64,000 bases of DNA from an uncultured Clostridia bacterium (GCA_934254725.1 CAKQLR010000003.1:18754-82753); one strand, 5' to 3'. Shown: positions 1-64,000, counted from the stretch's first letter. Made by a program: numbers and translations. The notes: a model not told the origin generated them from the sequence alone.

Positions 1-665
1 GCTATACGTTCTACGGCGGGGTCGTTTGCAAGGTTCGTAAACAGAACCGTTCTTTCTATAGCGCCCGTCTTTCTGAAGTCGTTGATAAAATATTCGGCTT
101 CCTCAAATGTTATACCTACCGCGGCGAAAACTACCGCGAACTTACTGTCGCTGTTTCTTACCTTAGCCTGTCTTGCAATCTGAGCGGCAAGTTCCGCATG
201 GGGAAGTCCGCTCATACTGAACACGGGTAATTTCTGTCCTCTTACGAGAGTATTAAGCCCGTCTATCGCGGAAATACCCGTCTGAATGAACTCGTTGGGG
301 TAATCCCTTGCGGCGGGGTTAATCGGCTCGCCGTTTATGTCAAGTTTCATTTTCGGGATAACCGGCGCGCCGCCGTCACGCGGGTTGCCCATACCGTCGA
401 AAACTCTGCCAAGCATATCTTCCGAAACGGAAAGCTCTATGCTGTGACCTAAAAATCTCGCTTTTGCGGTGGAAATCTGAAGCCCGTGGGAGGATTCGAA
501 AAGCTGAACGACGGCTTTATCTCCGTTTACTTCCAGCACCTTGCCGCGACGGATTCCGTCAACGGTTTCTATTTCTACAAGCTCGTTATATTTAACGCCG
601 TCCACGCCTTCGACGAGCATAAGCGGTCCTACGACTTCTTTAATGGTCTTGTATTCTTTATACAT
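1..665 (-). CDS. ntpB: V-type ATP synthase subunit B, N-terminal ~221 aa; the 3' end runs off the window
   Basis: Absent from the ORF track because it is truncated by the window edge. My own minus-strand translation from the ATG at 665-663 gives [33 protein letters not shown]...[10 protein letters not shown]...[13 protein letters not shown], typical of a V/A-type B subunit. It overlaps the subunit A stop by 8 nt and follows A as in ntp operons. Confidence 0.85.
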
Positions 666-2424
666 TGTCCGAGCCTCCTTCTTTAAGCGCAGTCATCTCG
701 CTGTTTAAAAGCGAAAGAATTTCGTCAAACTGACCGAGGTCGTCCTCAGGTATATATTTTGCCCTGCCTATCTTTTCCTTGGAGACGGAATTGAGAATAT
801 CGTCGAGGTCGGCGTAGTTATCCACAGCCTCGCCCGCAAGGCGATTGAATTCGTATATAATTTTAAGCATAAGATACTGCTTTTTAAGCGAAGCGTAAGT
901 ATCCGTTTCGTGGAAGGCGTTCTGATGCAGGAAGTCCTCCCTTACAATCTTAGCAGTTTCCATAGTGATACGGTCTCTCGAAGAGAGCGCGTCTATACCT
1001 ACAAGACGAACTATTTCGTCAAGTTCGGCTTCTTCCTGAAGTATCTTCATAATGAAAGCGCGCAGCGTAAAGTAATCGGAAGCCACGTTTTCGTCATACC
1101 AATCGGCAAGCCTGTCCGCATAGAGAGAATAACTTATCATCCAGTCGATTGCGGGGAAGTGTCTTTTGTATGCGAGCGAAGCCGAAAGCCCCCAGAACAC
1201 CTTTACTATACGCAAGGTTGCCTGAGCGACAGGCTCTGAAAGGTCGCCGCCCGGAGGAGATACCGCGCCTATCGCGGTTATCGAACCGGTCTTACCCTCT
1301 TTGCCGAGCACTTTGACGATACCCGCTCTCTCGTAAAACTCCGCAAGTCTGCCCGAAAGATAAGCGGGGTAGCCTTCGTCGCCGGGCATTTCTTCAAGAC
1401 GACCGGACATTTCCCTCAAAGCTTCCGCCCATCTGGAAGTGGAGTCCGCCATGATAGCCACGTTGTAGCCCATATCGCGGAAGTACTCCGCAATCGTTAT
1501 ACCCGTGTAAATGGAAGCCTCTCTCGCGGCAACGGGCATATCCGAAGTATTCGCTATAAGAACGGTACGCTTCATAAGCGGTTCGCCTGTTTTCGGGTCT
1601 TTAAGTTCGGGGAACTCGTTTAAAACGTCGGTCATTTCGTTACCGCGCTCGCCGCAGCCGACGTAAACTATAATTTCCGCGTCCGCCCACTTTGCAAGTT
1701 GGTGCTGAACTACCGTTTTGCCGCTTCCGAAAGGACCTGGTACCGCCGCAACGCCGCCCTTCGCCACGGGGAAGAGCGTATCTATAACCCTTTGACCCGT
1801 AACCATAGGCATCGACGGGGTAAGTTTTTCGGCATAAGGTCTTGCCTTTCTTACCGGCCACTTCCTGAGCATCGAAATTTTCTTTTCTCCGCTGTCTGTG
1901 GAAAGAGTAGCTACGGTGTCAACTATGGTAAATTCGCCGTCGTGGCAGGAAAGCACTTTTCCCTTTATTCCGAACGGCACGGTTATATAATGTTTTACCG
2001 CCTTGGTTTCCTGAACGAAACCGAGTACGTCGCCCGCGACAAGCTCCTCGCCGACCTTACAGGTGGCTACGAACTGCCACTTCTTTTCGTGGTCCAGATT
2101 GTTTACCGAAATACCCCTCGAAATTCTGTCGCCGTACTTCTGAACAAGCGTTACGAGCGGGCGTTGTATTCCGTCGAATATCCCCTCGATAAGTCCGGGG
2201 GCAAGTTCTACGGAAAGAGGTTCGCCCGTGCTTTCCACGACTTCGCCGGGCCCCAGACCGCTCGTTTCCTCGTAAACCTGAATGGAAGCTTTATCGCCCC
2301 TCAGCTCTATAACTTCGCCTATGAGCTTCTTGTCCGAAATCCTCACGACGTCGTTCATCTTGCAATCCGCCATATTTTCCGCCACGATAAGCGGGCCGGA
2401 TACCTTTACTACTTTTCCTTGCAT
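658..2424 (-). CDS. ntpA: V-type ATP synthase catalytic subunit A
   Basis: 588 aa. It has the Walker A motif GPFGSGKTV and A-subunit-specific non-homologous-region sequence. It sits in operon context between F and B. Confidence 0.95.
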
Positions 2425-2512
2425 TTACGTCCTCCCGATGAAGGTCTTTTTCTGTTTGAAATATATTGTTTATGCGCGTTTTACGTGGTTTTTATCTAAC
2501 CCGAAAAACATT

Positions 2513-2833
2513 TTACTTTTTGTCTTTAAATAGAATATCTATGCCGAGGGCTTTCTCCGAAGCTTTCCTCAGCTCCTCCATACCGAAGCCTGTGCTTCCT
2601 TTTTTGGAGGGTATGCTCAGTATAGCAGGGTAAGGCGTTTCGTTAAAGCGCTTTAAAAAATCGCCGAGAGCCTCGGCAAGCTCCTCGGTCAGAAATATAA
2701 CCGAGTACTCCTTGGCTATCTGCCTTAAAATTTCTTTAGCTTTCTTTTCGTCCTCCGCGCCGAAAGCGTCAACCCCCGCCGCTTTAAAAACGAGAACGCT
2801 GTCGTTATCGCCGACTACCGCCATTTTGTTCAT
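2513..2833 (-). CDS. ntpG: V-type ATP synthase subunit F (NtpG in E. hirae nomenclature)
   Basis: 106 aa starting MNKMAVVGDNDSVLVFKAAGVDAF, a typical V-type F subunit N-terminus. It lies directly upstream of subunit A. Confidence 0.85.
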   Translation of the reverse strand: MNKMAVVGDNDSVLVFKAAGVDAFGAEDEKKAKEILRQIAKEYSVIFLTEELAEALGDFLKRFNETPYPAILSIPSKKGSTGFGMEELRKASEKALGIDILFKDKK

Positions 2834-2867
2834 AATGTTCTCTCCGGAAACACCGTTTTATAAACGG

Positions 2868-3869
2868 CTATTTTGTTTTTCTGAGCCTATCTTTTATTTG
2901 TTTTGCGTCAAGCCCGGCATTCAGGCACACCATTACTATACGCGCGTTTTTTATTTCCGCACGGCGGGTGTAAACGTAACCGATAAACGGCTGCGCGCCT
3001 TTCATATCGTAACGCGTCAGCCCGAGCAGCTCAACGGGATAATCGTCCGCCTGCTTTTCAAAAGTCCTCAGCGGTTGCCCGTTGTTCTTTTCCCTGACAG
3101 CCGAAACGACCCTTTCGTCAAACGAGGGCAGGCTGTTGCTTATCTGCTTGATCTTTTTATTGAAAGTTCCGCCGCTTAAAATTTCTTCCTCGCCGAGCGT
3201 TCTGAGTCTTATAAACTCTTCTAGCGGAACTCTCCCGCCCGTGACGAACGCCTGTTTAAGCGCGTTATCATCCGCACATCTTAATGCGGAAGAAAGATTT
3301 GCGCTGTCGGCTCTGTCCTGCAAAATCCGTTTTAATTCAAGGCTTTTTGCATTCTGATTAAGATAGACGAACAACTGCCTTTTAAACGCGCAATCTACCT
3401 TGAAGCCGTCGGCTTCGCCCTTTTTATAAAGTTCGGCGCATTCGATTATCGCTGCCGAAAGAGCCGCGGGAAGCTTGGAATAATCCTCTTTTTCGACGCA
3501 TTCTTTAAGCGTAACCTTGGGGATAAACCCGTCCGCGCTTGCAATGCGCCACTCGTCCGCGCCGAAGTATTTGCTTTTTAAGAAAGCCTCCGCATTGTGA
3601 AAATCATAATCGGCAAGCAGAAATCTTTCCGTTTTTTCGTCGGTGGAATACTCGCGGACAAAATCGTTTACGCGCTCTTCCTCCGTACGGAAAAGCCCCT
3701 CGCTGAGCGAAGGATTATCGCAGTCCGCGCCACCGCCGAAGCCGCTTTCCTTCAGAATATTCAACGCTTCGACAGGCGTGCTTTCAGCCATTTTTTCAAT
3801 TTTACCGCCGAGCAAATCCCTCTCGCGCGATTTTATCACACCGTTTGTGAACGCAACGTCATAACGCAT
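2868..3869 (-). CDS. ntpC: V-type ATP synthase subunit C (d-type central stalk/rotor coupling subunit)
   Basis: 333 aa helical protein. Its size and its position between E and F match the ntp operon order. Confidence 0.8.
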   Translation of the reverse strand: MRYDVAFTNGVIKSRERDLLGGKIEKMAESTPVEALNILKESGFGGGADCDNPSLSEGLFRTEEERVNDFVREYSTDEKTERFLLADYDFHNAEAFLKSKYFGADEWRIASADGFIPKVTLKECVEKEDYSKLPAALSAAIIECAELYKKGEADGFKVDCAFKRQLFVYLNQNAKSLELKRILQDRADSANLSSALRCADDNALKQAFVTGGRVPLEEFIRLRTLGEEEILSGGTFNKKIKQISNSLPSFDERVVSAVREKNNGQPLRTFEKQADDYPVELLGLTRYDMKGAQPFIGYVYTRRAEIKNARIVMVCLNAGLDAKQIKDRLRKTK

Positions 3870-3920
3870 CGTTTACCTCATATTGCTTTTGCCGCCGCTG
3901 TTTTCAGGCGCGGCATATAC

Positions 3921-4487
3921 TCAGCCGAAAAGCTTTCCGGCGATTTCCGCTTGCTTTTTTTCTTTTTCCAAAGCGATAAGAGCCTCGAAAGTAAGGTTCT
4001 TATCCGTCTTTTCATTGGCGAGAATCACCCCGCCGGCAAACGAAGCAATCTTTCCCGTTTTTAAAGAAAGTGCCTTTATCGCAGGTAAAGCGTTAATTTT
4101 TTCGCGGTAGCGACAGGAAGCGGACAGAATAAGCTCGTCGCCTTCCTCCGCGTACTTTTCAATCAATCGGCTGCACAGTTCGACGTAATCCTTCTCCGGA
4201 AGCTTCGTAAGCTTATCGAGAGCTAAAGCGAAAACTTCGTCCAGAATATCGCGTTTCGCGCCGAGAATGAGCTTATTGCAATCAAGCCTTGCGTTGATTT
4301 TTCTCTTTTCCACGTAGTCGCTGTTTTTCTTTTCAAGAAGCTCGAACTGCTCTTTCCGTGTATTTTCGGCTTGTATCTCCGCATTTTTCAGCGTGTCCGC
4401 AGCCGCGCGTTCGGCGTCCGCAACCGTAAGGTTAGCCTTAGCCTCCGCGTCAGCAATAATTTTTTCGATTATGGGATTCTCTTTCAT
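3921..4487 (-). CDS. ntpE: V-type ATP synthase subunit E (peripheral stalk)
   Basis: 188 aa with a charged coiled-coil N-terminus (IIADAEAKANLTVADAERAAAD...). Position is between K and C. Confidence 0.8.
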   Translation of the reverse strand: MKENPIIEKIIADAEAKANLTVADAERAAADTLKNAEIQAENTRKEQFELLEKKNSDYVEKRKINARLDCNKLILGAKRDILDEVFALALDKLTKLPEKDYVELCSRLIEKYAEEGDELILSASCRYREKINALPAIKALSLKTGKIASFAGGVILANEKTDKNLTFEALIALEKEKKQAEIAGKLFG

Positions 4488-4903
4488 TACTGTATAAGAA
4501 TGGAAACAACGAGTGAGAGTATCGCGTAGGTTTCAATCATAGCGGGGAACAGCAAAAGTTTACCCGAGAGAGTTTCCTGCTTTGCAACCGCGTAAATACA
4601 GTTAGCTGCGGTTATGCCCTGGAATATAGCGGAAACCAAGCCCGTAACTGCCATAGGCATTACTTTTGCGAAAAGCTCCCAACCGGTTAACCCTGCCGAT
4701 ACGCCTAAAATGGAGATAACGAAGCCGTAAATACCCTGCGTTGCGGGGAGAACTACGAGTATCATTACCTTACTGAACTTTTTGGGGTCTTCGGAAAGTA
4801 CGCCCGCCGCCGCGGTGCCCGCTTTGTAAAGGCCGATGGACGAGCCGAGTCCGCACAGAATCATACACAGTGCCAGTCCGAAAAATCCGATTGCTTTTTC
4901 CAT
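4487..4903 (-). CDS. ntpK: V-type ATP synthase subunit K (proteolipid c-ring subunit)
   Basis: Four-TM proteolipid. I trimmed the ORF (4487..4975) to the ATG at 4903 (MEKAIGFFGLAL...), which has GGAGG 11 nt upstream. Motifs PATQGIYGF, SAIFQG and AMIETYAIL are present. Confidence 0.85.
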   Translation of the reverse strand: MEKAIGFFGLALCMILCGLGSSIGLYKAGTAAAGVLSEDPKKFSKVMILVVLPATQGIYGFVISILGVSAGLTGWELFAKVMPMAVTGLVSAIFQGITAANCIYAVAKQETLSGKLLLFPAMIETYAILSLVVSILIQ

Positions 4904-5040
4904 ATTGTTTATTTCCTCCGTTTGCCTTATTATAAGGCTTTTGTTTATGATTTTTTTGCCGTCTATCGCCTGCATTTACGCAGTTAATGCGCGATATACG
5001 GGCTTTTTACTTTTATAAATCCCGAAAATCGGGAACGGTT

Positions 5041-7044
5041 TTACTTTAAATAAACGTACTTGCGGTTGCTGCCGAGGGGAGCGAAAAGTTCTCCGTCACC
5101 CGTGTAAAACCTTGAGAAGTATTCTATATACTGCAACCTTGCGTCGTGGATGTACGCCCCGAGAATGTTCATTGCAAGATTGAAAACGTGACCTATAATT
5201 ATAATGAGAACGCCTAAAGCAGCAAGCACGGGATTGCCGCCGTTTATAAGCAACATTCCCTGCCCCGAAACTATCTGAGCGATTACCGCGCCGGAAAGCA
5301 TAAGCCCGTAAAGCCTTGCGTAGCTTAAGATATCCGAAAGGTAATTGATTACGCCGTACACCGCGCCGAAGCCCTTGGTGAACTTGCCTAAGCCTTTTTC
5401 GTGCATGCCTGCCGTTACCGCCGCTATAAACAGCGCAACTACGGCAACTATTCCGCCGGGCATTGCAAGGTACGGCATGTTCAGCTGTTCTATAAGCCCC
5501 AACACCATAACAGCCATTCCGCCGAGGAATACAACCCAGATAAGCCCGAAAAATATTCCGTCCGCAATCCTGCCCTTTTTAAATTCGCTGTACGCCCTGA
5601 ACGCGTTGGAAGCCATTAACTGTACCACGCCCATTCCGAGAGCTATAAGAAGTACCGACGGAACGGTTATGCCTGCAAGAGAAGCGAAATCCTTAGTCGC
5701 GTCCGGCAAAATAGCCTTCGGCAGGAACGAAACGGCAAATTGATTGCTGTCTGTCGGCGACGAAGAAAAACCAAAGTACGAACCGAACAGCACGCCGAAC
5801 AATATCGTGAACAAACCGCCTATGCCTATTACGTTGGCAAGGCGTTTCATGCCCGTATCGCGCTTTATTGTGGAAGCGTAAATAAATCCGCCCAACGCCA
5901 TAAGCAAGCCGTAGCCCGCGTCGCCCATAATAAACCCTAAGAATATGCTGAAGAATATACTCATTACGGGATTCGGGTCCTGTTCGCGATAGTTGGGTGC
6001 GGAGTACATATTCGTAACGAACTCGAAGTTCTTTACCACTTTATTGTTCTTCATAAGCGTGGGGGGCATTTCGTCCTTATCCACGTCGAAGAACTCGTAA
6101 CAAACGTACTCCGTACAATTATTAAGCGCGTCGGCAACCTTTTTCTGTCCGTCCTTAGGAACATAAGCTTCCAGAACGAAACTCGTGGCGGTGCCGGGCG
6201 CCATCTCCATAGCGTTTATCTTTTCTATTTCAAACGCGTAGTAATCTGCGAGGATTTTCATAGAACTAAGCTCGTCCTTAAACGAAACAAGTTCTTTCTC
6301 CGCCTCGGCTATCTCTTTCGTTAAAACGGAAATTTCCTTTTGATTGTACGCTTTAAGTTTTTCGGCGGTATCTTCGCCCGCAAACGGGCAACGCTGGAAG
6401 CCTATGGAATTGAGAAAAGGCAGAACGTTCTCCGCATTATCCCTGTGCGCGGCAACCACCACGGCGGTAAAATCCGAGAGACTCTCCCATTCCTCGTAGT
6501 CGGTAGCTTCCTCCCCGTCGATAAACGCCTTGAACTCGTTTAATCTGTCGGTCGGTATTGCGCCGAAGTACACTTTTGCAAGTTTCGTATCGGTAAACTG
6601 GCAGAACTTCTCCTTTACGTTCATGTAAGGTTCAAGTTGCTTAATAGTGGTTTCCGCCTGCGTTATAGAATTTTTGCAGGCAAAAATCTTATCGTTTACC
6701 CCCTTAACCCGACCGACAAGGTCAAGCACCATCTGCTCGTCCTCGCCTGCGGAAGTAAAGCGTTTAAACTCCACTTCTACCTCGCCGCCTACCTTTTCCT
6801 TGCCCTTGTGCTCCTTAAGGTACCTTTCCGCATATGAAGAAACAAACTCTATGCACTCGTTCAGCTCGGAAAGTTTCTTTTCCAGAGCCTCTTTCCTTTC
6901 GGGCTCGCGGATAAGTTCGGTATCGGGCAGAAGCTCCGTCCCTTTCACCTCGGCAAGTCCGGTGGAAGCGAGCGCGTTAAGAATAACGTCTCTTTCCTTT
7001 GTAAGTCCCGCAAGTTTAAGACGGGACATTTCAGCAATTGCCAC
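5041..7044 (-). CDS. ntpI: V-type ATP synthase subunit I (a-type stator/membrane subunit)
   Basis: 667 aa with a soluble coiled-coil N-terminal half and a polytopic C-terminal half ending ...ARLYGLMLSG...HDARLQYIEYFSRFY, typical of the I/a subunit. Confidence 0.9.
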   Translation of the reverse strand: MAIAEMSRLKLAGLTKERDVILNALASTGLAEVKGTELLPDTELIREPERKEALEKKLSELNECIEFVSSYAERYLKEHKGKEKVGGEVEVEFKRFTSAGEDEQMVLDLVGRVKGVNDKIFACKNSITQAETTIKQLEPYMNVKEKFCQFTDTKLAKVYFGAIPTDRLNEFKAFIDGEEATDYEEWESLSDFTAVVVAAHRDNAENVLPFLNSIGFQRCPFAGEDTAEKLKAYNQKEISVLTKEIAEAEKELVSFKDELSSMKILADYYAFEIEKINAMEMAPGTATSFVLEAYVPKDGQKKVADALNNCTEYVCYEFFDVDKDEMPPTLMKNNKVVKNFEFVTNMYSAPNYREQDPNPVMSIFFSIFLGFIMGDAGYGLLMALGGFIYASTIKRDTGMKRLANVIGIGGLFTILFGVLFGSYFGFSSSPTDSNQFAVSFLPKAILPDATKDFASLAGITVPSVLLIALGMGVVQLMASNAFRAYSEFKKGRIADGIFFGLIWVVFLGGMAVMVLGLIEQLNMPYLAMPGGIVAVVALFIAAVTAGMHEKGLGKFTKGFGAVYGVINYLSDILSYARLYGLMLSGAVIAQIVSGQGMLLINGGNPVLAALGVLIIIIGHVFNLAMNILGAYIHDARLQYIEYFSRFYTGDGELFAPLGSNRKYVYLK

Positions 7045-7363
7045 TTAAAACACCTCTCGCAATTTCTTCGGCGAATTTTTCTACGCTTTTCACGCTTTCG
7101 TACTTAAGGTTCTGCGCCTCTTTTTTACCTTCGAGAAGAATCTCGTTATAGATTTCTTCCGCAAGGGCTTTTGTTTTTTCCGTTTCGATTGAGAGATCCT
7201 CTCTCAGCTTAACGTCTGCGGCTTTAAGCTGTTCGCCCGCCTTTACGCGCGCCTCGTCCGATATGCTCTGAGCGCGAACGGACGCTTCCGCAGTTATTTC
7301 CGAAGCCCTCTGTTCGGCTTCCAATATTGAAGATACAAGCTCGTTTATCATACGCCGCTCCAA
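7031..7363 (-). CDS. ntpF: V-type ATP synthase subunit G/H (small peripheral stalk subunit; NtpF in E. hirae nomenclature)
   Basis: 110 aa charged helical protein. It is the first gene of the operon and overlaps the ntpI start by 14 nt. Confidence 0.7.
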   Translation of the reverse strand: MERRMINELVSSILEAEQRASEITAEASVRAQSISDEARVKAGEQLKAADVKLREDLSIETEKTKALAEEIYNEILLEGKKEAQNLKYESVKSVEKFAEEIARGVLSGNC

Positions 7364-7552
7364 ACTGTGTATTGATTTTATTCTAATACTTTCGCTTTAA
7401 GTAAATGTTAACTTTATATTATATTAATAAAGATTGTAAGAACCTCTATCGGCTTAATTGTAGCACAAAGAAAAAATTTTTTCAAACATTTGCACGAGAT
7501 TTTTTACAATAAAAAAGCGGCGCGGAGTATATTAACTCTTTGCCGCCGAGTT

Positions 7553-8401
7553 TTATTTTTTAATATACAGTACACCGAGCGTGCCCTGTCCGCAGTGGCT
7601 GGTTACAACGCAGCCTGCCGTGGTAACTTCTATGTCATTAAACGAAAACTTTTCTTTTACCTTTTCCTTGATAAGCTCCACAATATCGTCCGAGCAATGC
7701 GAGTGAGTGATGAAAACCCTCGTATCGTCGTAATCGGGGTAATCTACGGCAAGGTCGTCAACGTACGAGCCGATGCAACGCTTGAGATTGCCCATATACT
7801 TTTTCCTTACGGCAAGCTTTCCGTCAGCCATAAAAATCGAAGGGTGAATCTTCAGAATTTTAGAAACTACTGCGGCTGCGGCGGTACATCTGCCGCCTTT
7901 ATAAAGATAGTCTACGGTGTCTACGACGAAAGACGTCTGTACCTTGTCGGTGAGAGATAAAACGGTGTTGTAAATATATTCCGCGTTTCTGCCCTCAGCA
8001 AGAAGGTCGCACGCTTTTAATGCGAGAAGCCCTTGCCCCGTGGAAAGCTGACGGGTATCTACGACGAGAACTCTTCCGTCGAAGTCTTTTGCCGCTTCAA
8101 CGGCGTTAGCATTCGACGACGAGCATTCCGCCGATATGTTGAAATGGATTACCGTTTCTGCGTCTTCCAGCTGACGGCTGAAAAACGATTTATACTCTTC
8201 CACCGCGCACGCGCTTGTCTTAGGCAGAATGTTGGTCTTTTTCACGTACTCGAAAATATCCTGCGGGGTTGCGTCCACACCGTCGCGGTATTCGTTGTCA
8301 CCGAGCAAAACGTGAAGCGGCGATACTCTTATATCGTTTTTTTCGATCAGTCCTTTGGACAAATCGGCTGTGCTGTCCACGGTAATAACTACGTTTTTCA
8401 T
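7553..8401 (-). CDS. DegV family fatty-acid-binding protein
   Basis: 282 aa with ITVDSTADL near the N-terminus, and TSACAVEEY and GGRCTAAAA-type DegV motifs. Confidence 0.9.
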   Translation of the reverse strand: MKNVVITVDSTADLSKGLIEKNDIRVSPLHVLLGDNEYRDGVDATPQDIFEYVKKTNILPKTSACAVEEYKSFFSRQLEDAETVIHFNISAECSSSNANAVEAAKDFDGRVLVVDTRQLSTGQGLLALKACDLLAEGRNAEYIYNTVLSLTDKVQTSFVVDTVDYLYKGGRCTAAAAVVSKILKIHPSIFMADGKLAVRKKYMGNLKRCIGSYVDDLAVDYPDYDDTRVFITHSHCSDDIVELIKEKVKEKFSFNDIEVTTAGCVVTSHCGQGTLGVLYIKK

Positions 8402-8554
8402 TTAAAAAGTCTCCTTTTTCTCACGTTATTTAATTTTTTACACCCTAAAACTATTCTTCCGCGCACCGTTTAGCAAAAAAGATTGCAGCCTTTCGATGCG
8501 CAAAAGAATGATTTAAAGATGATATTTACTTTGTGTTTATATCCGAAAAAATTT

Positions 8555-9490
8555 TCAGACGTTTTTCGTCATAATCTTTTTGAATATGGAATGGCGATCT
8601 TTTTTATCGTTTACGGGCTGAGCCTCTTTTTCTACCTTGGTTTCGCCCTCGATATACAGAAAACCTATTGCGTTCGGACCTGCGTGTACGGCAACCGTCG
8701 CGCCCGCTTCGGTAACGATTATCTCTTTGAATTTAAACAGTTCCTTAACCTTTTTGACGACCGCGGAGACGATTTCTTCCGAACACCCGCTGTGAGTGAT
8801 AAACGCCCGTTTATCGTCGTAACAGGGTACTTTTTCGGCAACGTCCTCCACGTACGAACCGATGCAGCGGGTAAGACTGCCTGCGTATTTTTTCATTAAG
8901 GAAAGCTTACCGTCCTTCATATAAACAGAAGGGTGAATTTTCAATATTTTGCTTATCAGCGCAGCCGCGGCGGTACATCTGCCACCCTTATGAAGGAACT
9001 CCGCAGAATCCACCAGCGTAGAAGTCTGCACTCTGTCCGTCAGGGCAACCGACGCCTCGGCTATTTCGTCGAACGTTCTGCCTTCGTCGCGATAGTCGCA
9101 GGCTTTCAGGACAATAAGTCCCTGCCCTGAGGAAAGATATCTGCTGTCGATAACTTTAACCCTGCCGCAGAACTCTTCCGCCGCGGTGTTCGCATTGAAA
9201 TGCGAACACGAACACTCGGAAGATATGCTGAAGTGTATCAATTTATCTCCGTCCGAGAGATTTTTTTCAAAAAAACATCTGTATTCTTCCTGAGAGCAAG
9301 CGCTCGTTTTAGGAAGATTACCCGTTTGCTTATAATAATCGAATAAATCCTTTAAAGTCACGTCGACTCCGTCGGTATATTCTTTATCGCCTAAAATAAC
9401 GTGCAGCGGAGAAACTCTTATGTCTCTTTTCTTCGCAAGCGACGCGGGTATGTCCGCCGTGCTGTCTGTAGTAATTATAATCTTATTCAT
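8555..9490 (-). CDS. DegV family fatty-acid-binding protein (tandem paralog)
   Basis: The ORF track gives 8555..9586. I trimmed it to Met33 (MNKIIITTDSTADIP) because that aligns with the paralog's N-terminus and avoids overlap with the upstream gene, which ends at 9570. Confidence 0.85.
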   Translation of the reverse strand: MNKIIITTDSTADIPASLAKKRDIRVSPLHVILGDKEYTDGVDVTLKDLFDYYKQTGNLPKTSACSQEEYRCFFEKNLSDGDKLIHFSISSECSCSHFNANTAAEEFCGRVKVIDSRYLSSGQGLIVLKACDYRDEGRTFDEIAEASVALTDRVQTSTLVDSAEFLHKGGRCTAAAALISKILKIHPSVYMKDGKLSLMKKYAGSLTRCIGSYVEDVAEKVPCYDDKRAFITHSGCSEEIVSAVVKKVKELFKFKEIIVTEAGATVAVHAGPNAIGFLYIEGETKVEKEAQPVNDKKDRHSIFKKIMTKNV

Positions 9491-9569
9491 GATGTCTCCT
9501 AATAAAATAATCCCCCGGCACCTTTTATGTATTCCCTTTTTAATTACCGCGTATTTTACATGTTTTACG

Positions 9570-10277
9570 CTACTTTTTAAGAACAAGCCCTTGCTTTGTG
9601 AGCGAGTTTATTACTTCCTCCGCCATAAAGCGATGACCTTGTTCGTTCGGATGAATGCCGTCCTCGCAATAGTTTCTCAAGTATTTTCTGTCGAGCAAGA
9701 ATCCCGACCTGAGGTCGATAATCGGGCAATCGTATTTCGCCGCGCACTTTACGAGTACAAGATTGTAGCACTCCTGAGAGCGAGAAATATTCGTAACGTC
9801 ACCGTCGAAAAACTCCAGAACCTTTTCGCCGTCGGTCACTTTAGAAATAACTTCTCTGAAATATCTTTGAGAATCGACGGGCGGAATTGTCGTTATAATA
9901 ACGTGCACGCCCGCGTTTTGTAATATTGTAATGTTTTCGGACAGAAGCGCTTCGAACTCGTCTATCGGAGTGAAAGGCAAATGCTCCTCGAGCGGGGTTT
10001 TCGCAACTGCAGCCCAATCGTAATCGGCGTCGTTGCCGCCTATACAGAATACGGCGTAGTCACCCTTTTTGCCGCCTTCTTCCAAAAACTTTTTTACTGC
10101 GTTTCTTTCCGTAAGTTTTTTAAGCGTCTGACCGTATTTAGAATAATTCACAACATCAAGCACGTATTCCTCGGCAACGATATTGACCATACTGTCTTTC
10201 AATTTGAGTAATTTTTTGTTTTCGTAAATTATGCCTTTAGATATTGAATCACCGAAAATAGCAACTTTGCTTGCCAT
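9570..10277 (-). CDS. SGNH/GDSL family hydrolase
   Basis: Block I FGDSISKG, block III GGND and block V DGIHPN are all present. Confidence 0.85.
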   Translation of the reverse strand: MASKVAIFGDSISKGIIYENKKLLKLKDSMVNIVAEEYVLDVVNYSKYGQTLKKLTERNAVKKFLEEGGKKGDYAVFCIGGNDADYDWAAVAKTPLEEHLPFTPIDEFEALLSENITILQNAGVHVIITTIPPVDSQRYFREVISKVTDGEKVLEFFDGDVTNISRSQECYNLVLVKCAAKYDCPIIDLRSGFLLDRKYLRNYCEDGIHPNEQGHRFMAEEVINSLTKQGLVLKK

Positions 10278-10414
10278 AAATTATTCCTCCTTCGAGCGGT
10301 TTGCCGCCTGTTATTCCGATGGGTTTCAACGTAAATTATTGCCGATTTCCCCGTCGGTGAAAACACTATACACCAAAGGTTACGAAAAAATCAACCTAAG
10401 AATACCTGTTTTTC

Positions 10415-10514
10415 CTCTACCATTGCGGCAAGCCCCTCTACTCGTTAAAATTTCGTCTCTACCGACCGAAAACACAACTCTACGATCGACAAAACCATCT
10501 CTACTCACGGTAGA
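10415..10514. repeat. Five CTCTAC hexamers at exact 21-bp phasing, plus one inverted copy
   Basis: CTCTAC starts at 10415, 10436, 10457, 10478 and 10499. The last copy forms TCTAC-N5-GTAGA with 10510-10514. A-tracts sit mid-unit in units 2-4. The array lies in the divergent region between the SGNH hydrolase and XRE regulator genes. Confidence 0.8.
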
Positions 10515-10530
10515 AAGGCCTTTAAAACGC

Positions 10531-10559
10531 TTGTAATCGGCATTATAATGTGCTATAAT
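10531..10559 (+). promoter_or_regulatory. Sigma-A type promoter for the XRE regulator gene
   Basis: TTGTAA (10531-10536), 17-nt spacer with a TGc extended -10, then TATAAT (10554-10559). The ATG is at 10597 with an AGGAAAG ribosome binding site. Confidence 0.6.
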
Positions 10560-10596
10560 ATTTAAGTATAGATTTTTAATTACAGGAAAGACAGTT

Positions 10597-11229
10597 ATGG
10601 ATGATATCAAGAATAATATAGCCGTGAATATCGCCGAATGCAGAAAGAGACTAAATCTTACGCAGGCGCAACTGGCTGAAAAATTGAATTATTCGGATAA
10701 AGCCGTATCCAAATGGGAAAGGGCGGAAGCCGTTCCCGATATTTACATTTTGTCCGAACTCGCAAAAATCTTCGGCACTACCGTGGACGAGCTTATTTCT
10801 TCCGAGCCGCATCTGCCGGAACAAAAACAAAAGCCCGTATTCTTCTTCAACAAGACTATAATAGCTTTGCTTTCCGGCGTCCTCGTATGGGTTGTCGCCA
10901 CGCTTTGTTTCGTTATTTTAGAGTGGTGCGGGGTAGATTTTAAAAATTGGCTTTGCTTTATTTACGCTATCCCCGCTACGGCAATAGTGGAAATAGTTTT
11001 TAACGCAATCTGGGGCAAAAGAGTCGGTTCTATTCTTTTGGTTTCCGCGCTTATATGGACTCTTGCCCTTTCGTTCTTTCTTACTTTTCCGAAAACGAAC
11101 ATCTGGCTGATATTCATAATTTGTATACCCTTACAGGTGCTCACGATACTGTGGCTGTTTTTAAAACGCCCGAAGAAAGAGCCTGCTGCAAACAAAAACG
11201 GCGAAAGCAAAAAAGCCGACAAGAACTAA
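10597..11229 (+). CDS. XRE-family HTH transcriptional regulator with a C-terminal 4-TM membrane domain
   Basis: The N-terminus LNLTQAQLAEKLNYSDKAVSKWERAEAVPD is a classic Cro/C1 HTH. The C-terminal ~130 aa are hydrophobic. Confidence 0.85.
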   Translation: MDDIKNNIAVNIAECRKRLNLTQAQLAEKLNYSDKAVSKWERAEAVPDIYILSELAKIFGTTVDELISSEPHLPEQKQKPVFFFNKTIIALLSGVLVWVVATLCFVILEWCGVDFKNWLCFIYAIPATAIVEIVFNAIWGKRVGSILLVSALIWTLALSFFLTFPKTNIWLIFIICIPLQVLTILWLFLKRPKKEPAANKNGESKKADKN

Positions 11230-11270
11230 AAAGGGGCGTTTATCGCACGTTAACCGCGATATTATAGATT

Positions 11271-12029
11271 ATGAAGGAACAGTATAAAGGATTTTTAAAC
11301 GGCAATATGCTGAAAATAGCCGCCGCCGTTTTTATGTTGGCGGATCATATCGGTGCGGTTTTCGGCCCCTCTTTGATAAGTGACGAATGCTGGGTGGTGC
11401 TCCGTTGCATCGGGCGCCTTTCCATGCCGATTTTCGCATTTTTGATTTCCGAAGGTTGCCGCTATACTCGCGACAGAAAAAAGTATTTTCTTTTTATGTT
11501 TCTGCTCGGCGCGGTATGCGACGCGGCGTTTTACATCGCAATGCAATCGGTTTACTTCTGCATACTGACAACCTTTTCCCTTTCCGTGCTTTTGATTTAT
11601 ACATACGACGAGTTTTTAAATCAGATTAAATCCGAAGAAAAAACTTTTAAAAAAATTACCGGCGCGGCATATGCGGCGGTAAAGTTTCTTCTGATAATAG
11701 CGTTATGCCTGTTTTTATTGGATTTGTGCGAAAGATACGACGGGGTATTCGATTACAGAATGCCCGGGATCATGCTACCCCTTTTGTGCTATATATTCAA
11801 AAACAGATGGCTTCGCCTTATTCTCTTCACTGCGGGCATAGCCTGGTCGGTATTCACGTATCCTTACGCCACGCAGATACCTTATTTTGCATTTCTTGCC
11901 GTGCCGATAGTAGCGCTTTACAACGGCGAACGAGGAAAACTTAACCTTAAATATTTTTTCTATTTGTTTTACCCCGTCCACCTTCTTCTGCTTGAGGGTA
12001 TCTATATGCTCATTATGCTTTTAAGGTGA
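11271..12029 (+). CDS. TraX family membrane protein
   Basis: 252 aa polytopic protein with LKIAAAVFMLADHIG and RLSMPIFAFLISEG motifs typical of TraX. Confidence 0.75.
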   Translation: MKEQYKGFLNGNMLKIAAAVFMLADHIGAVFGPSLISDECWVVLRCIGRLSMPIFAFLISEGCRYTRDRKKYFLFMFLLGAVCDAAFYIAMQSVYFCILTTFSLSVLLIYTYDEFLNQIKSEEKTFKKITGAAYAAVKFLLIIALCLFLLDLCERYDGVFDYRMPGIMLPLLCYIFKNRWLRLILFTAGIAWSVFTYPYATQIPYFAFLAVPIVALYNGERGKLNLKYFFYLFYPVHLLLLEGIYMLIMLLR

Positions 12030-12038
12030 CGAAATAAC

Positions 12039-13664
12039 ATGAACGCAAAACAGTTTTTCTCATACATAAGATATACGTTATTCCCGATAGCAGTTTACGG
12101 TATAGCCATAGGTCTTGCCACGGGAACGATAATATGGGGCTACTCCCTCGCCGCGGAATTCATAGGCGAACAGAGCGCAAACATCTATGCGTTTTTCAGG
12201 GCAAATCCGTCGTTTATCCCCTTGCTTTTTCTGGGGCTTCTGGCGCTTGCGCTTGTTTCTTACTTTGTAATAAAGTTCGTGCCGGAAGTAACGGGCAGCG
12301 GCGTTCCGTATTCGGAAGGCGTTATGCGCGGACTTTTGCCCTTGAGATGGGTGATAGTTCTCCCCGCCATGATAATCAACAGCTTTATTTCGTTTATCGC
12401 GGGCATTCCTCTCGGCAGCGAAGGGCCGAGCGTACTCATCGGTTCATGCATCGGCGCGGGTTCCAACGACGTAACCATCAACGGAAACAAACCCCGTCTT
12501 GCCTGGAAAAGACAGTCCATAACGGGCGGCGCTTCCGCGGCTTTCGCGGTGGCGTTCAACGCTCCCCTCGCAGGCATAATCTTCGCGCTCGAAGAAATAC
12601 ACAAACGTTTTTCCCCGATGATACTTTTGCCCGCTTCGGCTTCGGTAATAGTCGCCTCGATAACGGCTAACGGGCTTACCGCGCTTACGGGGCACGGCAT
12701 AAGCGAAGTTATCTTCACTGAGTTCGAAATGCTTGCCGAACCAACATTAAGGGAATTACCATTCCTCGCCCTCCTCGGCGTGATGATGGGCTTGTTTTCC
12801 GTTTTCTTCAGCCTGCTTTACAACGCGGTCGCGAGCGGAATGAATAAAATAAAAGTGCCAGTAATAGTAAAAATTATTTCGGCGTTTCTGCTTACCGGCG
12901 TAGCTGGCTTGCTCGTTGCGGATTCCATAGGCTCCGGCGGCAACCTGATAAGAAAAATAGCCCTTATGAAAACGGAGTGGAAGTTGCTTCTACTCATACT
13001 CGCTATAAAGCTCGTGCTAGTAACATTCTGTTCAAACGGCGGTGTGACGGGCGGCTTGTTCTTCCCCATTCTTGCGATAGGCGCGATATTCGGCGGGCTG
13101 ACCGCAAAGCTGTTTATCCTTATGGGAATGAGCGATAAATACTATAATATGATAGTGCTTATAAGCATGTGCGCGTTTTTGGGCGGAGTTATGCGCTCAC
13201 CCATAACCGCGGTGGTGCTTATAATAGAAATGACCGATACGCTTACGGCGGATCTTTGGGCAACCTGTTTTGTAATTCTGCTCGCTTATTTCATCATAGA
13301 ATTATTCAACGTAGAGCCGGTTTACGATAAACTTCTCGGCAACATTCTCGGCAAGCGCAACGCGGGCAAAAAGCGCAAGCTTGTAGTTTATGAAATAGAA
13401 ATAGAAGAAAATTCTTTTGCCGTGGGCAGAAGCGTGCGCGATATTCTCTGGCCGGCAAGCGCGCTCGTTATAAAGGTGAAAGAAACGGACGACCAGGGCA
13501 ACATAATCTACCGCATGGATAAGGACGGCGAACGCAAAATTCACGCAGGCGATAAGTTCGTTATTCAGGCGGAAACCGCAGAACCGAAAGAAATTTATAA
13601 ACAACTCTGCTATATAGTAAAACGCCCGGAATATTTCCACAATAATCCCGAGTTTAATGATTGA
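12039..13664 (+). CDS. ClC family voltage-gated chloride channel/antiporter with a C-terminal TrkA-C domain
   Basis: GSGVP, GSEGPSV and GGLFFP selectivity-filter-type motifs, followed by a soluble ~100 aa C-terminal domain. Confidence 0.85.
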   Translation: MNAKQFFSYIRYTLFPIAVYGIAIGLATGTIIWGYSLAAEFIGEQSANIYAFFRANPSFIPLLFLGLLALALVSYFVIKFVPEVTGSGVPYSEGVMRGLLPLRWVIVLPAMIINSFISFIAGIPLGSEGPSVLIGSCIGAGSNDVTINGNKPRLAWKRQSITGGASAAFAVAFNAPLAGIIFALEEIHKRFSPMILLPASASVIVASITANGLTALTGHGISEVIFTEFEMLAEPTLRELPFLALLGVMMGLFSVFFSLLYNAVASGMNKIKVPVIVKIISAFLLTGVAGLLVADSIGSGGNLIRKIALMKTEWKLLLLILAIKLVLVTFCSNGGVTGGLFFPILAIGAIFGGLTAKLFILMGMSDKYYNMIVLISMCAFLGGVMRSPITAVVLIIEMTDTLTADLWATCFVILLAYFIIELFNVEPVYDKLLGNILGKRNAGKKRKLVVYEIEIEENSFAVGRSVRDILWPASALVIKVKETDDQGNIIYRMDKDGERKIHAGDKFVIQAETAEPKEIYKQLCYIVKRPEYFHNNPEFND

Positions 13665-13720
13665 CAAAAGAAAAGTCCCGTTTTTCGCGCATTAACGCGC
13701 GTTCAGGGCAAGGAGCTACC

Positions 13721-15160
13721 ATGACTTTTTTAAAGAAAATCGAAAAGTTCTGCTCTACCGAAATGTTTATTTTGATAGTCGCTTTTCTGACTTATGTACT
13801 TCACGTCGTCGCGGCAGACATCGTAGGGATACTTCTCTACGGCGTGCTTGCGGGGGTGGGTTTCGTTCTTCTTAAAGACTTCCGCCCGTCGTTCACGTTT
13901 ATGGCTTCCGCTATATTTATAGTATCCATGCAAAACAGCCCCGGATACACGAACGGCAACAATTATTATACCACCCCGACGGTTCTTGCTCTTGCGGGCG
14001 TTGCGGTGTTCTTCGTTCTTGCGGGGCTTGCGTTCAGAACCGTACGTTACAGAAGCAACCTTAGAACGGGTAAGCTGTATGTTCCGTTCGCGCTCCTCGC
14101 CGTTTCGCTTTTACTTGCCGGCGTGGGTCAGGAATTCTATAAAGACAGCGTTACCCTTGCGGCTCTACTCACCGTGAGCGGCGTAGGGCTGTACTTCCTT
14201 TTCAGCGGAGCGTTCGATTGCTTTGACTGCATACTCGATTATATCACTTCTCTTTTCTCTATACTTGCCGTGCTTATAGCCGTGCAGATACTCACCGTTC
14301 CCGTCTATCGCATAATACAAGGAACGTTCGACAAAATGCTTGACAACTGGAAAGGCAACCTTATAATCGGCTGGGGAGTAAACAACCTTGCCGGGGAAAT
14401 GATTATATTCCTTATCCCGTTTATGTTCAGAAAGCTTCAGCAGGGCGATCATATAATCGTCTGGTCGGCAATGATAGTATTCTGTACGATGATGGTGTTC
14501 TTTACGTTCTGTCGTGCGGCGATGCTTTTCGGCTTCCCGATGATTTTTGCACTCGGGGTGTATACTCTTGTTAAAAATCCCGAAAGAAAGAAAATAGCCT
14601 TAACGGTGGGCATATTCTTCGGCGTTCTGGCTTTAGCGTTGCTTATAGTCTGCTTGTGCACCGACTTCAACACCATATTCAAATATTTCAAAACGGCTTT
14701 CAAAAAAGACGATAAATTCGCGTGGAGCAGCCGCGACGTTATATGGGCAAAACGTTGGAATTACTTCCTTGAAAAACCCTTCTTCGGTGTTGGTTTCGCA
14801 AGGGAATTCCACGATACGGGCAAAATCAACCAAGGGCACTCCATTTACATGTGGCTTGCGCATAATTTCGTTATGGAGATAGTCGGCGGCGCGGGGCTGC
14901 TCGGAATTATCTCCACGCTGTTCCTCTGCGTAAGCACTGCCATAAGACTTATAAAGAACAAGTTCGAAGGCAAACTGTTCTTGTGCGCCACCATTCTCGT
15001 CTACGCGTTGATTTCGCTGTTCGATACGGTCTACTTCAACTCCTACTGTCACATTTACATCATATTTGCGCTTGTAGTTGCGGAAAAGCTAATCGAACGC
15101 AAAAAGGCAGAAGATACTCAACCCTGCGACTGCGAGCAGGCGGAACAACCGAACGCATAA
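13721..15160 (+). CDS. O-antigen ligase (Wzy_C) family membrane protein
   Basis: Polytopic protein with the WLAHNFVMEIVGGAGLLG loop motif. The ORF track starts at a TTG at 13661; I prefer the ATG at 13721 (MTFLKK), which has AAGGAG 6 nt upstream. Confidence 0.7.
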   Translation: MTFLKKIEKFCSTEMFILIVAFLTYVLHVVAADIVGILLYGVLAGVGFVLLKDFRPSFTFMASAIFIVSMQNSPGYTNGNNYYTTPTVLALAGVAVFFVLAGLAFRTVRYRSNLRTGKLYVPFALLAVSLLLAGVGQEFYKDSVTLAALLTVSGVGLYFLFSGAFDCFDCILDYITSLFSILAVLIAVQILTVPVYRIIQGTFDKMLDNWKGNLIIGWGVNNLAGEMIIFLIPFMFRKLQQGDHIIVWSAMIVFCTMMVFFTFCRAAMLFGFPMIFALGVYTLVKNPERKKIALTVGIFFGVLALALLIVCLCTDFNTIFKYFKTAFKKDDKFAWSSRDVIWAKRWNYFLEKPFFGVGFAREFHDTGKINQGHSIYMWLAHNFVMEIVGGAGLLGIISTLFLCVSTAIRLIKNKFEGKLFLCATILVYALISLFDTVYFNSYCHIYIIFALVVAEKLIERKKAEDTQPCDCEQAEQPNA

Positions 15161-15175
15161 GACCTTAGTATGTTA

Positions 15176-15216
15176 AAAGGCAAGCTTCTTATATGAAAGC
15201 CTGCCTTTTTTATTTT
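15176..15216 (+). terminator. Intrinsic terminator after the ligase-like gene
   Basis: AAGGCAAGCTT-loop-AAGCCTGCCTT stem with one mismatch, followed by TTTTTATTTT. Confidence 0.6.
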
Positions 15217-15310
15217 CCCGAAAAATCATAAAAAACCGCCGTTCAAAGCAAATCCCTTATATATTATAAAAAGCAGCTTTAAAAAAACGCAATTTCCGCA
15301 TACTTGTAGT

Positions 15311-16474
15311 ATGAAAAAACAACTATGGCAAAATAAGCCGACGGCTTTTAAAATATTATTCGTCGCATTCGTTTCCGTTGCGGGATTTTTACTGAGCGCT
15401 TTCTCGCTGCCCAAAACGGATTTTACGCTTACGATTTACGCGGGCGACAGCGTTTACGTGCTCGGCTATCCTGATATTTTTCCGTCTTTCGGAGAACTGA
15501 AATTAAACGACATAGACGGTGTTGTAGACAGAATTTTTCTTGACAACGTAATTCCTCCCGTTGACGCCGAGGTTTTGTTTACGCCCGACGCGGAAAACAT
15601 TTTTACCTATAAAGCGGAAAAGTACGGGCGTGCCCCCGACAGAGAAAAGTTGAAAAAAGACATTACCCTTGCGTTAAATGAAAGATACCCTTTCGTAACG
15701 GCGGAGTCTGTCACGTTAAAGCCAGATTTTACTCTTGAAAAAGCCTATGCTTCAACCAAAGAACGAGGGCATTTTTGCACGTTTTACGGCACTTCTTCGC
15801 GCGAGCGAAAGAAAAACATAGAGCTTGCAGCCGACAAAATAAACGGGCTGATTTTAGAAAACGGCGAGGTGTTTTCTTTTAACGAAATGGTCGGCGACAG
15901 GACAAAAGAGAACGGCTACCTTGACGCAAAGATAATAAAAGACGGAAAATTTATAGACGGCGTAGGCGGTGGCGTGTGCCAGGTTTCCACCACATTCTAC
16001 AACGCCGCGCTGCTCTCCGCGGTCGAAGTGACCGAAAGGCACGCACACTCTGTCGCGGTAGGCTATGTTTCCCCGTCGTTCGACGCGGCGGTTTCATACG
16101 GGTGGTACGATTTAAAACTTAAAAATACGTCCGGCGGCAGGCTGTACGTTAAAAGCGAAGCGGACGGCAACAACCTGACTTTCACTATTTTTGGGATCGA
16201 AAACGAATACGAAATCAAACGCGTTTCCGAGGTGTACAAAAAGGAAAGCCCGGGATACGAAATCGTTGAGGATTTTTCGGGAAGCCTGTGCGGCGATCTG
16301 ACCGAAAAAGTTCTTATTTCTCCCAAATACGAAATTACGAGCATCGGCAAACTGCTATATAAAAGCAAAAAAGATAAAAACAAAAAGTTTTTCGTCACCC
16401 TCGGGACTGATAAGTACAGAGGAATAAAAGGCGTAATAGCAAAACGGGTGCGCCGAGCGGAGGTAAACAATTGA
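15311..16474 (+). CDS. VanW family protein
   Basis: N-terminal TM segment, then FSFNEMVG...GGGVCQVSTTFYNAAL...ERHAHS, the VanW domain signature. Confidence 0.85.
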   Translation: MKKQLWQNKPTAFKILFVAFVSVAGFLLSAFSLPKTDFTLTIYAGDSVYVLGYPDIFPSFGELKLNDIDGVVDRIFLDNVIPPVDAEVLFTPDAENIFTYKAEKYGRAPDREKLKKDITLALNERYPFVTAESVTLKPDFTLEKAYASTKERGHFCTFYGTSSRERKKNIELAADKINGLILENGEVFSFNEMVGDRTKENGYLDAKIIKDGKFIDGVGGGVCQVSTTFYNAALLSAVEVTERHAHSVAVGYVSPSFDAAVSYGWYDLKLKNTSGGRLYVKSEADGNNLTFTIFGIENEYEIKRVSEVYKKESPGYEIVEDFSGSLCGDLTEKVLISPKYEITSIGKLLYKSKKDKNKKFFVTLGTDKYRGIKGVIAKRVRRAEVNN

Positions 16475-17844
16475 AAGAAAGGCGCCGCCTTGTCGGAAAA
16501 AAGTATCTCGTTTTGTTTTTCGCCTCGGTGGCGTTATCCGTGCTGTTCATCGCGCTTACCGTTCGGTTCATCGCCACGGACGTTTTTTATATAGTTGAAA
16601 TTTTCTGCCTTGCATTCACTGTTTTTATAACGGCAAGGCTTTTTAAAGACGTGCGCCTGACCTCTCTTTTTTGCATTTTATCGCTGTTCTTTCCCGTCTC
16701 TTCTCTTTTATTCTGCGCATCGGCGCTGTCGTTCGGGAAAAAGACAAAAAGAAAATTAAGGGCAAACGGAAAAACAAACGAGAACTTTTCCTCTTCTTTT
16801 ACCGCGACGGAATACTACCCCACGGGCGAGGAATTTTTCAAAAGCCTTATGCTCGGTCTTGAGAACGCGAAGGAACTGATTTTACTCGAATACTATATAG
16901 TCAAACCCGGCAAAGTTTGGGAAAGCATAAAAAACGTGTTGGAGAAAAAGAGCCGCTCGGGCGTCAAAATAATTATTATACTTGATAATTTCGGCTCCGC
17001 AAAAATGCCGCAAAACTTACAAAAGTGGCTCAAATCTCACAATATCGAGTGTTTTTTATACAACAGACTTTTGCCGCTGCCCGACCTCGGCTTTACTTTC
17101 AGAACTCACAGAAAAATTGCGGTTATCGATGACGAGGTGTATTTGGGCGGAATAAACCTTGCGGACGAATATATAAACGAGGGGCAATCATTCGCTTATT
17201 TCAAGGACGCCGCCGTTAAATTAAAAGGGGAAACAGCCGCCCGCTTCGCCGAATATTTTTCGGCAGAATTTAAAGCAGTCACAGTTCAAAGCACCAAAAA
17301 CAAGTGCGACGTGCTGTTCAACACCCCGCTTACGAATAATGCGATAACGGAAAGAATTATCGCGGAAATTTACAAAGCAAAGCAAGTGCTTATCGCCACA
17401 CCCTATCTTGCGCCGACCGAGGGAGAACTTTCTGCGATAAAGTACGCCGCTAAAAACGGCGCGGAAGTAAAAATATTTTTACCTGCCGTTCCCGATAAAA
17501 AAACGGCTTTCTCCGTTTCGCTTGCCAATGCCGAAATTCTTTTGCGCTACGGGTTGAAAATCTATTTATTTACGCCGGGGTTTCTTCATTCAAAACTCTT
17601 TCTGACGGAAAACGTCGCCGCCGCAGGAAGCGCGAATTATGATTACCGCAGTGCGTTTTTTCAAAGAGAAGTCTTTGTTTTTACGGACGAAAAAACTTTA
17701 AGCGACAAAATAAAAAACGACTTTTCCATGATAGAAAAATCGTCGTCGGTATTTTCGCCGGACGCGGGCAACAAAAGCAAAACGTCCGTATTTTTTATGA
17801 AAATCAAAAGGGCGTTCTTCTTTTTTATCTCCCCGCTGTTCTAA
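16471..17844 (+). CDS. cls: Cardiolipin synthase / phospholipase D family protein
   Basis: Two HKD motifs (HRKIAVIDD and HSKLFL) and N-terminal TM helices. The TTG start overlaps the VanW stop by 4 nt. Confidence 0.8.
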   Translation: MKERRRLVGKKYLVLFFASVALSVLFIALTVRFIATDVFYIVEIFCLAFTVFITARLFKDVRLTSLFCILSLFFPVSSLLFCASALSFGKKTKRKLRANGKTNENFSSSFTATEYYPTGEEFFKSLMLGLENAKELILLEYYIVKPGKVWESIKNVLEKKSRSGVKIIIILDNFGSAKMPQNLQKWLKSHNIECFLYNRLLPLPDLGFTFRTHRKIAVIDDEVYLGGINLADEYINEGQSFAYFKDAAVKLKGETAARFAEYFSAEFKAVTVQSTKNKCDVLFNTPLTNNAITERIIAEIYKAKQVLIATPYLAPTEGELSAIKYAAKNGAEVKIFLPAVPDKKTAFSVSLANAEILLRYGLKIYLFTPGFLHSKLFLTENVAAAGSANYDYRSAFFQREVFVFTDEKTLSDKIKNDFSMIEKSSSVFSPDAGNKSKTSVFFMKIKRAFFFFISPLF

Positions 17845-18764
17845 GCTTTCGAGCCTTGAATTATATTTCTTTTTTCAAATTCCGCATTTATATAATTAAG
17901 TACGCGCTTTTTGTCCACCGTCCAAAGAGGGGCAATCACGCTTCTCTTTGGCGGGTCGCCGGTGAGCCTGAAAATCGTCTTTTCTTTCGGGATAACAGGC
18001 AGAAGCTCGCACAAAACATCCGCGTATTCTTCAAGCGAAAGAACGGAGAAGTCCCTTTTTTCAAACATTAACGCTAGTTTTGTTCCCCTTAAAACGTGCA
18101 GAAGCTGCAACTTTACGCCGTCGGTATTTTCGCACGCGCACCTGACGGTTTTTATGTAATCGGTTAAATTTTCACCGGGTAAACCGATTATTATATGCGT
18201 AACGGTTTCTATATTTTCCCTGCGAAGGCGCATTGCCGCGTCCGTATATTCCGAAAGGGCGTATCCCCTGTTGATAAGCTTTGCAGTGTCGTCGTTACTC
18301 GTCTGAAGCCCGAGTTCCACAAAAACTTTTTTCTTTTTATTGAAATCGGAAAGGATTTTAAGCACGTCATCCGGAATGCAATCCGGGCGTGTAGCCACCG
18401 AAACGGCAACAATTCTTTCGTCGCAAGCGGCGGGAGCAAGCATTCTTTCAAACTCTTTTGCGGGCATATACGTGGAGGTAAAACTTTGAAAATACGCTAT
18501 AAATTTTTTGCATTTTGTTTTGCCGTCCAGCCTTTGTATCGCGCGCTCTATCTGCGCGGAAAACACTTCGGAATCGCTTTTGCAAGCAAAATTTTCTCTC
18601 TTTTCGGCAAAATCTCCGCTGCCTTCTTCTCCGCAAAAAATACAACCGCCTACGCCTTTTGTGCCGTCGCGGTTCGGGCAGGTTACCCCGCCCTCGAGAG
18701 CGAGTTTATAGGTTTTCTCACCGAAAAGCTCTTTGTATCTGTCGCTTGCGCTTTTGTATCTCAA
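17841..18764 (-). CDS. TIGR01212 family radical SAM protein
   Basis: CPNRDGTKGVGGCIFC cluster motif and ~300 aa size. Confidence 0.85.
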   Translation of the reverse strand: MRYKSASDRYKELFGEKTYKLALEGGVTCPNRDGTKGVGGCIFCGEEGSGDFAEKRENFACKSDSEVFSAQIERAIQRLDGKTKCKKFIAYFQSFTSTYMPAKEFERMLAPAACDERIVAVSVATRPDCIPDDVLKILSDFNKKKKVFVELGLQTSNDDTAKLINRGYALSEYTDAAMRLRRENIETVTHIIIGLPGENLTDYIKTVRCACENTDGVKLQLLHVLRGTKLALMFEKRDFSVLSLEEYADVLCELLPVIPKEKTIFRLTGDPPKRSVIAPLWTVDKKRVLNYINAEFEKRNIIQGSKA

Positions 18765-18782
18765 AGCAATTACCCGCCTTTT

Positions 18783-19745
18783 TCACGTGTTATCTATTGA
18801 TTTTCTATGCCTTCTGTTCGCTTCAATAAAGTTTTCCGCTTCGGTTAAATATCTTTCTTTCCCGTATAAAAAGCTTAGCCCGTGCCCCGCTTCGGGGAAA
18901 GTAATTCTTGTAACTTTATCCGGGTTCGCAACCCTTATTCTCTCGCTCTTTTCGGGATAGACGAATTTATCGCACTCCCCGTGTATTATCAGCGCGGGGC
19001 GGGTAGCTTTTCTCACCTCTTCCGACGCGGAAGTCTGTTCCAACTTAAACTTTCCGAAAACAAGCGCGCCGAGTTTTAACAACGGATAGCACAGCCAAAC
19101 GGGGTATTTGCGTATTCTGCAAACCGTTTTAATGATGTCCGACGGGCTGTCGAACGGGCAATCCGCAATAGCGCAAATTACGTTTTCGGGCAGATTGTCG
19201 CCCAAAGCCATCAACGCGGTGGTCGCGCCCATAGATACGCCGAAAAGCACTATGTCGCAGTCCTTCCCGAAAATCTCTACGGCTTTTTCGCACCAGGTGC
19301 GAGCGTCCTTTCTCTCCTTTATTCCGAAGGTTATCGTATGCCCCTCGCTTTCCCCGGTGGCGCGCTGGTCAACGATTATTACGTTATGCTTAAGCTCTAT
19401 AAGAGCGGCGCCGCCCATGGAAAAGTCCTTGATTCCGTTTCCTCTGTACCCGTTAAGGCAAATATCGACGGGTGCGCCTTCCTCGCCGCGGTACATTCTT
19501 GCAACAAGCTTCAAACCGTCAAAAGAAGTTACCTCTACCCTTTCAAACGGAACGGCGTCAAGCTTTTTGATTGCGGCAATCATCAACTCTCTGTTTTCTT
19601 CGAACTGCTCCCCCTGGGGCAAATTTTCTATATCGTTCTGCCCTTTATGCGGCGAGTAGAACGCAAGATAATATGTTATAAAAGAAGCGACGAGAACGAG
19701 CAACGCAGCCCCCAGAACGCAAAGCAAAATAATCAGGAAAACCAA
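18783..19745 (-). CDS. Alpha/beta hydrolase with an N-terminal membrane anchor
   Basis: GVSMGA nucleophile elbow (GxSxG), an N-terminal TM helix and a C-terminal GHG motif. Confidence 0.8.
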   Translation of the reverse strand: MVFLIILLCVLGAALLVLVASFITYYLAFYSPHKGQNDIENLPQGEQFEENRELMIAAIKKLDAVPFERVEVTSFDGLKLVARMYRGEEGAPVDICLNGYRGNGIKDFSMGGAALIELKHNVIIVDQRATGESEGHTITFGIKERKDARTWCEKAVEIFGKDCDIVLFGVSMGATTALMALGDNLPENVICAIADCPFDSPSDIIKTVCRIRKYPVWLCYPLLKLGALVFGKFKLEQTSASEEVRKATRPALIIHGECDKFVYPEKSERIRVANPDKVTRITFPEAGHGLSFLYGKERYLTEAENFIEANRRHRKSIDNT

Positions 19746-19816
19746 AACAAAAACCTCTCTTATATAATTGTTGCCCGACGGCGGGGCTTCTAATCATTTG
19801 AAAAAACCGCGCAGAA

Positions 19817-20089
19817 TTAACCCGCGCAGTTTCCCGTTAAAAGCATCATTACAAAATACAAAACTATTATTACGGACAAAACAACCGCCGTAGGGAAAAG
19901 CATCATTTTGAAAGCCGCCCAGAACGTAGTCATCTTTTCCTTGGTGGTAGAATTGCTTTTCTTCATCGCGCTTTTGGTTATCTTGTTTATAACCGTGGGC
20001 TTTACGCCGGACATATCGCTTATGGTAGAATTGTCATCGTAATAAATTATCTTTTCTTTTTTCTTTTTATTTTTCTTTCCCATTGGCAA
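19817..20089 (-). CDS. Small tail-anchored membrane protein, unknown function
   Basis: 90 aa with a Lys-rich N-terminus and a single C-terminal TM. I recognise no family. Confidence 0.5.
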   Translation of the reverse strand: MPMGKKNKKKKEKIIYYDDNSTISDMSGVKPTVINKITKSAMKKSNSTTKEKMTTFWAAFKMMLFPTAVVLSVIIVLYFVMMLLTGNCAG

Positions 20090-20181
20090 ATAGTCCTTTT
20101 AATTTATAACAAACGCCCTATTTCTCACATTATCGCGCTTTTTTACTTCTGCGCCGTAGCTTTACGCGGACACAAAAAATG

Positions 20182-20709
20182 TCAGTCTTTTTCGTAAATG
20201 CAAACGGAGTTATCCCCGTCCGTTTCGCATAAACGCACTATGATTTCCTCTTTCATGGAAGTGGGTACGTTCTTTCCCACGAAGTCCGCCCTGATAGGCA
20301 GTTCTCTGTGCCCTCTGTCCACAAGAACGGCAAGCCTTATGCTTTTTGCCCTGCCCGAAGCCATAACCGCCTCTATAGCCGCCCTCGTCGTTCTGCCTGT
20401 AAACAGAACATCGTCCACAAGAATAACGTCCTTGTTTTCGACGGGAAGCACTTCGCCCGTGTGATTCACCCGCACCTCGCTTGAAACGTCATCGCGAAAG
20501 TGGGTTATATCGAGTTCGTAAACTTTCAAATCGTAACCGGAAGAAGCCAGAATGTTTTCCCTTATCCTCTTAGCAAGCGGAACGCCGCGCGTTTTAATGC
20601 CGACAAGCAAGGCATTTTGCAAATCAACACGTTCCACAATTTCAAACGAAATTCTCGTCATTGCGCGTTTTACGGACAATTCGTCCAATATCTGAGCCTT
20701 AAATTTCAT
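20182..20709 (-). CDS. pyrR: Bifunctional pyrimidine operon regulator / uracil phosphoribosyltransferase PyrR
   Basis: 175 aa with the VILVDDVLFTGRT PRPP-binding motif and a typical PyrR N-terminus. Confidence 0.9.
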   Translation of the reverse strand: MKFKAQILDELSVKRAMTRISFEIVERVDLQNALLVGIKTRGVPLAKRIRENILASSGYDLKVYELDITHFRDDVSSEVRVNHTGEVLPVENKDVILVDDVLFTGRTTRAAIEAVMASGRAKSIRLAVLVDRGHRELPIRADFVGKNVPTSMKEEIIVRLCETDGDNSVCIYEKD

Positions 20710-20719
20710 ACAACCAAGA

Positions 20720-21712
20720 CTAATCCGCCTTCACTTCAAACGGCGAACGCTCTCCTTTTTCTTTACTTTCTATTCCGAGGAACACGCTCTCCACCATCTG
20801 AGAGACAGCCTGTTCTGTAAAAAACGCTATGTGCGGCGTATAAATTACGTTGGGGAATTGCTTGATGTAAAAGAGATTTTTCTTCTGCACGATTCTCGTT
20901 TTCATATCGACGTGACAGATGCCTTCCTCCCCTTCGATGGTATCGAGCCCCGCGCCGCCGACTTTTCCGCTTTCGAGCGCGTGAATGAGCGCTTCCGTAT
21001 CTATAAGCCTGCCCCTCGCGGTGTTTATAAGAATAACCCCTTCCTTCATTTTTGCGATGGCATCGCCGTCAATCATATGGTAGCTTTCATCCGTCATGGG
21101 AAGATGCAGAGTTATAACGTCCGCCCTTTTATAAATTTCTTCCAAAGAAACGTACTCGCCGTACTTCTTTGCATTTTCGTTTTCAAATAAATCGTAACAG
21201 ATAATTTTACAACCGAAGCCCGAAAGATTTTTCATAACCTTCTGCCCGATTTTTCCCGTGCCGATAACCCCGACCGTTAAAGAAGATAAATCCCTGCCCT
21301 CCAACTCGTCAAGCGAAAAATTGTTTACGAGGGCGCGTATCACAGTGACTTTTACGCTTCTTAAAAGCATAAGAATGAGCATTACTGTGTAATCCGCCAC
21401 GTTCGTGGAATTATAGCAGGCGTGAGCAACGGTAATCCCCGCCTCATTCGCGGCTTTCAAATCAATATGCTCGAAACCGACCGTACGGGTACAAAAATAC
21501 CTTACACCGTTCCTTTTGAGCGCTTTCATTATCTCCCCGTCCGCACGGCTGAAACCCAGCGTGGAAACGGCGTCGCACCCGGTGGAAAGCCCCACGTTTT
21601 CAAGAGATAAAAGTTCCTGAGTGTAACCGACGAGAGCATAACCGTATTCCGAAGCGTACTGCTCTATGTACTTGACTTCGTAATCCTTTACCTCATAAAA
21701 GAATATTTTCAT
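20720..21712 (-). CDS. D-isomer-specific 2-hydroxyacid dehydrogenase (D-lactate dehydrogenase-like)
   Basis: GVIGTGKIGQ NAD-binding motif, plus NTARG and HIAFFT catalytic-region motifs. Substrate cannot be determined from sequence alone. Confidence 0.8.
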   Translation of the reverse strand: MKIFFYEVKDYEVKYIEQYASEYGYALVGYTQELLSLENVGLSTGCDAVSTLGFSRADGEIMKALKRNGVRYFCTRTVGFEHIDLKAANEAGITVAHACYNSTNVADYTVMLILMLLRSVKVTVIRALVNNFSLDELEGRDLSSLTVGVIGTGKIGQKVMKNLSGFGCKIICYDLFENENAKKYGEYVSLEEIYKRADVITLHLPMTDESYHMIDGDAIAKMKEGVILINTARGRLIDTEALIHALESGKVGGAGLDTIEGEEGICHVDMKTRIVQKKNLFYIKQFPNVIYTPHIAFFTEQAVSQMVESVFLGIESKEKGERSPFEVKAD

Positions 21713-21760
21713 AGTCCTCTCCTTTTTCCGTCTGCCATATCGGAAACACTAATACAAAAA

Positions 21761-21784
21761 GCCCGTTTATCGCGCATTATCGGC
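21761..21784 (-). terminator. Hairpin flanked by A/T tracts downstream of argS (member of the CGCGC-loop family)
   Basis: AAAAA-GCCCGTTTAT-CGCGC-ATTATCGGC-TGTTTTT. The stem is imperfect. Confidence 0.45.
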
Positions 21785-21815
21785 TGTTTTTATTAAATAC
21801 CGAACTATGCTATTA

Positions 21816-23498
21816 TTACATTCTCTCCGGAACGCCTATGCCGAGGAGCTTTAAGCATACCGAAAGAGTGATATGTGTAGCCTTGGTCAACGCCAGGCGG
21901 AAGTTCTTTACGTTTTCTTCCTCGCCGAGAATTTTGCAATCGAAATAGAATTTATTGTACAGCTGAGCCAAATCCACGGCATAGCGTGTTATAAAAGACG
22001 GCTCGTACTTTTCAAGCGAGGACGAAAGCGTTTCGTTCAGCTTGGAGATATGCGAAGCTAAATCGTACTCGCATTTATTCATATCTTTAATTTCGTAGTT
22101 GCCGATTTCTCCGCCCTTTGCAAGAACGCTGAAACATCTTGCGGCGGTGTACTGAACGTACGGACCCGTTTCGCCGTCGAAGTTAAGCACCTTGTCGTAG
22201 CTGAAAACGGTGTCCTTAATTCTTCCGCTCGAAAGCGCGCCGAACACTACCGCGCCCGTACCTACCTGCTCGGCAATTTTTTCCTTTCCGGGCAACTCGG
22301 GATTCTTTTCCGTTATGATGGCAAGGCATTTTTCAACGGCTCTGTTAAGGACGTCCTCAAGGAACACAACCTTGCCGTGGCGGGTACTCATAGCGCCGTC
22401 CTCCATAGAAACCATGCCGAACGCTACGTGAACGCAATCCTTTGCCCATTCCTTGCCCATAAGTTCGAGCACCTTGAAAAATTGCTTGAAATGCAAATTC
22501 TGCTGGTAAGCTACAACATACAAACTCTTGGCGAAGTCATACGTATTCTTTCTGTAAATAGCGGCTGCGAGATCGCGCGTGGCATAAAGCGACGCCCCGT
22601 CCGAACGCAATATAATACACGGGGGCATATTGTATTCACTGAGGTCCACGATTTCCGCACCCTCGCTCTTCTTTAAAAGACCTTTTTCTCTCAGCTCGTC
22701 AACGACGGGTTGCATTTTGTCGTTATAGAAACTTTCGCCCGCGTAAGAATCAAAGCTGACGTTAAGTCTGTCGTAAATCTTTCCGACCTCTTTAAGCGTA
22801 AGCGCCTTAAAGAACTCGAAAAGCTCGTTGGCTTCTTTATCTCCCTGTTCTATTTTTTTGAATTCATGGCGAGCGGCTTCGTCAAGCGCAGGGTTCTTCT
22901 CCGCTTCCTCGTGGAAACGAACGTAAAGACGCATAAGCTCCCTTACGCCGCCTTGCTCTACGGTCTTTCTGTCACCCCAGGTGTTGAATGCAACTATCAG
23001 TTTGCCGAACTGAGTGCCGTAATCGCCGAGGTGATTTATACCCACGGCATTGTAGCCGAGGAATTTATACGTTCTGTAAAGTGCTGCGCCTATAACCGTG
23101 GTCGAAAGGTGCCCGATATGAAAGGGCTTGGCTATGTTTACGGACGAATAGTCTATACAAATAGTTTTCCCCTTACCCTCGTCGGACGAGCCGTATTTTT
23201 CACCCGCGGACAAAACGTTTGAAAGCACGTCCCTTACAAACGTTTTTCTGTTTACCCTGAAATTAAGGTAACCCGAAGCCACGTTTACTTCCTCTATAAA
23301 CTCGTCGGGCGCAAATTCCCCTTTAAGTTTTTCGGTAATCGCCACGGGCGACATATGCATCGCCTTGGCAAAACGGAAGCACGGCAGGGCGTAATCGCCA
23401 AGCTCGGTATTCGGAGGTAGGCATATAAATGAGCAAATTTCCTCGCTTGTAAAGCCTTCTACCTTAAGTTTAGTTGCTATGTGTTTTTTGTAATCCAT
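21816..23498 (-). CDS. argS: Arginine--tRNA ligase
   Basis: 560 aa with the class I HIGH-type motif (PFHIGHL), an MSTRHG KMSKS-like motif and an ArgRS-type N-terminal domain. Confidence 0.95.
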   Translation of the reverse strand: MDYKKHIATKLKVEGFTSEEICSFICLPPNTELGDYALPCFRFAKAMHMSPVAITEKLKGEFAPDEFIEEVNVASGYLNFRVNRKTFVRDVLSNVLSAGEKYGSSDEGKGKTICIDYSSVNIAKPFHIGHLSTTVIGAALYRTYKFLGYNAVGINHLGDYGTQFGKLIVAFNTWGDRKTVEQGGVRELMRLYVRFHEEAEKNPALDEAARHEFKKIEQGDKEANELFEFFKALTLKEVGKIYDRLNVSFDSYAGESFYNDKMQPVVDELREKGLLKKSEGAEIVDLSEYNMPPCIILRSDGASLYATRDLAAAIYRKNTYDFAKSLYVVAYQQNLHFKQFFKVLELMGKEWAKDCVHVAFGMVSMEDGAMSTRHGKVVFLEDVLNRAVEKCLAIITEKNPELPGKEKIAEQVGTGAVVFGALSSGRIKDTVFSYDKVLNFDGETGPYVQYTAARCFSVLAKGGEIGNYEIKDMNKCEYDLASHISKLNETLSSSLEKYEPSFITRYAVDLAQLYNKFYFDCKILGEEENVKNFRLALTKATHITLSVCLKLLGIGVPERM

Positions 23499-23719
23499 AT
23501 TTATACACCTTTGTCCGCTGTACTATATACTAATATACTAAATTATATACTCAAATATATTAACACATTTTTTTGCGTTTAGCAACTTTTTAGATAGAAT
23601 TTTTTTAGTCGAAGAATTGAAATTCCGTTATATAAAAACAGCGTGTGAGAAAAGTTTTTCACAATTCCCGCACGCCGTATATACTAAAAAAATCCGTTAC
23701 CCGCCTTTTTCGCACATTA

Positions 23720-24676
23720 TCACATATTTTTCGGATTATTTCTTTCAAACTCCACAAGCTTTTTCGAAGCAATCACGCCCAAAACAAACAGAACTGCGCC
23801 GAGGATAATCTCCCACCACGAAGCGGAGCCCGCCCCCCAGGAAAGATACACTTCGTATATTTCGGGGTTGAAAAACATAGTCAACGCCGCGCCTACCGAA
23901 AGCCCGGTTATAAAGAAATACGCCCCGCCCTCATAGTTCTTCAAAAGGCTTGTCATAACCGAAGAAAAGGTCAAAAGCCCGATAACAAACCCGACTACAA
24001 GGCACACGAATACCATAAGCAACGGTAAATTACTCAAAAGCCCGAAGCTTACCGAATTCATAAGCGGGGTAAACAGCCCGAGCGCCATAAGCAGAGCCGT
24101 CGCGCTGAGCCCGGGCACTATCTGCGTTATCGCAACGGCGTACCCGAGAATTATAAACAATAAATAATGATACGCGCTAAGGTTTTCGAGAGAACGTTCG
24201 TAAGAATCGAAAAATACAGAGAATACCGAAATTCCTATAGGTAAAATCACGCCCGCCGCAAGCAGAACAAAGCGCAACGGCGTTCTCTCTTTTTCCTTTA
24301 TTTTGTCCGTTATTACGGGCAGTGCGCCAATCATAAGCCCCGCAAACAGAGCTACAACCGCAAACGGAATTACATTCATAAGTTTCCTTACGCCGAAAAA
24401 TCCGCCGGCTATTCCGATAACCCCGCCTATTATCACGGGCAACAAAAACAAAAAGCATTTTTTAAATTTTTTAAAAAGGTTGCCCATGGCGAAAAGAAGC
24501 TTTTCGTACAAGCCGAAAATAATAGAAACCGCCGCGCCGCTGACGCCCGGCACTATTATGGCAAGTCCTATAAAAAAGCCGAGAATCCCGCCCTTAAAAA
24601 CATCGGATTTACTCCGATATCCGAGCGAAAGCTCTCCCTCGGTTACTTTTTCGGCGTTGGTTTTTTCTTTTTCCAT
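23720..24676 (-). CDS. DUF368 family membrane protein (putative polyprenyl-phosphate transporter family)
   Basis: Duplicated PGVSGA and PGLSAT motifs in a polytopic ~320 aa protein. Confidence 0.75.
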   Translation of the reverse strand: MEKEKTNAEKVTEGELSLGYRSKSDVFKGGILGFFIGLAIIVPGVSGAAVSIIFGLYEKLLFAMGNLFKKFKKCFLFLLPVIIGGVIGIAGGFFGVRKLMNVIPFAVVALFAGLMIGALPVITDKIKEKERTPLRFVLLAAGVILPIGISVFSVFFDSYERSLENLSAYHYLLFIILGYAVAITQIVPGLSATALLMALGLFTPLMNSVSFGLLSNLPLLMVFVCLVVGFVIGLLTFSSVMTSLLKNYEGGAYFFITGLSVGAALTMFFNPEIYEVYLSWGAGSASWWEIILGAVLFVLGVIASKKLVEFERNNPKNM

Positions 24677-25127
24677 AACTTTCTCCGTCGGTTTTATCTA
24701 CAAATATTTATCGTCTTACTCCGCACTGTTTATTCTTCAAGAATAACTTTAAAACAAAAAGCGGCGTTTATCGCGCAAAAACGGCGTATTTTTCTTTTTA
24801 TTCCGAAAGGCGGCATCCTTCCTCTAAGGCTCAAAAACGTTTAAGTTACTTAGCCGAGCGGAAAATAAACCACCTAGGAATTTAAATGAGGCTTTTTTTA
24901 ATCGTAACCGCTTCGTTACAAAATCAATATATTCCTTTAAAGCGGCCGTAATAACAAAACTTTAAATTTTACGCTTTTATTTTATCACTGCATAGTTTTT
25001 TGTCAAGCAAATGAGCCTTTATCTCAAGTCTTTTGTTTTTTACTTGACTATTTATGCCGATAGTAGTAAAATTAACCGTGCAAGAATTTAAGATATAAAA
25101 TATCTTTTCGGAATAAAAGAGAATCTT

Positions 25128-26237
25128 ATGGATAAAATCATAAAACTGACCCCGGCGATAAAAGATTACGTCTGGGGTGGAGAAAAGCTTAAAAAGTACG
25201 GCAAAACGGCGGATACTAATATCGCCGAAACTTGGGAACTTTCTTTTCATAAAGACGGCCTGTGTCTGTGCGAGGACGGCACTCCCTTGCGCGACGCGGT
25301 AACCGCTGCGGATCTCGGCGAAAACGTTAAGGATTTTCCCTTCTTCCCTATGCTCATTAAGCTGATAGACGCCAAGGACAATCTTTCGGTGCAGGTTCAC
25401 CCGTCCGACGAATACGCCCTTAAAAACGAAGGACAGTTCGGCAAAACCGAAATGTGGTACGTTGTAGAGGCGGACGAGGGCGCGGGGCTTTACCTCGGCT
25501 TAAAAAAGGACGTGACGAAAGAAGAATTTGCCGCTTCCATAGAAAACAACACAGTGCTTTCCCTTTTAAACTTCGTCAAAGTGAAAAAAGGCGACCATTA
25601 CTTTATCAAGTCCGGAACCATTCACGCCATAGGCAAGGGCTGCACGATATGCGAAATACAGCAAAACAGCAACCTGACATACCGCGTTTACGACTACGAC
25701 AGACGTGATAAAAACGGCAACCCCAGAGAGCTTCACGTGGAAAAGGCAAAATTAGTAGCAGATCTCCACGGCAAGAAACCCGTCTCCGTAGATATAGAAG
25801 AACCCGGTTGCCGCCTTATCGGTTGCAGCAAATATTTCACCGTAAGGTATGCCGAAGTGAACGGTAACGCAACGTTCGATGCAACCGCTCAAAGCTTTTT
25901 CGCCGTAACGGTGGTTGCGGGCAATTGCGATATAGAAGGCAGAACGGCAAGCGCGGGCGATACGTTCTTCGTCCCCGCAGGCTACGGAAGATTCACGTTG
26001 AGCGGCAATGCGGAAGTTATTCTTTCCGACGTAGAAAAATACTTTGCGACCGTCACCCGCGACGATATTTCCGTTAAAGCCGAAGTGGTTTCTTCAAACG
26101 GCAACGTTATAGCCGTAGGAATGAAGCGCATAGAAAATGAAAATCCGGAAGAAGAGAAAAGCAGACTTCTTGAAAAAATCCTTCTTTTCCTCGGTATGGA
26201 TACAAGCGATTTATCCGGAATAAAATCAGATTTTTAA
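25128..26237 (+). CDS. manA: Mannose-6-phosphate isomerase, class I
   Basis: YVWGG, QVHPSD, EMWYV and IHAIG motifs. It carries a ~55 aa C-terminal extension relative to a typical ~315 aa enzyme. Confidence 0.85.
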   Translation: MDKIIKLTPAIKDYVWGGEKLKKYGKTADTNIAETWELSFHKDGLCLCEDGTPLRDAVTAADLGENVKDFPFFPMLIKLIDAKDNLSVQVHPSDEYALKNEGQFGKTEMWYVVEADEGAGLYLGLKKDVTKEEFAASIENNTVLSLLNFVKVKKGDHYFIKSGTIHAIGKGCTICEIQQNSNLTYRVYDYDRRDKNGNPRELHVEKAKLVADLHGKKPVSVDIEEPGCRLIGCSKYFTVRYAEVNGNATFDATAQSFFAVTVVAGNCDIEGRTASAGDTFFVPAGYGRFTLSGNAEVILSDVEKYFATVTRDDISVKAEVVSSNGNVIAVGMKRIENENPEEEKSRLLEKILLFLGMDTSDLSGIKSDF

Positions 26238-26246
26238 AACATAAAA

Positions 26247-26273
26247 ACGCCCTATATCAAACATAAACGGCGT
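26247..26273 (+). terminator. Intrinsic terminator after manA (CAAAC-loop variant of the hairpin family)
   Basis: ACGCCCTATAT-CAAAC-ATAAACGGCGT followed by ATTTTAT. Confidence 0.55.
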
Positions 26274-26300
26274 ATTTTATAAATATTCAGGAGTAAAAAC

Positions 26301-27116
26301 ATGAGCGAAAACTGCACACACGATTGCTCTACCTGCAGCGAAAATTGTTCGGAAGCGAACGCTATTCCGAAGGAAAAACTGAACGAGCTTTCTTCCGTAA
26401 AAAAAGTAATTGCGGTAGTAAGCGGCAAAGGCGGAGTAGGTAAATCTTCTATAACGGCTATGCTTGCCGTACTCGCAAGAAGAAAAGGCTTTGAAACGGC
26501 TGTGCTCGACGCGGACATCACAGGTCCTTCCATTCCTAAAATGTTCGGGCTTACGGAAAAGGCGGAAGGCTCCGAAACGGGAATTTTCCCCGTAAGAACC
26601 AAGACGGGCATCAAAACCATGTCTTTAAACCTTCTTCTCGAAAACGACACAGACCCGGTTGTCTGGCGCGGTCCGGTCATTGCCGGTTGCGTAAAGCAAT
26701 TCTGGACGGACGTCATCTGGGACAAAGTGGATTATATGTTCGTGGATATGCCCCCGGGAACGGGCGACGTTCCGCTGACGGTATTCCAGTCCCTGCCCGT
26801 TGACGGAATAATCATCGTAACCACCCCGCAGGAGCTTGTTTCGATGATAGTGGAAAAAGCCGTTAAAATGGCGGAACTTATGAACATCCCCGTCCTCGGC
26901 ATTGTTGAAAATATGGCGTACTTCAAGTGCGATCAATGCGGCAAAAAACACTATATTTACGGCAAGGGCGACGTTAAAAAAGTCGCCGAAGAACACAATA
27001 TAAAACTGACGGCGGAGCTTCCCGTAAACCCCGCGCTCACCTCTCTTTGCGACAAGGGGCTTATCGAACTGTTTGAAGAAACGGCGCTCGACGAGCTTTC
27101 GGACGGCATAGAGTAA
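26301..27116 (+). CDS. Mrp/NBP35 (ApbC) family Fe-S cluster carrier ATPase
   Basis: Deviant Walker A SGKGGVGKS, an N-terminal Cys-rich CTHDCSTCSENC segment and a CxxC (CDQC) motif. Confidence 0.9.
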   Translation: MSENCTHDCSTCSENCSEANAIPKEKLNELSSVKKVIAVVSGKGGVGKSSITAMLAVLARRKGFETAVLDADITGPSIPKMFGLTEKAEGSETGIFPVRTKTGIKTMSLNLLLENDTDPVVWRGPVIAGCVKQFWTDVIWDKVDYMFVDMPPGTGDVPLTVFQSLPVDGIIIVTTPQELVSMIVEKAVKMAELMNIPVLGIVENMAYFKCDQCGKKHYIYGKGDVKKVAEEHNIKLTAELPVNPALTSLCDKGLIELFEETALDELSDGIE

Positions 27117-28238
<1,122 letters not shown>

Positions 28239-28323
28239 TTAAAATTTCAGATGATTTTTTAATTGATTTTACGGGTCGTTTTTATAAAAGTGCGCTAAAT
28301 CGCACAAAAACGGCTTGTTTTAT

Positions 28324-28400
28324 GTACCCGTAGTGTAACTGGATAACATTATGGCCTCCGACGCCATCGAGTTCGGGTTCGAGCCCCGACGGGTACACCA
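28324..28400 (+). tRNA. tRNA-Arg (anticodon CCG)
   Basis: Folded by hand. Acceptor GTACCCG/CGGGTAC; anticodon stem ATGGC/GCCAT with loop CT-CCG-AC; T arm TCGGG-TTCGAGC-CCCGA; discriminator A and an encoded CCA. Confidence 0.9.
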
Positions 28401-28437
28401 ATTTTCGAGGACTTCGCTTTTTTGTCCAAATAAAAAC

Positions 28438-28466
28438 AGACAGGTTTTTATCCCTGTCTTTTTTTA
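28438..28466. terminator. Bidirectional intrinsic terminator
   Basis: AGACAGG-TTTTTATC-CCTGTCT followed by T7 and preceded by an A-tract. It lies between the tRNA (+) and the convergent membrane protein gene (-). Confidence 0.7.
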
Positions 28467-28541
28467 TTTCTCCTTTTTTGCTTGTCCTCTCTTCATTTCC
28501 CCGTCGCATTTACGAAATAATGTAGCGCGCCCTATCGGAAA

Positions 28542-29243
28542 TCACATGGCTTTTCGCGTGTTTCGGGCTTCAACAGCCTCATAACATCCGTGATATTTGT
28601 TGTTTAACTTTATAAACAACCTCACAGCAAAGCGGAACGCGGTTACAAGCAACGCGTAATATACGGCAATTAAAATTGCGTTCAGTGACATATTTCGGAA
28701 TAAAAACAAAAACTCCGGTTTGATTATGTAGTATATAAATGTTATACCGCGCATTTCCATATCGTAGAACACCAAAGCCCAACTCAGCATGGCAAAAATC
28801 GTTACCCATATTTTTAGCCTGTCTGTTTTGTTTAATGCGTTCGTTCTGAATAAATGAATTCCCGCAACAAACAGAAACCCGTGACTAAAACAGCTGATTA
28901 AAACCTCTTTTAAGGTAAAACTGTTTGCGACCGTGAATCCGAATAAAGAATAAAACGTAAAATAACCCAAGCCTGCCATTATTCCGTAAAACGCGCCTAC
29001 GCCGTAAAGAGATTTTATTTTAAAGACCAAAATAACGCACATCAAAAAGTATGTTACGGAGCTTATTTCTACGGGGATAGCTAAATACCCCCTTACGTTC
29101 TGCATAACGTAATAAACAAGTTTGTACACAAACACCACTATGCTTAAAATCCTTAAAATAAGTTCGTTTCTCTTCGTTTTTTCGAGAAAATGACTTAATA
29201 AAAACATAACTGCAAAACTGCAAGCGCTTACTAAATTGAACAT
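28542..29243 (-). CDS. Integral membrane protein (YwaF/TIGR02206-like, uncertain)
   Basis: 233 aa with ~7 TM segments. The IPVEISS motif resembles the LPLxLC motif of that family. The assignment is weak. Confidence 0.5.
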   Translation of the reverse strand: MFNLVSACSFAVMFLLSHFLEKTKRNELILRILSIVVFVYKLVYYVMQNVRGYLAIPVEISSVTYFLMCVILVFKIKSLYGVGAFYGIMAGLGYFTFYSLFGFTVANSFTLKEVLISCFSHGFLFVAGIHLFRTNALNKTDRLKIWVTIFAMLSWALVFYDMEMRGITFIYYIIKPEFLFLFRNMSLNAILIAVYYALLVTAFRFAVRLFIKLNNKYHGCYEAVEARNTRKAM

Positions 29244-29422
29244 TTTTTCTCTCCTTTGTCAAAAAAAACTATTATGTCTTATAGACTATTAAATATTATA
29301 TAGTAGTCTGTTAAAAAAATATATCGCCCTCAGGCAACATATTTTTAAATATCAAAGCAAAAATTCGGTTTTATATAATATATTGAAGTAATTTCGTATG
29401 TTTTGCAAACTTGCTTTACTTC

Positions 29423-30124
29423 TTACATAAACCAGTTCCACACGTGCCAGGGTTCAAAAGAGCCTGCAGCAATACACATGGAAGCATACCCGATTATAAA
29501 TGCGGCTAAGAAGCAAACAAGCCCTATAATCGCAACTAATTTCAATTTGAATGCAGTCTTTTTGGAAATCGCGGGGTGCATGGAAATCGACGGATAAGCT
29601 CTGTCGTTTGCCGTATTTTTACACCATCTTACATAGACCTTTCCCCACTGTTTTGCGTACATAAACAAGTAAAACGTTCCGATTGCGGAAAGCACCGAAA
29701 GACCGATGCAGGCAATACCTAAAAGTAACGCAGGGAAATACGGGATATACGGAATAAGCTCTGCGATATTAACGGTTGTAATCAGGCAGCCGCCGGTAAC
29801 GAGACACGCGACTGAAAAACCGCCGAGCGCAATAACCGACGCCCATATCAACACATACACCATCGCAGCGGGAACAGACAAAAACACCAGACCGGTAACT
29901 TTAACGCCTTTCTTTAATTTATTTTCGGGTTCGGCTTTCGGCAAATATTCTTTTGCTATTTCCTTCGGCGAAGAAAGTTTCTTTACAATTTCTTCTTCCG
30001 TCAACCCCTCCTCGAGTTTAAATTCAAAATGACCTTCGAATTCCGAAATAATATCGTCTATTTCGTCAACATTGTTTAACTTAAGCTCTTTTCTTAATTC
30101 GTCAAGATATTCTTGCTTTGTCAT
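29423..30124 (-). CDS. DUF1700 domain membrane protein (PadR-associated)
   Basis: The N-terminus MTKQEYLDELRKELK...EEIVKKLSSPKEIAKEY is typical of DUF1700. The C-terminal part is multi-TM. It lies 1 nt downstream of padR. Confidence 0.75.
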   Translation of the reverse strand: MTKQEYLDELRKELKLNNVDEIDDIISEFEGHFEFKLEEGLTEEEIVKKLSSPKEIAKEYLPKAEPENKLKKGVKVTGLVFLSVPAAMVYVLIWASVIALGGFSVACLVTGGCLITTVNIAELIPYIPYFPALLLGIACIGLSVLSAIGTFYLFMYAKQWGKVYVRWCKNTANDRAYPSISMHPAISKKTAFKLKLVAIIGLVCFLAAFIIGYASMCIAAGSFEPWHVWNWFM

Positions 30125-30125
30125 A

Positions 30126-30440
30126 TTATTTTTCTCCTTGTATTATTTTATTTACGATTGCCGTAAAACTCAGCCACTCTGCCGAGTCGTTTTCGAATTC
30201 TTCTTTCCCGAGTTGCGTTAACGAATAATATTTTCTCGGCGGTCCGCCGCTGTCCTCGGATAAATACGTTTTAACAAGCCCGTCGGCTTTTAATTTTCTT
30301 AAAATCGGGTACACCGTGCCGTCCGATATATCTATCTGATTTGAAATATATTCGGAAAGTTCGTATCCGTACATATCCTTTTTACTGAGTATTGCCAGAA
30401 TACACAGTTCGATAACGCCTTTTTTATATTGAATATTCAC
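30126..30440 (-). CDS. PadR family transcriptional regulator
   Basis: 104 aa with LCILAIL...MYGYEL...GTVYPILRKLKADGLV, the PadR wHTH signature. It uses a GTG start with AAGGTGG upstream. Confidence 0.9.
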   Translation of the reverse strand: MNIQYKKGVIELCILAILSKKDMYGYELSEYISNQIDISDGTVYPILRKLKADGLVKTYLSEDSGGPPRKYYSLTQLGKEEFENDSAEWLSFTAIVNKIIQGEK

Positions 30441-30475
30441 TCTATCGCCACCTTTTTTATTTTGTTTACTACTAT

Positions 30476-30506
30476 ATATTATTCAATAGTTGACGGTTTG
30501 TCAACT
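30476..30506 (-). promoter_or_regulatory. padR promoter with an overlapping perfect palindrome (candidate PadR operator)
   Basis: On the minus strand: TTGACA (30504-30499), 17 nt, TAATAT (30481-30476). The palindrome AGTTGAC-N5-GTCAACT at 30488-30506 covers the -35 box and spacer. Confidence 0.6.
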
Positions 30507-30591
30507 GTTTTTATCAAAAAAATAAAAAAAGTTTAAAAATTTTGAATTCAAGCCTGTACAGCTTCGGATTTTTAGCTCATTATAACAACAA

Positions 30592-30618
30592 AAGCAGCCA
30601 CATTCAATGTGACTGCTT
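30592..30618 (-). terminator. Intrinsic terminator ending the locus A operon
   Basis: AGCAGCCACAT-TCA-ATGTGACTGCT with one mismatch, followed on the minus strand by TTTTGTTGTT. It lies 60 nt downstream of the 761-aa gene stop. Confidence 0.65.
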
Positions 30619-30679
30619 TTATAAAAAACGCATCAAGCGCTTTCTGTGAAAAACGAATTATTATATCGTTTAAAGCTTT

Positions 30680-32965
30680 TTATTTGAATTTTCTTGACTT
30701 TTTAAAACCGTAAACGGCAAAGCCCAGGAATACCAGACATACAAAAGACTGAGCGATTGCAATACTGCCCGAACAACCCGAAGAAGATTCCGAAGGTTTA
30801 TCACCAGTGCTGTTTCCGCCGCCCACGATATTCATTTCGACACTGCAATCGAAACCGCCGTATTCGAACTTAACCGTGCACGTACCCGAAGCAGTATTAT
30901 CGAACCCGCTGAAATACACGTCGTTATGAGCCAACGAAATTTCGCCTATTCTGCCGCTCTGGAAAGTCAGTTTTAAAGAACCGTCTCTCAAGTCGATAAT
31001 TTCGCCCACGTTGTATTCTGTTTTAGGGCTGTCTTTAATTTCGATGGCAAGCAGAACGTCCTGCAATACGTTGATCGTAAAATCGCATTCGCAACCTTCG
31101 TATTTTATCTTCAGGGTTTGTTCTCCTGCGTCGGTACTGTAATAGCCCTCGTAACTTACGGACTCGTCTCCCAAATCCACTATAACGAAATCTACGCTGT
31201 TACCTTTTGCCGTGCCCGCCTCAAACCAGGCTTTAAGCTTGCTACCGCTTAAATCCAGGCTTTCATAGCCCGTGTAATACTTTTTATCGGCAGTTTCGAT
31301 TACCTCGATCGCTCTTATATAATCGGAACACTCCAAATCCACATCACACGTGTATGTGTTGCCGTTCGCCCCAAAGGATAACTCAACCGTATTCTTACCT
31401 ATTTGCGAAAGCTTTTCGAGCGAAGTAACGCAATCGCTCATCGAAACGTACGTCAGAGAGTTGTCGGCAAATTCAACTTTTAATCTTCCGCCGCTGAGAT
31501 CCAATTTTTTATTATACAAAAACTTTTCCGCAGCGGGCATATCGGAAACGGAAACCTTGCTCACCTGAGCGGCTTCGCGTACGGTGATAGCGACGGGGAC
31601 GTCTTTTTTATTAAGATTACCGTCCGTGGCTGTTACCGTAACATTATAAGTACCAGTGCTGTCGGGGGTAAAAGAAATACCCGATTCGTTAAGCGATACG
31701 TCCGAACCGTCTTGTTTTTTAACGGTATACGATAAATCCGCGCCGTATCCGACCGCTCCCGATTTAGCCGTTACTACGGATAAATCCACAGGGAATCCCA
31801 CTACGCCGCTATTCAGCGTGTCGGGTACCGTAACCACGGGTTCGCCTTGATATTTATAGACGGAAGAAACTTTAAGCCCGGAAAGGTACGCGCCGCCGTC
31901 CGCCTTATCGTTGTCGCTGGCATCGGTAATACGAACATATATCACTTTTGAAGAGTCCAAAAACTTTGTAACATCTAAAGTATATATTTGTTTATCCGCA
32001 GACCTCGAACCGCAAAGTATATCCGTCCACAACGCCAAAGAAGTGTACGCGGCAGGTTCTTCGCTTGTAATCTTGTTGCCGGTAGAAACGGACAATCTGA
32101 AAGTTCCCCAGACGTCTGCTTTCAACAACAAATTAGAAAAAACGTAGTTATCGGTATCTTCTTCGGGGACGCTGAATTTGTATACTCCGTAGGGTGCATC
32201 TATCAAAGCGTAAGAGCAGTGCGACAAATTGTTGCCCACTTCGCCGTTGCTTATGTAGGTGTTATACATAACGCCCTTATAAGTGTCGGTAGTTTTTTCG
32301 CCGTAAATACGGTAAGCGTCGTCTTTTAAATCTTTGACGGTTGCGGCAAAACCCGTTTCTTTTTCAGTATAAACTTCAGGGAAAAATTCGCTTTCCGCTA
32401 CAGAACCGTCGTGGAAGAACCTAAGACGGTCTACAACCTGCAACGAACCGCCTATCTTCGGGTTGCTTCTCATTCTGAAAAACAGCCTGTCCGTTTCGGG
32501 TTTCCCGTTCAGATACTCCTCGGCAAAGACGTCGATGGTCGTATAAATGTGTTTAACGCCCGCCATCGGATCGAAAACTTTATAATTCTCAAAATCGTCG
32601 GTCGTGGAAATTAACATTACGCCGTCGCCGCTGAAAACGCCGTCTATATAAAAATGTTTTGTGTCTTTCGGGATATCCACGGCGTAGTCTATATAATTTT
32701 CTACGTTCCCGGTCTGTCCGCCTACCAAACGAATTTTAAACGTGGGGTTCGACATAATGGAAGAACCGAGTTCGTCATAGAAGTCCGCCCCTTCATAAAT
32801 CTGACAGTCGTAAAAACTTTTAACGGTCATATCTATAACGGTGCCCGTTTTAATTTCAGCCGCCGCGATTGTATTTCCGAAAAGAGAAAAAGCAGTTCCC
32901 GTTACCGCGGCGAACAACACCGCGGTAAGTAAACTTAAAATTATTTTTTTTAATGACTTAATCAT
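30680..32965 (-). CDS. Cell-surface protein: signal peptide, two N-terminal beta-sandwich modules, Ig-like repeats, and a Gly-Cys C-terminal anchor signal
   Basis: 761 aa. It has three ~85-aa repeats resembling bacterial Ig-like group 3 domains (Y..G..LDLSG..L...), each ending in C-D/S-V/F. The tail is SGCSGSIAIAQSFVCLVFLGFAVYGFKKSRKFK. Confidence 0.85.
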   Translation of the reverse strand: MIKSLKKIILSLLTAVLFAAVTGTAFSLFGNTIAAAEIKTGTVIDMTVKSFYDCQIYEGADFYDELGSSIMSNPTFKIRLVGGQTGNVENYIDYAVDIPKDTKHFYIDGVFSGDGVMLISTTDDFENYKVFDPMAGVKHIYTTIDVFAEEYLNGKPETDRLFFRMRSNPKIGGSLQVVDRLRFFHDGSVAESEFFPEVYTEKETGFAATVKDLKDDAYRIYGEKTTDTYKGVMYNTYISNGEVGNNLSHCSYALIDAPYGVYKFSVPEEDTDNYVFSNLLLKADVWGTFRLSVSTGNKITSEEPAAYTSLALWTDILCGSRSADKQIYTLDVTKFLDSSKVIYVRITDASDNDKADGGAYLSGLKVSSVYKYQGEPVVTVPDTLNSGVVGFPVDLSVVTAKSGAVGYGADLSYTVKKQDGSDVSLNESGISFTPDSTGTYNVTVTATDGNLNKKDVPVAITVREAAQVSKVSVSDMPAAEKFLYNKKLDLSGGRLKVEFADNSLTYVSMSDCVTSLEKLSQIGKNTVELSFGANGNTYTCDVDLECSDYIRAIEVIETADKKYYTGYESLDLSGSKLKAWFEAGTAKGNSVDFVIVDLGDESVSYEGYYSTDAGEQTLKIKYEGCECDFTINVLQDVLLAIEIKDSPKTEYNVGEIIDLRDGSLKLTFQSGRIGEISLAHNDVYFSGFDNTASGTCTVKFEYGGFDCSVEMNIVGGGNSTGDKPSESSSGCSGSIAIAQSFVCLVFLGFAVYGFKKSRKFK

Positions 32966-33007
32966 TAAAACAGCTCCTTAAAACTAATGATATTTGCCCT
33001 CGTAAAC

Positions 33008-34504
33008 TTAACGAGATTTTTTACGGAGCAACGTAGCCGAAAAACCTAAAACCATCAAAGCAGCCATAATGTTTACGGACATGATACTGCTTCCGCAACC
33101 GCCGTCTTCTTCATTGCCGGAGGGTTCAGTGCCGCTGCCAGTATCGCCGGTATTATCTCCGCTGTTACCGGAACTGCTGTCGTCGGGACCGGGAGCAGGT
33201 GTCTCTTCTTCTACGGTAATAGTGAGTTCTTCACTTGCAACGCCGTCGATTACAACTTTAATTTTGTAAGTTCCGGCTGCGGTATCGGTGCCTAAAGTAT
33301 ACGTTAATGCCGTATAATCTTCCACTACGGTATCGTTTACGTACCATACAACGGTAGCGGGAGTTGTGGTTGCGGGGGTGTGAGCCGCTGTAACGGTAAC
33401 AGCCGTACCTACGGTAACGGTAGTATTATCCGCGCTTAAAGATACAGCGGTGATTGTGGGATCTTCTTCTTCGTAATATCCCGTCAAAGACATGCCTATT
33501 ACCTGAGCACCGCCGCCGGAAACGCCCGTTGCGTCGGAAAATCTTACATATAAACCGCCGTTTTCGTTCAGATAGTCGGTTACGTCAATCGTGTATTCGG
33601 TTACTGCCGCGGTAAACGGGCACAAAACGAACTGCCAGTTTTCAACTCCGAAAGGATCCGGGGTGCCTTCACCGGTATAAATAGCAACGGCTGCGTCGCA
33701 CGCGAAAACAAGCTTTAATTTAGCGCCTGCGAAACCATTTTCCATATCCAACGTATTAACGCCGTCGAATTTATAGGTCAGAACGCCGCCGTGTACCTTA
33801 CCGCTGCGCGAAGCGTCGATGGGGAAGCCGCCGTCCGCATAACGAACGCCGCTCTCGAGCTGTCCGCCGACGGACATATTGCTTACAAAAAATTCTGAAT
33901 CGAAATTGCTGTTTTCGCTATCCACGCTGAATCCGACGGTATCCGTCGTATAGTAACTCGGGAAGGTTTCCCCTGCAGTAAGAATAGTTCCGTTGTGTGC
34001 AAAGTTAACGTAATCGCGCAGTTTGAAAGATTTATTGTCCGCCGAACCGGTAACTTTAATATACACGGTACCCGTGTGCTGAACGCCTTCGAGCAAGTTC
34101 GAAGTATCCGCTATCTGTAAATCCTGATCTACGCTCCATTTTTTAGAATAGCTTTCGCCGTCGGTAGAAACGGATAAAGCAACGGTATTAAAACAGCTTG
34201 ATATTTTCAATATCGTAGTATCTTCGGGAAGAAGAATTTTCCAGACTATGTAACTGTCCTCACCATTTTTTCGACCGAATCTCGTTTCGCTGTTTCCTCC
34301 GCCGTAATCGGTCAAACCGGTTTCTACATTCTCGTAAGCGTCGGTCATATTTACCTGGTCTACAACGTAAAACGCGTTTTCTCTCATATCGATTTCGGGT
34401 TTGGAGGGTGTTGCCGCCTCATCTGCAGAAACCGAAGTAACGCCGCAGAGAGCAGTTACTGCCATCGCAAAAGCGATCAATAAAGTAAGTAATTTTTTCT
34501 TCAT
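33008..34504 (-). CDS. Cell-surface protein, paralogous N-terminal modules, Ig-like domain, and a Gly-Cys C-terminal anchor signal
   Basis: 498 aa with a signal peptide (AMAVTALCGVTSVSA). YVRFSDATGVSGGGAQVIGMSL matches YVRITDASDNDKADGGAYLSGLKV in the 761-aa protein. The tail is GGCGSSIMSVNIMAALMVLGFSATLLRKKSR. Confidence 0.85.
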   Translation of the reverse strand: MKKKLLTLLIAFAMAVTALCGVTSVSADEAATPSKPEIDMRENAFYVVDQVNMTDAYENVETGLTDYGGGNSETRFGRKNGEDSYIVWKILLPEDTTILKISSCFNTVALSVSTDGESYSKKWSVDQDLQIADTSNLLEGVQHTGTVYIKVTGSADNKSFKLRDYVNFAHNGTILTAGETFPSYYTTDTVGFSVDSENSNFDSEFFVSNMSVGGQLESGVRYADGGFPIDASRSGKVHGGVLTYKFDGVNTLDMENGFAGAKLKLVFACDAAVAIYTGEGTPDPFGVENWQFVLCPFTAAVTEYTIDVTDYLNENGGLYVRFSDATGVSGGGAQVIGMSLTGYYEEEDPTITAVSLSADNTTVTVGTAVTVTAAHTPATTTPATVVWYVNDTVVEDYTALTYTLGTDTAAGTYKIKVVIDGVASEELTITVEEETPAPGPDDSSSGNSGDNTGDTGSGTEPSGNEEDGGCGSSIMSVNIMAALMVLGFSATLLRKKSR

Positions 34505-34586
34505 TTTTTCTTCTCCTTATGAAAAAATATATTTTCTTTTCCCTTTCGAGGAAAATTAACTTGATTAGCCGACGTTTTCAGACGTA

Positions 34587-36257
34587 TCAGCCTTTTAAAG
34601 AAACGTTTACGTGCGGAACGTTTTCGCGTATCAGTTGGAAAAACTGTTCTGCCGTTACGATCTCTACGTCGTCGTCCAGATTTTGATACATTTCCACGGC
34701 GTCGCTGTAATCTCTGCTCCACGGATGAAGATTTACGAGAGTGTAACCTTCTATTGAACGGGGATTAACGGGGAAATTGTTGATTTTTTCCGCAATGGAA
34801 GCGCCCGTTTCGGGCTCCCACAAAGAAAGCCTGCAGGTTACGAACGGCATACCGTTCTCCGACCAATAGACGGAACCTTTTTCCGCTGCATAATAATCGC
34901 CTATCATACACTGAACGCCAAGCAATCCGGGAACACGCGAATAGTATTCGACAACGTCCTCCGTTACGCACGTATCGAGGATTTGCAGCGTCGTTAAGTC
35001 TCCGCGTTTCAAATAAGTTGCAAGTCTGCCGCAAAAATCGGACAGGTCGGGATACACCGAAGGATTTATATAACCTTGACCGGAAACGGCAGCCACGAGG
35101 TAATCGCCCGCGGAACCTATCTGGTTGTAAATATATCTTTGTAAAGCGGGCTGTATATCTATCGCCGAGGGCGAAATATTCCATCCCATCGGGAAATCCG
35201 CGCGTTCGGCGGCAAAATATTTTTTACTTGCATCGGGAGACAACGTATTGGAAAGCGCCTGTATATTATCCCCGTCGGAACATACGATGCACACGTAATG
35301 CTTGTTTTCTACTTCTTTGCGCTCGTATTGAACCATTTGTTTTAACTGTTTTACGCCGAAAAACTCGGTACAGCTAAAAACGGAAAGGTTTGCGCTCCAG
35401 TCGGAGGCGATAGTAAAATTGCCGTTCATAGAACTCACGTTTACGTGCGAAGTTTCGTCTATCGGGCCCCAACCGAAAACAGGGCTGTCGGTCTTCGTCC
35501 ATTCGTGCACTTCGCCGCGGAGTTGCAACGCTTCCAAAGTTTCTTTGCTTTGATAAAAACTGTAGTATTTGCAGGCGATCGCGTAATCGCACATCATCTC
35601 CACGCCTCCGGCAAGCTGACACAGACCGGAATTGTTTAATTTGTCCTTATAATTTTCGAAACACCATCTGTCGTTTTTATCGGTAACGTCAAGTTTTTTC
35701 GTCAATCCCAAATCTATATACTTTTGCTCTACGGACGCGTCTACAGGGATCCACCCCTCTACTCCGCATATTGTTACGGCCACGTTTTTGGACTCGCCGT
35801 TTTGCGAACGGTTATATAGAATATAGCCTGCGTTTTCGCCGAAACGCGTTTTGTAGTCCTCTACCATCTGCGCTATCGTTACGTTCTCGGTCGTTAAGCC
35901 GTATTCTTTGCAAATTTCGTTAAGCCACATCGAATGATGATAGCTTCCCGAGCAATAATATTCTGCCGCGGTCTGAGCAAAAAGCCCCTGAATCGCAGCT
36001 CCCGCAAGGATATCGCTGCCGCTCAAACCTCTTTCCACGTTGTAACCGAAAACTTTTAAATGACGGTTTTCGTTCATTTTAAAACTTTCGAAATACGTAA
36101 AATCGTCATCTGCGAGGTTAAGTTCATAAGGATCCTGCTCGGCAGGTTCGGTTGAGTCGGATGGTCCCGAAGAGTCGTTTTCTTTGCACGCGACCATTCC
36201 GAAAAGCAAGCAAAGGATCAGCAAAAAGGGAAATATTTTTATAAGCTTTTCTTTCAT
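34587..36257 (-). CDS. GxGYxYP family lipoprotein (putative glycoside hydrolase of an uncharacterised family)
   Basis: It contains the family-naming motif SGQGYINPSVYP and the lipobox LLFGMVAC. I trimmed the ORF (..36281) to MKEKLIK at 36257 to avoid overlap with the upstream gene. Confidence 0.75.
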   Translation of the reverse strand: MKEKLIKIFPFLLILCLLFGMVACKENDSSGPSDSTEPAEQDPYELNLADDDFTYFESFKMNENRHLKVFGYNVERGLSGSDILAGAAIQGLFAQTAAEYYCSGSYHHSMWLNEICKEYGLTTENVTIAQMVEDYKTRFGENAGYILYNRSQNGESKNVAVTICGVEGWIPVDASVEQKYIDLGLTKKLDVTDKNDRWCFENYKDKLNNSGLCQLAGGVEMMCDYAIACKYYSFYQSKETLEALQLRGEVHEWTKTDSPVFGWGPIDETSHVNVSSMNGNFTIASDWSANLSVFSCTEFFGVKQLKQMVQYERKEVENKHYVCIVCSDGDNIQALSNTLSPDASKKYFAAERADFPMGWNISPSAIDIQPALQRYIYNQIGSAGDYLVAAVSGQGYINPSVYPDLSDFCGRLATYLKRGDLTTLQILDTCVTEDVVEYYSRVPGLLGVQCMIGDYYAAEKGSVYWSENGMPFVTCRLSLWEPETGASIAEKINNFPVNPRSIEGYTLVNLHPWSRDYSDAVEMYQNLDDDVEIVTAEQFFQLIRENVPHVNVSLKG

Positions 36258-36261
36258 ATAA

Positions 36262-37914
36262 TCAGTTCTCCGTACAATCAACGTCTACCTGAGGTACGTT
36301 TGCGCGAATCATTTTAAAGAAATTATCCGCAGTTACGACGATTGTATTTTCATCGAGATTTTTAACGAGTTCCACAACGTCTGTGTACGACGTAGACCAG
36401 GGATGCACGTTGATTACGCTGTATCCGTTAATGGAAGTCGGATCCTTTTCGCACACATTTACCTGCGCGGCGATATTAGCGCCCGTCGTTTCCCAAAGAG
36501 AGAAGCGGCACGTAACGAACGGCATTCCGTTTTTCCAATAAACCGAACCGTGTTTAGCGGCATATTTCCAACCGGACATAACCGCGCAACCGTACAGACC
36601 TTCGATTTTTGAATAATATTCGAAAGCGTCGACGTCGATGGCTTCTTCCAAAATCTGCAAACTGTGGCAATCCGCCCTCTTAAGATAGTTACCGAGACGC
36701 TCCGTGAACAGCTTGAGCGCTTCCTGCGGGTAAGACGACGGATACATATAACCCGCACCCGAAACCGAAGCTACGAAATAATCATTCTCATCCATATTGC
36801 GATAGAGATAATTCATAATGCTCGGCTGCAAATCGACACAACTTACGTTAAGCGTCCAACCCATTTTGAAATTTTCTCTGTCTGCAAGATAATAAGCCGC
36901 GCTGAACGGGAAAGTATTGGAAACCGCCTGTATGTTATCTCCGTCGCTCATCATAATGCAAACGTAATGTTTGCCTTTTTGCGCAGTTACTTCTTTATGT
37001 AGGCTTTTCTGCGTGAAGGAAGTCCCCCACGCATCCGAACATAAAACGGTCATGTTGGCGCTCGTGTCCGAAGCGACGGTAAACTCTGCGTTATTCGACG
37101 CGATGGTTACGTCCTGACCTTCGGTGGTGGGTCCCCAACCGAATATAGGCGAATCGTCATCCGTCCAGCTCTGCACTCTGTTTCTGAAAGCAAGCGTCGA
37201 AATATCCGTATCTACCTGATAAAATCCGTAATATTTCCCGGCTATCCAATAATCGCGCGGGTACCATAAATCGGGCGAAAGCTGAAAGAGCGCGTCCGTA
37301 GCGAACTTATCTTTATAATCGTAATAACAGTCGGATTCCGTCATTTCGGTTACGTCCATAAGTTTTTCCATGTTGTAACCTTTTTTGCTGGAAAACTGCC
37401 TTTCCTGAGTAGTGTCCACGGGGATTGCGTTAAAAATACCCGCAAGGCTTGTCGCCACGTTTACGGATTCGGGGTTCTTAGCTTTATCGTACAAAATGTA
37501 TTTGGCGTCCGCGCCGAATTTTTCTTTATACGCGTTAACCATCGAATCGAACGTAACGGTTTCGGTGGTAACCCCGTACGTATCTTTCAGATCCTGCAAC
37601 CAAAGTTCGTTTGCGGAAAAAGTTAAATTATAATAAGTGATCTCGTCCCTGTTGAACAATCCCTGTATGGCGATAGCGGTAAACGCCTGAGCAAAATTGT
37701 CGTCCTCCCCCTTCCACACGAGCAATTTATTATCGCCGTTCATTTTAAAATTTTTGTAATAATCGTACTCTACGGTTGTCGGAGTTTCACCCGAAGATGA
37801 GTCGTCGGACGGTTTGTCCGATTGATCTCCGTTATTTTGTCCGCAACCTGCAAAACACGCAAAAACAAGCATTATCGCAAGAAAAAATGTAAAAAACTTC
37901 TTCATCTTTTTCAT
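36262..37914 (-). CDS. GxGYxYP family lipoprotein (paralog)
   Basis: SGAGYMYPSSYP motif and lipobox FACFAGC. Long shared blocks with the downstream paralog include HYVCIMMSDGDNIQAVSNT and GMPFVTCRFSLWE. Confidence 0.75.
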   Translation of the reverse strand: MKKMKKFFTFFLAIMLVFACFAGCGQNNGDQSDKPSDDSSSGETPTTVEYDYYKNFKMNGDNKLLVWKGEDDNFAQAFTAIAIQGLFNRDEITYYNLTFSANELWLQDLKDTYGVTTETVTFDSMVNAYKEKFGADAKYILYDKAKNPESVNVATSLAGIFNAIPVDTTQERQFSSKKGYNMEKLMDVTEMTESDCYYDYKDKFATDALFQLSPDLWYPRDYWIAGKYYGFYQVDTDISTLAFRNRVQSWTDDDSPIFGWGPTTEGQDVTIASNNAEFTVASDTSANMTVLCSDAWGTSFTQKSLHKEVTAQKGKHYVCIMMSDGDNIQAVSNTFPFSAAYYLADRENFKMGWTLNVSCVDLQPSIMNYLYRNMDENDYFVASVSGAGYMYPSSYPQEALKLFTERLGNYLKRADCHSLQILEEAIDVDAFEYYSKIEGLYGCAVMSGWKYAAKHGSVYWKNGMPFVTCRFSLWETTGANIAAQVNVCEKDPTSINGYSVINVHPWSTSYTDVVELVKNLDENTIVVTADNFFKMIRANVPQVDVDCTEN

Positions 37915-37936
37915 ATAAATCTACACCTTATCTTTT

Positions 37937-38812
37937 TTATTTAATTCCGGAAATACTCATGGACGCCAGGAAATATTTCTGGCATACAAAATACGTAGCG
38001 ACCACGGGAACCGTAATGGATATAAGAGCCGCCGCGCGAAGATAAGAGTCTCCGCTGCCCTCGAACTGAGGATAAAAGCTCATAAGTTTCAACTGAATTA
38101 CAAATTTGGACGGGTCGTGCGTAACAATCAACGGCCAAAGATACTCGTTCCATTTAGCGGTAAAGGTCATAATGCAAAACGTAAGTATGACCGAACGGCA
38201 CATGGGAAAAGCAATCTGGAAAATTTTTCTCAACTCGCCCGCGCCGTCTATATCTGCGGCTTCGAGGCACGCGTCCGGTATCTGATGCATAAACTGACGG
38301 AACATAAACACGCCGAATACGTTGATAAATCCGGGAAGAAATACGCCCGTCAATGTCTCGGTAACGCCCAAGCCGTCAACGATGATATAAATCGGAATGA
38401 GCAATACTTCGCCCGGGACCATCATCGAAGCCAATATAAGCCAGAACCAGACGTCCCTTCCTTTAAATCTCAGTTTGCCGAAGCAATAGCCGAGAACAAA
38501 CGCAAACACCAGACTTACGACGAGACTTACGACAACTACAACTATACTGTTGAAAAAGCCTTGCCATAAATCGCCTACTCTGAAAGCTTCCGCGTAGTTG
38601 GAAAAATGAATGCCGCCTTGCGGCCACCAATAAATCTTTCCGGGTTTTCCTATAAAATCGAGCGAAGTCAGCGACGACGCCAACTGCAACCAATACGGAA
38701 AAACCAGCAAAAAGCCCATAAACGCCATAAATAAGACGCAAAAAGTAACGACAAGCGCGTTAACGACCTTTTTTCTCTTACTTACAAGAGGTTTCAATTC
38801 GGTATTATTCAT
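37937..38812 (-). CDS. Carbohydrate ABC transporter permease (CUT1 family, MalG-like)
   Basis: 6-TM protein with the EAA loop EAADIDGAGELRKIFQIAFP. Confidence 0.9.
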   Translation of the reverse strand: MNNTELKPLVSKRKKVVNALVVTFCVLFMAFMGFLLVFPYWLQLASSLTSLDFIGKPGKIYWWPQGGIHFSNYAEAFRVGDLWQGFFNSIVVVVVSLVVSLVFAFVLGYCFGKLRFKGRDVWFWLILASMMVPGEVLLIPIYIIVDGLGVTETLTGVFLPGFINVFGVFMFRQFMHQIPDACLEAADIDGAGELRKIFQIAFPMCRSVILTFCIMTFTAKWNEYLWPLIVTHDPSKFVIQLKLMSFYPQFEGSGDSYLRAAALISITVPVVATYFVCQKYFLASMSISGIK

Positions 38813-39728
38813 ACGAAACCTCCTTATTGTTGAGCTTCATCTGTATGACAGAAAATATCATGACTACTAAAAACAATACCATGGCATAAGCGCTCGCCAC
38901 GCCCATTTTGGAGCGCTCGAAGGCAAGATAGTAAACGTACAGCACCGAAGACTGCGTTTTGCTTCCGCCGCTGGTAATAAGTTGCATGGGACCTATTACC
39001 TTAAAGCCGTTGATTATAGAATTGACAAGATTTAACGTAATGGTATTTGAAATCAAAGGGAGCGTAATGTAAATATACGCCTTTAATTTGCTGTCCGTTT
39101 CGAGGCTTGCGGCTTCAAGGTAAGTATCGGGTACGCCGATAATAGCCGCATAATAAATAAGCAACCCGCCGCTGAACCCTAAAAATACGGACGTAAACAT
39201 TAAAGCAAAAAGCGCATATTTTTCTTCGTTAAAATAGTTTATCGGGTTATCCAACGCGCCTATCGACATAAGCAGCGAATTAACTATGCCCGATTCGCTG
39301 CCGTCGAAAAGCAACTGAATAATGTTGCTCCCGACAACTGCTGAAACAAGTGCCGGCCAATACAGCACGGCAAGAAAAATCTTTTTACCGCGGGGTATTC
39401 TGGTAAGCATAAAGCCGAGTAACAACCCGAAAAAATTGCTCCCTATAGTGGTAAAAAACGCCCACTTGACGGATACCCAGAGCGACGACCAGAATTCGGC
39501 GTCGTACAGTTCGTGGTTTTTATCGAAAATTCTTATGTAATTATCAAAAGTAAAGCGAGTAATGTTGGCAACGCTCGTCTTCATATTCGTAAAGCTTATA
39601 ACTATAGCGAATATGAAGGCGGCGGCAAAAAACACAAGCCAGAAAATCAAGGGTATCGCCATCAGGGAATACGCCTTTATTTCATTGCGATATTTAAATT
39701 TGACAGAATTATTTTTTTTATTAGTCAC
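38805..39728 (-). CDS. Carbohydrate ABC transporter permease (CUT1 family, MalF-like)
   Basis: EAA loop EAASLETDSKLKAYIYITLP. The ORF track starts at a TTG at 39761, inside the SBP gene. I prefer the GTG at 39728, immediately after the SBP stop. The start is uncertain. Confidence 0.85.
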   Translation of the reverse strand: MTNKKNNSVKFKYRNEIKAYSLMAIPLIFWLVFFAAAFIFAIVISFTNMKTSVANITRFTFDNYIRIFDKNHELYDAEFWSSLWVSVKWAFFTTIGSNFFGLLLGFMLTRIPRGKKIFLAVLYWPALVSAVVGSNIIQLLFDGSESGIVNSLLMSIGALDNPINYFNEEKYALFALMFTSVFLGFSGGLLIYYAAIIGVPDTYLEAASLETDSKLKAYIYITLPLISNTITLNLVNSIINGFKVIGPMQLITSGGSKTQSSVLYVYYLAFERSKMGVASAYAMVLFLVVMIFSVIQMKLNNKEVSYE

Positions 39729-39729
39729 T

Positions 39730-41127
39730 TTAAGAATACAACTCCTTGAGATCTTTGGCAAGAGTCGTCTGAATTTTATCCAAGGTCTTAGCTTCCCCGT
39801 TCTTGAGCCATGCGGTCATAAGTCCGCTAAGCTCTTTCTGCGTCTGGCTCCATATGCCCGTTCCGGGACGAACCACCGCTTTTTCCAACGACGCGCCGAA
39901 CATCTGCCAGCTTTCGCTGTTATAATAATCGCTTTCCGCAAACGCCGCTTTTAAAGCGGGCATCTGATAAGAACCCTCTGCATACGCAAGCATGGAAGTC
40001 TGATCTTTTATCAAATATTTCATAAAGTCCAAAGCCAAAGCCTTGTTTTTGCTGCGACGGCTCATAGCCAAAGAATAAAGCCCCGCGCAGGATTTCGCTT
40101 CGTAACCGTCTTTAAGCGTTATAAGGTCCGCCCACCCCGCATTAAATATGCTTTCTACGGTAGGATCTTTACCGAGCTGATCATACTTTGCAATTTTCCA
40201 GCAACCTTCTTCGATAAATAAAACTTTACCTTCTTCGAACTTTGCTTCTTCAAACGTAGAAGATACAACACCGGTAGCGCCGAGTTGTTTTACTATCGTC
40301 TCAAGCTCTGCATTTGCAGCCTTGTCTGCAGGATATTCGTCGTTGCAAATAGTAACTTTGGAGAAATCGTCGTTCATAACAGAACCGCCGAGTCTTGCAA
40401 GCATGGAAACGTACTGCATAGAAGCAACGGACGCGTATTCGTTACCGGAAGGAATTGTCCACGCGCCTATCTGCTTTCCTGTCGTTCTGTTGTAATCGTT
40501 AACCTGTTTGCACCACCACAACATGGAATATTCTTCCTGCTCGCTGCCTAATTTTGTGGGAACACAGGCGTCGATATCGGTATATTGAATTCCGTTAGTG
40601 TCCAGAACGTTTTTCATCAGAACACGGTTATAAGCCAAACCGAACGTATTTGCCGCATAAGGAAGCGCATAAACGTCGCCGCCGTAATATCCCGTGTTAT
40701 ATAAAGAGGAATACAACGTATCTTTTACTTCGCTTAACAATTCGGGAGCAATACTGCTGAGGTCTGCAAGTGCCGGATCTCCGAAATAATAAGCAAGTAC
40801 CTGAATGTACACGCTATCCAACAATAATAAGTCGGGTTCGTTCTTTTTGCCGACCACCATAGCGTAGCTGGTGTAAAAATTATCGGCAGGCTGCGGCGTT
40901 AAGTTGATGGTAACGCCTTCGTGCTCTTGTTCGTAAGCTTTCTTGGCTTGCTTAGCGGCTTCGAACTGTGCGTCCGCGCCCGGCCACCATACGGTAATAG
41001 ACCCGCTTAACGGAGCGTCGGGGTTAACACTGTCGCCGCTGTTGTCCGATCCGCCGCATGCGCAGAAGGCGCATGCGAGCACTGCTATGAGTACACCTGT
41101 CACAAATTTTTTCAAAAATCCAGACAT
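39730..41127 (-). CDS. ABC transporter extracellular solute-binding lipoprotein (family 1)
   Basis: 465 aa with a lipobox (LACAFCACG). It is the first gene of the operon, with GGAG 9 nt upstream of the ATG. Confidence 0.85.
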   Translation of the reverse strand: MSGFLKKFVTGVLIAVLACAFCACGGSDNSGDSVNPDAPLSGSITVWWPGADAQFEAAKQAKKAYEQEHEGVTINLTPQPADNFYTSYAMVVGKKNEPDLLLLDSVYIQVLAYYFGDPALADLSSIAPELLSEVKDTLYSSLYNTGYYGGDVYALPYAANTFGLAYNRVLMKNVLDTNGIQYTDIDACVPTKLGSEQEEYSMLWWCKQVNDYNRTTGKQIGAWTIPSGNEYASVASMQYVSMLARLGGSVMNDDFSKVTICNDEYPADKAANAELETIVKQLGATGVVSSTFEEAKFEEGKVLFIEEGCWKIAKYDQLGKDPTVESIFNAGWADLITLKDGYEAKSCAGLYSLAMSRRSKNKALALDFMKYLIKDQTSMLAYAEGSYQMPALKAAFAESDYYNSESWQMFGASLEKAVVRPGTGIWSQTQKELSGLMTAWLKNGEAKTLDKIQTTLAKDLKELYS

Positions 41128-41157
41128 AAAAATTCACTCCTAAATTTTTTTTCTTCT

Positions 41158-41185
41158 ATTATACACCCCCCCCCCGCATTGTCAA
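41158..41185 (-). promoter_or_regulatory. Consensus sigma-A promoter of locus A with a G10 tract in the spacer
   Basis: The minus strand reads TTGACA-atgcGGGGGGGGGGtg-TATAAT. The -35 box is at 41185-41180, the 16-nt spacer at 41179-41164 and the -10 box at 41163-41158. The ATG at 41127 lies 30 nt downstream of the -10 box. Confidence 0.75.
41166..41175. repeat. Homopolymeric C10/G10 tract
   Basis: Counted directly: C at 41166-41175 on the plus strand. I saw no other G/C homopolymer approaching this length while reading the window. Confidence 0.95.
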
Positions 41186-41468
41186 CACAAAAGACACACA
41201 AATTACAAATTTTTTTCCGTGGGGGCAGTTTTTTTGAGGAATTATAAGGAATATTAGCCGAAAGGGCAACAAGAAAAATGCGGAAAAATTTACAAAAAAT
41301 TGTTTTTTGCAGAGTACGGATACAAAAATTTCAGTATGTATCAACCCTGCGAATCAACTGCCGGCACGAGGTTTTCTCTGCATACAACTGCCTGAAAAAT
41401 ATAAAAAAATCCGAGCGAAACGCCTCCGAACAGAGACCCGAATCGCACGGATTTTTATGATAAGATTT

Positions 41469-41888
41469 TTATTTACAACAATTTTTACTCGGTAAAATTC
41501 TTGTTGAGGGGTTTGTATCGTCGGCGGTTTTACCCGCTATCACATCGTCATAATGAGCGACTTTTTTCGTGATATAGTCAAAAATTTCCTGAGCTTCTTT
41601 CAATTTTTGCCTGGCTAAAGCAAGTTGCCTGTTCATGATTTCTCTGCGTTCTGCAAGCGTTTCGTCGCCCTGCAAACATAAATCGCCGTAGCGCTTTATA
41701 TCTTCGATGGACATTCCGCAACCTTTCAGACATTTTATGCCCATAAGCCAGTTGACCGATTCCTCATCGAACACACGGCGGTTTCCGCTATCGCGTTTTA
41801 CGGGTAAAAGGTTAAGGTTGGTATAATAACGAATGGTATGTTCGCTCATTCCCATAATTTCGGCTATTTGTTTTACGGTATATTTCAT
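41469..41888 (-). CDS. MerR family transcriptional regulator
   Basis: YTVKQIAEIMGMSEHTIRYYTNLNLLP HTH motif and a C-terminal coiled coil. Confidence 0.9.
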   Translation of the reverse strand: MKYTVKQIAEIMGMSEHTIRYYTNLNLLPVKRDSGNRRVFDEESVNWLMGIKCLKGCGMSIEDIKRYGDLCLQGDETLAERREIMNRQLALARQKLKEAQEIFDYITKKVAHYDDVIAGKTADDTNPSTRILPSKNCCK

Positions 41889-41919
41889 AAAAAATCTCCT
41901 GAAAAAATAGTAAAAACCC

Positions 41920-41950
41920 TTGACTTCGAGTAACTCTAACTTATTATACT
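41920..41950 (+). promoter_or_regulatory. MerR-type promoter with a 19-bp spacer, driving the aldo/keto reductase gene
   Basis: TTGACT (41920-41925), a 19-nt spacer and TATACT (41945-41950). A partial dyad ACT-TCG-AGT sits in the spacer. The promoter is divergent from merR. Confidence 0.6.
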
Positions 41951-41984
41951 GTATTTACCTGAAAAAATCAAAGGGAGAACTGTT

Positions 41985-42833
41985 ATGAAAACGATTATAT
42001 TTAACAACGGTGTAGAAATGCCAATGCTCGGATTCGGAACTTTTCAGATTACCGAGCCGAAACAATGCGAAAAAAGTGTAATTACCGCGATAAATGCAGG
42101 TTACAGATTAATCGATACGGCGGAAGCTTACGGAAACGAAAAATACGTCGGTAACGCAATTAAAAACTGCGGAATTAACAGAAAAGAACTCTTTATAACT
42201 ACAAAACTTAACTTCAACCATTTTGAATCGGATGCGGCAAGAGAAACTCTCAATAAGTCATTAGAAAATCTGCAAACGGACTATATCGACCTTGTTTTAT
42301 TGCACTGGGGCTTCGGAAATCGTTACGCCGCATGGCGCGTTCTGGAAGAGTTTTACGAGCAAGAAAAAATACGCGCGATAGGCGTATCGAATTTCGAACC
42401 GGATATGCTCATCGACTTGATAAACTTCAACAAGGTGAAACCTGCCGTAAATCAGACAGAGACGCATTTGTATTGCCAGCGTAAAGCCGTGCACGAATGG
42501 GAAAACAAATACGGGATCGCACATCAGGCATACGCGCCGCTCGGACAGGGTCGGGCAAACGAAATGTTTAATGAAAAAGCCGTAGTTCGTATTGCCGAAA
42601 AATACGGAAAAACTCCCGCGCAGGTTTTACTCCGCTATCAGATAGAAAACGGCGTTATCGTTATACCTAAATCCGTTCACGAAAACAGAATTAAAGAAAA
42701 TATAGACGTTTTCGATTTTTCGCTTGCCAAAGAAGAAATTAACGAACTCGCCGCGCTCGATAAAAACGAGCCGATGATAGGCAAGCCCGAACAGCCGGAT
42801 TTTACGGAATTTGCAATGACGTGGATTAAATAA
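41985..42833 (+). CDS. Aldo/keto reductase (2,5-diketo-D-gluconate reductase-like)
   Basis: 282 aa with GFGTFQ, DTAEAYGNE and LLHW motifs. Confidence 0.9.
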   Translation: MKTIIFNNGVEMPMLGFGTFQITEPKQCEKSVITAINAGYRLIDTAEAYGNEKYVGNAIKNCGINRKELFITTKLNFNHFESDAARETLNKSLENLQTDYIDLVLLHWGFGNRYAAWRVLEEFYEQEKIRAIGVSNFEPDMLIDLINFNKVKPAVNQTETHLYCQRKAVHEWENKYGIAHQAYAPLGQGRANEMFNEKAVVRIAEKYGKTPAQVLLRYQIENGVIVIPKSVHENRIKENIDVFDFSLAKEEINELAALDKNEPMIGKPEQPDFTEFAMTWIK

Positions 42834-42871
42834 AATTTACCATTCTTTGCGCGAAAAACGGGGTTTTTCGG

Positions 42872-43390
42872 TTAAAACATAATTCCGAATTTATTGCTTA
42901 CGTCGGCGCTAATTCTTATATAATTATCGGAAAAGTAAAAAGATATTTTTCTTTTTTCAAACGAAATGCCGTACGAATTTTCATCCGAAAGTTTAAAACC
43001 GTAATTTGTCATAGCGGTTTTTATTTCGTCTTTTGATGATCTGAAAGTAAGCCCGTATATGATTATAGTCGGGTCGGTAATCGTTATTCTCGTAATATGT
43101 TTAGCTTTGTCGGAGTAGTCGGGATAAGAAGTAACAGTATAAATAACGCATTCCTCGGGATCGGTCTGCTCCCCGTTCTCATTTATTGCAGGCGTGTAAG
43201 CTGAACCGTAATATTCCTGCCCGCCCATAATCCCGTAACGTTCTTTACAATTTGAAAAATCTATGTCGTCTGCATTGTCGCATATCCAGAATTCAAGATT
43301 CGTTTCGGGCTTTTCGATGCCGCCGCTGCCGCAACCGAAAAACATAAGCAGAAGCATGACGGCTAAAATTGTCACTGAAATTCTTTTCAT
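42872..43390 (-). CDS. Lipoprotein, unknown function
   Basis: 172 aa with a signal peptide and lipobox LMFFGC. I recognise no family. Confidence 0.6.
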   Translation of the reverse strand: MKRISVTILAVMLLLMFFGCGSGGIEKPETNLEFWICDNADDIDFSNCKERYGIMGGQEYYGSAYTPAINENGEQTDPEECVIYTVTSYPDYSDKAKHITRITITDPTIIIYGLTFRSSKDEIKTAMTNYGFKLSDENSYGISFEKRKISFYFSDNYIRISADVSNKFGIMF

Positions 43391-43488
43391 GGATAATTTC
43401 TCCTTTTCGCAATCTTCGACATACTTATTATATTATAGTTTCTACTGTTTGTCAATACCGGATTAAAAATATCAATTTAACAAAAAAA

Positions 43489-43515
43489 ACGCCGTAAATC
43501 ACACATTAACGGCGT
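43489..43515 (-). terminator. Intrinsic (bidirectional) terminator downstream of the protease gene; best-formed member of the hairpin family
   Basis: A8-ACGCCGTAAAT-CACAC-ATTAACGGCGT-T6, with 10 of 11 stem pairs. Confidence 0.75.
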
Positions 43516-43540
43516 TTTTTGTAATTTATGGATGCAATAA

Positions 43541-44926
43541 TCAATCTACACAGTAAGAGGAAGAAAGAGTAACGGTTACTTCTTTTTCCGTGCCGTTTCT
43601 CTTTATAAAGAATTTAACGGTTTTGCCTTTTTCAAACATAATTTCGGCGTCGGTTAAATTGAACAATCTGGTAACGGTGACTTTTTCTCCCTCGTATTCT
43701 ATCGCGGTAACAATGTCGCCCATCGCGAGAATTCCTTCCGCAGGGCTTGAAGAAGCGACCGCGCTAACCGTAACTTCTTCCGAAATACGGGTATCCAAAA
43801 GTTCGTAATCGTAATACGCAAAGCTTGAAGAAATCATGTAAGTCACGCCGAGGTTAGCCATAACAAGCTGCGTTTTGGTACCGTTGCAGTTCTTAACGAT
43901 GTTGTTATAAACTTTTTCCACAATGGACGACGGTATCGCGTAGGCGATGTTATCCACTTTTGTTGAAACAACCTTTGCGTTTACTATACCTATCAGTTTT
44001 CCGTTCTTGTCGTAAAGACCGCCGCCGCTGTTTCCGCCGTTGACCGCGGCGTCAATTCTTATAACCCTGTAACTTACGGTCGTTTTCTCGTCCTTGGGCG
44101 AGGTCATCTGAATATACTCCGAATCCACGCTGACAATGCCCGCCGTTGCGGAAATACCCTTCGCTTCGGGGTTGCCAACCGCGAGTATGCCGTCGCCCGC
44201 GCCGAGCAGGTTGCTGTCGCCGAACTCCGCCGCGCGCAGATATTTACTGCGGAACACAACGGAATCGGTTATTTTAAGAACGGCTATATCGTACGTTGCC
44301 GTTGCTCCGACGATTTCGGCATTCACCGCATAAGCGTCATACTCCCTGCCGTACACGAAAACTTTTACAGTTTCCGCAACGCCTTTGGTTACGTTGCTGT
44401 CGGCATCGTGAACTACATGGTAGTTTGTTATAACGAATGCGTTGCCCTCGTCGCTGTCTAAATACGCGATGACGCCCGCGCCTTCGCCCGTATATGCTTG
44501 CTCCGTATACGACTTACGCCCGTAAAAATCATAGCTGATGACGTATTTTTTAAACGTGCTTACAACCTTGACGGTGGAAAGCAACGCGGTATCGGCAACT
44601 TTTGATAAATCCGTGCCGAAAGTCTCCGAAATGTATTCGGGCATATACGCGTTCATAAAATCGTCAAAGGTTTTATTCTCGTTGCCCTCCTGCTTTTTCC
44701 ACTCTTCGAAAAGTGAAACGACTGTGGGTTGCGCGTCGGCGCCGTTTTTGCCTTTAAGGCTTTCGAGCCACTCGGCTTCCGTGCCCTTAAAACCGTTCTG
44801 TACGGCTATCTGGTATGCGCTAAGACCCGCGTTGTCGTTCGAATTCAAAAGGCAGGAGCCGCCAAACGACATGACTAATATCGCCACCAAAGCGATTATG
44901 AATACTACAAGCTTGTTTCTTTTCAT
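43541..44926 (-). CDS. Membrane-anchored trypsin-like serine protease (S1C/HtrA-like) with a C-terminal PDZ-like region
   Basis: N-terminal TM, VITNYHVV (catalytic His), GNSGGGLY (catalytic Ser) and a C-terminal ~90 aa beta-rich domain. Confidence 0.85.
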   Translation of the reverse strand: MKRNKLVVFIIALVAILVMSFGGSCLLNSNDNAGLSAYQIAVQNGFKGTEAEWLESLKGKNGADAQPTVVSLFEEWKKQEGNENKTFDDFMNAYMPEYISETFGTDLSKVADTALLSTVKVVSTFKKYVISYDFYGRKSYTEQAYTGEGAGVIAYLDSDEGNAFVITNYHVVHDADSNVTKGVAETVKVFVYGREYDAYAVNAEIVGATATYDIAVLKITDSVVFRSKYLRAAEFGDSNLLGAGDGILAVGNPEAKGISATAGIVSVDSEYIQMTSPKDEKTTVSYRVIRIDAAVNGGNSGGGLYDKNGKLIGIVNAKVVSTKVDNIAYAIPSSIVEKVYNNIVKNCNGTKTQLVMANLGVTYMISSSFAYYDYELLDTRISEEVTVSAVASSSPAEGILAMGDIVTAIEYEGEKVTVTRLFNLTDAEIMFEKGKTVKFFIKRNGTEKEVTVTLSSSYCVD

Positions 44927-44986
44927 TTATAACACCTCGCTTGTTTTTTATGATGATAAAACTCCAATCTTAAATTTTTCTTAAAA

Positions 44987-45007
44987 CAGGGACGTTCTTC
45001 ATCCCTG
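44987..45007 (-). terminator. Intrinsic terminator downstream of hemW
   Basis: The minus strand reads CAGGGA-TGAAGAACG-TCCCTG followed by TTTTAAGAAAAATTT. Confidence 0.6.
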
Positions 45008-45065
45008 CGCCCAAATATATTTTAAACCGGACGCCCGCGTTTTAAACCGAGCGCCCGATTAAAAA

Positions 45066-46175
45066 TCATTTTAAGAAGTCGACTATTATCGAATTCTGAA
45101 CGAAAATGTATTCCGGACGTATTTTCACCCTGCGGGGAGAAACGTCCATAACCGCAGCGTATTTGTTCAGCTCTTCGGAAAACTCCGCAGTGAAATCCGT
45201 GCCGAAAAGTCTTTTATATTCCTTTCTGTCAATGCCGTCGTCCGTGCGAAGGGCAAGCATGATAAATTCGTTTTTAATCTCGTCGCCCTCTATAACTTCG
45301 CTGTTCTCCTCGGCAAAGTAACCCGAAATAATGCACTTAACGTAATCGTCTATATAAGGAATATTGTTAAACCTTCTGTTCTCCATATGGCTCGAAGCCG
45401 CCACGCCTAAGCCGATATACTCGCCGCGCTTCCAGTAGTTTTCGTTGTGCCTCGAGCGAAACCCGGGTTTTGAAAAGTTTGAAACTTCGTAACGCTTGTA
45501 GCCGAGGGTGTCGAGATAATCCACGCCGTAAGCGTACAGCTCGGCAACCGCGTCGTCGTCGGGAAGCTCGCCGTTCAGATAGTTTGTATACATCGGCGTG
45601 CCGTCCTCCGCTTTAAGCGCGTACATCGAAACGTGCGTCGCTCCGCTTTCCGCAATAACGTCCAGCGTCTTTTTAAGGTCGTCCGAGGTCTGGTCGAAAA
45701 GCCCTATCAGTGCGTCCGCATTGAAATTTTCGCCCTTAAGCATAGCCGCGCAGTCGAGGTAATCTTTCAGCGTGTGTATTCTGTTAAGCCGCGAAAGCAT
45801 TCTGTCGTCCGCCGACTGAAGCCCCACGCTGAACCTGTTTATGCCTGCTTTTCTGTACGCATCAAGCTTAGCCTCGGTAAGTGTGCCAGGATTTATCTCC
45901 ACGGTAATTTCCGCGTCCGGGAAAAGATTGAATTTTTCCTTGGCTTGCTTCACAACCCCGGTTATGTACTTTTCGTCTACGAAAGACGGAGTGCCGCCGC
46001 CTATATACAGCGTATCGAACCGATGATTTTTATATTGATTTGCGCGCGCCTTCATCTCCTTGTACAGACACGCGAAATACAGTTCCGCCTTGCCGTACTC
46101 GTTGGGGTAAGAAGCAAAATCGCAATAAGTGCATTTGCTTTTGCAGAACGGAACGTGAACGTATATTCCTGCCAT
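45066..46175 (-). CDS. hemW: Radical SAM family heme chaperone HemW (oxygen-independent coproporphyrinogen III oxidase-like)
   Basis: VHVPFCKSKCTYCDF motif, 369 aa, and the classic lepA-hemW synteny. Confidence 0.9.
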   Translation of the reverse strand: MAGIYVHVPFCKSKCTYCDFASYPNEYGKAELYFACLYKEMKARANQYKNHRFDTLYIGGGTPSFVDEKYITGVVKQAKEKFNLFPDAEITVEINPGTLTEAKLDAYRKAGINRFSVGLQSADDRMLSRLNRIHTLKDYLDCAAMLKGENFNADALIGLFDQTSDDLKKTLDVIAESGATHVSMYALKAEDGTPMYTNYLNGELPDDDAVAELYAYGVDYLDTLGYKRYEVSNFSKPGFRSRHNENYWKRGEYIGLGVAASSHMENRRFNNIPYIDDYVKCIISGYFAEENSEVIEGDEIKNEFIMLALRTDDGIDRKEYKRLFGTDFTAEFSEELNKYAAVMDVSPRRVKIRPEYIFVQNSIIVDFLK

Positions 46176-46266
46176 ATTTTTTCCTTTAAAGTGTTCTCTT
46201 TTATAAATAAGTAGCCTTTTTCGCGCAAAAACGGCACTTTATGCTTTTTGTCAAATTCAGTGGCGG

Positions 46267-48078
46267 CTATTCGGAATCTATCTTCAGAATGGAAGTAAAC
46301 GCCTCGCTCGGAACTTCTACCGTGCCGAGTTTACGCATTTTCTTTTTGCCTTCCTTTTGCTTTTCGAGTAGCTTCTTCTTTCTCGTTATATCGCCGCCGT
46401 AGCACTTGGCGAGAACGTCCTTTCTGAGCGCCTTAACCGTTTCGCGGGCAATTACCTTGCCGCCTATGCAAGCCTGAATGGGTATTTCGAACATCTGACG
46501 GGGGATAACTTCTTTGAGCTTTTCTCCTATCGCCCTGCCGCGCGCGTAAGCTTTTTCCCTGTGAACTATTATGGAGAGCGCGTCGCAAATATCTCCGTTA
46601 AGCATCATATCCAGCTTGACAAGGTCGCTCTTCTCGTAGCCGTCAAGCTCGTAATCGAAGCTGGCATAGCCGCGCGTTCTCGACTTCAATCCGTCGAAGA
46701 AATCGTAAATAATCTCGTTTAACGGAAGTTTGTACAACAAACGCACCCTGTTGGAATCGAGATAGGTCATATCGAGGAACACCCCTCGTTTTTCCTGACA
46801 CAAATCCATTATGGGCCCCAGATAATCGGGCGGCGAATATATGCTCGCCTTTACGATAGGCTCTTCCATATATTCGATGTCCGACGGGTCGGGCAGGTGC
46901 GACGGGTTGTTTACGACAATCATAGATTTATCAGTCTTGTAAACCTTATAAGAAACGGACGGTGCCGTGGTTATGATATCGAGGTCGAACTCCCTTTCTA
47001 TTCTTTGCTGAATGATTTCCATATGCAGAAGCCCTAAGAAACCGCATCTGAAACCGAAGCCGAGAGCGATGGAATTATCCGGCTCGAACGTAAGAGAAGC
47101 ATCGTTCAGTTTAAGCTTTAAAAGGGCGTCTTTAAGGTCGTTGAATTTACTGCCGTCAAGAGGAAAAACCCCCGAAAACACGACGGGAAGCACCTTTTTG
47201 TATCCCGGGAGAGCTTCGCTTGCGGGATTGTCCGCATCGGTAATAGTGTCGCCCACGGTGGTGTCCTGTATGGTTTTTATGCTCGCGGCAATGTAGCCTA
47301 CCTCGCCCGAAACAAGCGAAGCCTTGGGGCGAAGATGCGGGTCGAAAGTACCTACTTCCACCACGTCGAAAACTTTGTTCGACGTAAAGGTTTTAATTCT
47401 GCTGCCCGCTTTAACCTCGCCGTCCATTATTCTTACAAAGCAGATAACGCCCTTGTAGTTATCGTAATAGGAATCGAAAATCAAAGCTTTGAGCGGCGCT
47501 TCGTCATCGCCCGACGGCGCGGGAATGTGCGTTACTATCTGCTCTAAAACCTCTTCGATATTTATGCCTTCCTTTGCGGAAATTCTCGGTGCGGAAGAAC
47601 CGTCCAACCCGATAACGTCCTCTATTTCCTTGGCAACCTCGTCGGGGCGGGCGGAAATAAGGTCTATTTTGTTTATTACGGGGAGAATTTCGAGGTTGTT
47701 ATCGAGCGCAAGATAGGTGTTTGCAAGCGTCTGAGCTTCTATGCCCTGCGACGCGTCAACGATGAGTATTGCCCCCTCGCACGCGGCGAGCGAGCGCGAA
47801 ACCTCGTAGGTGAAGTCAACGTGACCCGGTGTATCTATAAGGTTAAAGATGTAATCTTTTCCGTCCTTAGCCTTGTACGACATTCTTACCGGCGTAAGCT
47901 TTATGGTAATGCCGCGTTCTCTTTCAAGGTCCATGGAGTCGAGAAGCTGATCCTCCATATCCCTTTCCGCAACCTGACCTGTCATCTCTATAATGCGGTC
48001 GGCAAGCGTGGATTTACCGTGGTCTATGTGCGCTATTATACAAAAATTTCGTATGTTTTCTTTTACTCTTTTTGCCAT
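46267..48078 (-). CDS. lepA: Translation elongation factor 4
   Basis: 603 aa with [20 protein letters not shown] and a LepA-specific C-terminal domain. Confidence 0.95.
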
Positions 48079-48174
48079 ATTTTTTTAAAGTGTTTTTTAA
48101 CAAGCTGCGTATATCGCGCGTTATCGCGCTTTTTCTGTGTATAATTCTGCTCGGAAATACTGTTTTATATTCCG

Positions 48175-50055
48175 TTATTTCTCCATAAGTTTAACCCAGG
48201 CGGGAAACTTCGCAACGAATTCCTCGTTGTTTTCCGTTCTGCCTATCATGCTGATAAGCGACTCCACACCCTCCTCTCTCGAGATAAACCTGCGGACGAG
48301 GAACGAACAATCAAGTTCCTTTTTGGAAAGAAGAAGTTCTTCCTTTCTCGTGCCGGAACGGTATAAATCGAACGCGGGGAATATCCTCTTTTCTGCAAGT
48401 TCGCGGGTTAAGTGAATTTCCATATTGCCGGTGCCCTTAAACTCTTCGTAGATAACGTCGTCCATCTTGCTGCCCGTGTCTATAAGCGCGGTCGCAAGGA
48501 TTGTAAGGCTTCCGCCCTCTTTTATGTTTCTCGCCGCGCCGAAGAACTTTTTGGGAAGCTGAAGCGCCGCGGGGTCGATACCGCCGGAAAGAATTTTGCC
48601 CGACGACGGAACAACCTGGTTGTACGCGCGGGTAAGGCGGGTTATCGAATCGAGAAGAATAACTACGTCCTTTTCAAGCTCCACAAGGCGTTTAGCCCTC
48701 CACATAACAAGCTCCGCCGCCCTGATGTGATGTTCGGGCGGTTCGTCGAACGTGGAGTAAACTACCTCGCCCTTTATACTGCTTTTAAGGTCGGTAACTT
48801 CTTCGGGGCGTTCGTCAATCAGAAGGACTATAAGGTGAATGTCCGGGTGGTTGGCTTCTATCGCCTGCGCAACATTTTTAAGCAACGTGGTCTTGCCCGT
48901 TTTAGGGGGCGCAACCACCAGCCCGCGCTGACCTTTGCCGAGAGGGCAAAGCAAATCCATCATTCTTAAAGTGAAGCAGTTTTCATCGTCCTTCCTCTCG
49001 AGGCTTAAGCGCTCCTGCGGGTAACAAGGGGTAAGGTCGTCGAAGTTTCTGCGCGGAGTTCTCGGCGGCAATCCGTTAACGGAAAGCACTTCCGTCAAAG
49101 ATGACGAACCCGTTTCCCTCGTCCTTTCTGCTCTGCCCACGACAAAATCGCCCCGCCTCAGCCCGAAATACTTTACCTGCTGACGGGCAAGGAACGTATC
49201 GCCCGTGGGGGAAGACTCGTAATTGTTCGCCCTGAGGAAGCCGTAGCCGTCCATATGCATTTCCAGAACGCCGCTGACGGTGTCCGGTTTTTTCTGCTGT
49301 TCGTTATCCGCAAACCTCGCGCCCGAGGAAGTCTGATAATCCTTCCGCTCGTAAGGCGTTCTGTTGCCTCTGTTGAAACCTTCGCGCTGACCGTTTTGTC
49401 TCTGTCTGTCCGCGTCCCTGTAGAACGTGTTCCCCCTGCCGTCGCGGTTTGTCTGAGAGTTTCCTATAAACACCCCCGTTCTCTGCTGCCTGTTGCCGCC
49501 CTGCTGTCTGTCTCTGCCGGCATATTGCTCGGTTTTGTACGAACGGGAATGATCGTCGTTTTTATTTTGCGAGGACTTTCCGTCATCTTCGCAATAGCTT
49601 TCTTCGGGAGAAACGGGATCCGTTCCGTTAGAGAAAATCGCACCGCTTGCAGTAAAGCCTTTGTCCTTTTCGTCCGTGTATGCGGGCGTCTCTCCGAAGC
49701 CCTGTCCGCCGAAGCCGTACGGCGCGGGCTGTTGTTTGAATTCCTCGCTTTCCGCCCCGTCCTCGGGCATAATGTAATCGTTCGTGTTTTCCGAAAGTTC
49801 TTCTTTCTCTTCGGGAAGAGAGGGCAAACTCTCTTTCTTTGTTTCCTGCGGCGGAATGTCCGAAGTGGATTTAACCGCCTTGCGTCCTCTTGTGCTTCTT
49901 ACCGGCATGTTGCCTGTCTCCAGAATGTTTTTAATTTCATCAATTATAACGCCCTTCGGCTTTACGCCGGGCGTCCCCCCGAGCGAACGGAGAATTCTTC
50001 TTAAATCGTAAATACCGTAAAGATGAAGTTGTTCCTTATCAAAATTTTCCGACAT
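48175..50055 (-). CDS. rho: Transcription termination factor Rho with a ~200-aa low-complexity N-terminal insertion
   Basis: Rho N-terminal helix bundle ([12 protein letters not shown]), CSD-like RNA-binding domain ([14 protein letters not shown]) and Walker [12 protein letters not shown]. At 626 aa it is much longer than the ~420 aa canonical Rho. Confidence 0.95.
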
Positions 50056-50142
50056 TTTTCTACTCCTTATATAGCTATGTTATTCCGCAAAATCGTTGTT
50101 TTTGTGTGAAATACGAGACTTTTAAGAAAAGCCTCTTTACTT

Positions 50143-50754
50143 TTATTCGAATTGCATAAACGTTACGGGGGAGAAATCGTCAATATTTTCCCTCGTTATC
50201 TCTATGCGTTTATCCGCCGTTTTATAGTCGTTAAAGTACTTTAAAAACTCCGCAGGGGGAGCTATGTCTATATTGCAATCGTTTGTTTTGAAGTGCATGG
50301 GAATGGTAACTTTAGCCCCGATGGCTTTTGCGTACTGAGCCGCTTCCTTTCCGGAAATCGTGTAATTTCCGCCCACGGGTATAAATACAATATCCGCGTC
50401 TACTTTAAACTTCTGTGCGTTTTCTTTCGTAAACTTTTCGCCCAGATCGCCGAGGTGAAGTATTCTAAGCCCTTCAGCGTCAAAGTAAAAAGCCGTGTTT
50501 TGCCCGCGTTTGCGCCCGTTTTCGTCATCGTGATAGCATTTTATAGCATGGAAAATCGGCGTCGGCTGAGTAACTATTATTCCGGCGTTCAAGCCCTGGG
50601 CGTAGCTGTGGTCGTAATGCAAATGAGAAATGAGCGCGTAATCGCAGGAAACCTTTTTCATTTTGTAGCCGATGCCGTCAAACGGGTCGGTAACCACGGA
50701 TAGTCCTTTGGCTTTTATAAAAAAGCAAGAGTGTCCTAAATATTCTATAATCAT
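50143..50754 (-). CDS. MBL-fold metallo-hydrolase (UPF0173-like)
   Basis: 203 aa with YLGHSCF and the SHLHYDH metal-binding motif. Confidence 0.85.
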   Translation of the reverse strand: MIIEYLGHSCFFIKAKGLSVVTDPFDGIGYKMKKVSCDYALISHLHYDHSYAQGLNAGIIVTQPTPIFHAIKCYHDDENGRKRGQNTAFYFDAEGLRILHLGDLGEKFTKENAQKFKVDADIVFIPVGGNYTISGKEAAQYAKAIGAKVTIPMHFKTNDCNIDIAPPAEFLKYFNDYKTADKRIEITRENIDDFSPVTFMQFE

Positions 50755-50785
50755 AATATCTCCGTACGAAACAGAATAAAAAATT

Positions 50786-51172
50786 TTATAATTTCAAAGC
50801 GGTAACGCTTACGTCAAAGCGCTCCGACATACCGCCCGTAAACGATGTGTAAACCAGTTTAAGCATAACGGAATCTTCCGTACTATCCTGCACTATATCC
50901 GTCGTGTGGGTTTCCACGGGTATCTCTCCGTACTCGGTGAAAAGCTCGGAAAATGTGGTTTTACCCCTCTCGAAAAGAAAAACGGTGTTGATTTCCCCCT
51001 CTTTAATTATGCTGACCATGTCCTCGCCTATGACGATTTTAGAGTAATTCCCGGTTACCTCGTCGGTAAATTCTATTACGGTAGAACCGTATTCGTTAAA
51101 TACGTCTCCGTAGGCTACGATTTCGTTCAACTCGCCGTCAACGGTTGATTTTATAGTAATTTTATAAGCCAT
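50786..51172 (-). CDS. DUF1934 domain protein (YwiB-like beta-barrel)
   Basis: 128 aa. Composition and length are typical of the family. The family call is from recall only. Confidence 0.6.
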   Translation of the reverse strand: MAYKITIKSTVDGELNEIVAYGDVFNEYGSTVIEFTDEVTGNYSKIVIGEDMVSIIKEGEINTVFLFERGKTTFSELFTEYGEIPVETHTTDIVQDSTEDSVMLKLVYTSFTGGMSERFDVSVTALKL

Positions 51173-51271
51173 ATTTTAATAATGATAAAGCGTGAAATTT
51201 TTTCGATAGGTATAAATTTTATAAACAGACCGTTTTTGGCCTAAACAGACAGACGTTTACGTCTAAATTAA

Positions 51272-51300
51272 ATTATAACGCATTTCGTTAAAAAAGTAAA
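51272..51300 (-). promoter_or_regulatory. Candidate promoter for the DUF1934-MBL(-rho) transcription unit
   Basis: The minus strand reads TTTACT-17 nt-TATAAT, about 100 nt upstream of the ATG at 51172. Confidence 0.4.
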
Positions 51301-51475
51301 GAGTTTTTAAACGATGTGTTTTTCGTATCCGAACAACCCCGCCCGTAACCCGCAAAACGTTAATTTTTAAAGTTTTTATAAAAGAAAGTTTATATTTAAT
51401 GGCGGAAAATATGCATTTTTGCCAGAACAACTCCGATTTTATCGGAAATAATTTAAACTTTTTTTAATTTTGGTA

Positions 51476-51504
51476 TTGACAAAGCCATTTTCCCGTGTTA
51501 CAAT
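51476..51504 (+). promoter_or_regulatory. Sigma-A promoter of locus B
   Basis: TTGACA (51476-51481), a 17-nt spacer and TACAAT (51499-51504). This predicts a ~125-nt leader before the ATG at 51638. Confidence 0.65.
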
Positions 51505-51637
51505 ACTTTTATAAACGAAGGATTCCCGGATATCAAAAAACGCTTCTTTCCTTAAAAAGAAAAAAAGTTGAAATTTTCAGCAAAAAAATACATGATTGAA
51601 GTTTCGGGAATATCATAAAATAGACAAGGGAGGTTTT

Positions 51638-53047
51638 ATGAAAAAGATTATTATGTTTCTTTTATCCGCAGTGCTTGCTGCAAGTTTTACGGCATGTAAA
51701 GCCGCCGCCGAGCCTCAATACTCTTCGGACGAAAAATTCGACATCGGCATGTGGGTAGGCGTTTCCGACAAAATCGTTGAATATGACGATTGGGGGAAGA
51801 AAACAGGCAAAGAAAGAATGCTTACCGACGACGAATTCCTTGAAAAATATCAATGGATTGCGGAAGCGGGCTTTACAATTGCTTACCCCGGTTACGAATA
51901 TATGCTTTGGGCTACCGAAAATTATAACAAAAAATGCCTTAAAGCCGCTCACGAGGTCGGCATAAAGCAAATTATAACCATTTCTTCGCTCAATGAATAT
52001 ATTAAAAAGCTTGACGTATTACTTAAATCCGGCGTCGAAACGGAAGAGCAGGCTATAAAAAAGATTCAGGATTTCGCCAAACCGTACCTCGAAAGCGAGT
52101 ATTCGGACGCATTCTACGGCTGCTTTATAGGCGACGAACCTGCCGCGGACAAATTCGATATGCACTCGGTAGCGTACGAAGTATTCCACAAAGCTCTGCC
52201 CGATTTGTGTTACTACGTAAACCTGTTCCCCGTTATCGCAACGGGCGCGCAGCTCGGCGGGGTTACGCCCATCAGCTATGAAACGTACATCGCGCAGTAC
52301 TTAAATAAGATAAAAACGCCGTATATAAGTTACGACCACTATCCCCTTTATAAGACGCGTTCGTATTATCTCGAAGCAAGCTTCCTGCAGAATATGCAAA
52401 TAATAAAAAAGGCGGTAAAAGAAGAGGGCGAGAACAGAAAAATATGGACGTTCCTACAGAGTATATCTTTCGGTAAAAACCGCAAACTCGAAAGCGCGGG
52501 CGACGCGACCTTCCAAGCGTACAGCTTCCTCGCTTACGGCGGAGACGGAATACAGTGGTTCTGTTTCTGCTGCCCGCCGCCCAACGACGGCTCCACAAAT
52601 TTCGGCAACGACGCGCTTTTGGACAGAGATTTACAGAAAACAGACGTTTACGATTACGTAAAACAAGCGAATTTAAACGTTCAGGCGATAATGCCTTATT
52701 ATAAAAACTTCACATGGAAAGGCGTAATGACATCTTCCGCAGACGGCGGCGAGGGCAACTTCGAAAGAATAGAGCGCCTTGAAAGCACCAAAACGCTTAA
52801 AAAAGTTTCAGGAACGGAAGACGTTCTCGTAGGCGTATTCGAAGATAAAGACGGCAGAGAAGGTTTCATGGCCGTAAACTTTACCGACCCGGGAAGAAAA
52901 CTCGACAACGAAGTTACGCTCAAACTGAACGGAGTAAGCAACGCGATAGTGGTGCTCAACGGAGAAAAAACGGTAATGCCCGTAAAACGCGGAGAGTTGA
53001 AATTATCCCTTAAATCGGGCGAAGGCTGTTTCGTAATACCTTATTAA
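51638..53047 (+). CDS. Secreted lipoprotein, putative TIM-barrel glycosidase-like protein of an unrecognised family
   Basis: The ORF track starts at a TTG at 51596; I prefer the ATG at 51638 (MKKIIMFLLSAVLAASFTAC), which has AGGGAGG upstream. The GCFIGDEP block resembles the clan GH-A NEP acid/base motif. It is a paralog of 59328..60779. Confidence 0.75.
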   Translation: MKKIIMFLLSAVLAASFTACKAAAEPQYSSDEKFDIGMWVGVSDKIVEYDDWGKKTGKERMLTDDEFLEKYQWIAEAGFTIAYPGYEYMLWATENYNKKCLKAAHEVGIKQIITISSLNEYIKKLDVLLKSGVETEEQAIKKIQDFAKPYLESEYSDAFYGCFIGDEPAADKFDMHSVAYEVFHKALPDLCYYVNLFPVIATGAQLGGVTPISYETYIAQYLNKIKTPYISYDHYPLYKTRSYYLEASFLQNMQIIKKAVKEEGENRKIWTFLQSISFGKNRKLESAGDATFQAYSFLAYGGDGIQWFCFCCPPPNDGSTNFGNDALLDRDLQKTDVYDYVKQANLNVQAIMPYYKNFTWKGVMTSSADGGEGNFERIERLESTKTLKKVSGTEDVLVGVFEDKDGREGFMAVNFTDPGRKLDNEVTLKLNGVSNAIVVLNGEKTVMPVKRGELKLSLKSGEGCFVIPY

Positions 53048-53069
53048 AATATTATCGGAGGAAAAAACG

Positions 53070-54527
53070 ATGAAAAGTAAAAGATTTTTGACAATGCTTC
53101 TTCTCGTTGTAATGACGTTCGCCTTTTTCGGCATGAACGCGTGCAAGAAGGATGAAAAACCGAGCGGTAATTACGGCAACGTTACTTTCGTAGAAAAAAC
53201 AGGCGAAATGTACCTTAAAGACAAAGAAGGCAAAACGCCCGTAAAAATTACATATTCCGAAGGCAACGGAAGCGAATGGATAAGAACCCTTTCCGCAAAA
53301 TTCCTCGAAGACGAAGCGGGTAAAAACTACTATATCGTTCTCACCGTAGACGAGCAGGCTACAACGGCTATGAGTTCCAAACTCGAAGACGGCGCAAACC
53401 TCGACGATATATATTATCTTTTAGCTTCTCCGTGGCAGAGCTATGCGGCTCTTGACCAGCTCGAATGCCTTGACGATCTTTATAACTCCACCCCCGACGG
53501 CGAAACCAGAACCATTCTCGACAAAATAACGGGCAGCTGGAAAACTTACGGTCAGGCGTACAACAAAAACGAACTGCACTATTATATCTTTCCGAACAAT
53601 ACACCCGTAACGGGTCTTGTTTACAACAAGACGATGTTCGACGAATACGGCTGGGAAGTTCCCGAGACCACCGCGGAACTCGAAGCGCTCTGCAAAAAAA
53701 TAGTTGCCGATACCAAAGGCAAAGTAGCGCCCATCGTATACCCCGGAAAGGTTGCCGGCGGTTACTGGGATTTCATCGGCACGACCTGGTGGCTTCAGGT
53801 TTCCGGCGAAGAAAAGATGAACGAGTTTATGCAGTTCGAGTCCGCCGAAGTATTCAACAGCGACAAAAAATCCTCGCCGTCCTACGGTAAACTCGAAATG
53901 CTCGAAACATTCCAGAACATCTTCGCAAAAAACAAAGACTCGTTCATTTATAAAATGTCCGGTTCTCTCGACCACTATCAGGCACAGCAAACGTTCGGCG
54001 CGGGGCTTGCCGCTATGATCCCCAACGGAAGCTGGATACAGAACGAATCCGGCGAGGACATCGAAGACGAAATAAGAATGATGCCCGTCCCCTATATGGA
54101 GAACGCGATTAAGGACGAAAACGGAAAGAGAATAGCTTACAACTACAGCGGTCAGCCCTCTTTCACTATTATCCCCAAGAATGCCGAAAACAAAGAAGGC
54201 GCGAAGGCTTTCCTTAAATTCATATCAAAAGACGACAGCCTTAAAACTTACACGCAGGTTACCGGCACGCCAATGCCTTTCGATTACGACATTTCTTCGC
54301 TTGAATTCAACGGCTTCCAGCAGTCCTGCGTGGACATCTGGGCAAACTCCGTAACCTGGTTCGAAGATTCCAAAAGTCCTTTATGGACAGGACTTAAACT
54401 CAGAAAATTCAATGGAGCGAATCCCTACACGAACATTATAATAAACTATCCTTCCGTAACCGCGGAAAGCTGGTGCGCAGCCGAATATGCGAGCGTAAAA
54501 GGCTCCTGGTCGGGCTTTAACGTTTAA
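53070..54527 (+). CDS. ABC transporter extracellular solute-binding lipoprotein (family 1)
   Basis: 485 aa with lipobox FFGMNAC. Size and composition are typical of CUT1 SBPs. Confidence 0.85.
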   Translation: MKSKRFLTMLLLVVMTFAFFGMNACKKDEKPSGNYGNVTFVEKTGEMYLKDKEGKTPVKITYSEGNGSEWIRTLSAKFLEDEAGKNYYIVLTVDEQATTAMSSKLEDGANLDDIYYLLASPWQSYAALDQLECLDDLYNSTPDGETRTILDKITGSWKTYGQAYNKNELHYYIFPNNTPVTGLVYNKTMFDEYGWEVPETTAELEALCKKIVADTKGKVAPIVYPGKVAGGYWDFIGTTWWLQVSGEEKMNEFMQFESAEVFNSDKKSSPSYGKLEMLETFQNIFAKNKDSFIYKMSGSLDHYQAQQTFGAGLAAMIPNGSWIQNESGEDIEDEIRMMPVPYMENAIKDENGKRIAYNYSGQPSFTIIPKNAENKEGAKAFLKFISKDDSLKTYTQVTGTPMPFDYDISSLEFNGFQQSCVDIWANSVTWFEDSKSPLWTGLKLRKFNGANPYTNIIINYPSVTAESWCAAEYASVKGSWSGFNV

Positions 54528-54541
54528 ATCCGTAAGTACAA

Positions 54542-55501
54542 ATGGAAAAAACTTTAACCTTAGCAACAAATACGCCTAAGCGTAAAAAGAGGAAGAAAAG
54601 CGCTAACGAGATAGCCTTTATGATCACCATGATGGCTATCCCCGTTATCCATTTTTGCGTGTTCTGGCTATATATAAACGTGGATTCGATTTTCCTGTCA
54701 TTCAAGGCTTTCGATATGAAAACCGGCGTATGGAAATGGACGGGATTCTCCAACTACGTCGAGCTGTACCGGCAGTTCACCAAAGAGGGCAGCGTTTTAC
54801 CAAGGGCATTGTTCAACTCGTTTTCGGTATTCCTGTGGAACGATTTTATAATAGTTCCCCTATCGCTGTTCTGTTCGTACATGCTGTACAAAAAGATGCC
54901 TTTAAACAACGTTTTCAAGGTTATATTCTTTTTGCCCTCTATAATTTCCGTAAGCGTTCTTACGCTTGCTTACTCGTATATGCTTAACTCTTCCATTCCC
55001 GACTTTCTGGAAAAAATAGGGCTTGAAGACCTCGTTCCGTACGGCGGGTTCTTTGCAAACCCCGCTACCGCATGGTGGACGATTCTCATATACGGGCTTT
55101 GGTCGGGCATAGGCGGCAACGTAGTGCTTATTTCCGGTGCGATGGCGCGAATTCCCGACGAGGTTATAGAAGCGGGTAAAATAGACGGTTTAGGGCTTAT
55201 GGGCGAATTTTTCCACGTAATAATTCCGCTTATCGGCTCTACGTTAGCCACTCTGCTGCTTATGGGCACGGCGGTAATATTCAGTTACTTCCTGCAACCG
55301 AAGCTTATTCTCGGCGACGCGGCGGAGTCCGCCAAGGGCTTTACGATTGGTTTGTATATAGTAAACAACGTGCGCGACAACGGCACGCCTCAAATGGCTA
55401 TGGGCGCTACGATCGGCGTCATATGCGCTATTATCGGTACGCCGTTAGTTATTTTCACGAGAAATATTCTCGATAAGCTCTTCCCGGCTTACGAGTATTA
55501 A
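54542..55501 (+). CDS. Carbohydrate ABC transporter permease (MalF-like)
   Basis: EAA loop EAGKIDGLGLMGEFFHVIIP and 6 TM segments. Confidence 0.9.
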   Translation: MEKTLTLATNTPKRKKRKKSANEIAFMITMMAIPVIHFCVFWLYINVDSIFLSFKAFDMKTGVWKWTGFSNYVELYRQFTKEGSVLPRALFNSFSVFLWNDFIIVPLSLFCSYMLYKKMPLNNVFKVIFFLPSIISVSVLTLAYSYMLNSSIPDFLEKIGLEDLVPYGGFFANPATAWWTILIYGLWSGIGGNVVLISGAMARIPDEVIEAGKIDGLGLMGEFFHVIIPLIGSTLATLLLMGTAVIFSYFLQPKLILGDAAESAKGFTIGLYIVNNVRDNGTPQMAMGATIGVICAIIGTPLVIFTRNILDKLFPAYEY

Positions 55502-55544
55502 AAAAATAAAACAGGCACCGCCTGAATAAAAAAGGAGAAAAAAG

Positions 55545-58316
55545 ATGAGAAAAAGTTTACTCTTCACGTTTGTGATCGCGTTGACGGTTGCACTTCTCTG
55601 CTTTTCCATGGTGACGGCTTCCGCCGCTACGGTTGAAAGCAAGCCCGCCGGCGACGGTCTCATCACAAGCGAAAACGAAATCAACTCCACAAACTTCAAA
55701 GTTCTGGAGCAGGACGATGGCGACGCGGACGCGTACAAAACCGTTAAAGTCACCGATAACGTTCTTCGCTACAACAACGGCGAATGGCAGGAAATGATTG
55801 TAGGTACGCCCGTTTCCAAAGAACTTATGGCTAAAGAGAACGCCAAAGTTACGCTTACTTACAACATCATAGGTTTGAATGCGGACGGCGCTCAGCTTAT
55901 GATAGAGCCGGGTGCAAAGAACTCCGACGAAATTTTTAATTACGGTTATGTTCTTACCGGCAGCGATAACGGTATTGCAGTAGTTCCCGCTTACAGAACA
56001 AAAGCAGCAACGACCGATCCCGTTTCCAAGCTTATCGCTCACCACGGCGGGGACACACAATACGATATTCCCGTTCAGTGGCAGGCTTATTCCTGGAGCT
56101 GCGGAACCTTTAAAAACTACATTAATGCATATAAAAACGCAACGTTCAAAATCGAAATGGCCGTAAACGAAGGCGGTTGGGTAGACGTTACTCTTATAAG
56201 CGGTTTCTTCTATGAATGGCAGAGATGGACTAACGGCGGCGCGACCATAACCAACTGGGCACCCTACGACGGAACGCACGATTTCTACACCAACGTATGG
56301 GCGCGTTATTGCGACGGTATGGTTCTCGACGGAGCTAAGCTCGAAGTTTCCTACACCGAAGACGGCGAAGCTAAAAACACAGTTCTTTTCAACAGCAATT
56401 TCGATGACGAAAGCAAAGTAATAACGACTCAGGGCGCTACGGCGGAAAGCGGCAAGTTTATCGCGCGCGGCGTTGCATACGGACCTAACGGTTCCAGCGG
56501 ACTTCGCGTTACCAATCCTGCGGAAAACACCGGTATAATCACGAGAGCCGCTCTCGTTGCGGATACTTCTCTTTCCAGGAATTTCGAGCTTAACGCGAAC
56601 GTTATTCTCGAAAGCATGACGGAAGGTCAGAAAGTAGGTTTCGGCTTCGGATTCGAAGACTCGAGAGACCTTACGAAAAATCACAAATACCTCTATTTAA
56701 CCGTGAAAAACGGCACTATTATGTTCGGCGGCGAAGAAGTTACCGCTGACGGCACCATCTTTATTCTTGCCGAATACGAAGTAACCGGCGCGGCTCTAAA
56801 TCAACCCGTAACCGTTCAGCTTGCGGGCGCGGGCGCAGACCTTAAAATTAACGTCGGCGACGCTGCGGAAGCTACTATAGAGGATTTCGACCTTAACGGT
56901 TTCTTTGCTATCTTCCATAAAGGCACGGGTGACATAACTTATATGCTCAAAGATAACCTCACCATGACGGGTTATAAATTTACGGAGAACGAAGAAGGCG
57001 CAGAAGCCGTTACTTCCAACTTCAACGGAAATTACCTCAACACGAACAAATTCCAGATGTCTTCGCACATCGCTCCCGATATCCACATGGTTAAAACGGA
57101 AAATTCCCACGAGCTTACCGGTCTTACCCCCGAAAACGGCAAACTCGGCTTCTACGGAACTTCCACCGGAACACGTATTTTAACCACCAAGAAATATGCG
57201 GACTTCGTAATGCAGTTCGATTATATTTCTCTTCCCGCACAGCAGCGCGGCGGACTCGTACTCCCCGGCAACAGACCTTCTCCCCTCTTCCTCGTATTCG
57301 GCATGAAAGAGGGCGGCTTGCCAATCGACGACGCTTCCGTTTACGCTATCGGTCTTTACGAAGGTATAGCAACGGAATTCTACGGCTTTAACGAAACGGT
57401 TATCTCTTCTCTCGGTATGGCAAATACCTGCGGAATGAATACCGTAGGCATTGCCAAAGTAAAAAAAGCGACCGAAAAATCCGATATATCCATTCCCTAC
57501 TACGCTTCAGGCAAAGGCTACGACGCTTCTGCGGAAAACAATAACGTAGCCGCTTGGTACGACCCCGATCCGCAAGCGGAAGGCACCGTTTACAGCCTTT
57601 ACAACAAGGTGACGCGCATTAAACTCGTTTGCGTAGACAACAACGTAAAATTGTTCTTTACGGAAGTAGCTTCCGACGGTACTACTGGCAATTATATCGA
57701 AGTAGCTTCCTTTAAAGCTCAGGACGCGGAAGGATACCTCGGCATCGCTACCGATTCCCCCGCTTTCTTTGAAATCGACAACCTTGCTATCACCCCCGTA
57801 ACCAAAGAACAGGTTCTTACGTTTGTTGCTTCCGGCGAGGCTCTCACCGCTTCTGTCGTAGCAGACGTGGCACCCGAAGATATGGACGAAGATTTAGCGC
57901 CCACTCCGCTTGCGAAACCCGTTATCGAAGTAAACGCTAAAACCAAAAAGGCTACCTGGCAAGCTGTCGAAGGAGCTAAAGATTACACCGTAACACTTAA
58001 GAAAGGCACCGAAACAATCCTTGAAAGCACCATAACCGCTACGGAAATAGATCTTTCTTCCGTCACCGAACTCGGCGAATACAAGCTCACCGTCGTTGCC
58101 AACCCCGCAAACGAAAACGTTCACCTCTCTTCGAGAAACACCGTTGACTATAAGGTAGAAGCTCAGGGCAGCGACACTTCGGGCGGCACTACCGGCGATA
58201 CCTCGGGTGATACCGACGACGGCGGTTGCTTCAGCGGAATAGGCGTTACGCTTTTCGCAGGTATATTCGCTATAGCATTCGCGGGCGCTAAGCTCAGGAA
58301 AAAACAGGACAGATAA
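55545..58316 (+). CDS. Large cell-surface protein with multiple ConA/LamG-like beta-sandwich modules, an FN3-like module and a Gly-Cys C-terminal anchor signal
   Basis: 923 aa with a signal peptide (MVTASAAT). Several modules end in DN/DDF-type strands (FFEIDNLAITPV). The FN3-like block is KATWQAVEGAKDYTVTLKKG. The tail is GGCFSGIGVTLFAGIFAIAFAGAKLRKKQDR. Confidence 0.85.
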   Translation: MRKSLLFTFVIALTVALLCFSMVTASAATVESKPAGDGLITSENEINSTNFKVLEQDDGDADAYKTVKVTDNVLRYNNGEWQEMIVGTPVSKELMAKENAKVTLTYNIIGLNADGAQLMIEPGAKNSDEIFNYGYVLTGSDNGIAVVPAYRTKAATTDPVSKLIAHHGGDTQYDIPVQWQAYSWSCGTFKNYINAYKNATFKIEMAVNEGGWVDVTLISGFFYEWQRWTNGGATITNWAPYDGTHDFYTNVWARYCDGMVLDGAKLEVSYTEDGEAKNTVLFNSNFDDESKVITTQGATAESGKFIARGVAYGPNGSSGLRVTNPAENTGIITRAALVADTSLSRNFELNANVILESMTEGQKVGFGFGFEDSRDLTKNHKYLYLTVKNGTIMFGGEEVTADGTIFILAEYEVTGAALNQPVTVQLAGAGADLKINVGDAAEATIEDFDLNGFFAIFHKGTGDITYMLKDNLTMTGYKFTENEEGAEAVTSNFNGNYLNTNKFQMSSHIAPDIHMVKTENSHELTGLTPENGKLGFYGTSTGTRILTTKKYADFVMQFDYISLPAQQRGGLVLPGNRPSPLFLVFGMKEGGLPIDDASVYAIGLYEGIATEFYGFNETVISSLGMANTCGMNTVGIAKVKKATEKSDISIPYYASGKGYDASAENNNVAAWYDPDPQAEGTVYSLYNKVTRIKLVCVDNNVKLFFTEVASDGTTGNYIEVASFKAQDAEGYLGIATDSPAFFEIDNLAITPVTKEQVLTFVASGEALTASVVADVAPEDMDEDLAPTPLAKPVIEVNAKTKKATWQAVEGAKDYTVTLKKGTETILESTITATEIDLSSVTELGEYKLTVVANPANENVHLSSRNTVDYKVEAQGSDTSGGTTGDTSGDTDDGGCFSGIGVTLFAGIFAIAFAGAKLRKKQDR

Positions 58317-58366
58317 TCAGGTAAAATTATTATCGGTAAACAAACAATTAAACGAAATTTGTTTAA

Positions 58367-58388
58367 GGGGAGGAGAACTCTCCTCCCC
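58367..58388 (+). other. Very stable intra-operon hairpin
   Basis: GGGGAGGAG-AACT-CTCCTCCCC, a perfect 9-bp G/C-rich stem, 51 nt after the surface-protein stop and 17 nt before the permease ATG. There is no adjacent U-tract. Confidence 0.7.
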
Positions 58389-58404
58389 GAAACAAGAGGT
58401 TTTT

Positions 58405-59259
58405 ATGAGAAGAAATAAGATGAAAATGCAAAAAAAAGACGCGATTTTTATGTGGATAATGTTCGTATTATTCGCGATATACGCAATATCCTTGCTTTTT
58501 CCGTTCCTTTGGTGTCTGAACAACTCGTTCAAAACAAAAAAAGATTTCTTCTACAACGTCAACGGGTTGCCTACGGAATTCGTCCTCGATAACTGGATTA
58601 ACAGCTTCTCTCTTTCAGCGGACAGGGTTTCCATTCCGATGATGTATTTCAACAGTATATTTTTAACAATAGGCGCAACGTTCATTGCTCTGATGGCAAA
58701 CTCCGCCACGGCATACGTCATCACAAAATACGATTTTAAAGGAAAAGAACTATTCTATTCGTTCGCGGTCATCGTTATGATGATACCCACGATGGGTTCT
58801 ATGGCTTCCACTTATAAAATGTACAACACCATAGGGCTTACAAATACTTATACGGGCTATTTCATTTTTGCCTGCGGCGGGTTCGGAACGTATTTCCTTA
58901 TTATGTACGGGTTTTATAAAAACCTGTCCTCCACTTACTCGGAAGCCGCTCAGATAGACGGAGCGGGACACTTCCGCATTTACTTCACTATAATTCTCCC
59001 TATGGCAATGCCAATTCTCTTTTCGCTCGGCATACTTCTCGCCATAGGCTATTGGAACGATTATTTTACCGTATACATGTACTTGCCGCAAAAGGCGACC
59101 ATTGCTTACGGATTACAGCGTATTTCCGATAAAAACAAAAATAATCTTCCGCAGGTTTTCGCCGCGATGTTGTTTTCAATGCTGCCCGTTCTGATCGTAT
59201 TCAGCATTTTCCAGAAAACGATTATGACAAATACCACCGTCGGCGGCATCAAAGGTTAA
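58405..59259 (+). CDS. Carbohydrate ABC transporter permease (MalG-like)
   Basis: EAA loop EAAQIDGAGHFRIYFTIILP and 6 TM segments. Confidence 0.9.
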   Translation: MRRNKMKMQKKDAIFMWIMFVLFAIYAISLLFPFLWCLNNSFKTKKDFFYNVNGLPTEFVLDNWINSFSLSADRVSIPMMYFNSIFLTIGATFIALMANSATAYVITKYDFKGKELFYSFAVIVMMIPTMGSMASTYKMYNTIGLTNTYTGYFIFACGGFGTYFLIMYGFYKNLSSTYSEAAQIDGAGHFRIYFTIILPMAMPILFSLGILLAIGYWNDYFTVYMYLPQKATIAYGLQRISDKNKNNLPQVFAAMLFSMLPVLIVFSIFQKTIMTNTTVGGIKG

Positions 59260-59327
59260 ATTAAAAAGTAATATAAATTCGGAAAAAACAGGATAAACTC
59301 CTTTTAAAATAAAACCGGAGGGGAAAA

Positions 59328-60779
59328 ATGAATAAATACATTAAAAAAGTTATAAATCTGCTTTTATGCTTTATAATGTCTCTTGCCTTTTGCGGGTGTA
59401 ACGTCACGGGGGATTCCGGTTCCGACAGCGGGAATTCGTCCTCCGGCTCAGGGGAAGATAAGATAACTTATTCCACGTACGGTTCGTATTGGTTTAACAA
59501 TCACGGATATAAAGTTATGCCCGTGGGCGCGTACAATTCCCTTCCTCCCGCAAAATACGGGTACACGAAGAATTTCCTTACCGACGAAAACATTTTCATA
59601 GATTATGCCGAAGCAGGCGTAAACACGCTTATGGGGCTTACCGATTACGTGGGGCTTAATCAGCAGGACGTACTTACCGCTCTCGATTACGCGTACGAAT
59701 ACGGTATGGCTTACCTTCTCGCGTACTCGGGCGCTGCCGACGCGAATAATTCCGCAACGATTAAAAGCACACTTTCAAGGGTTATGTACCACGACTCCTT
59801 TGCGGGAATAATGCTTTCGGACGAACCCGGCAAAGTTATGTTTGAAAAGCTTGCAACCGCCCGCAACGCCTTTTCTATCGCGTTATCGGACGTTGACGGC
59901 AAACTATATCACGTAAACCTCTTCCCGACGTATGCAAGCTCGAAACAACTTTGGTTCAGATCTTACGCCTCTGACGACGTTCTGCCCGTAGAAAGCTATT
60001 CTTACGAACAATACCTGAAAGATTACATGCAAACTTATAATCCGCAGGTGCTTTCCTACGACTTCTATCCCATAACGGGCAGCTTCCCGAAGCTGGCAAA
60101 CGGATATTTTGAAAATATGTCCGTTATCCGCAGTACCGCGGCGGAAGCGAATATCCCGTTCTGGACGTACATTCAGACTTGTTCTTTCGCCAACGGTCAG
60201 CGCCTTTCCACGCAAGCGGATTTAAACTGGAACGTAAACACCTGCCTTGCATACGGCGCGAAAGGCATACAGTACTTCTGCGGAGTAAACCCGATGGCTT
60301 CGGGCGGAGAGCATTTTGACGGCTCTATGTTCGACATTAACGGGAACAAAACGGAAATGTACGACAGAGTTAAAAATATAAATAAAACCATAGCCGCGGT
60401 GGACGAATACCTTATGTGCGCAAAGAGCAAGGGCGTCATCGTGGCGGGCGTTATGCCCCAACTTAACGGCGGCGAAAACAGAATGTCTATCCCCGAAAAA
60501 GATTTGCTTTCTTCTTTCAACGAACTAAGCTCCGTCGTTTCTAATCACGCGCTTGTAGGGTGCTTCGATTACAACGGCAAGACGGCTTTATACGTCGTGA
60601 ACAACGCCGTTGCGGACGATACCGTAGAAAACTTTACGGCAAATACGGACGTAACGCTTACGTTCGGCAAGAGCGTTTCGGGCACGGTAATAACCGCCGC
60701 AAAAAAAACGGATTTCAACGGCACTACTCTCACCGAAAATCTGGACGCGGGCGAAGCGTTCCTTGTAGTATTAAACTAA
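59328..60779 (+). CDS. Secreted lipoprotein, paralog of 51638..53047 (putative glycosidase-like)
   Basis: Lipobox LAFCGC. Blocks shared with the paralog, written as this protein vs the paralog: GIMLSDEP vs GCFIGDEP; VLSYDFYPIT vs YISYDHYPLY; FWTYIQTCSF vs IWTFLQSISF; CLAYGAKGIQYFCG vs FLAYGGDGIQWFCF. Confidence 0.75.
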   Translation: MNKYIKKVINLLLCFIMSLAFCGCNVTGDSGSDSGNSSSGSGEDKITYSTYGSYWFNNHGYKVMPVGAYNSLPPAKYGYTKNFLTDENIFIDYAEAGVNTLMGLTDYVGLNQQDVLTALDYAYEYGMAYLLAYSGAADANNSATIKSTLSRVMYHDSFAGIMLSDEPGKVMFEKLATARNAFSIALSDVDGKLYHVNLFPTYASSKQLWFRSYASDDVLPVESYSYEQYLKDYMQTYNPQVLSYDFYPITGSFPKLANGYFENMSVIRSTAAEANIPFWTYIQTCSFANGQRLSTQADLNWNVNTCLAYGAKGIQYFCGVNPMASGGEHFDGSMFDINGNKTEMYDRVKNINKTIAAVDEYLMCAKSKGVIVAGVMPQLNGGENRMSIPEKDLLSSFNELSSVVSNHALVGCFDYNGKTALYVVNNAVADDTVENFTANTDVTLTFGKSVSGTVITAAKKTDFNGTTLTENLDAGEAFLVVLN

Positions 60780-60797
60780 AAAACAAAGGGGTAAAAC

Positions 60798-62018
60798 ATG
60801 ATGAAAAAGATTGTTTCAAACATAGCGCTGTTTTGCTTAATTGCCTGTTTATGCGCGTTTTACGGGGTATTTCCTGTTAAGACGTCGGCGAACGGCGGAG
60901 AAAAACTTGCCGATTTCGGCGACGATTTCGAAAGCTATCAAACGGGCAATTATATAGAAAATACCCCCACCTTCTCCAAAAAATGGACGAACAACTATCT
61001 TGCCGGCGGAGAGGCTCAGGGAATGGACGCACATCTTATAAAAATAGCCAAACCGGAATACGAAAACGGTTCTTCGGGCAATAAGGTTCTGCACCTGAAC
61101 AACGCCGCCACCGGGCTTGATTCCTTCTTTCATATAGGTCCCGCAGGCGACTACAGGGTAAAGAATTTTACCGTTTCGTTCAGGGTTAAGTTCCTGACAG
61201 AAAGCGTCGGCGAGCGCAGTTGGGTAGGTATTTCGTTCAGAAAGAAAGCCGAAAGCGCGTATACCGGGACGAACAATCTTTTGTTCACGATACAGCGTTA
61301 CGTCAGCGGAAACAAGATAACGGCGCACTCCTACGCAATATTCGACGGCGGTTCGGCAAACGACATATCGGACGTTTCGATGAAGTCCTTATTCGGTGAT
61401 AAACTCGATTATTCTTCGTCCGTATACACCGTTCCCGACGGGCAAAGCAACGCCGACCTCCCCTGGGTGGAATATAAACTTACGGCCAACGGAAATCATT
61501 ATCAGACTTTCGTAAACGGCATTAACGTCGTCGATTGTACTTTCGATATACCATCTTACGATTATTTCGGCTATCTGAGCCTGAATTGCTGTACTGCAAA
61601 CGTTCTTGTGGATGATTTTGCCTTGCAGGTTCAGGACGAAACTCTGCCCCCTGTAATCGGTAAATTAAACGCGCCCGTTCTTACCCTTAACGAAGAGGAA
61701 AAGTCCGTTTCGTGGGAAGCGATAGACGGGGCTAATCTCTACACCGTTTATCTTGACGGCACAGCCGTAAAAACTTTTGCGAAAACAAAATACACGTTTG
61801 AAAGCGATTTGCCCGCAGGCGAATATAAAATTGCGGTAAAAGCCGTTTCGGAAGACGCCTTCGTCGTTCGCGACAGCGATTTATCCGAAGAAATAACTTA
61901 CACGGTAAAGGCGGCAGGCGGAGAAAAGAAAGGCTGTAAAGGTTCTTTGCTTTCCCCCGTTTCGCTCGGCGCGGTCGTTTTATTAAGCTGTGCAACCCTA
62001 AAAAAGAAACGCAAATAA
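60798..62018 (+). CDS. Cell-surface protein with a ConA/LamG-like module, an FN3-like module and a Gly-Cys C-terminal anchor signal
   Basis: 406 aa with a signal peptide. VLVDDFALQV is a jelly-roll end strand. The FN3-like block is SVSWEAIDGANLYTVYLDG...GEYKIAVKA. The tail is KGCKGSLLSPVSLGAVVLLSCATLKKKRK. Confidence 0.85.
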   Translation: MMKKIVSNIALFCLIACLCAFYGVFPVKTSANGGEKLADFGDDFESYQTGNYIENTPTFSKKWTNNYLAGGEAQGMDAHLIKIAKPEYENGSSGNKVLHLNNAATGLDSFFHIGPAGDYRVKNFTVSFRVKFLTESVGERSWVGISFRKKAESAYTGTNNLLFTIQRYVSGNKITAHSYAIFDGGSANDISDVSMKSLFGDKLDYSSSVYTVPDGQSNADLPWVEYKLTANGNHYQTFVNGINVVDCTFDIPSYDYFGYLSLNCCTANVLVDDFALQVQDETLPPVIGKLNAPVLTLNEEEKSVSWEAIDGANLYTVYLDGTAVKTFAKTKYTFESDLPAGEYKIAVKAVSEDAFVVRDSDLSEEITYTVKAAGGEKKGCKGSLLSPVSLGAVVLLSCATLKKKRK

Positions 62019-62049
62019 CGATTGATTCCTCCTCTTGTCGCGTTTCTTA

Positions 62050-62097
62050 TTGACTATTTGCGGATTTTGGATTAAAATGTTATTCAAAACATTTTAA
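62050..62097 (+). promoter_or_regulatory. Promoter of the ROK regulator gene overlapped by a perfect 10+10 bp palindrome (candidate operator)
   Basis: TTGACT (62050-62055), 17 nt, TAAAAT (62073-62078). The palindrome TTAAAATGTT-attcaa-AACATTTTAA spans 62072-62097. Confidence 0.6.
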
Positions 62098-62119
62098 AAA
62101 CATTATTATCGGTGGGAAT

Positions 62120-63301
62120 ATGCAGGTAAGAAATCAATCTTATTTAAGACGTAAAAACAAAAACAGTATACTTGAAATACTCAGAACAAAAACTCAAAGC
62201 TACTCCGACATCGCGCGCGAGCTGAAACTAAGCAACACCGCCGTATCTAAAATCGTGGACGATCTTATCGAACAGGATTTAGTGTACAGGGAAAGCGACG
62301 CCAAAGGCAGAACGGGCATAAATTTATCCATAAACGAAAATTACGGGTATATTGTGGCAATCGACCTTTCACGCTGGCAAATAGTAATAAGCGCCGCGAA
62401 TTTTTCGAGCGAAATTCTCGAAACCGTTTATCTCGAGGGCATAAACTTCAGAAAGAGCGATCTTGAATTGATAGTAAACGCCGTACGAATGATTACGGAG
62501 AGTAAAAAACTCAAAGGTTTAAAACTTCGCTGTATCTCCATTGCCACACCGGGAAAAATAGACAAGGAAAGCGGAGAGTTTATCCTCAACCCTCGTTTCA
62601 GAGAACTCGGGGCCATCTCTTTAAAAACGCTTTTCGAAAAGGAATTCGGTTGTCTCGTCGTTTTAAAGAACGACATCAACCTTGCGCTCGCGGCAGAAAA
62701 AACGTACGGACAAACCTTGAGCGAAACGGTTAACGCGTTGATGCTTCACATAGACGTAGGCGTTGGCGCCGCGCTTCTTATCGACGGCAAAGTTTATGAG
62801 GGCAGCCACGGATTCGCCGGCGAAATAGGCTACTTTAAAGTCAATATGCTCCTCGACGAAAACAACTACGGCAACCTGAATTTCGGCAACTACTTCGACT
62901 CGACTTCGCTGTTCAGCTCCCTTTCGATAATAAAAAGAGAACTGAGCCTCGGCAGAAAAAGCGTTATTTCGGACTGGCTGAAAAAACGCGGGCAGAGCTG
63001 GGACGACGCGACGATCGCGGATATGATAAAAGCGTATAACGAAAACGACGAACTTACCGTAACCGTTCTTCACTCGGCGGCGAGGGTTATCGGGAACTTT
63101 GCCGTTTGCATTGCGGAGTTACTCGACGTAGACGCCATTATTCTCAACGGTTCGGTTTCGGAGTTCGGCGAAAGATATTTAAATTACATCTCCGCTTTTA
63201 CCAAAGAGTACAGAGTGGTATATTCCGAATTAAAAGAAAAAGCACCCACCATGGGTGCGATAAACGCGGGTATCCTGTCCGTTTACGACAAGATACTTTA
63301 A
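62120..63301 (+). CDS. ROK family transcriptional regulator (NagC/XylR-like)
   Basis: 393 aa with an N-terminal wHTH (SYSDIARELKLSNTAVSKIVDDL) and a sugar-kinase-like fold with ROK-type Gly-rich blocks (GFAGEIGY). Confidence 0.85.
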   Translation: MQVRNQSYLRRKNKNSILEILRTKTQSYSDIARELKLSNTAVSKIVDDLIEQDLVYRESDAKGRTGINLSINENYGYIVAIDLSRWQIVISAANFSSEILETVYLEGINFRKSDLELIVNAVRMITESKKLKGLKLRCISIATPGKIDKESGEFILNPRFRELGAISLKTLFEKEFGCLVVLKNDINLALAAEKTYGQTLSETVNALMLHIDVGVGAALLIDGKVYEGSHGFAGEIGYFKVNMLLDENNYGNLNFGNYFDSTSLFSSLSIIKRELSLGRKSVISDWLKKRGQSWDDATIADMIKAYNENDELTVTVLHSAARVIGNFAVCIAELLDVDAIILNGSVSEFGERYLNYISAFTKEYRVVYSELKEKAPTMGAINAGILSVYDKIL

Positions 63302-63311
63302 GAGATTTTAT

Positions 63312-64000
63312 ATGAATGTAACGGTTGATTTCGCCGCTTCCGAATTAAAGCGGTATTTAAACTTAATAACGGGAACAAACGGCGAAATAGCTCTTTTTGT
63401 TCGGGACGAAAGCGAGAACACAGGCGATATATTCGCGGAAAAGTGTACGGTCTGCGTACGCTCGGGCAAGGGAAGCATATCGGCAAACCGTCCGCGCGCG
63501 CTTCTTATCGGCGTGTACGAATTTTTAAGACGGCTCGGTTGTCGTTTTACCCGCCCCGGGAAAGACGGCGAAGTGATCCCCGAAATGAAATTAGAAGACG
63601 TTTCCGCGGAGTTCGAATTCATTCCAGAAAACCGCCACAGGGGCATTACAATCGAGGGCGCGGTCAGCTTCGAAAACATTTCGGAAACGATAGACTGGTC
63701 GGTGAAGAACGGCTTTAACAGTTATTTCACGCAGTTTATGAACTCGTACGAATTTTTCAACCGTTGGTACGAGCACATCGGAAACCCGTTCCTTAAGCCC
63801 GAAAAACTTGAAAAATCGACCGTAGAAGAATATATCAAAAAAATTGTGGCGGAACTGAAAAAACGCGATATGATCTACCACGCCGTAGGTCACGGTTGGA
63901 CGCCCGCCGCACTCGGAATAAACTGTAACGGCTGGAGCGATAACGACTATACGCTTCCGCCCGAAAAGAAAAATTTACTTGCCGAAATAGGCGGAAAACG
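63312..64000 (+). CDS. DUF4838-like / GH20-fold-like protein, N-terminal 229 aa; the 3' end runs off the window
   Basis: Absent from the ORF track. My own translation is open from the ATG at 63312 to the window end: MNVTVDFAASELKRYL...RALLIGVYEFLRRLGCRFTRPG...NRHRGITIEGA. There is no signal peptide. The family call is from motif recall only. Confidence 0.55.
   Translation, partial: MNVTVDFAASELKRYLNLITGTNGEIALFVRDESENTGDIFAEKCTVCVRSGKGSISANRPRALLIGVYEFLRRLGCRFTRPGKDGEVIPEMKLEDVSAEFEFIPENRHRGITIEGAVSFENISETIDWSVKNGFNSYFTQFMNSYEFFNRWYEHIGNPFLKPEKLEKSTVEEYIKKIVAELKKRDMIYHAVGHGWTPAALGINCNGWSDNDYTLPPEKKNLLAEIGGK

Follow-up and report, generated by a model that had tools for sequence, protein, structure and literature searches.

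A Clostridia locus with split ABC permease genes and two lipoproteins of a GH42-related family

Layout of locus B and its split permease genes

The window analysed here is a 64,000-nucleotide stretch from an uncultured Clostridia bacterium (GCA_934254725.1 CAKQLR010000003.1:18754-82753), and its last part, from position 51,476 onward, carries the plus-strand genes that we call locus B. A preliminary description made from this DNA had given the order as X1, substrate-binding protein (SBP), permease 1, 923-aa protein, permease 2, X2, 406-aa protein, ROK regulator and DUF4838-like protein, and all of these ORFs were found where it had placed them. The features are as follows.

51476..51504, + strand: promoter-like site TTGACA-17-TACAAT with a TG extension, 5' of X1 (consensus match only)
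51638..53047, + strand: X1, a lipoprotein (signal ...SFTAC) with a TIM barrel and a C-terminal beta-sandwich; uncharacterised GH42-related family
53070..54527, + strand: CUT1-type sugar ABC substrate-binding lipoprotein (SBP_bac_1/8, E about 1e-18)
54542..55501, + strand: ABC permease 1, MalF/UgpA-like (BPD_transp_1 in Pfam; NCBIfam)
55545..58316, + strand: 923-aa secreted surface protein made up of LamG/ConA-like jelly rolls and an FN3-like module, ending in a Gly-Cys + TM + basic tail
58358..58396, + strand: intergenic hairpin in the gap between the 923-aa gene and permease 2 (folding energy, conservation)
58405..59259, + strand: ABC permease 2, MalG-like (BPD_transp_1 in Pfam; MalG E=9e-23 in NCBIfam)
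59328..60779, + strand: X2, a lipoprotein paralog of X1
60798..62018, + strand: 406-aa secreted surface protein combining a ConA/DUF1080-like domain with an FN3-like module and ending in a Gly-Cys + TM + basic tail
62050..62097, + strand: promoter-like site TTGACT-17-TAAAAT with an overlapping palindrome (candidate ROK operator)
62120..63301, + strand: ROK-family regulator with an N-terminal winged helix-turn-helix (ROK E=1.7e-30; MarR_2)
63312..64000, + strand: 5' part of a gene that extends past the window and encodes a cytoplasmic DUF4838 protein of 618 aa

The site 5' of X1 has 11/12 consensus matches and is the top-scoring one in the region. The transporter has the parts of a CUT1 importer: a cluster-type SBP and two BPD_transp_1 permeases, one MalF-like and one MalG-like. 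An ATPase gene of the MsmK/MalK type was found neither in 51.5-64 kb, nor in the 10 kb downstream on the identical contigs L004/L005 (related loci carry L numbers), nor among the scanned window ORFs; CUT1-class importers usually share an ATPase whose gene lies elsewhere. In NCBIfam, the SBP is weakly NgcE-like, with generic PDB relatives, and the ROK protein is NagC/Mlc-like. Because both similarities fall far under the family cutoffs, they are uninformative on specificity. Overlapping the promoter-like site 5' of the ROK gene is a perfect 10-6-10 palindrome, TTAAAATGTT-ATTCAA-AACATTTTAA (62072-62097), which occurs once in the window against 0.05 copies expected by chance and is a candidate ROK operator. 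The 229-aa fragment of the last ORF that lies within the window has no Pfam match; its full-length 618-aa form on L004/L005 matches DUF4838 (PF16126) marginally, at 27.5 bits against a cutoff of 26.6. The next gene on those contigs encodes a 688-aa SASA-type esterase, and since neither protein has a signal peptide, both are taken to be cytoplasmic.

The AF2 model of the 923-aa protein (pLDDT 85) contains about three or four LamG/ConA-like jelly-roll domains and the FN3-like module (about 790-871), after which an acidic linker leads to the Gly-Cys + TM + basic tail (58224-58313). Its best Foldseek match is the DUF1080 protein BT3469, alongside laminin LG, neurexin LNS and BoNT Hc domains; being a chain of jelly rolls, it looks lectin-like rather than catalytic. 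The 406-aa protein, whose tail lies at 61932-62015, has a weak PF06439 match (E=3.4e-5, 24.4 bits against a gathering cutoff of 26.8). An FN3-like module had been said to be shared by the two surface proteins, and it is indeed C-terminal in both, with 33% identity (E=4e-9). The Gly-Cys tail ascribed to both locus B and a second locus of the window, locus A (30680-41127, minus strand), was also recovered: exactly four window proteins carry the motif scanned for ([G/S/K]-C-x-[G/S]-S), a TM segment and a basic tail. Among related loci, G894-C895 of the 923-aa protein is conserved; these tails are restricted to the Clostridia versions of locus B and are missing from those of Haloplasma, Acholeplasma, Izemoplasma and Paenibacillus. 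The anchor common to loci A and B is a lineage trait of these Clostridia.

A gene for a secreted protein lies between the permease genes in 32/32 related loci that hold both of them. They were found in Clostridia, Paenibacillaceae, Haloplasma, Acholeplasma and Izemoplasma, spanning three classes, and their flanks differ. Identity to X1 across related loci falls from 73% to 29%, and is 27% in L052, where the gene order differs. The strong hairpin reported 3' of the 923-aa gene has a 9-bp GC stem at 58367-58388 (core GGGGAGGAG-AACT-CTCCTCCCC; z=-4.1 against shuffles), with an MFE of -27 kcal/mol for 58358..58396. No T-run follows it in the window, and a terminator scan gave no flag. A weak promoter-like match was seen at 58306-58333. 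A hairpin of -15 kcal/mol or stronger occupies this gap in 24/30 related loci, compared with 4 to 8/30 at other gaps, which suggests that it marks a transcript boundary or a stability element.

The preliminary description had named a recent strain-specific insertion as one of the cases that would speak against its account. In such a scenario, the 923-aa gene would be an independently transcribed newcomer that accidentally interrupted an ordinary permease pair, as the hairpin 3' of the gene and the promoter-like match just mentioned might suggest. We find this scarcely credible: comparative genomics places a surface gene in every related locus examined, the split is seen across three classes with diverged X1 proteins and differing flanks, most of the 32 loci have homologous intervening proteins, and there is no compositional break across the 923-aa gene. 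Since the split is present in all 32 loci with both permeases and is frequently accompanied by the 3' hairpin, it is ancient. We infer that the arrangement is under selection, co-expressing the capture protein and the transporter and probably also bringing them to the same site, and that the hairpin sets differential mRNA stability or partial termination inside the operon.

X1, X2 and their family

X1 and X2 had been called paralogs, and they share 30% identity over 338 residues (E=5e-34), including the blocks DEP, SYDxYP, WTxxQ and AYGxxGIQxFC singled out earlier, all of which are real. That they lie outside named families likewise held up: Pfam GH42 (PF02449, gathering cutoff 21 bits) is sub-threshold, at 14.2 bits for X2 and with no match for X1, no PDB sequence match was found, and Foldseek TM scores reach just 0.4-0.55. 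In its AF2 model (pLDDT 95), X1 consists of a (beta/alpha)8 barrel and, at 359-468, one beta-sandwich. Foldseek returned no close solved structure for it; the nearest folds were GH39, GH30, GH5, GH140, GH42 and GH164, and GH20/GH123 chains were absent from the best 50 matches. The family comprises 6815 clusters at 50% identity and is unnamed and weakly GH42-like: PF02449 matches weakly in 14/40 members (best E=2.8e-8), and the X-family profile matches four GH42 PDB structures. No Pfam match was obtained for the GH42 trimerisation (PF08532) and C-terminal (PF08533) domains in X1 or X2, or for PF00728 and PF13320/DUF4091 in X1, X2 or 40 aligned family members. Paralogs without signal peptides exist and would be cytoplasmic. 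The X family is a large unstudied relative of GH42 and belongs to no characterised GH family.

The Asp-Glu-Pro block, previously likened to the NEP acid/base motif, is encoded at 52133-52141 in X1 (D166-E167-P168) and at 59820-59828 in X2 (D165-E166-P167), and it is near-invariant after strand 4 across the family. A Gln had been assigned by eye to the nucleophile position (Q274 of X1, codon at 52457-52459; Q283 of X2, codon at 60174-60176), and both the AF2 topology of X1, in which E167 lies just past strand 4 and Q274 ends strand 7, and the family statistics agree with this. Of 243 X-family sequences (X1 numbering), 241 have D-E-P, 240 have D233 and 242 have Y235. At position 274, 196 have Q, 27 L, 7 W, 6 A and 4 C; none has D or E there, and positions 272-275 are likewise never acidic. 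Position 289, where helix 7 begins on the catalytic face, is D in 204 and E in 31, and this near-invariant acid could serve as a displaced nucleophile or base. Aligned to PDB 9ta3 (beta-galactosidase LacZ), the family has "ikDEP" where that chain has "vnNEY", the Asn position being taken by the near-invariant Asp.

Taking these features together, X1 has the barrel and the strand-4 Glu of clan GH-A but not the strand-7 carboxylate. It also has the adjacent Asp-Glu pair, TIM barrel and missing strand-7 acid of the GH20/GH123 type, a resemblance rather than a proof of mechanism. The absence of a strand-7 carboxylate and the change from Asn to Asp make substrate-assisted catalysis the most likely mechanism in the X family, and these enzymes may use it on 2-acetamido sugars. 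GH123 and related families provide a precedent, having a DE motif with substrate-assisted catalysis (PMC11087588).

Proposed function and alternative explanations

We propose a scheme in which locus B would be a conserved Gram-positive PUL, a view supported by the co-location of the putative enzymes X1/X2, the DUF4838 protein, the ABC system and the ROK regulator. Judging from their folds, the 923-aa and 406-aa membrane-tethered LamG/ConA-like proteins would capture an extracellular glycan at the surface. The lipoproteins X1 and X2, probably ancient paralogs derived from GH42-like clan GH-A barrels, would then cut it. With the strand-4 acid/base Glu kept, the preceding Asn changed to Asp and no strand-7 carboxylate, their chemistry may be neighbouring-group catalysis of the kind known from GH20, GH84 and GH123, with a beta-linked 2-acetamido sugar as substrate. 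The CUT1 ABC transporter, energised by an ATPase presumably encoded outside the locus, would import the released oligosaccharides, and the cytoplasmic DUF4838 (GH163/GH185-type) enzyme and SASA-type O-acetylesterase, whose genes lie at or just past the window edge, may complete the breakdown. The ROK protein would repress the system until its effector sugar appears. We give this scheme as a whole, substrate-assisted X enzymes included, about an even chance of being correct.

Several neighbours agree with a HexNAc substrate. DUF4838 genes accompany the locus in the genome studied here, and also in L037, L038, L044-47, L052 and L054; NagA- and NagB-like genes flank L038; and L009 and L010 contain GH109-like genes and a gene for a BadF-type kinase. 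DUF4838 is a domain of GH163 and GH185, both of which cleave beta-GlcNAc linkages; the mechanism of GH185 is substrate-assisted, and the same authors suggested a similar one for GH163 (PMC10570127). Other neighbours, namely L-rhamnose catabolism or GH78-like genes beside L044, L046, L051, L038 and L011, together with a fucose/rhamnose-type microcompartment in L008 and a dockerin on one X-family member, point to non-HexNAc or mixed substrates. An alternative is that X1 and X2 are conventional retaining or inverting glycosidases whose second carboxylate has moved to D289 (beta7-alpha7 loop) or D233 (strand 6), the rest of the scheme being unchanged. Their glycan need not contain HexNAc and might be, for example, a rhamnose-containing, O-acetylated plant or bacterial polysaccharide. 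This reading draws on the conservation of D233 and of an acid at position 289 (235/243), on genes for rhamnose isomerase, aldolase and kinase that lie immediately upstream of L044, with the aldolase gene recurring at L046 and L051, on the GH78-like genes inside L038 and L011 and the dockerin, and on the SASA-type esterase, which would also suit acetylated plant glycans. Against it, true GH42 enzymes also have the D-x-Y-P block on strand 6 without using it as the nucleophile, D289 is aligned to a non-acidic residue of the GH42 structure 5xb7, a near-invariant Asp replacing Asn beside the acid/base Glu is the pattern of substrate-assisted families, and the DUF4838, NagA/NagB and GH109 neighbours point to HexNAc. 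We regard a moved carboxylate as possible but rather unlikely.

The family-wide loss of the canonical nucleophile, and the position of X1 and X2 at the cell surface beside binding proteins, would also fit catalytically dead, lectin-like "pseudo-glycosidases" that only bind the glycan, with cleavage occurring elsewhere. This seems quite improbable: D-E-P, N195, D233 and Y235 are near-invariant over thousands of clusters from three bacterial classes, an active-site pattern rather than a product of decay, a pure surface binder has no use in the cytoplasm, where X paralogs also exist, and the locus would be left with no extracellular enzyme. Catalysis might instead lie with the 923-aa and 406-aa proteins, if these were DUF1080-type 3-keto-glycoside hydrolases or hydratases working by an oxidative, non-Koshland route with Gfo/Idh/MocA oxidoreductases. 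DUF1080 proteins act in 3-keto-glycoside pathways (PMC8121099; bioRxiv 10.1101/2024.03.25.586180), the PF06439 and BT3469 matches point in this direction, and Gfo/Idh/MocA genes adjoin L009, L010 and L038. However, the PF06439 match is below its cutoff, the Foldseek TM scores are very low (0.13, 0.26), with laminin G, neurexin and toxin-binding domains scoring equally, locus B has no oxidoreductase gene, and NAD-dependent partners are unlikely outside a Gram-positive cell, where the two proteins sit. We consider such a route very improbable and retain the capture-and-cleavage scheme with substrate-assisted X enzymes.

Relation to locus A and to known systems

The preliminary description took loci A and B to suggest a recurrent, undescribed modular system. 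The parts claimed for locus A are present, but its permease genes are adjacent, and no homolog of its GxGYxYP, A498 or A761 proteins occurs in 75 X-family loci. Recurrence was borne out for the locus B blueprint, found in at least 32 species-level genomes, and not for the co-occurrence of GxGYxYP enzymes with the X family; loci A and B have in common a generic architecture and the anchor only, and are not two examples of one specific system. Nor is the parts list undescribed, since importer, enzymes, surface proteins and regulator make up the known concept of the Gram-positive PUL (gpPUL).

The (beta/alpha)8 barrel and the acid/base Glu after strand 4 are common to the X family and GH42 beta-galactosidases, and the profile similarity is weak but repeated. 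GH42 enzymes have N-E-[Y/F] in place of D-E-P and a strand-7 Glu nucleophile where the X family has Gln, Leu or Trp, and their barrel is followed by trimerisation and C-terminal domains rather than by one beta-sandwich. They are typically cytoplasmic trimers of about 680 aa, unlike X1 and X2, which are extracellular lipoproteins of about 470 aa. Like the X proteins, the GH20, GH123 and DUF4091 groups combine a TIM barrel and a strand-end Asp-Glu pair without an enzymic nucleophile (PMC11087588), and they are often surface or secreted enzymes acting on HexNAc glycans, X1 and X2 also being at the surface. The X proteins nevertheless have no sequence or profile match to these groups, their domain order differs from the N-terminal sandwich and DUF4091 pillar of GH123-type enzymes, and their fold is nearest to clan GH-A structures; for the X proteins, the substrate-assisted mechanism is putative.

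By sequence, the Gly-Cys tails appear to resemble MYXO-CTERM sorting signals (TIGR03901 / TIGR03382), in which Sec-secreted surface proteins likewise end in G-C-(G)-(S/C), a TM helix and a basic cluster. None of the four window tails reaches an NCBIfam cutoff, the single match being that of the locus A 498-aa protein (14.2 bits against 15.85), and 3/10 homolog tails exceed the TIGR03901 cutoff of 20 (L018, 25.1; L026, 22.5; L053, 22.2 bits). A crude motif scan of the 64-kb window gave no candidate CPBP-type protease. Unlike MYXO-CTERM hosts, these monoderm Clostridia lack both an outer membrane and type II secretion.

As in other gpPULs built on CUT1 ABC importers, locus B brings together extracellular GH-like enzymes, an SBP-dependent importer, a regulator and cytoplasmic finishing enzymes, with the ATPase encoded elsewhere. 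It differs from them in that its permease genes are always split by a large surface-protein gene and hairpin, its enzymes come from an undescribed family, and its surface proteins carry a Cys-containing C-terminal signal instead of LPXTG or SLH anchors.

Gene order of locus B and its split permease pair

The ORF map of 51.5-64 kb agrees exactly with the gene order that the preliminary description had given for locus B (51476-64000, plus strand), which runs as follows:

51638-53047, plus strand: X1 lipoprotein (ORF map)
53070-54527, plus strand: CUT1-type substrate-binding lipoprotein, SBP (Pfam and NCBIfam)
54542-55501, plus strand: MalF/UgpA-like permease, P1 (Pfam and NCBIfam)
55545-58316, plus strand: 923-aa secreted protein (ORF map)
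58405-59259, plus strand: MalG-like permease, P2 (Pfam and NCBIfam)
59328-60779, plus strand: X2 (ORF map)
60798-62018, plus strand: 406-aa secreted protein (ORF map)
62120-63301, plus strand: ROK regulator (Pfam and NCBIfam)
from 63312, plus strand: ORF leaving the window at its end (ORF map)

Two contigs identical to the window, L004 and L005, continue the locus 3' of the ROK gene with genes for a 618-aa DUF4838 protein and then a 688-aa SASA-type O-acetylesterase, both cytoplasmic (L004/L005 11193-15176 region, just past window position 64000). Sequence searches of the PDB gave only generic relatives for the SBP and nothing useful for the DUF4838 protein; the esterase has relatives in the PDB whose annotations are sialate 9-O-acetylesterase and carbohydrate esterase FI8. 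Translation of X1 from an in-frame TTG at 51596 would give 14 more residues (51596-51637); the start adopted by public gene calls is the ATG at 51638, which comes with a Shine-Dalgarno sequence (GGAGG) and yields a normal lipoprotein signal.

Related loci were collected from homolog contexts and from a scan of one genome per GTDB species, which gave 75 loci, and their synteny was compared by blastp. The order X1-SBP-P1-[secreted protein]-P2-X2-(406-like) was found in all 32 of the non-window loci that hold both permease genes, so that the part combination of locus B recurs widely elsewhere, as had been proposed. Identity to X1 among the homologs in these loci spans 29% to 73% (27% in L052, a related locus whose gene order differs), and the flanking genes vary. 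The hosts are uncultured gut Clostridia of humans, ruminants, rabbits and chickens, Candidatus Scatosoma and the cultured Pumilibacter muris, as well as Haloplasma contractile, an Acholeplasma, an Izemoplasma, Paenibacillus agaridevorans and Cohnella soli. The intervening protein measures 315 to 1575 aa and is detectably homologous to the 923-aa protein in every lineage except the two Paenibacillaceae. Because all 32 related loci are split, and ten loci around more distant X homologs as well as locus A have ordinary adjacent permease genes, the split is an ancient, selectively maintained hallmark of the locus B type. A recent insertion of the 923-aa gene was considered and rejected, since the same arrangement is present in every related locus with both permease genes.

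Such deep conservation of a "wrong" gene order is rare for an ABC operon, and it offers a direct handle on how glycan capture is coupled to uptake in Gram-positive bacteria. The lectin-like protein encoded by the intervening gene could be a dedicated importer accessory, a membrane-tethered capture arm working physically with the permeases; if true, such importers would form a new architectural class among ABC sugar transporters, with conservation from Clostridia through to Mollicutes-like lineages. Since the cultured Pumilibacter muris CLA-AA-M08 carries the full locus (L026), the system is experimentally accessible.

In locus A (30680-41127, minus strand), the two permease genes are adjacent to each other, and the locus also encodes an SBP, a pair of GxGYxYP lipoproteins and a pair of paralogous surface proteins. 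Both GxGYxYP proteins (34587-37914, minus strand) are lipoproteins (...FGMVAC and ...CFAGC), and the surface proteins are paralogous over their N-terminal ~350 aa (24% identity, E=1e-10). GxGYxYP itself is known as a putative glycoside hydrolase class only (PMC4071793). The suggestion that loci A and B represent one specific modular system found no support: among the 75 loci, no X-family locus contains a homolog of GxGYxYP or of the locus A surface proteins. What the two loci have in common is a generic Gram-positive PUL layout and a lineage-specific anchor.

Surface proteins, their C-terminal tails and the intergenic hairpin

Neither the 923-aa nor the 406-aa protein reaches the threshold of any Pfam or NCBIfam family, and a sequence search of the PDB with the 406-aa protein gave nothing useful. 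Their common C-terminal FN3-like module, noticed earlier, was confirmed (E=4e-9). The AlphaFold model of the 923-aa protein (pLDDT 85) is all-beta; it comprises several jelly-roll domains and an FN3-like one (~790-871), together with a disordered acidic linker and the tail. Foldseek matched this model to the DUF1080 protein BT3469, laminin LG, neurexin LNS, botulinum toxin binding domains and galectin, all of which are LamG/ConA-like binding modules. The 406-aa protein has a below-threshold match to DUF1080 (PF06439), and a catalytic, DUF1080-type role for the two proteins has a low probability; we read both as putative non-catalytic glycan-capture proteins.

In an ORF-wide scan, exactly four window proteins, two in each locus, had a C-terminus made up of [G/S/K]-C-x-[G/S]-S, a hydrophobic helix and a basic tail, in keeping with the Gly-Cys tail that had been described as common to loci A and B:

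30680-34504, minus strand: Gly-Cys-tailed region of locus A
58224-58313, plus strand: Gly-Cys tail in locus B
61932-62015, plus strand: Gly-Cys tail in locus B

Among the 22 homologs of the 923-aa protein detectable by word-seeded search, C895 is invariant and G894 nearly so. In the Clostridia loci, G-C-(G/F/K/N)-(S/G) followed by a TM helix and a basic tail forms the C-terminus of nearly all homologs of both surface proteins, and such homologs were observed across the related loci L006-L053; in Haloplasma, Acholeplasma, Izemoplasma and Paenibacillus, the homologs are anchored by a plain TM segment that lacks the Cys. An NCBIfam cutoff was reached by none of the four tails in the window, and 3 of 10 homolog tails exceeded that of MYXO-CTERM (TIGR03901). 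[quoted passage not shown] The Clostridial tails resemble MYXO-CTERM in their Cys motif, TM helix and basic tail, and differ in that the host is a monoderm. A crude motif scan of the window found no convincing CPBP protease. The Gly-Cys tails may be an undescribed Clostridial relative of the Cys-type C-terminal sorting signals and could belong to an unrecognised MYXO-CTERM-like lipid anchoring or sorting system in monoderm Clostridia, which suggests a surface-anchoring route other than sortase/LPXTG.

Of 30 loci, 24 have a strong hairpin (-15 kcal/mol or better within a 50-nt window; median -26.5 kcal/mol) in the gap separating the surface-protein gene from P2; at the other three intergenic gaps such a hairpin occurs in 4 to 8 of about 30 loci. 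That of the window locus has no U-tract and was not flagged by the terminator scan. We interpret it as a putative intra-operon stability or attenuation element. In 8 of 30 related loci a strong hairpin directly follows the SBP gene, where such an element classically raises SBP expression; in the window locus the SBP-P1 gap is 14 nt and has no such hairpin.

Upstream of X1, a sigma-70-like promoter (11/12 matches) was found at 51476-51504. A perfect 10-6-10 palindrome at 62072-62097, TTAAAATGTT ATTCAA AACATTTTAA, present in one copy in the window, overlaps the -10 element of a promoter-like site before the ROK gene and is a candidate autoregulatory operator. Because there is no second copy at the X1 promoter, no shared operator can be defined. 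Rfam returned no RNA family in 50.7-64 kb; the single hit, to the fluoride riboswitch at 63122-63202 (minus strand), lies antisense to the ROK coding sequence, scores 17.9 bits where the cutoff is 34 (E=0.45), and is almost certainly noise.

The X family and clues to its substrate

X1 and X2 had been called paralogs that fit no named family, and both points stand. They are 30% identical across 338 residues (E=5e-34), neither has a Pfam or NCBIfam match above threshold, and Foldseek found no close solved structure for X1 in the PDB. Single-query sequence searches of the PDB with X1, X2 and an X2-like paralog gave nothing useful. An AlphaFold model of X1, run on an alignment of X1, X2 and 38 homologs (mean pLDDT 95), shows a (beta/alpha)8 barrel at ~35-355 followed by a beta-sandwich at 359-468. 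Its PDB matches are distant (TM 0.4-0.55, identity ~10%) and comprise PslG (GH39), GH30, GH5, GH140, GH42, GH164, GH51 and some GH13/GH27 barrels. The X-family profile locally matches four GH42 beta-galactosidase chains in the PDB, one of these alignments placing the family D-E-P on the N-E-Y motif of the beta-galactosidase LacZ (9ta3), and 14 of the 40 aligned members match PF02449 (GH42) weakly (best E=2.8e-8). Because of these matches, the family is probably a distant offshoot of GH42-like clan GH-A barrels. Membership of GH42 itself was rejected, the GH42 tests having failed on score, nucleophile and accessory domains.

Clustered at 50% identity, the family has 6815 representatives within E<=1e-3 in an exhaustive profile search, 2482 of them within E<=1e-30, and the cluster look-ups named members "hypothetical protein" throughout. 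Neither Pfam nor NCBIfam has a model for the family, and none of its members has a solved structure. The family is common in human and animal gut Clostridia; a tblastn search of plasmids with X2 gave no match. Assigning its chemistry would annotate thousands of such proteins in gut metagenomes. Many related loci also encode a third paralog of ~400-415 aa without a signal peptide and presumably cytoplasmic (L008 17678-18883; L009 14147-15379; L010 12340-13581; also L033 and L044-L046), which retains the D-E-P and the Gln at the strand-7 position.

The substrate clues from neighbouring genes are mixed. For HexNAc speak the DUF4838 neighbours in many loci, the NagA/NagB-like genes adjoining L038, and the GH109-like genes and BadF-type kinase gene of L009 and L010, where the GH109-like oxidoreductase genes lie upstream. 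GH163 and GH185, whose catalytic domain is DUF4838, both cut beta-GlcNAc linkages; the mechanism of GH185 is substrate-assisted, and the authors of the GH185 work propose that GH163 acts likewise (PMC10570127). For another or a mixed glycan speak the L-rhamnose isomerase, aldolase and kinase genes immediately upstream in L044 (6022-9952), with the rhamnose aldolase gene common to L044, L046 and L051, the GH78-like genes in L011 and L038 (in L038 with the NagB/NagA-like genes, at 539-2484 and 17473-19518), a fucose/rhamnose-type bacterial microcompartment beside L008 (1-9538), and one X-family member with a dockerin. Pfam scans of multi-domain members turned up no substrate-specific CBM, the modules detected all being of the anchoring kind (SLH, Big_2, dockerin). 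An O-acetylated glycan with rhamnose and HexNAc, for example a bacterial cell-wall or capsular polysaccharide, would fit both sets of clues and the wide habitat range, although this is speculation.

Active site of the X family and its known counterparts

In the X1 model, E167 directly follows strand 4 (159-166), where clan GH-A has its acid/base, and Q274, at the nucleophile position of the clan, is the final residue of strand 7 (268-274). This mapping is based on the AF2 strand topology, Pfam profile coordinates and the local GH42 alignments; the fetched loci contained no true GH42 gene for a profile-profile alignment.

Conservation of active-site positions among 243 X-family sequences (X1 numbering)
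D166, E167, P168: present in 241/243
N195: present in 232/243
D233: present in 240/243
Y235: present in 242/243
Position 274: Gln 196, Leu 27, Trp 7, Ala 6, Cys 4; Asp/Glu 0
Positions 273 and 275: acidic in 0/243

Since position 274 is never Asp or Glu in the 243 sequences, the earlier suspicion, raised by eye, of a Gln in place of the nucleophile Glu proves correct for the whole family. The scaffold has kept the acid/base Glu, has Asp where Asn normally precedes it, and lacks the strand-7 carboxylate. GH20 and GH84 enzymes likewise have an adjacent Asp-Glu pair without an enzymic nucleophile and use neighbouring-group catalysis on 2-acetamido sugars; by analogy, such a mechanism is the most likely for the X family. 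The main rival explanation is that the second carboxylate has been relocated off strand 7, and D289 at the start of helix 7, which is Asp or Glu in 235 of the 243 sequences, is in its favor. Under neighbouring-group catalysis, a GH42-like clan GH-A scaffold would have lost its enzymic nucleophile and turned to substrate-assisted catalysis, showing a route by which a classical Koshland scaffold changes mechanism. To our knowledge, no switch to substrate-assisted catalysis has been documented within clan GH-A. With its thousands of sequence clusters, the X family could constitute a new family of glycoside hydrolases.

Locus B is a genuine variant of a Gram-positive glycan utilisation locus, well conserved and for the most part undescribed, and what is unusual in it is the combination of an uncharacterised enzyme family that lacks the usual nucleophile, a permease pair always split by the gene of a lectin-like surface protein with a hairpin after it, and MYXO-CTERM-like anchors in Clostridia. 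Its gene architecture and the conservation of that architecture have been shown; enzyme chemistry, substrate, hairpin function and anchor processing are inferred. That a substrate-assisted new X family, an importer-coupled lectin and MYXO-CTERM-like Clostridial anchoring should all prove right together is, in our estimation, rather unlikely. For the enzymes, the counterparts in the literature are the GH123 and DUF4091 groups, in which neighbouring-group catalysis with an Asp-Glu pair is documented (PMC11087588), and which the X family resembles in having this adjacent pair without an enzymic nucleophile.
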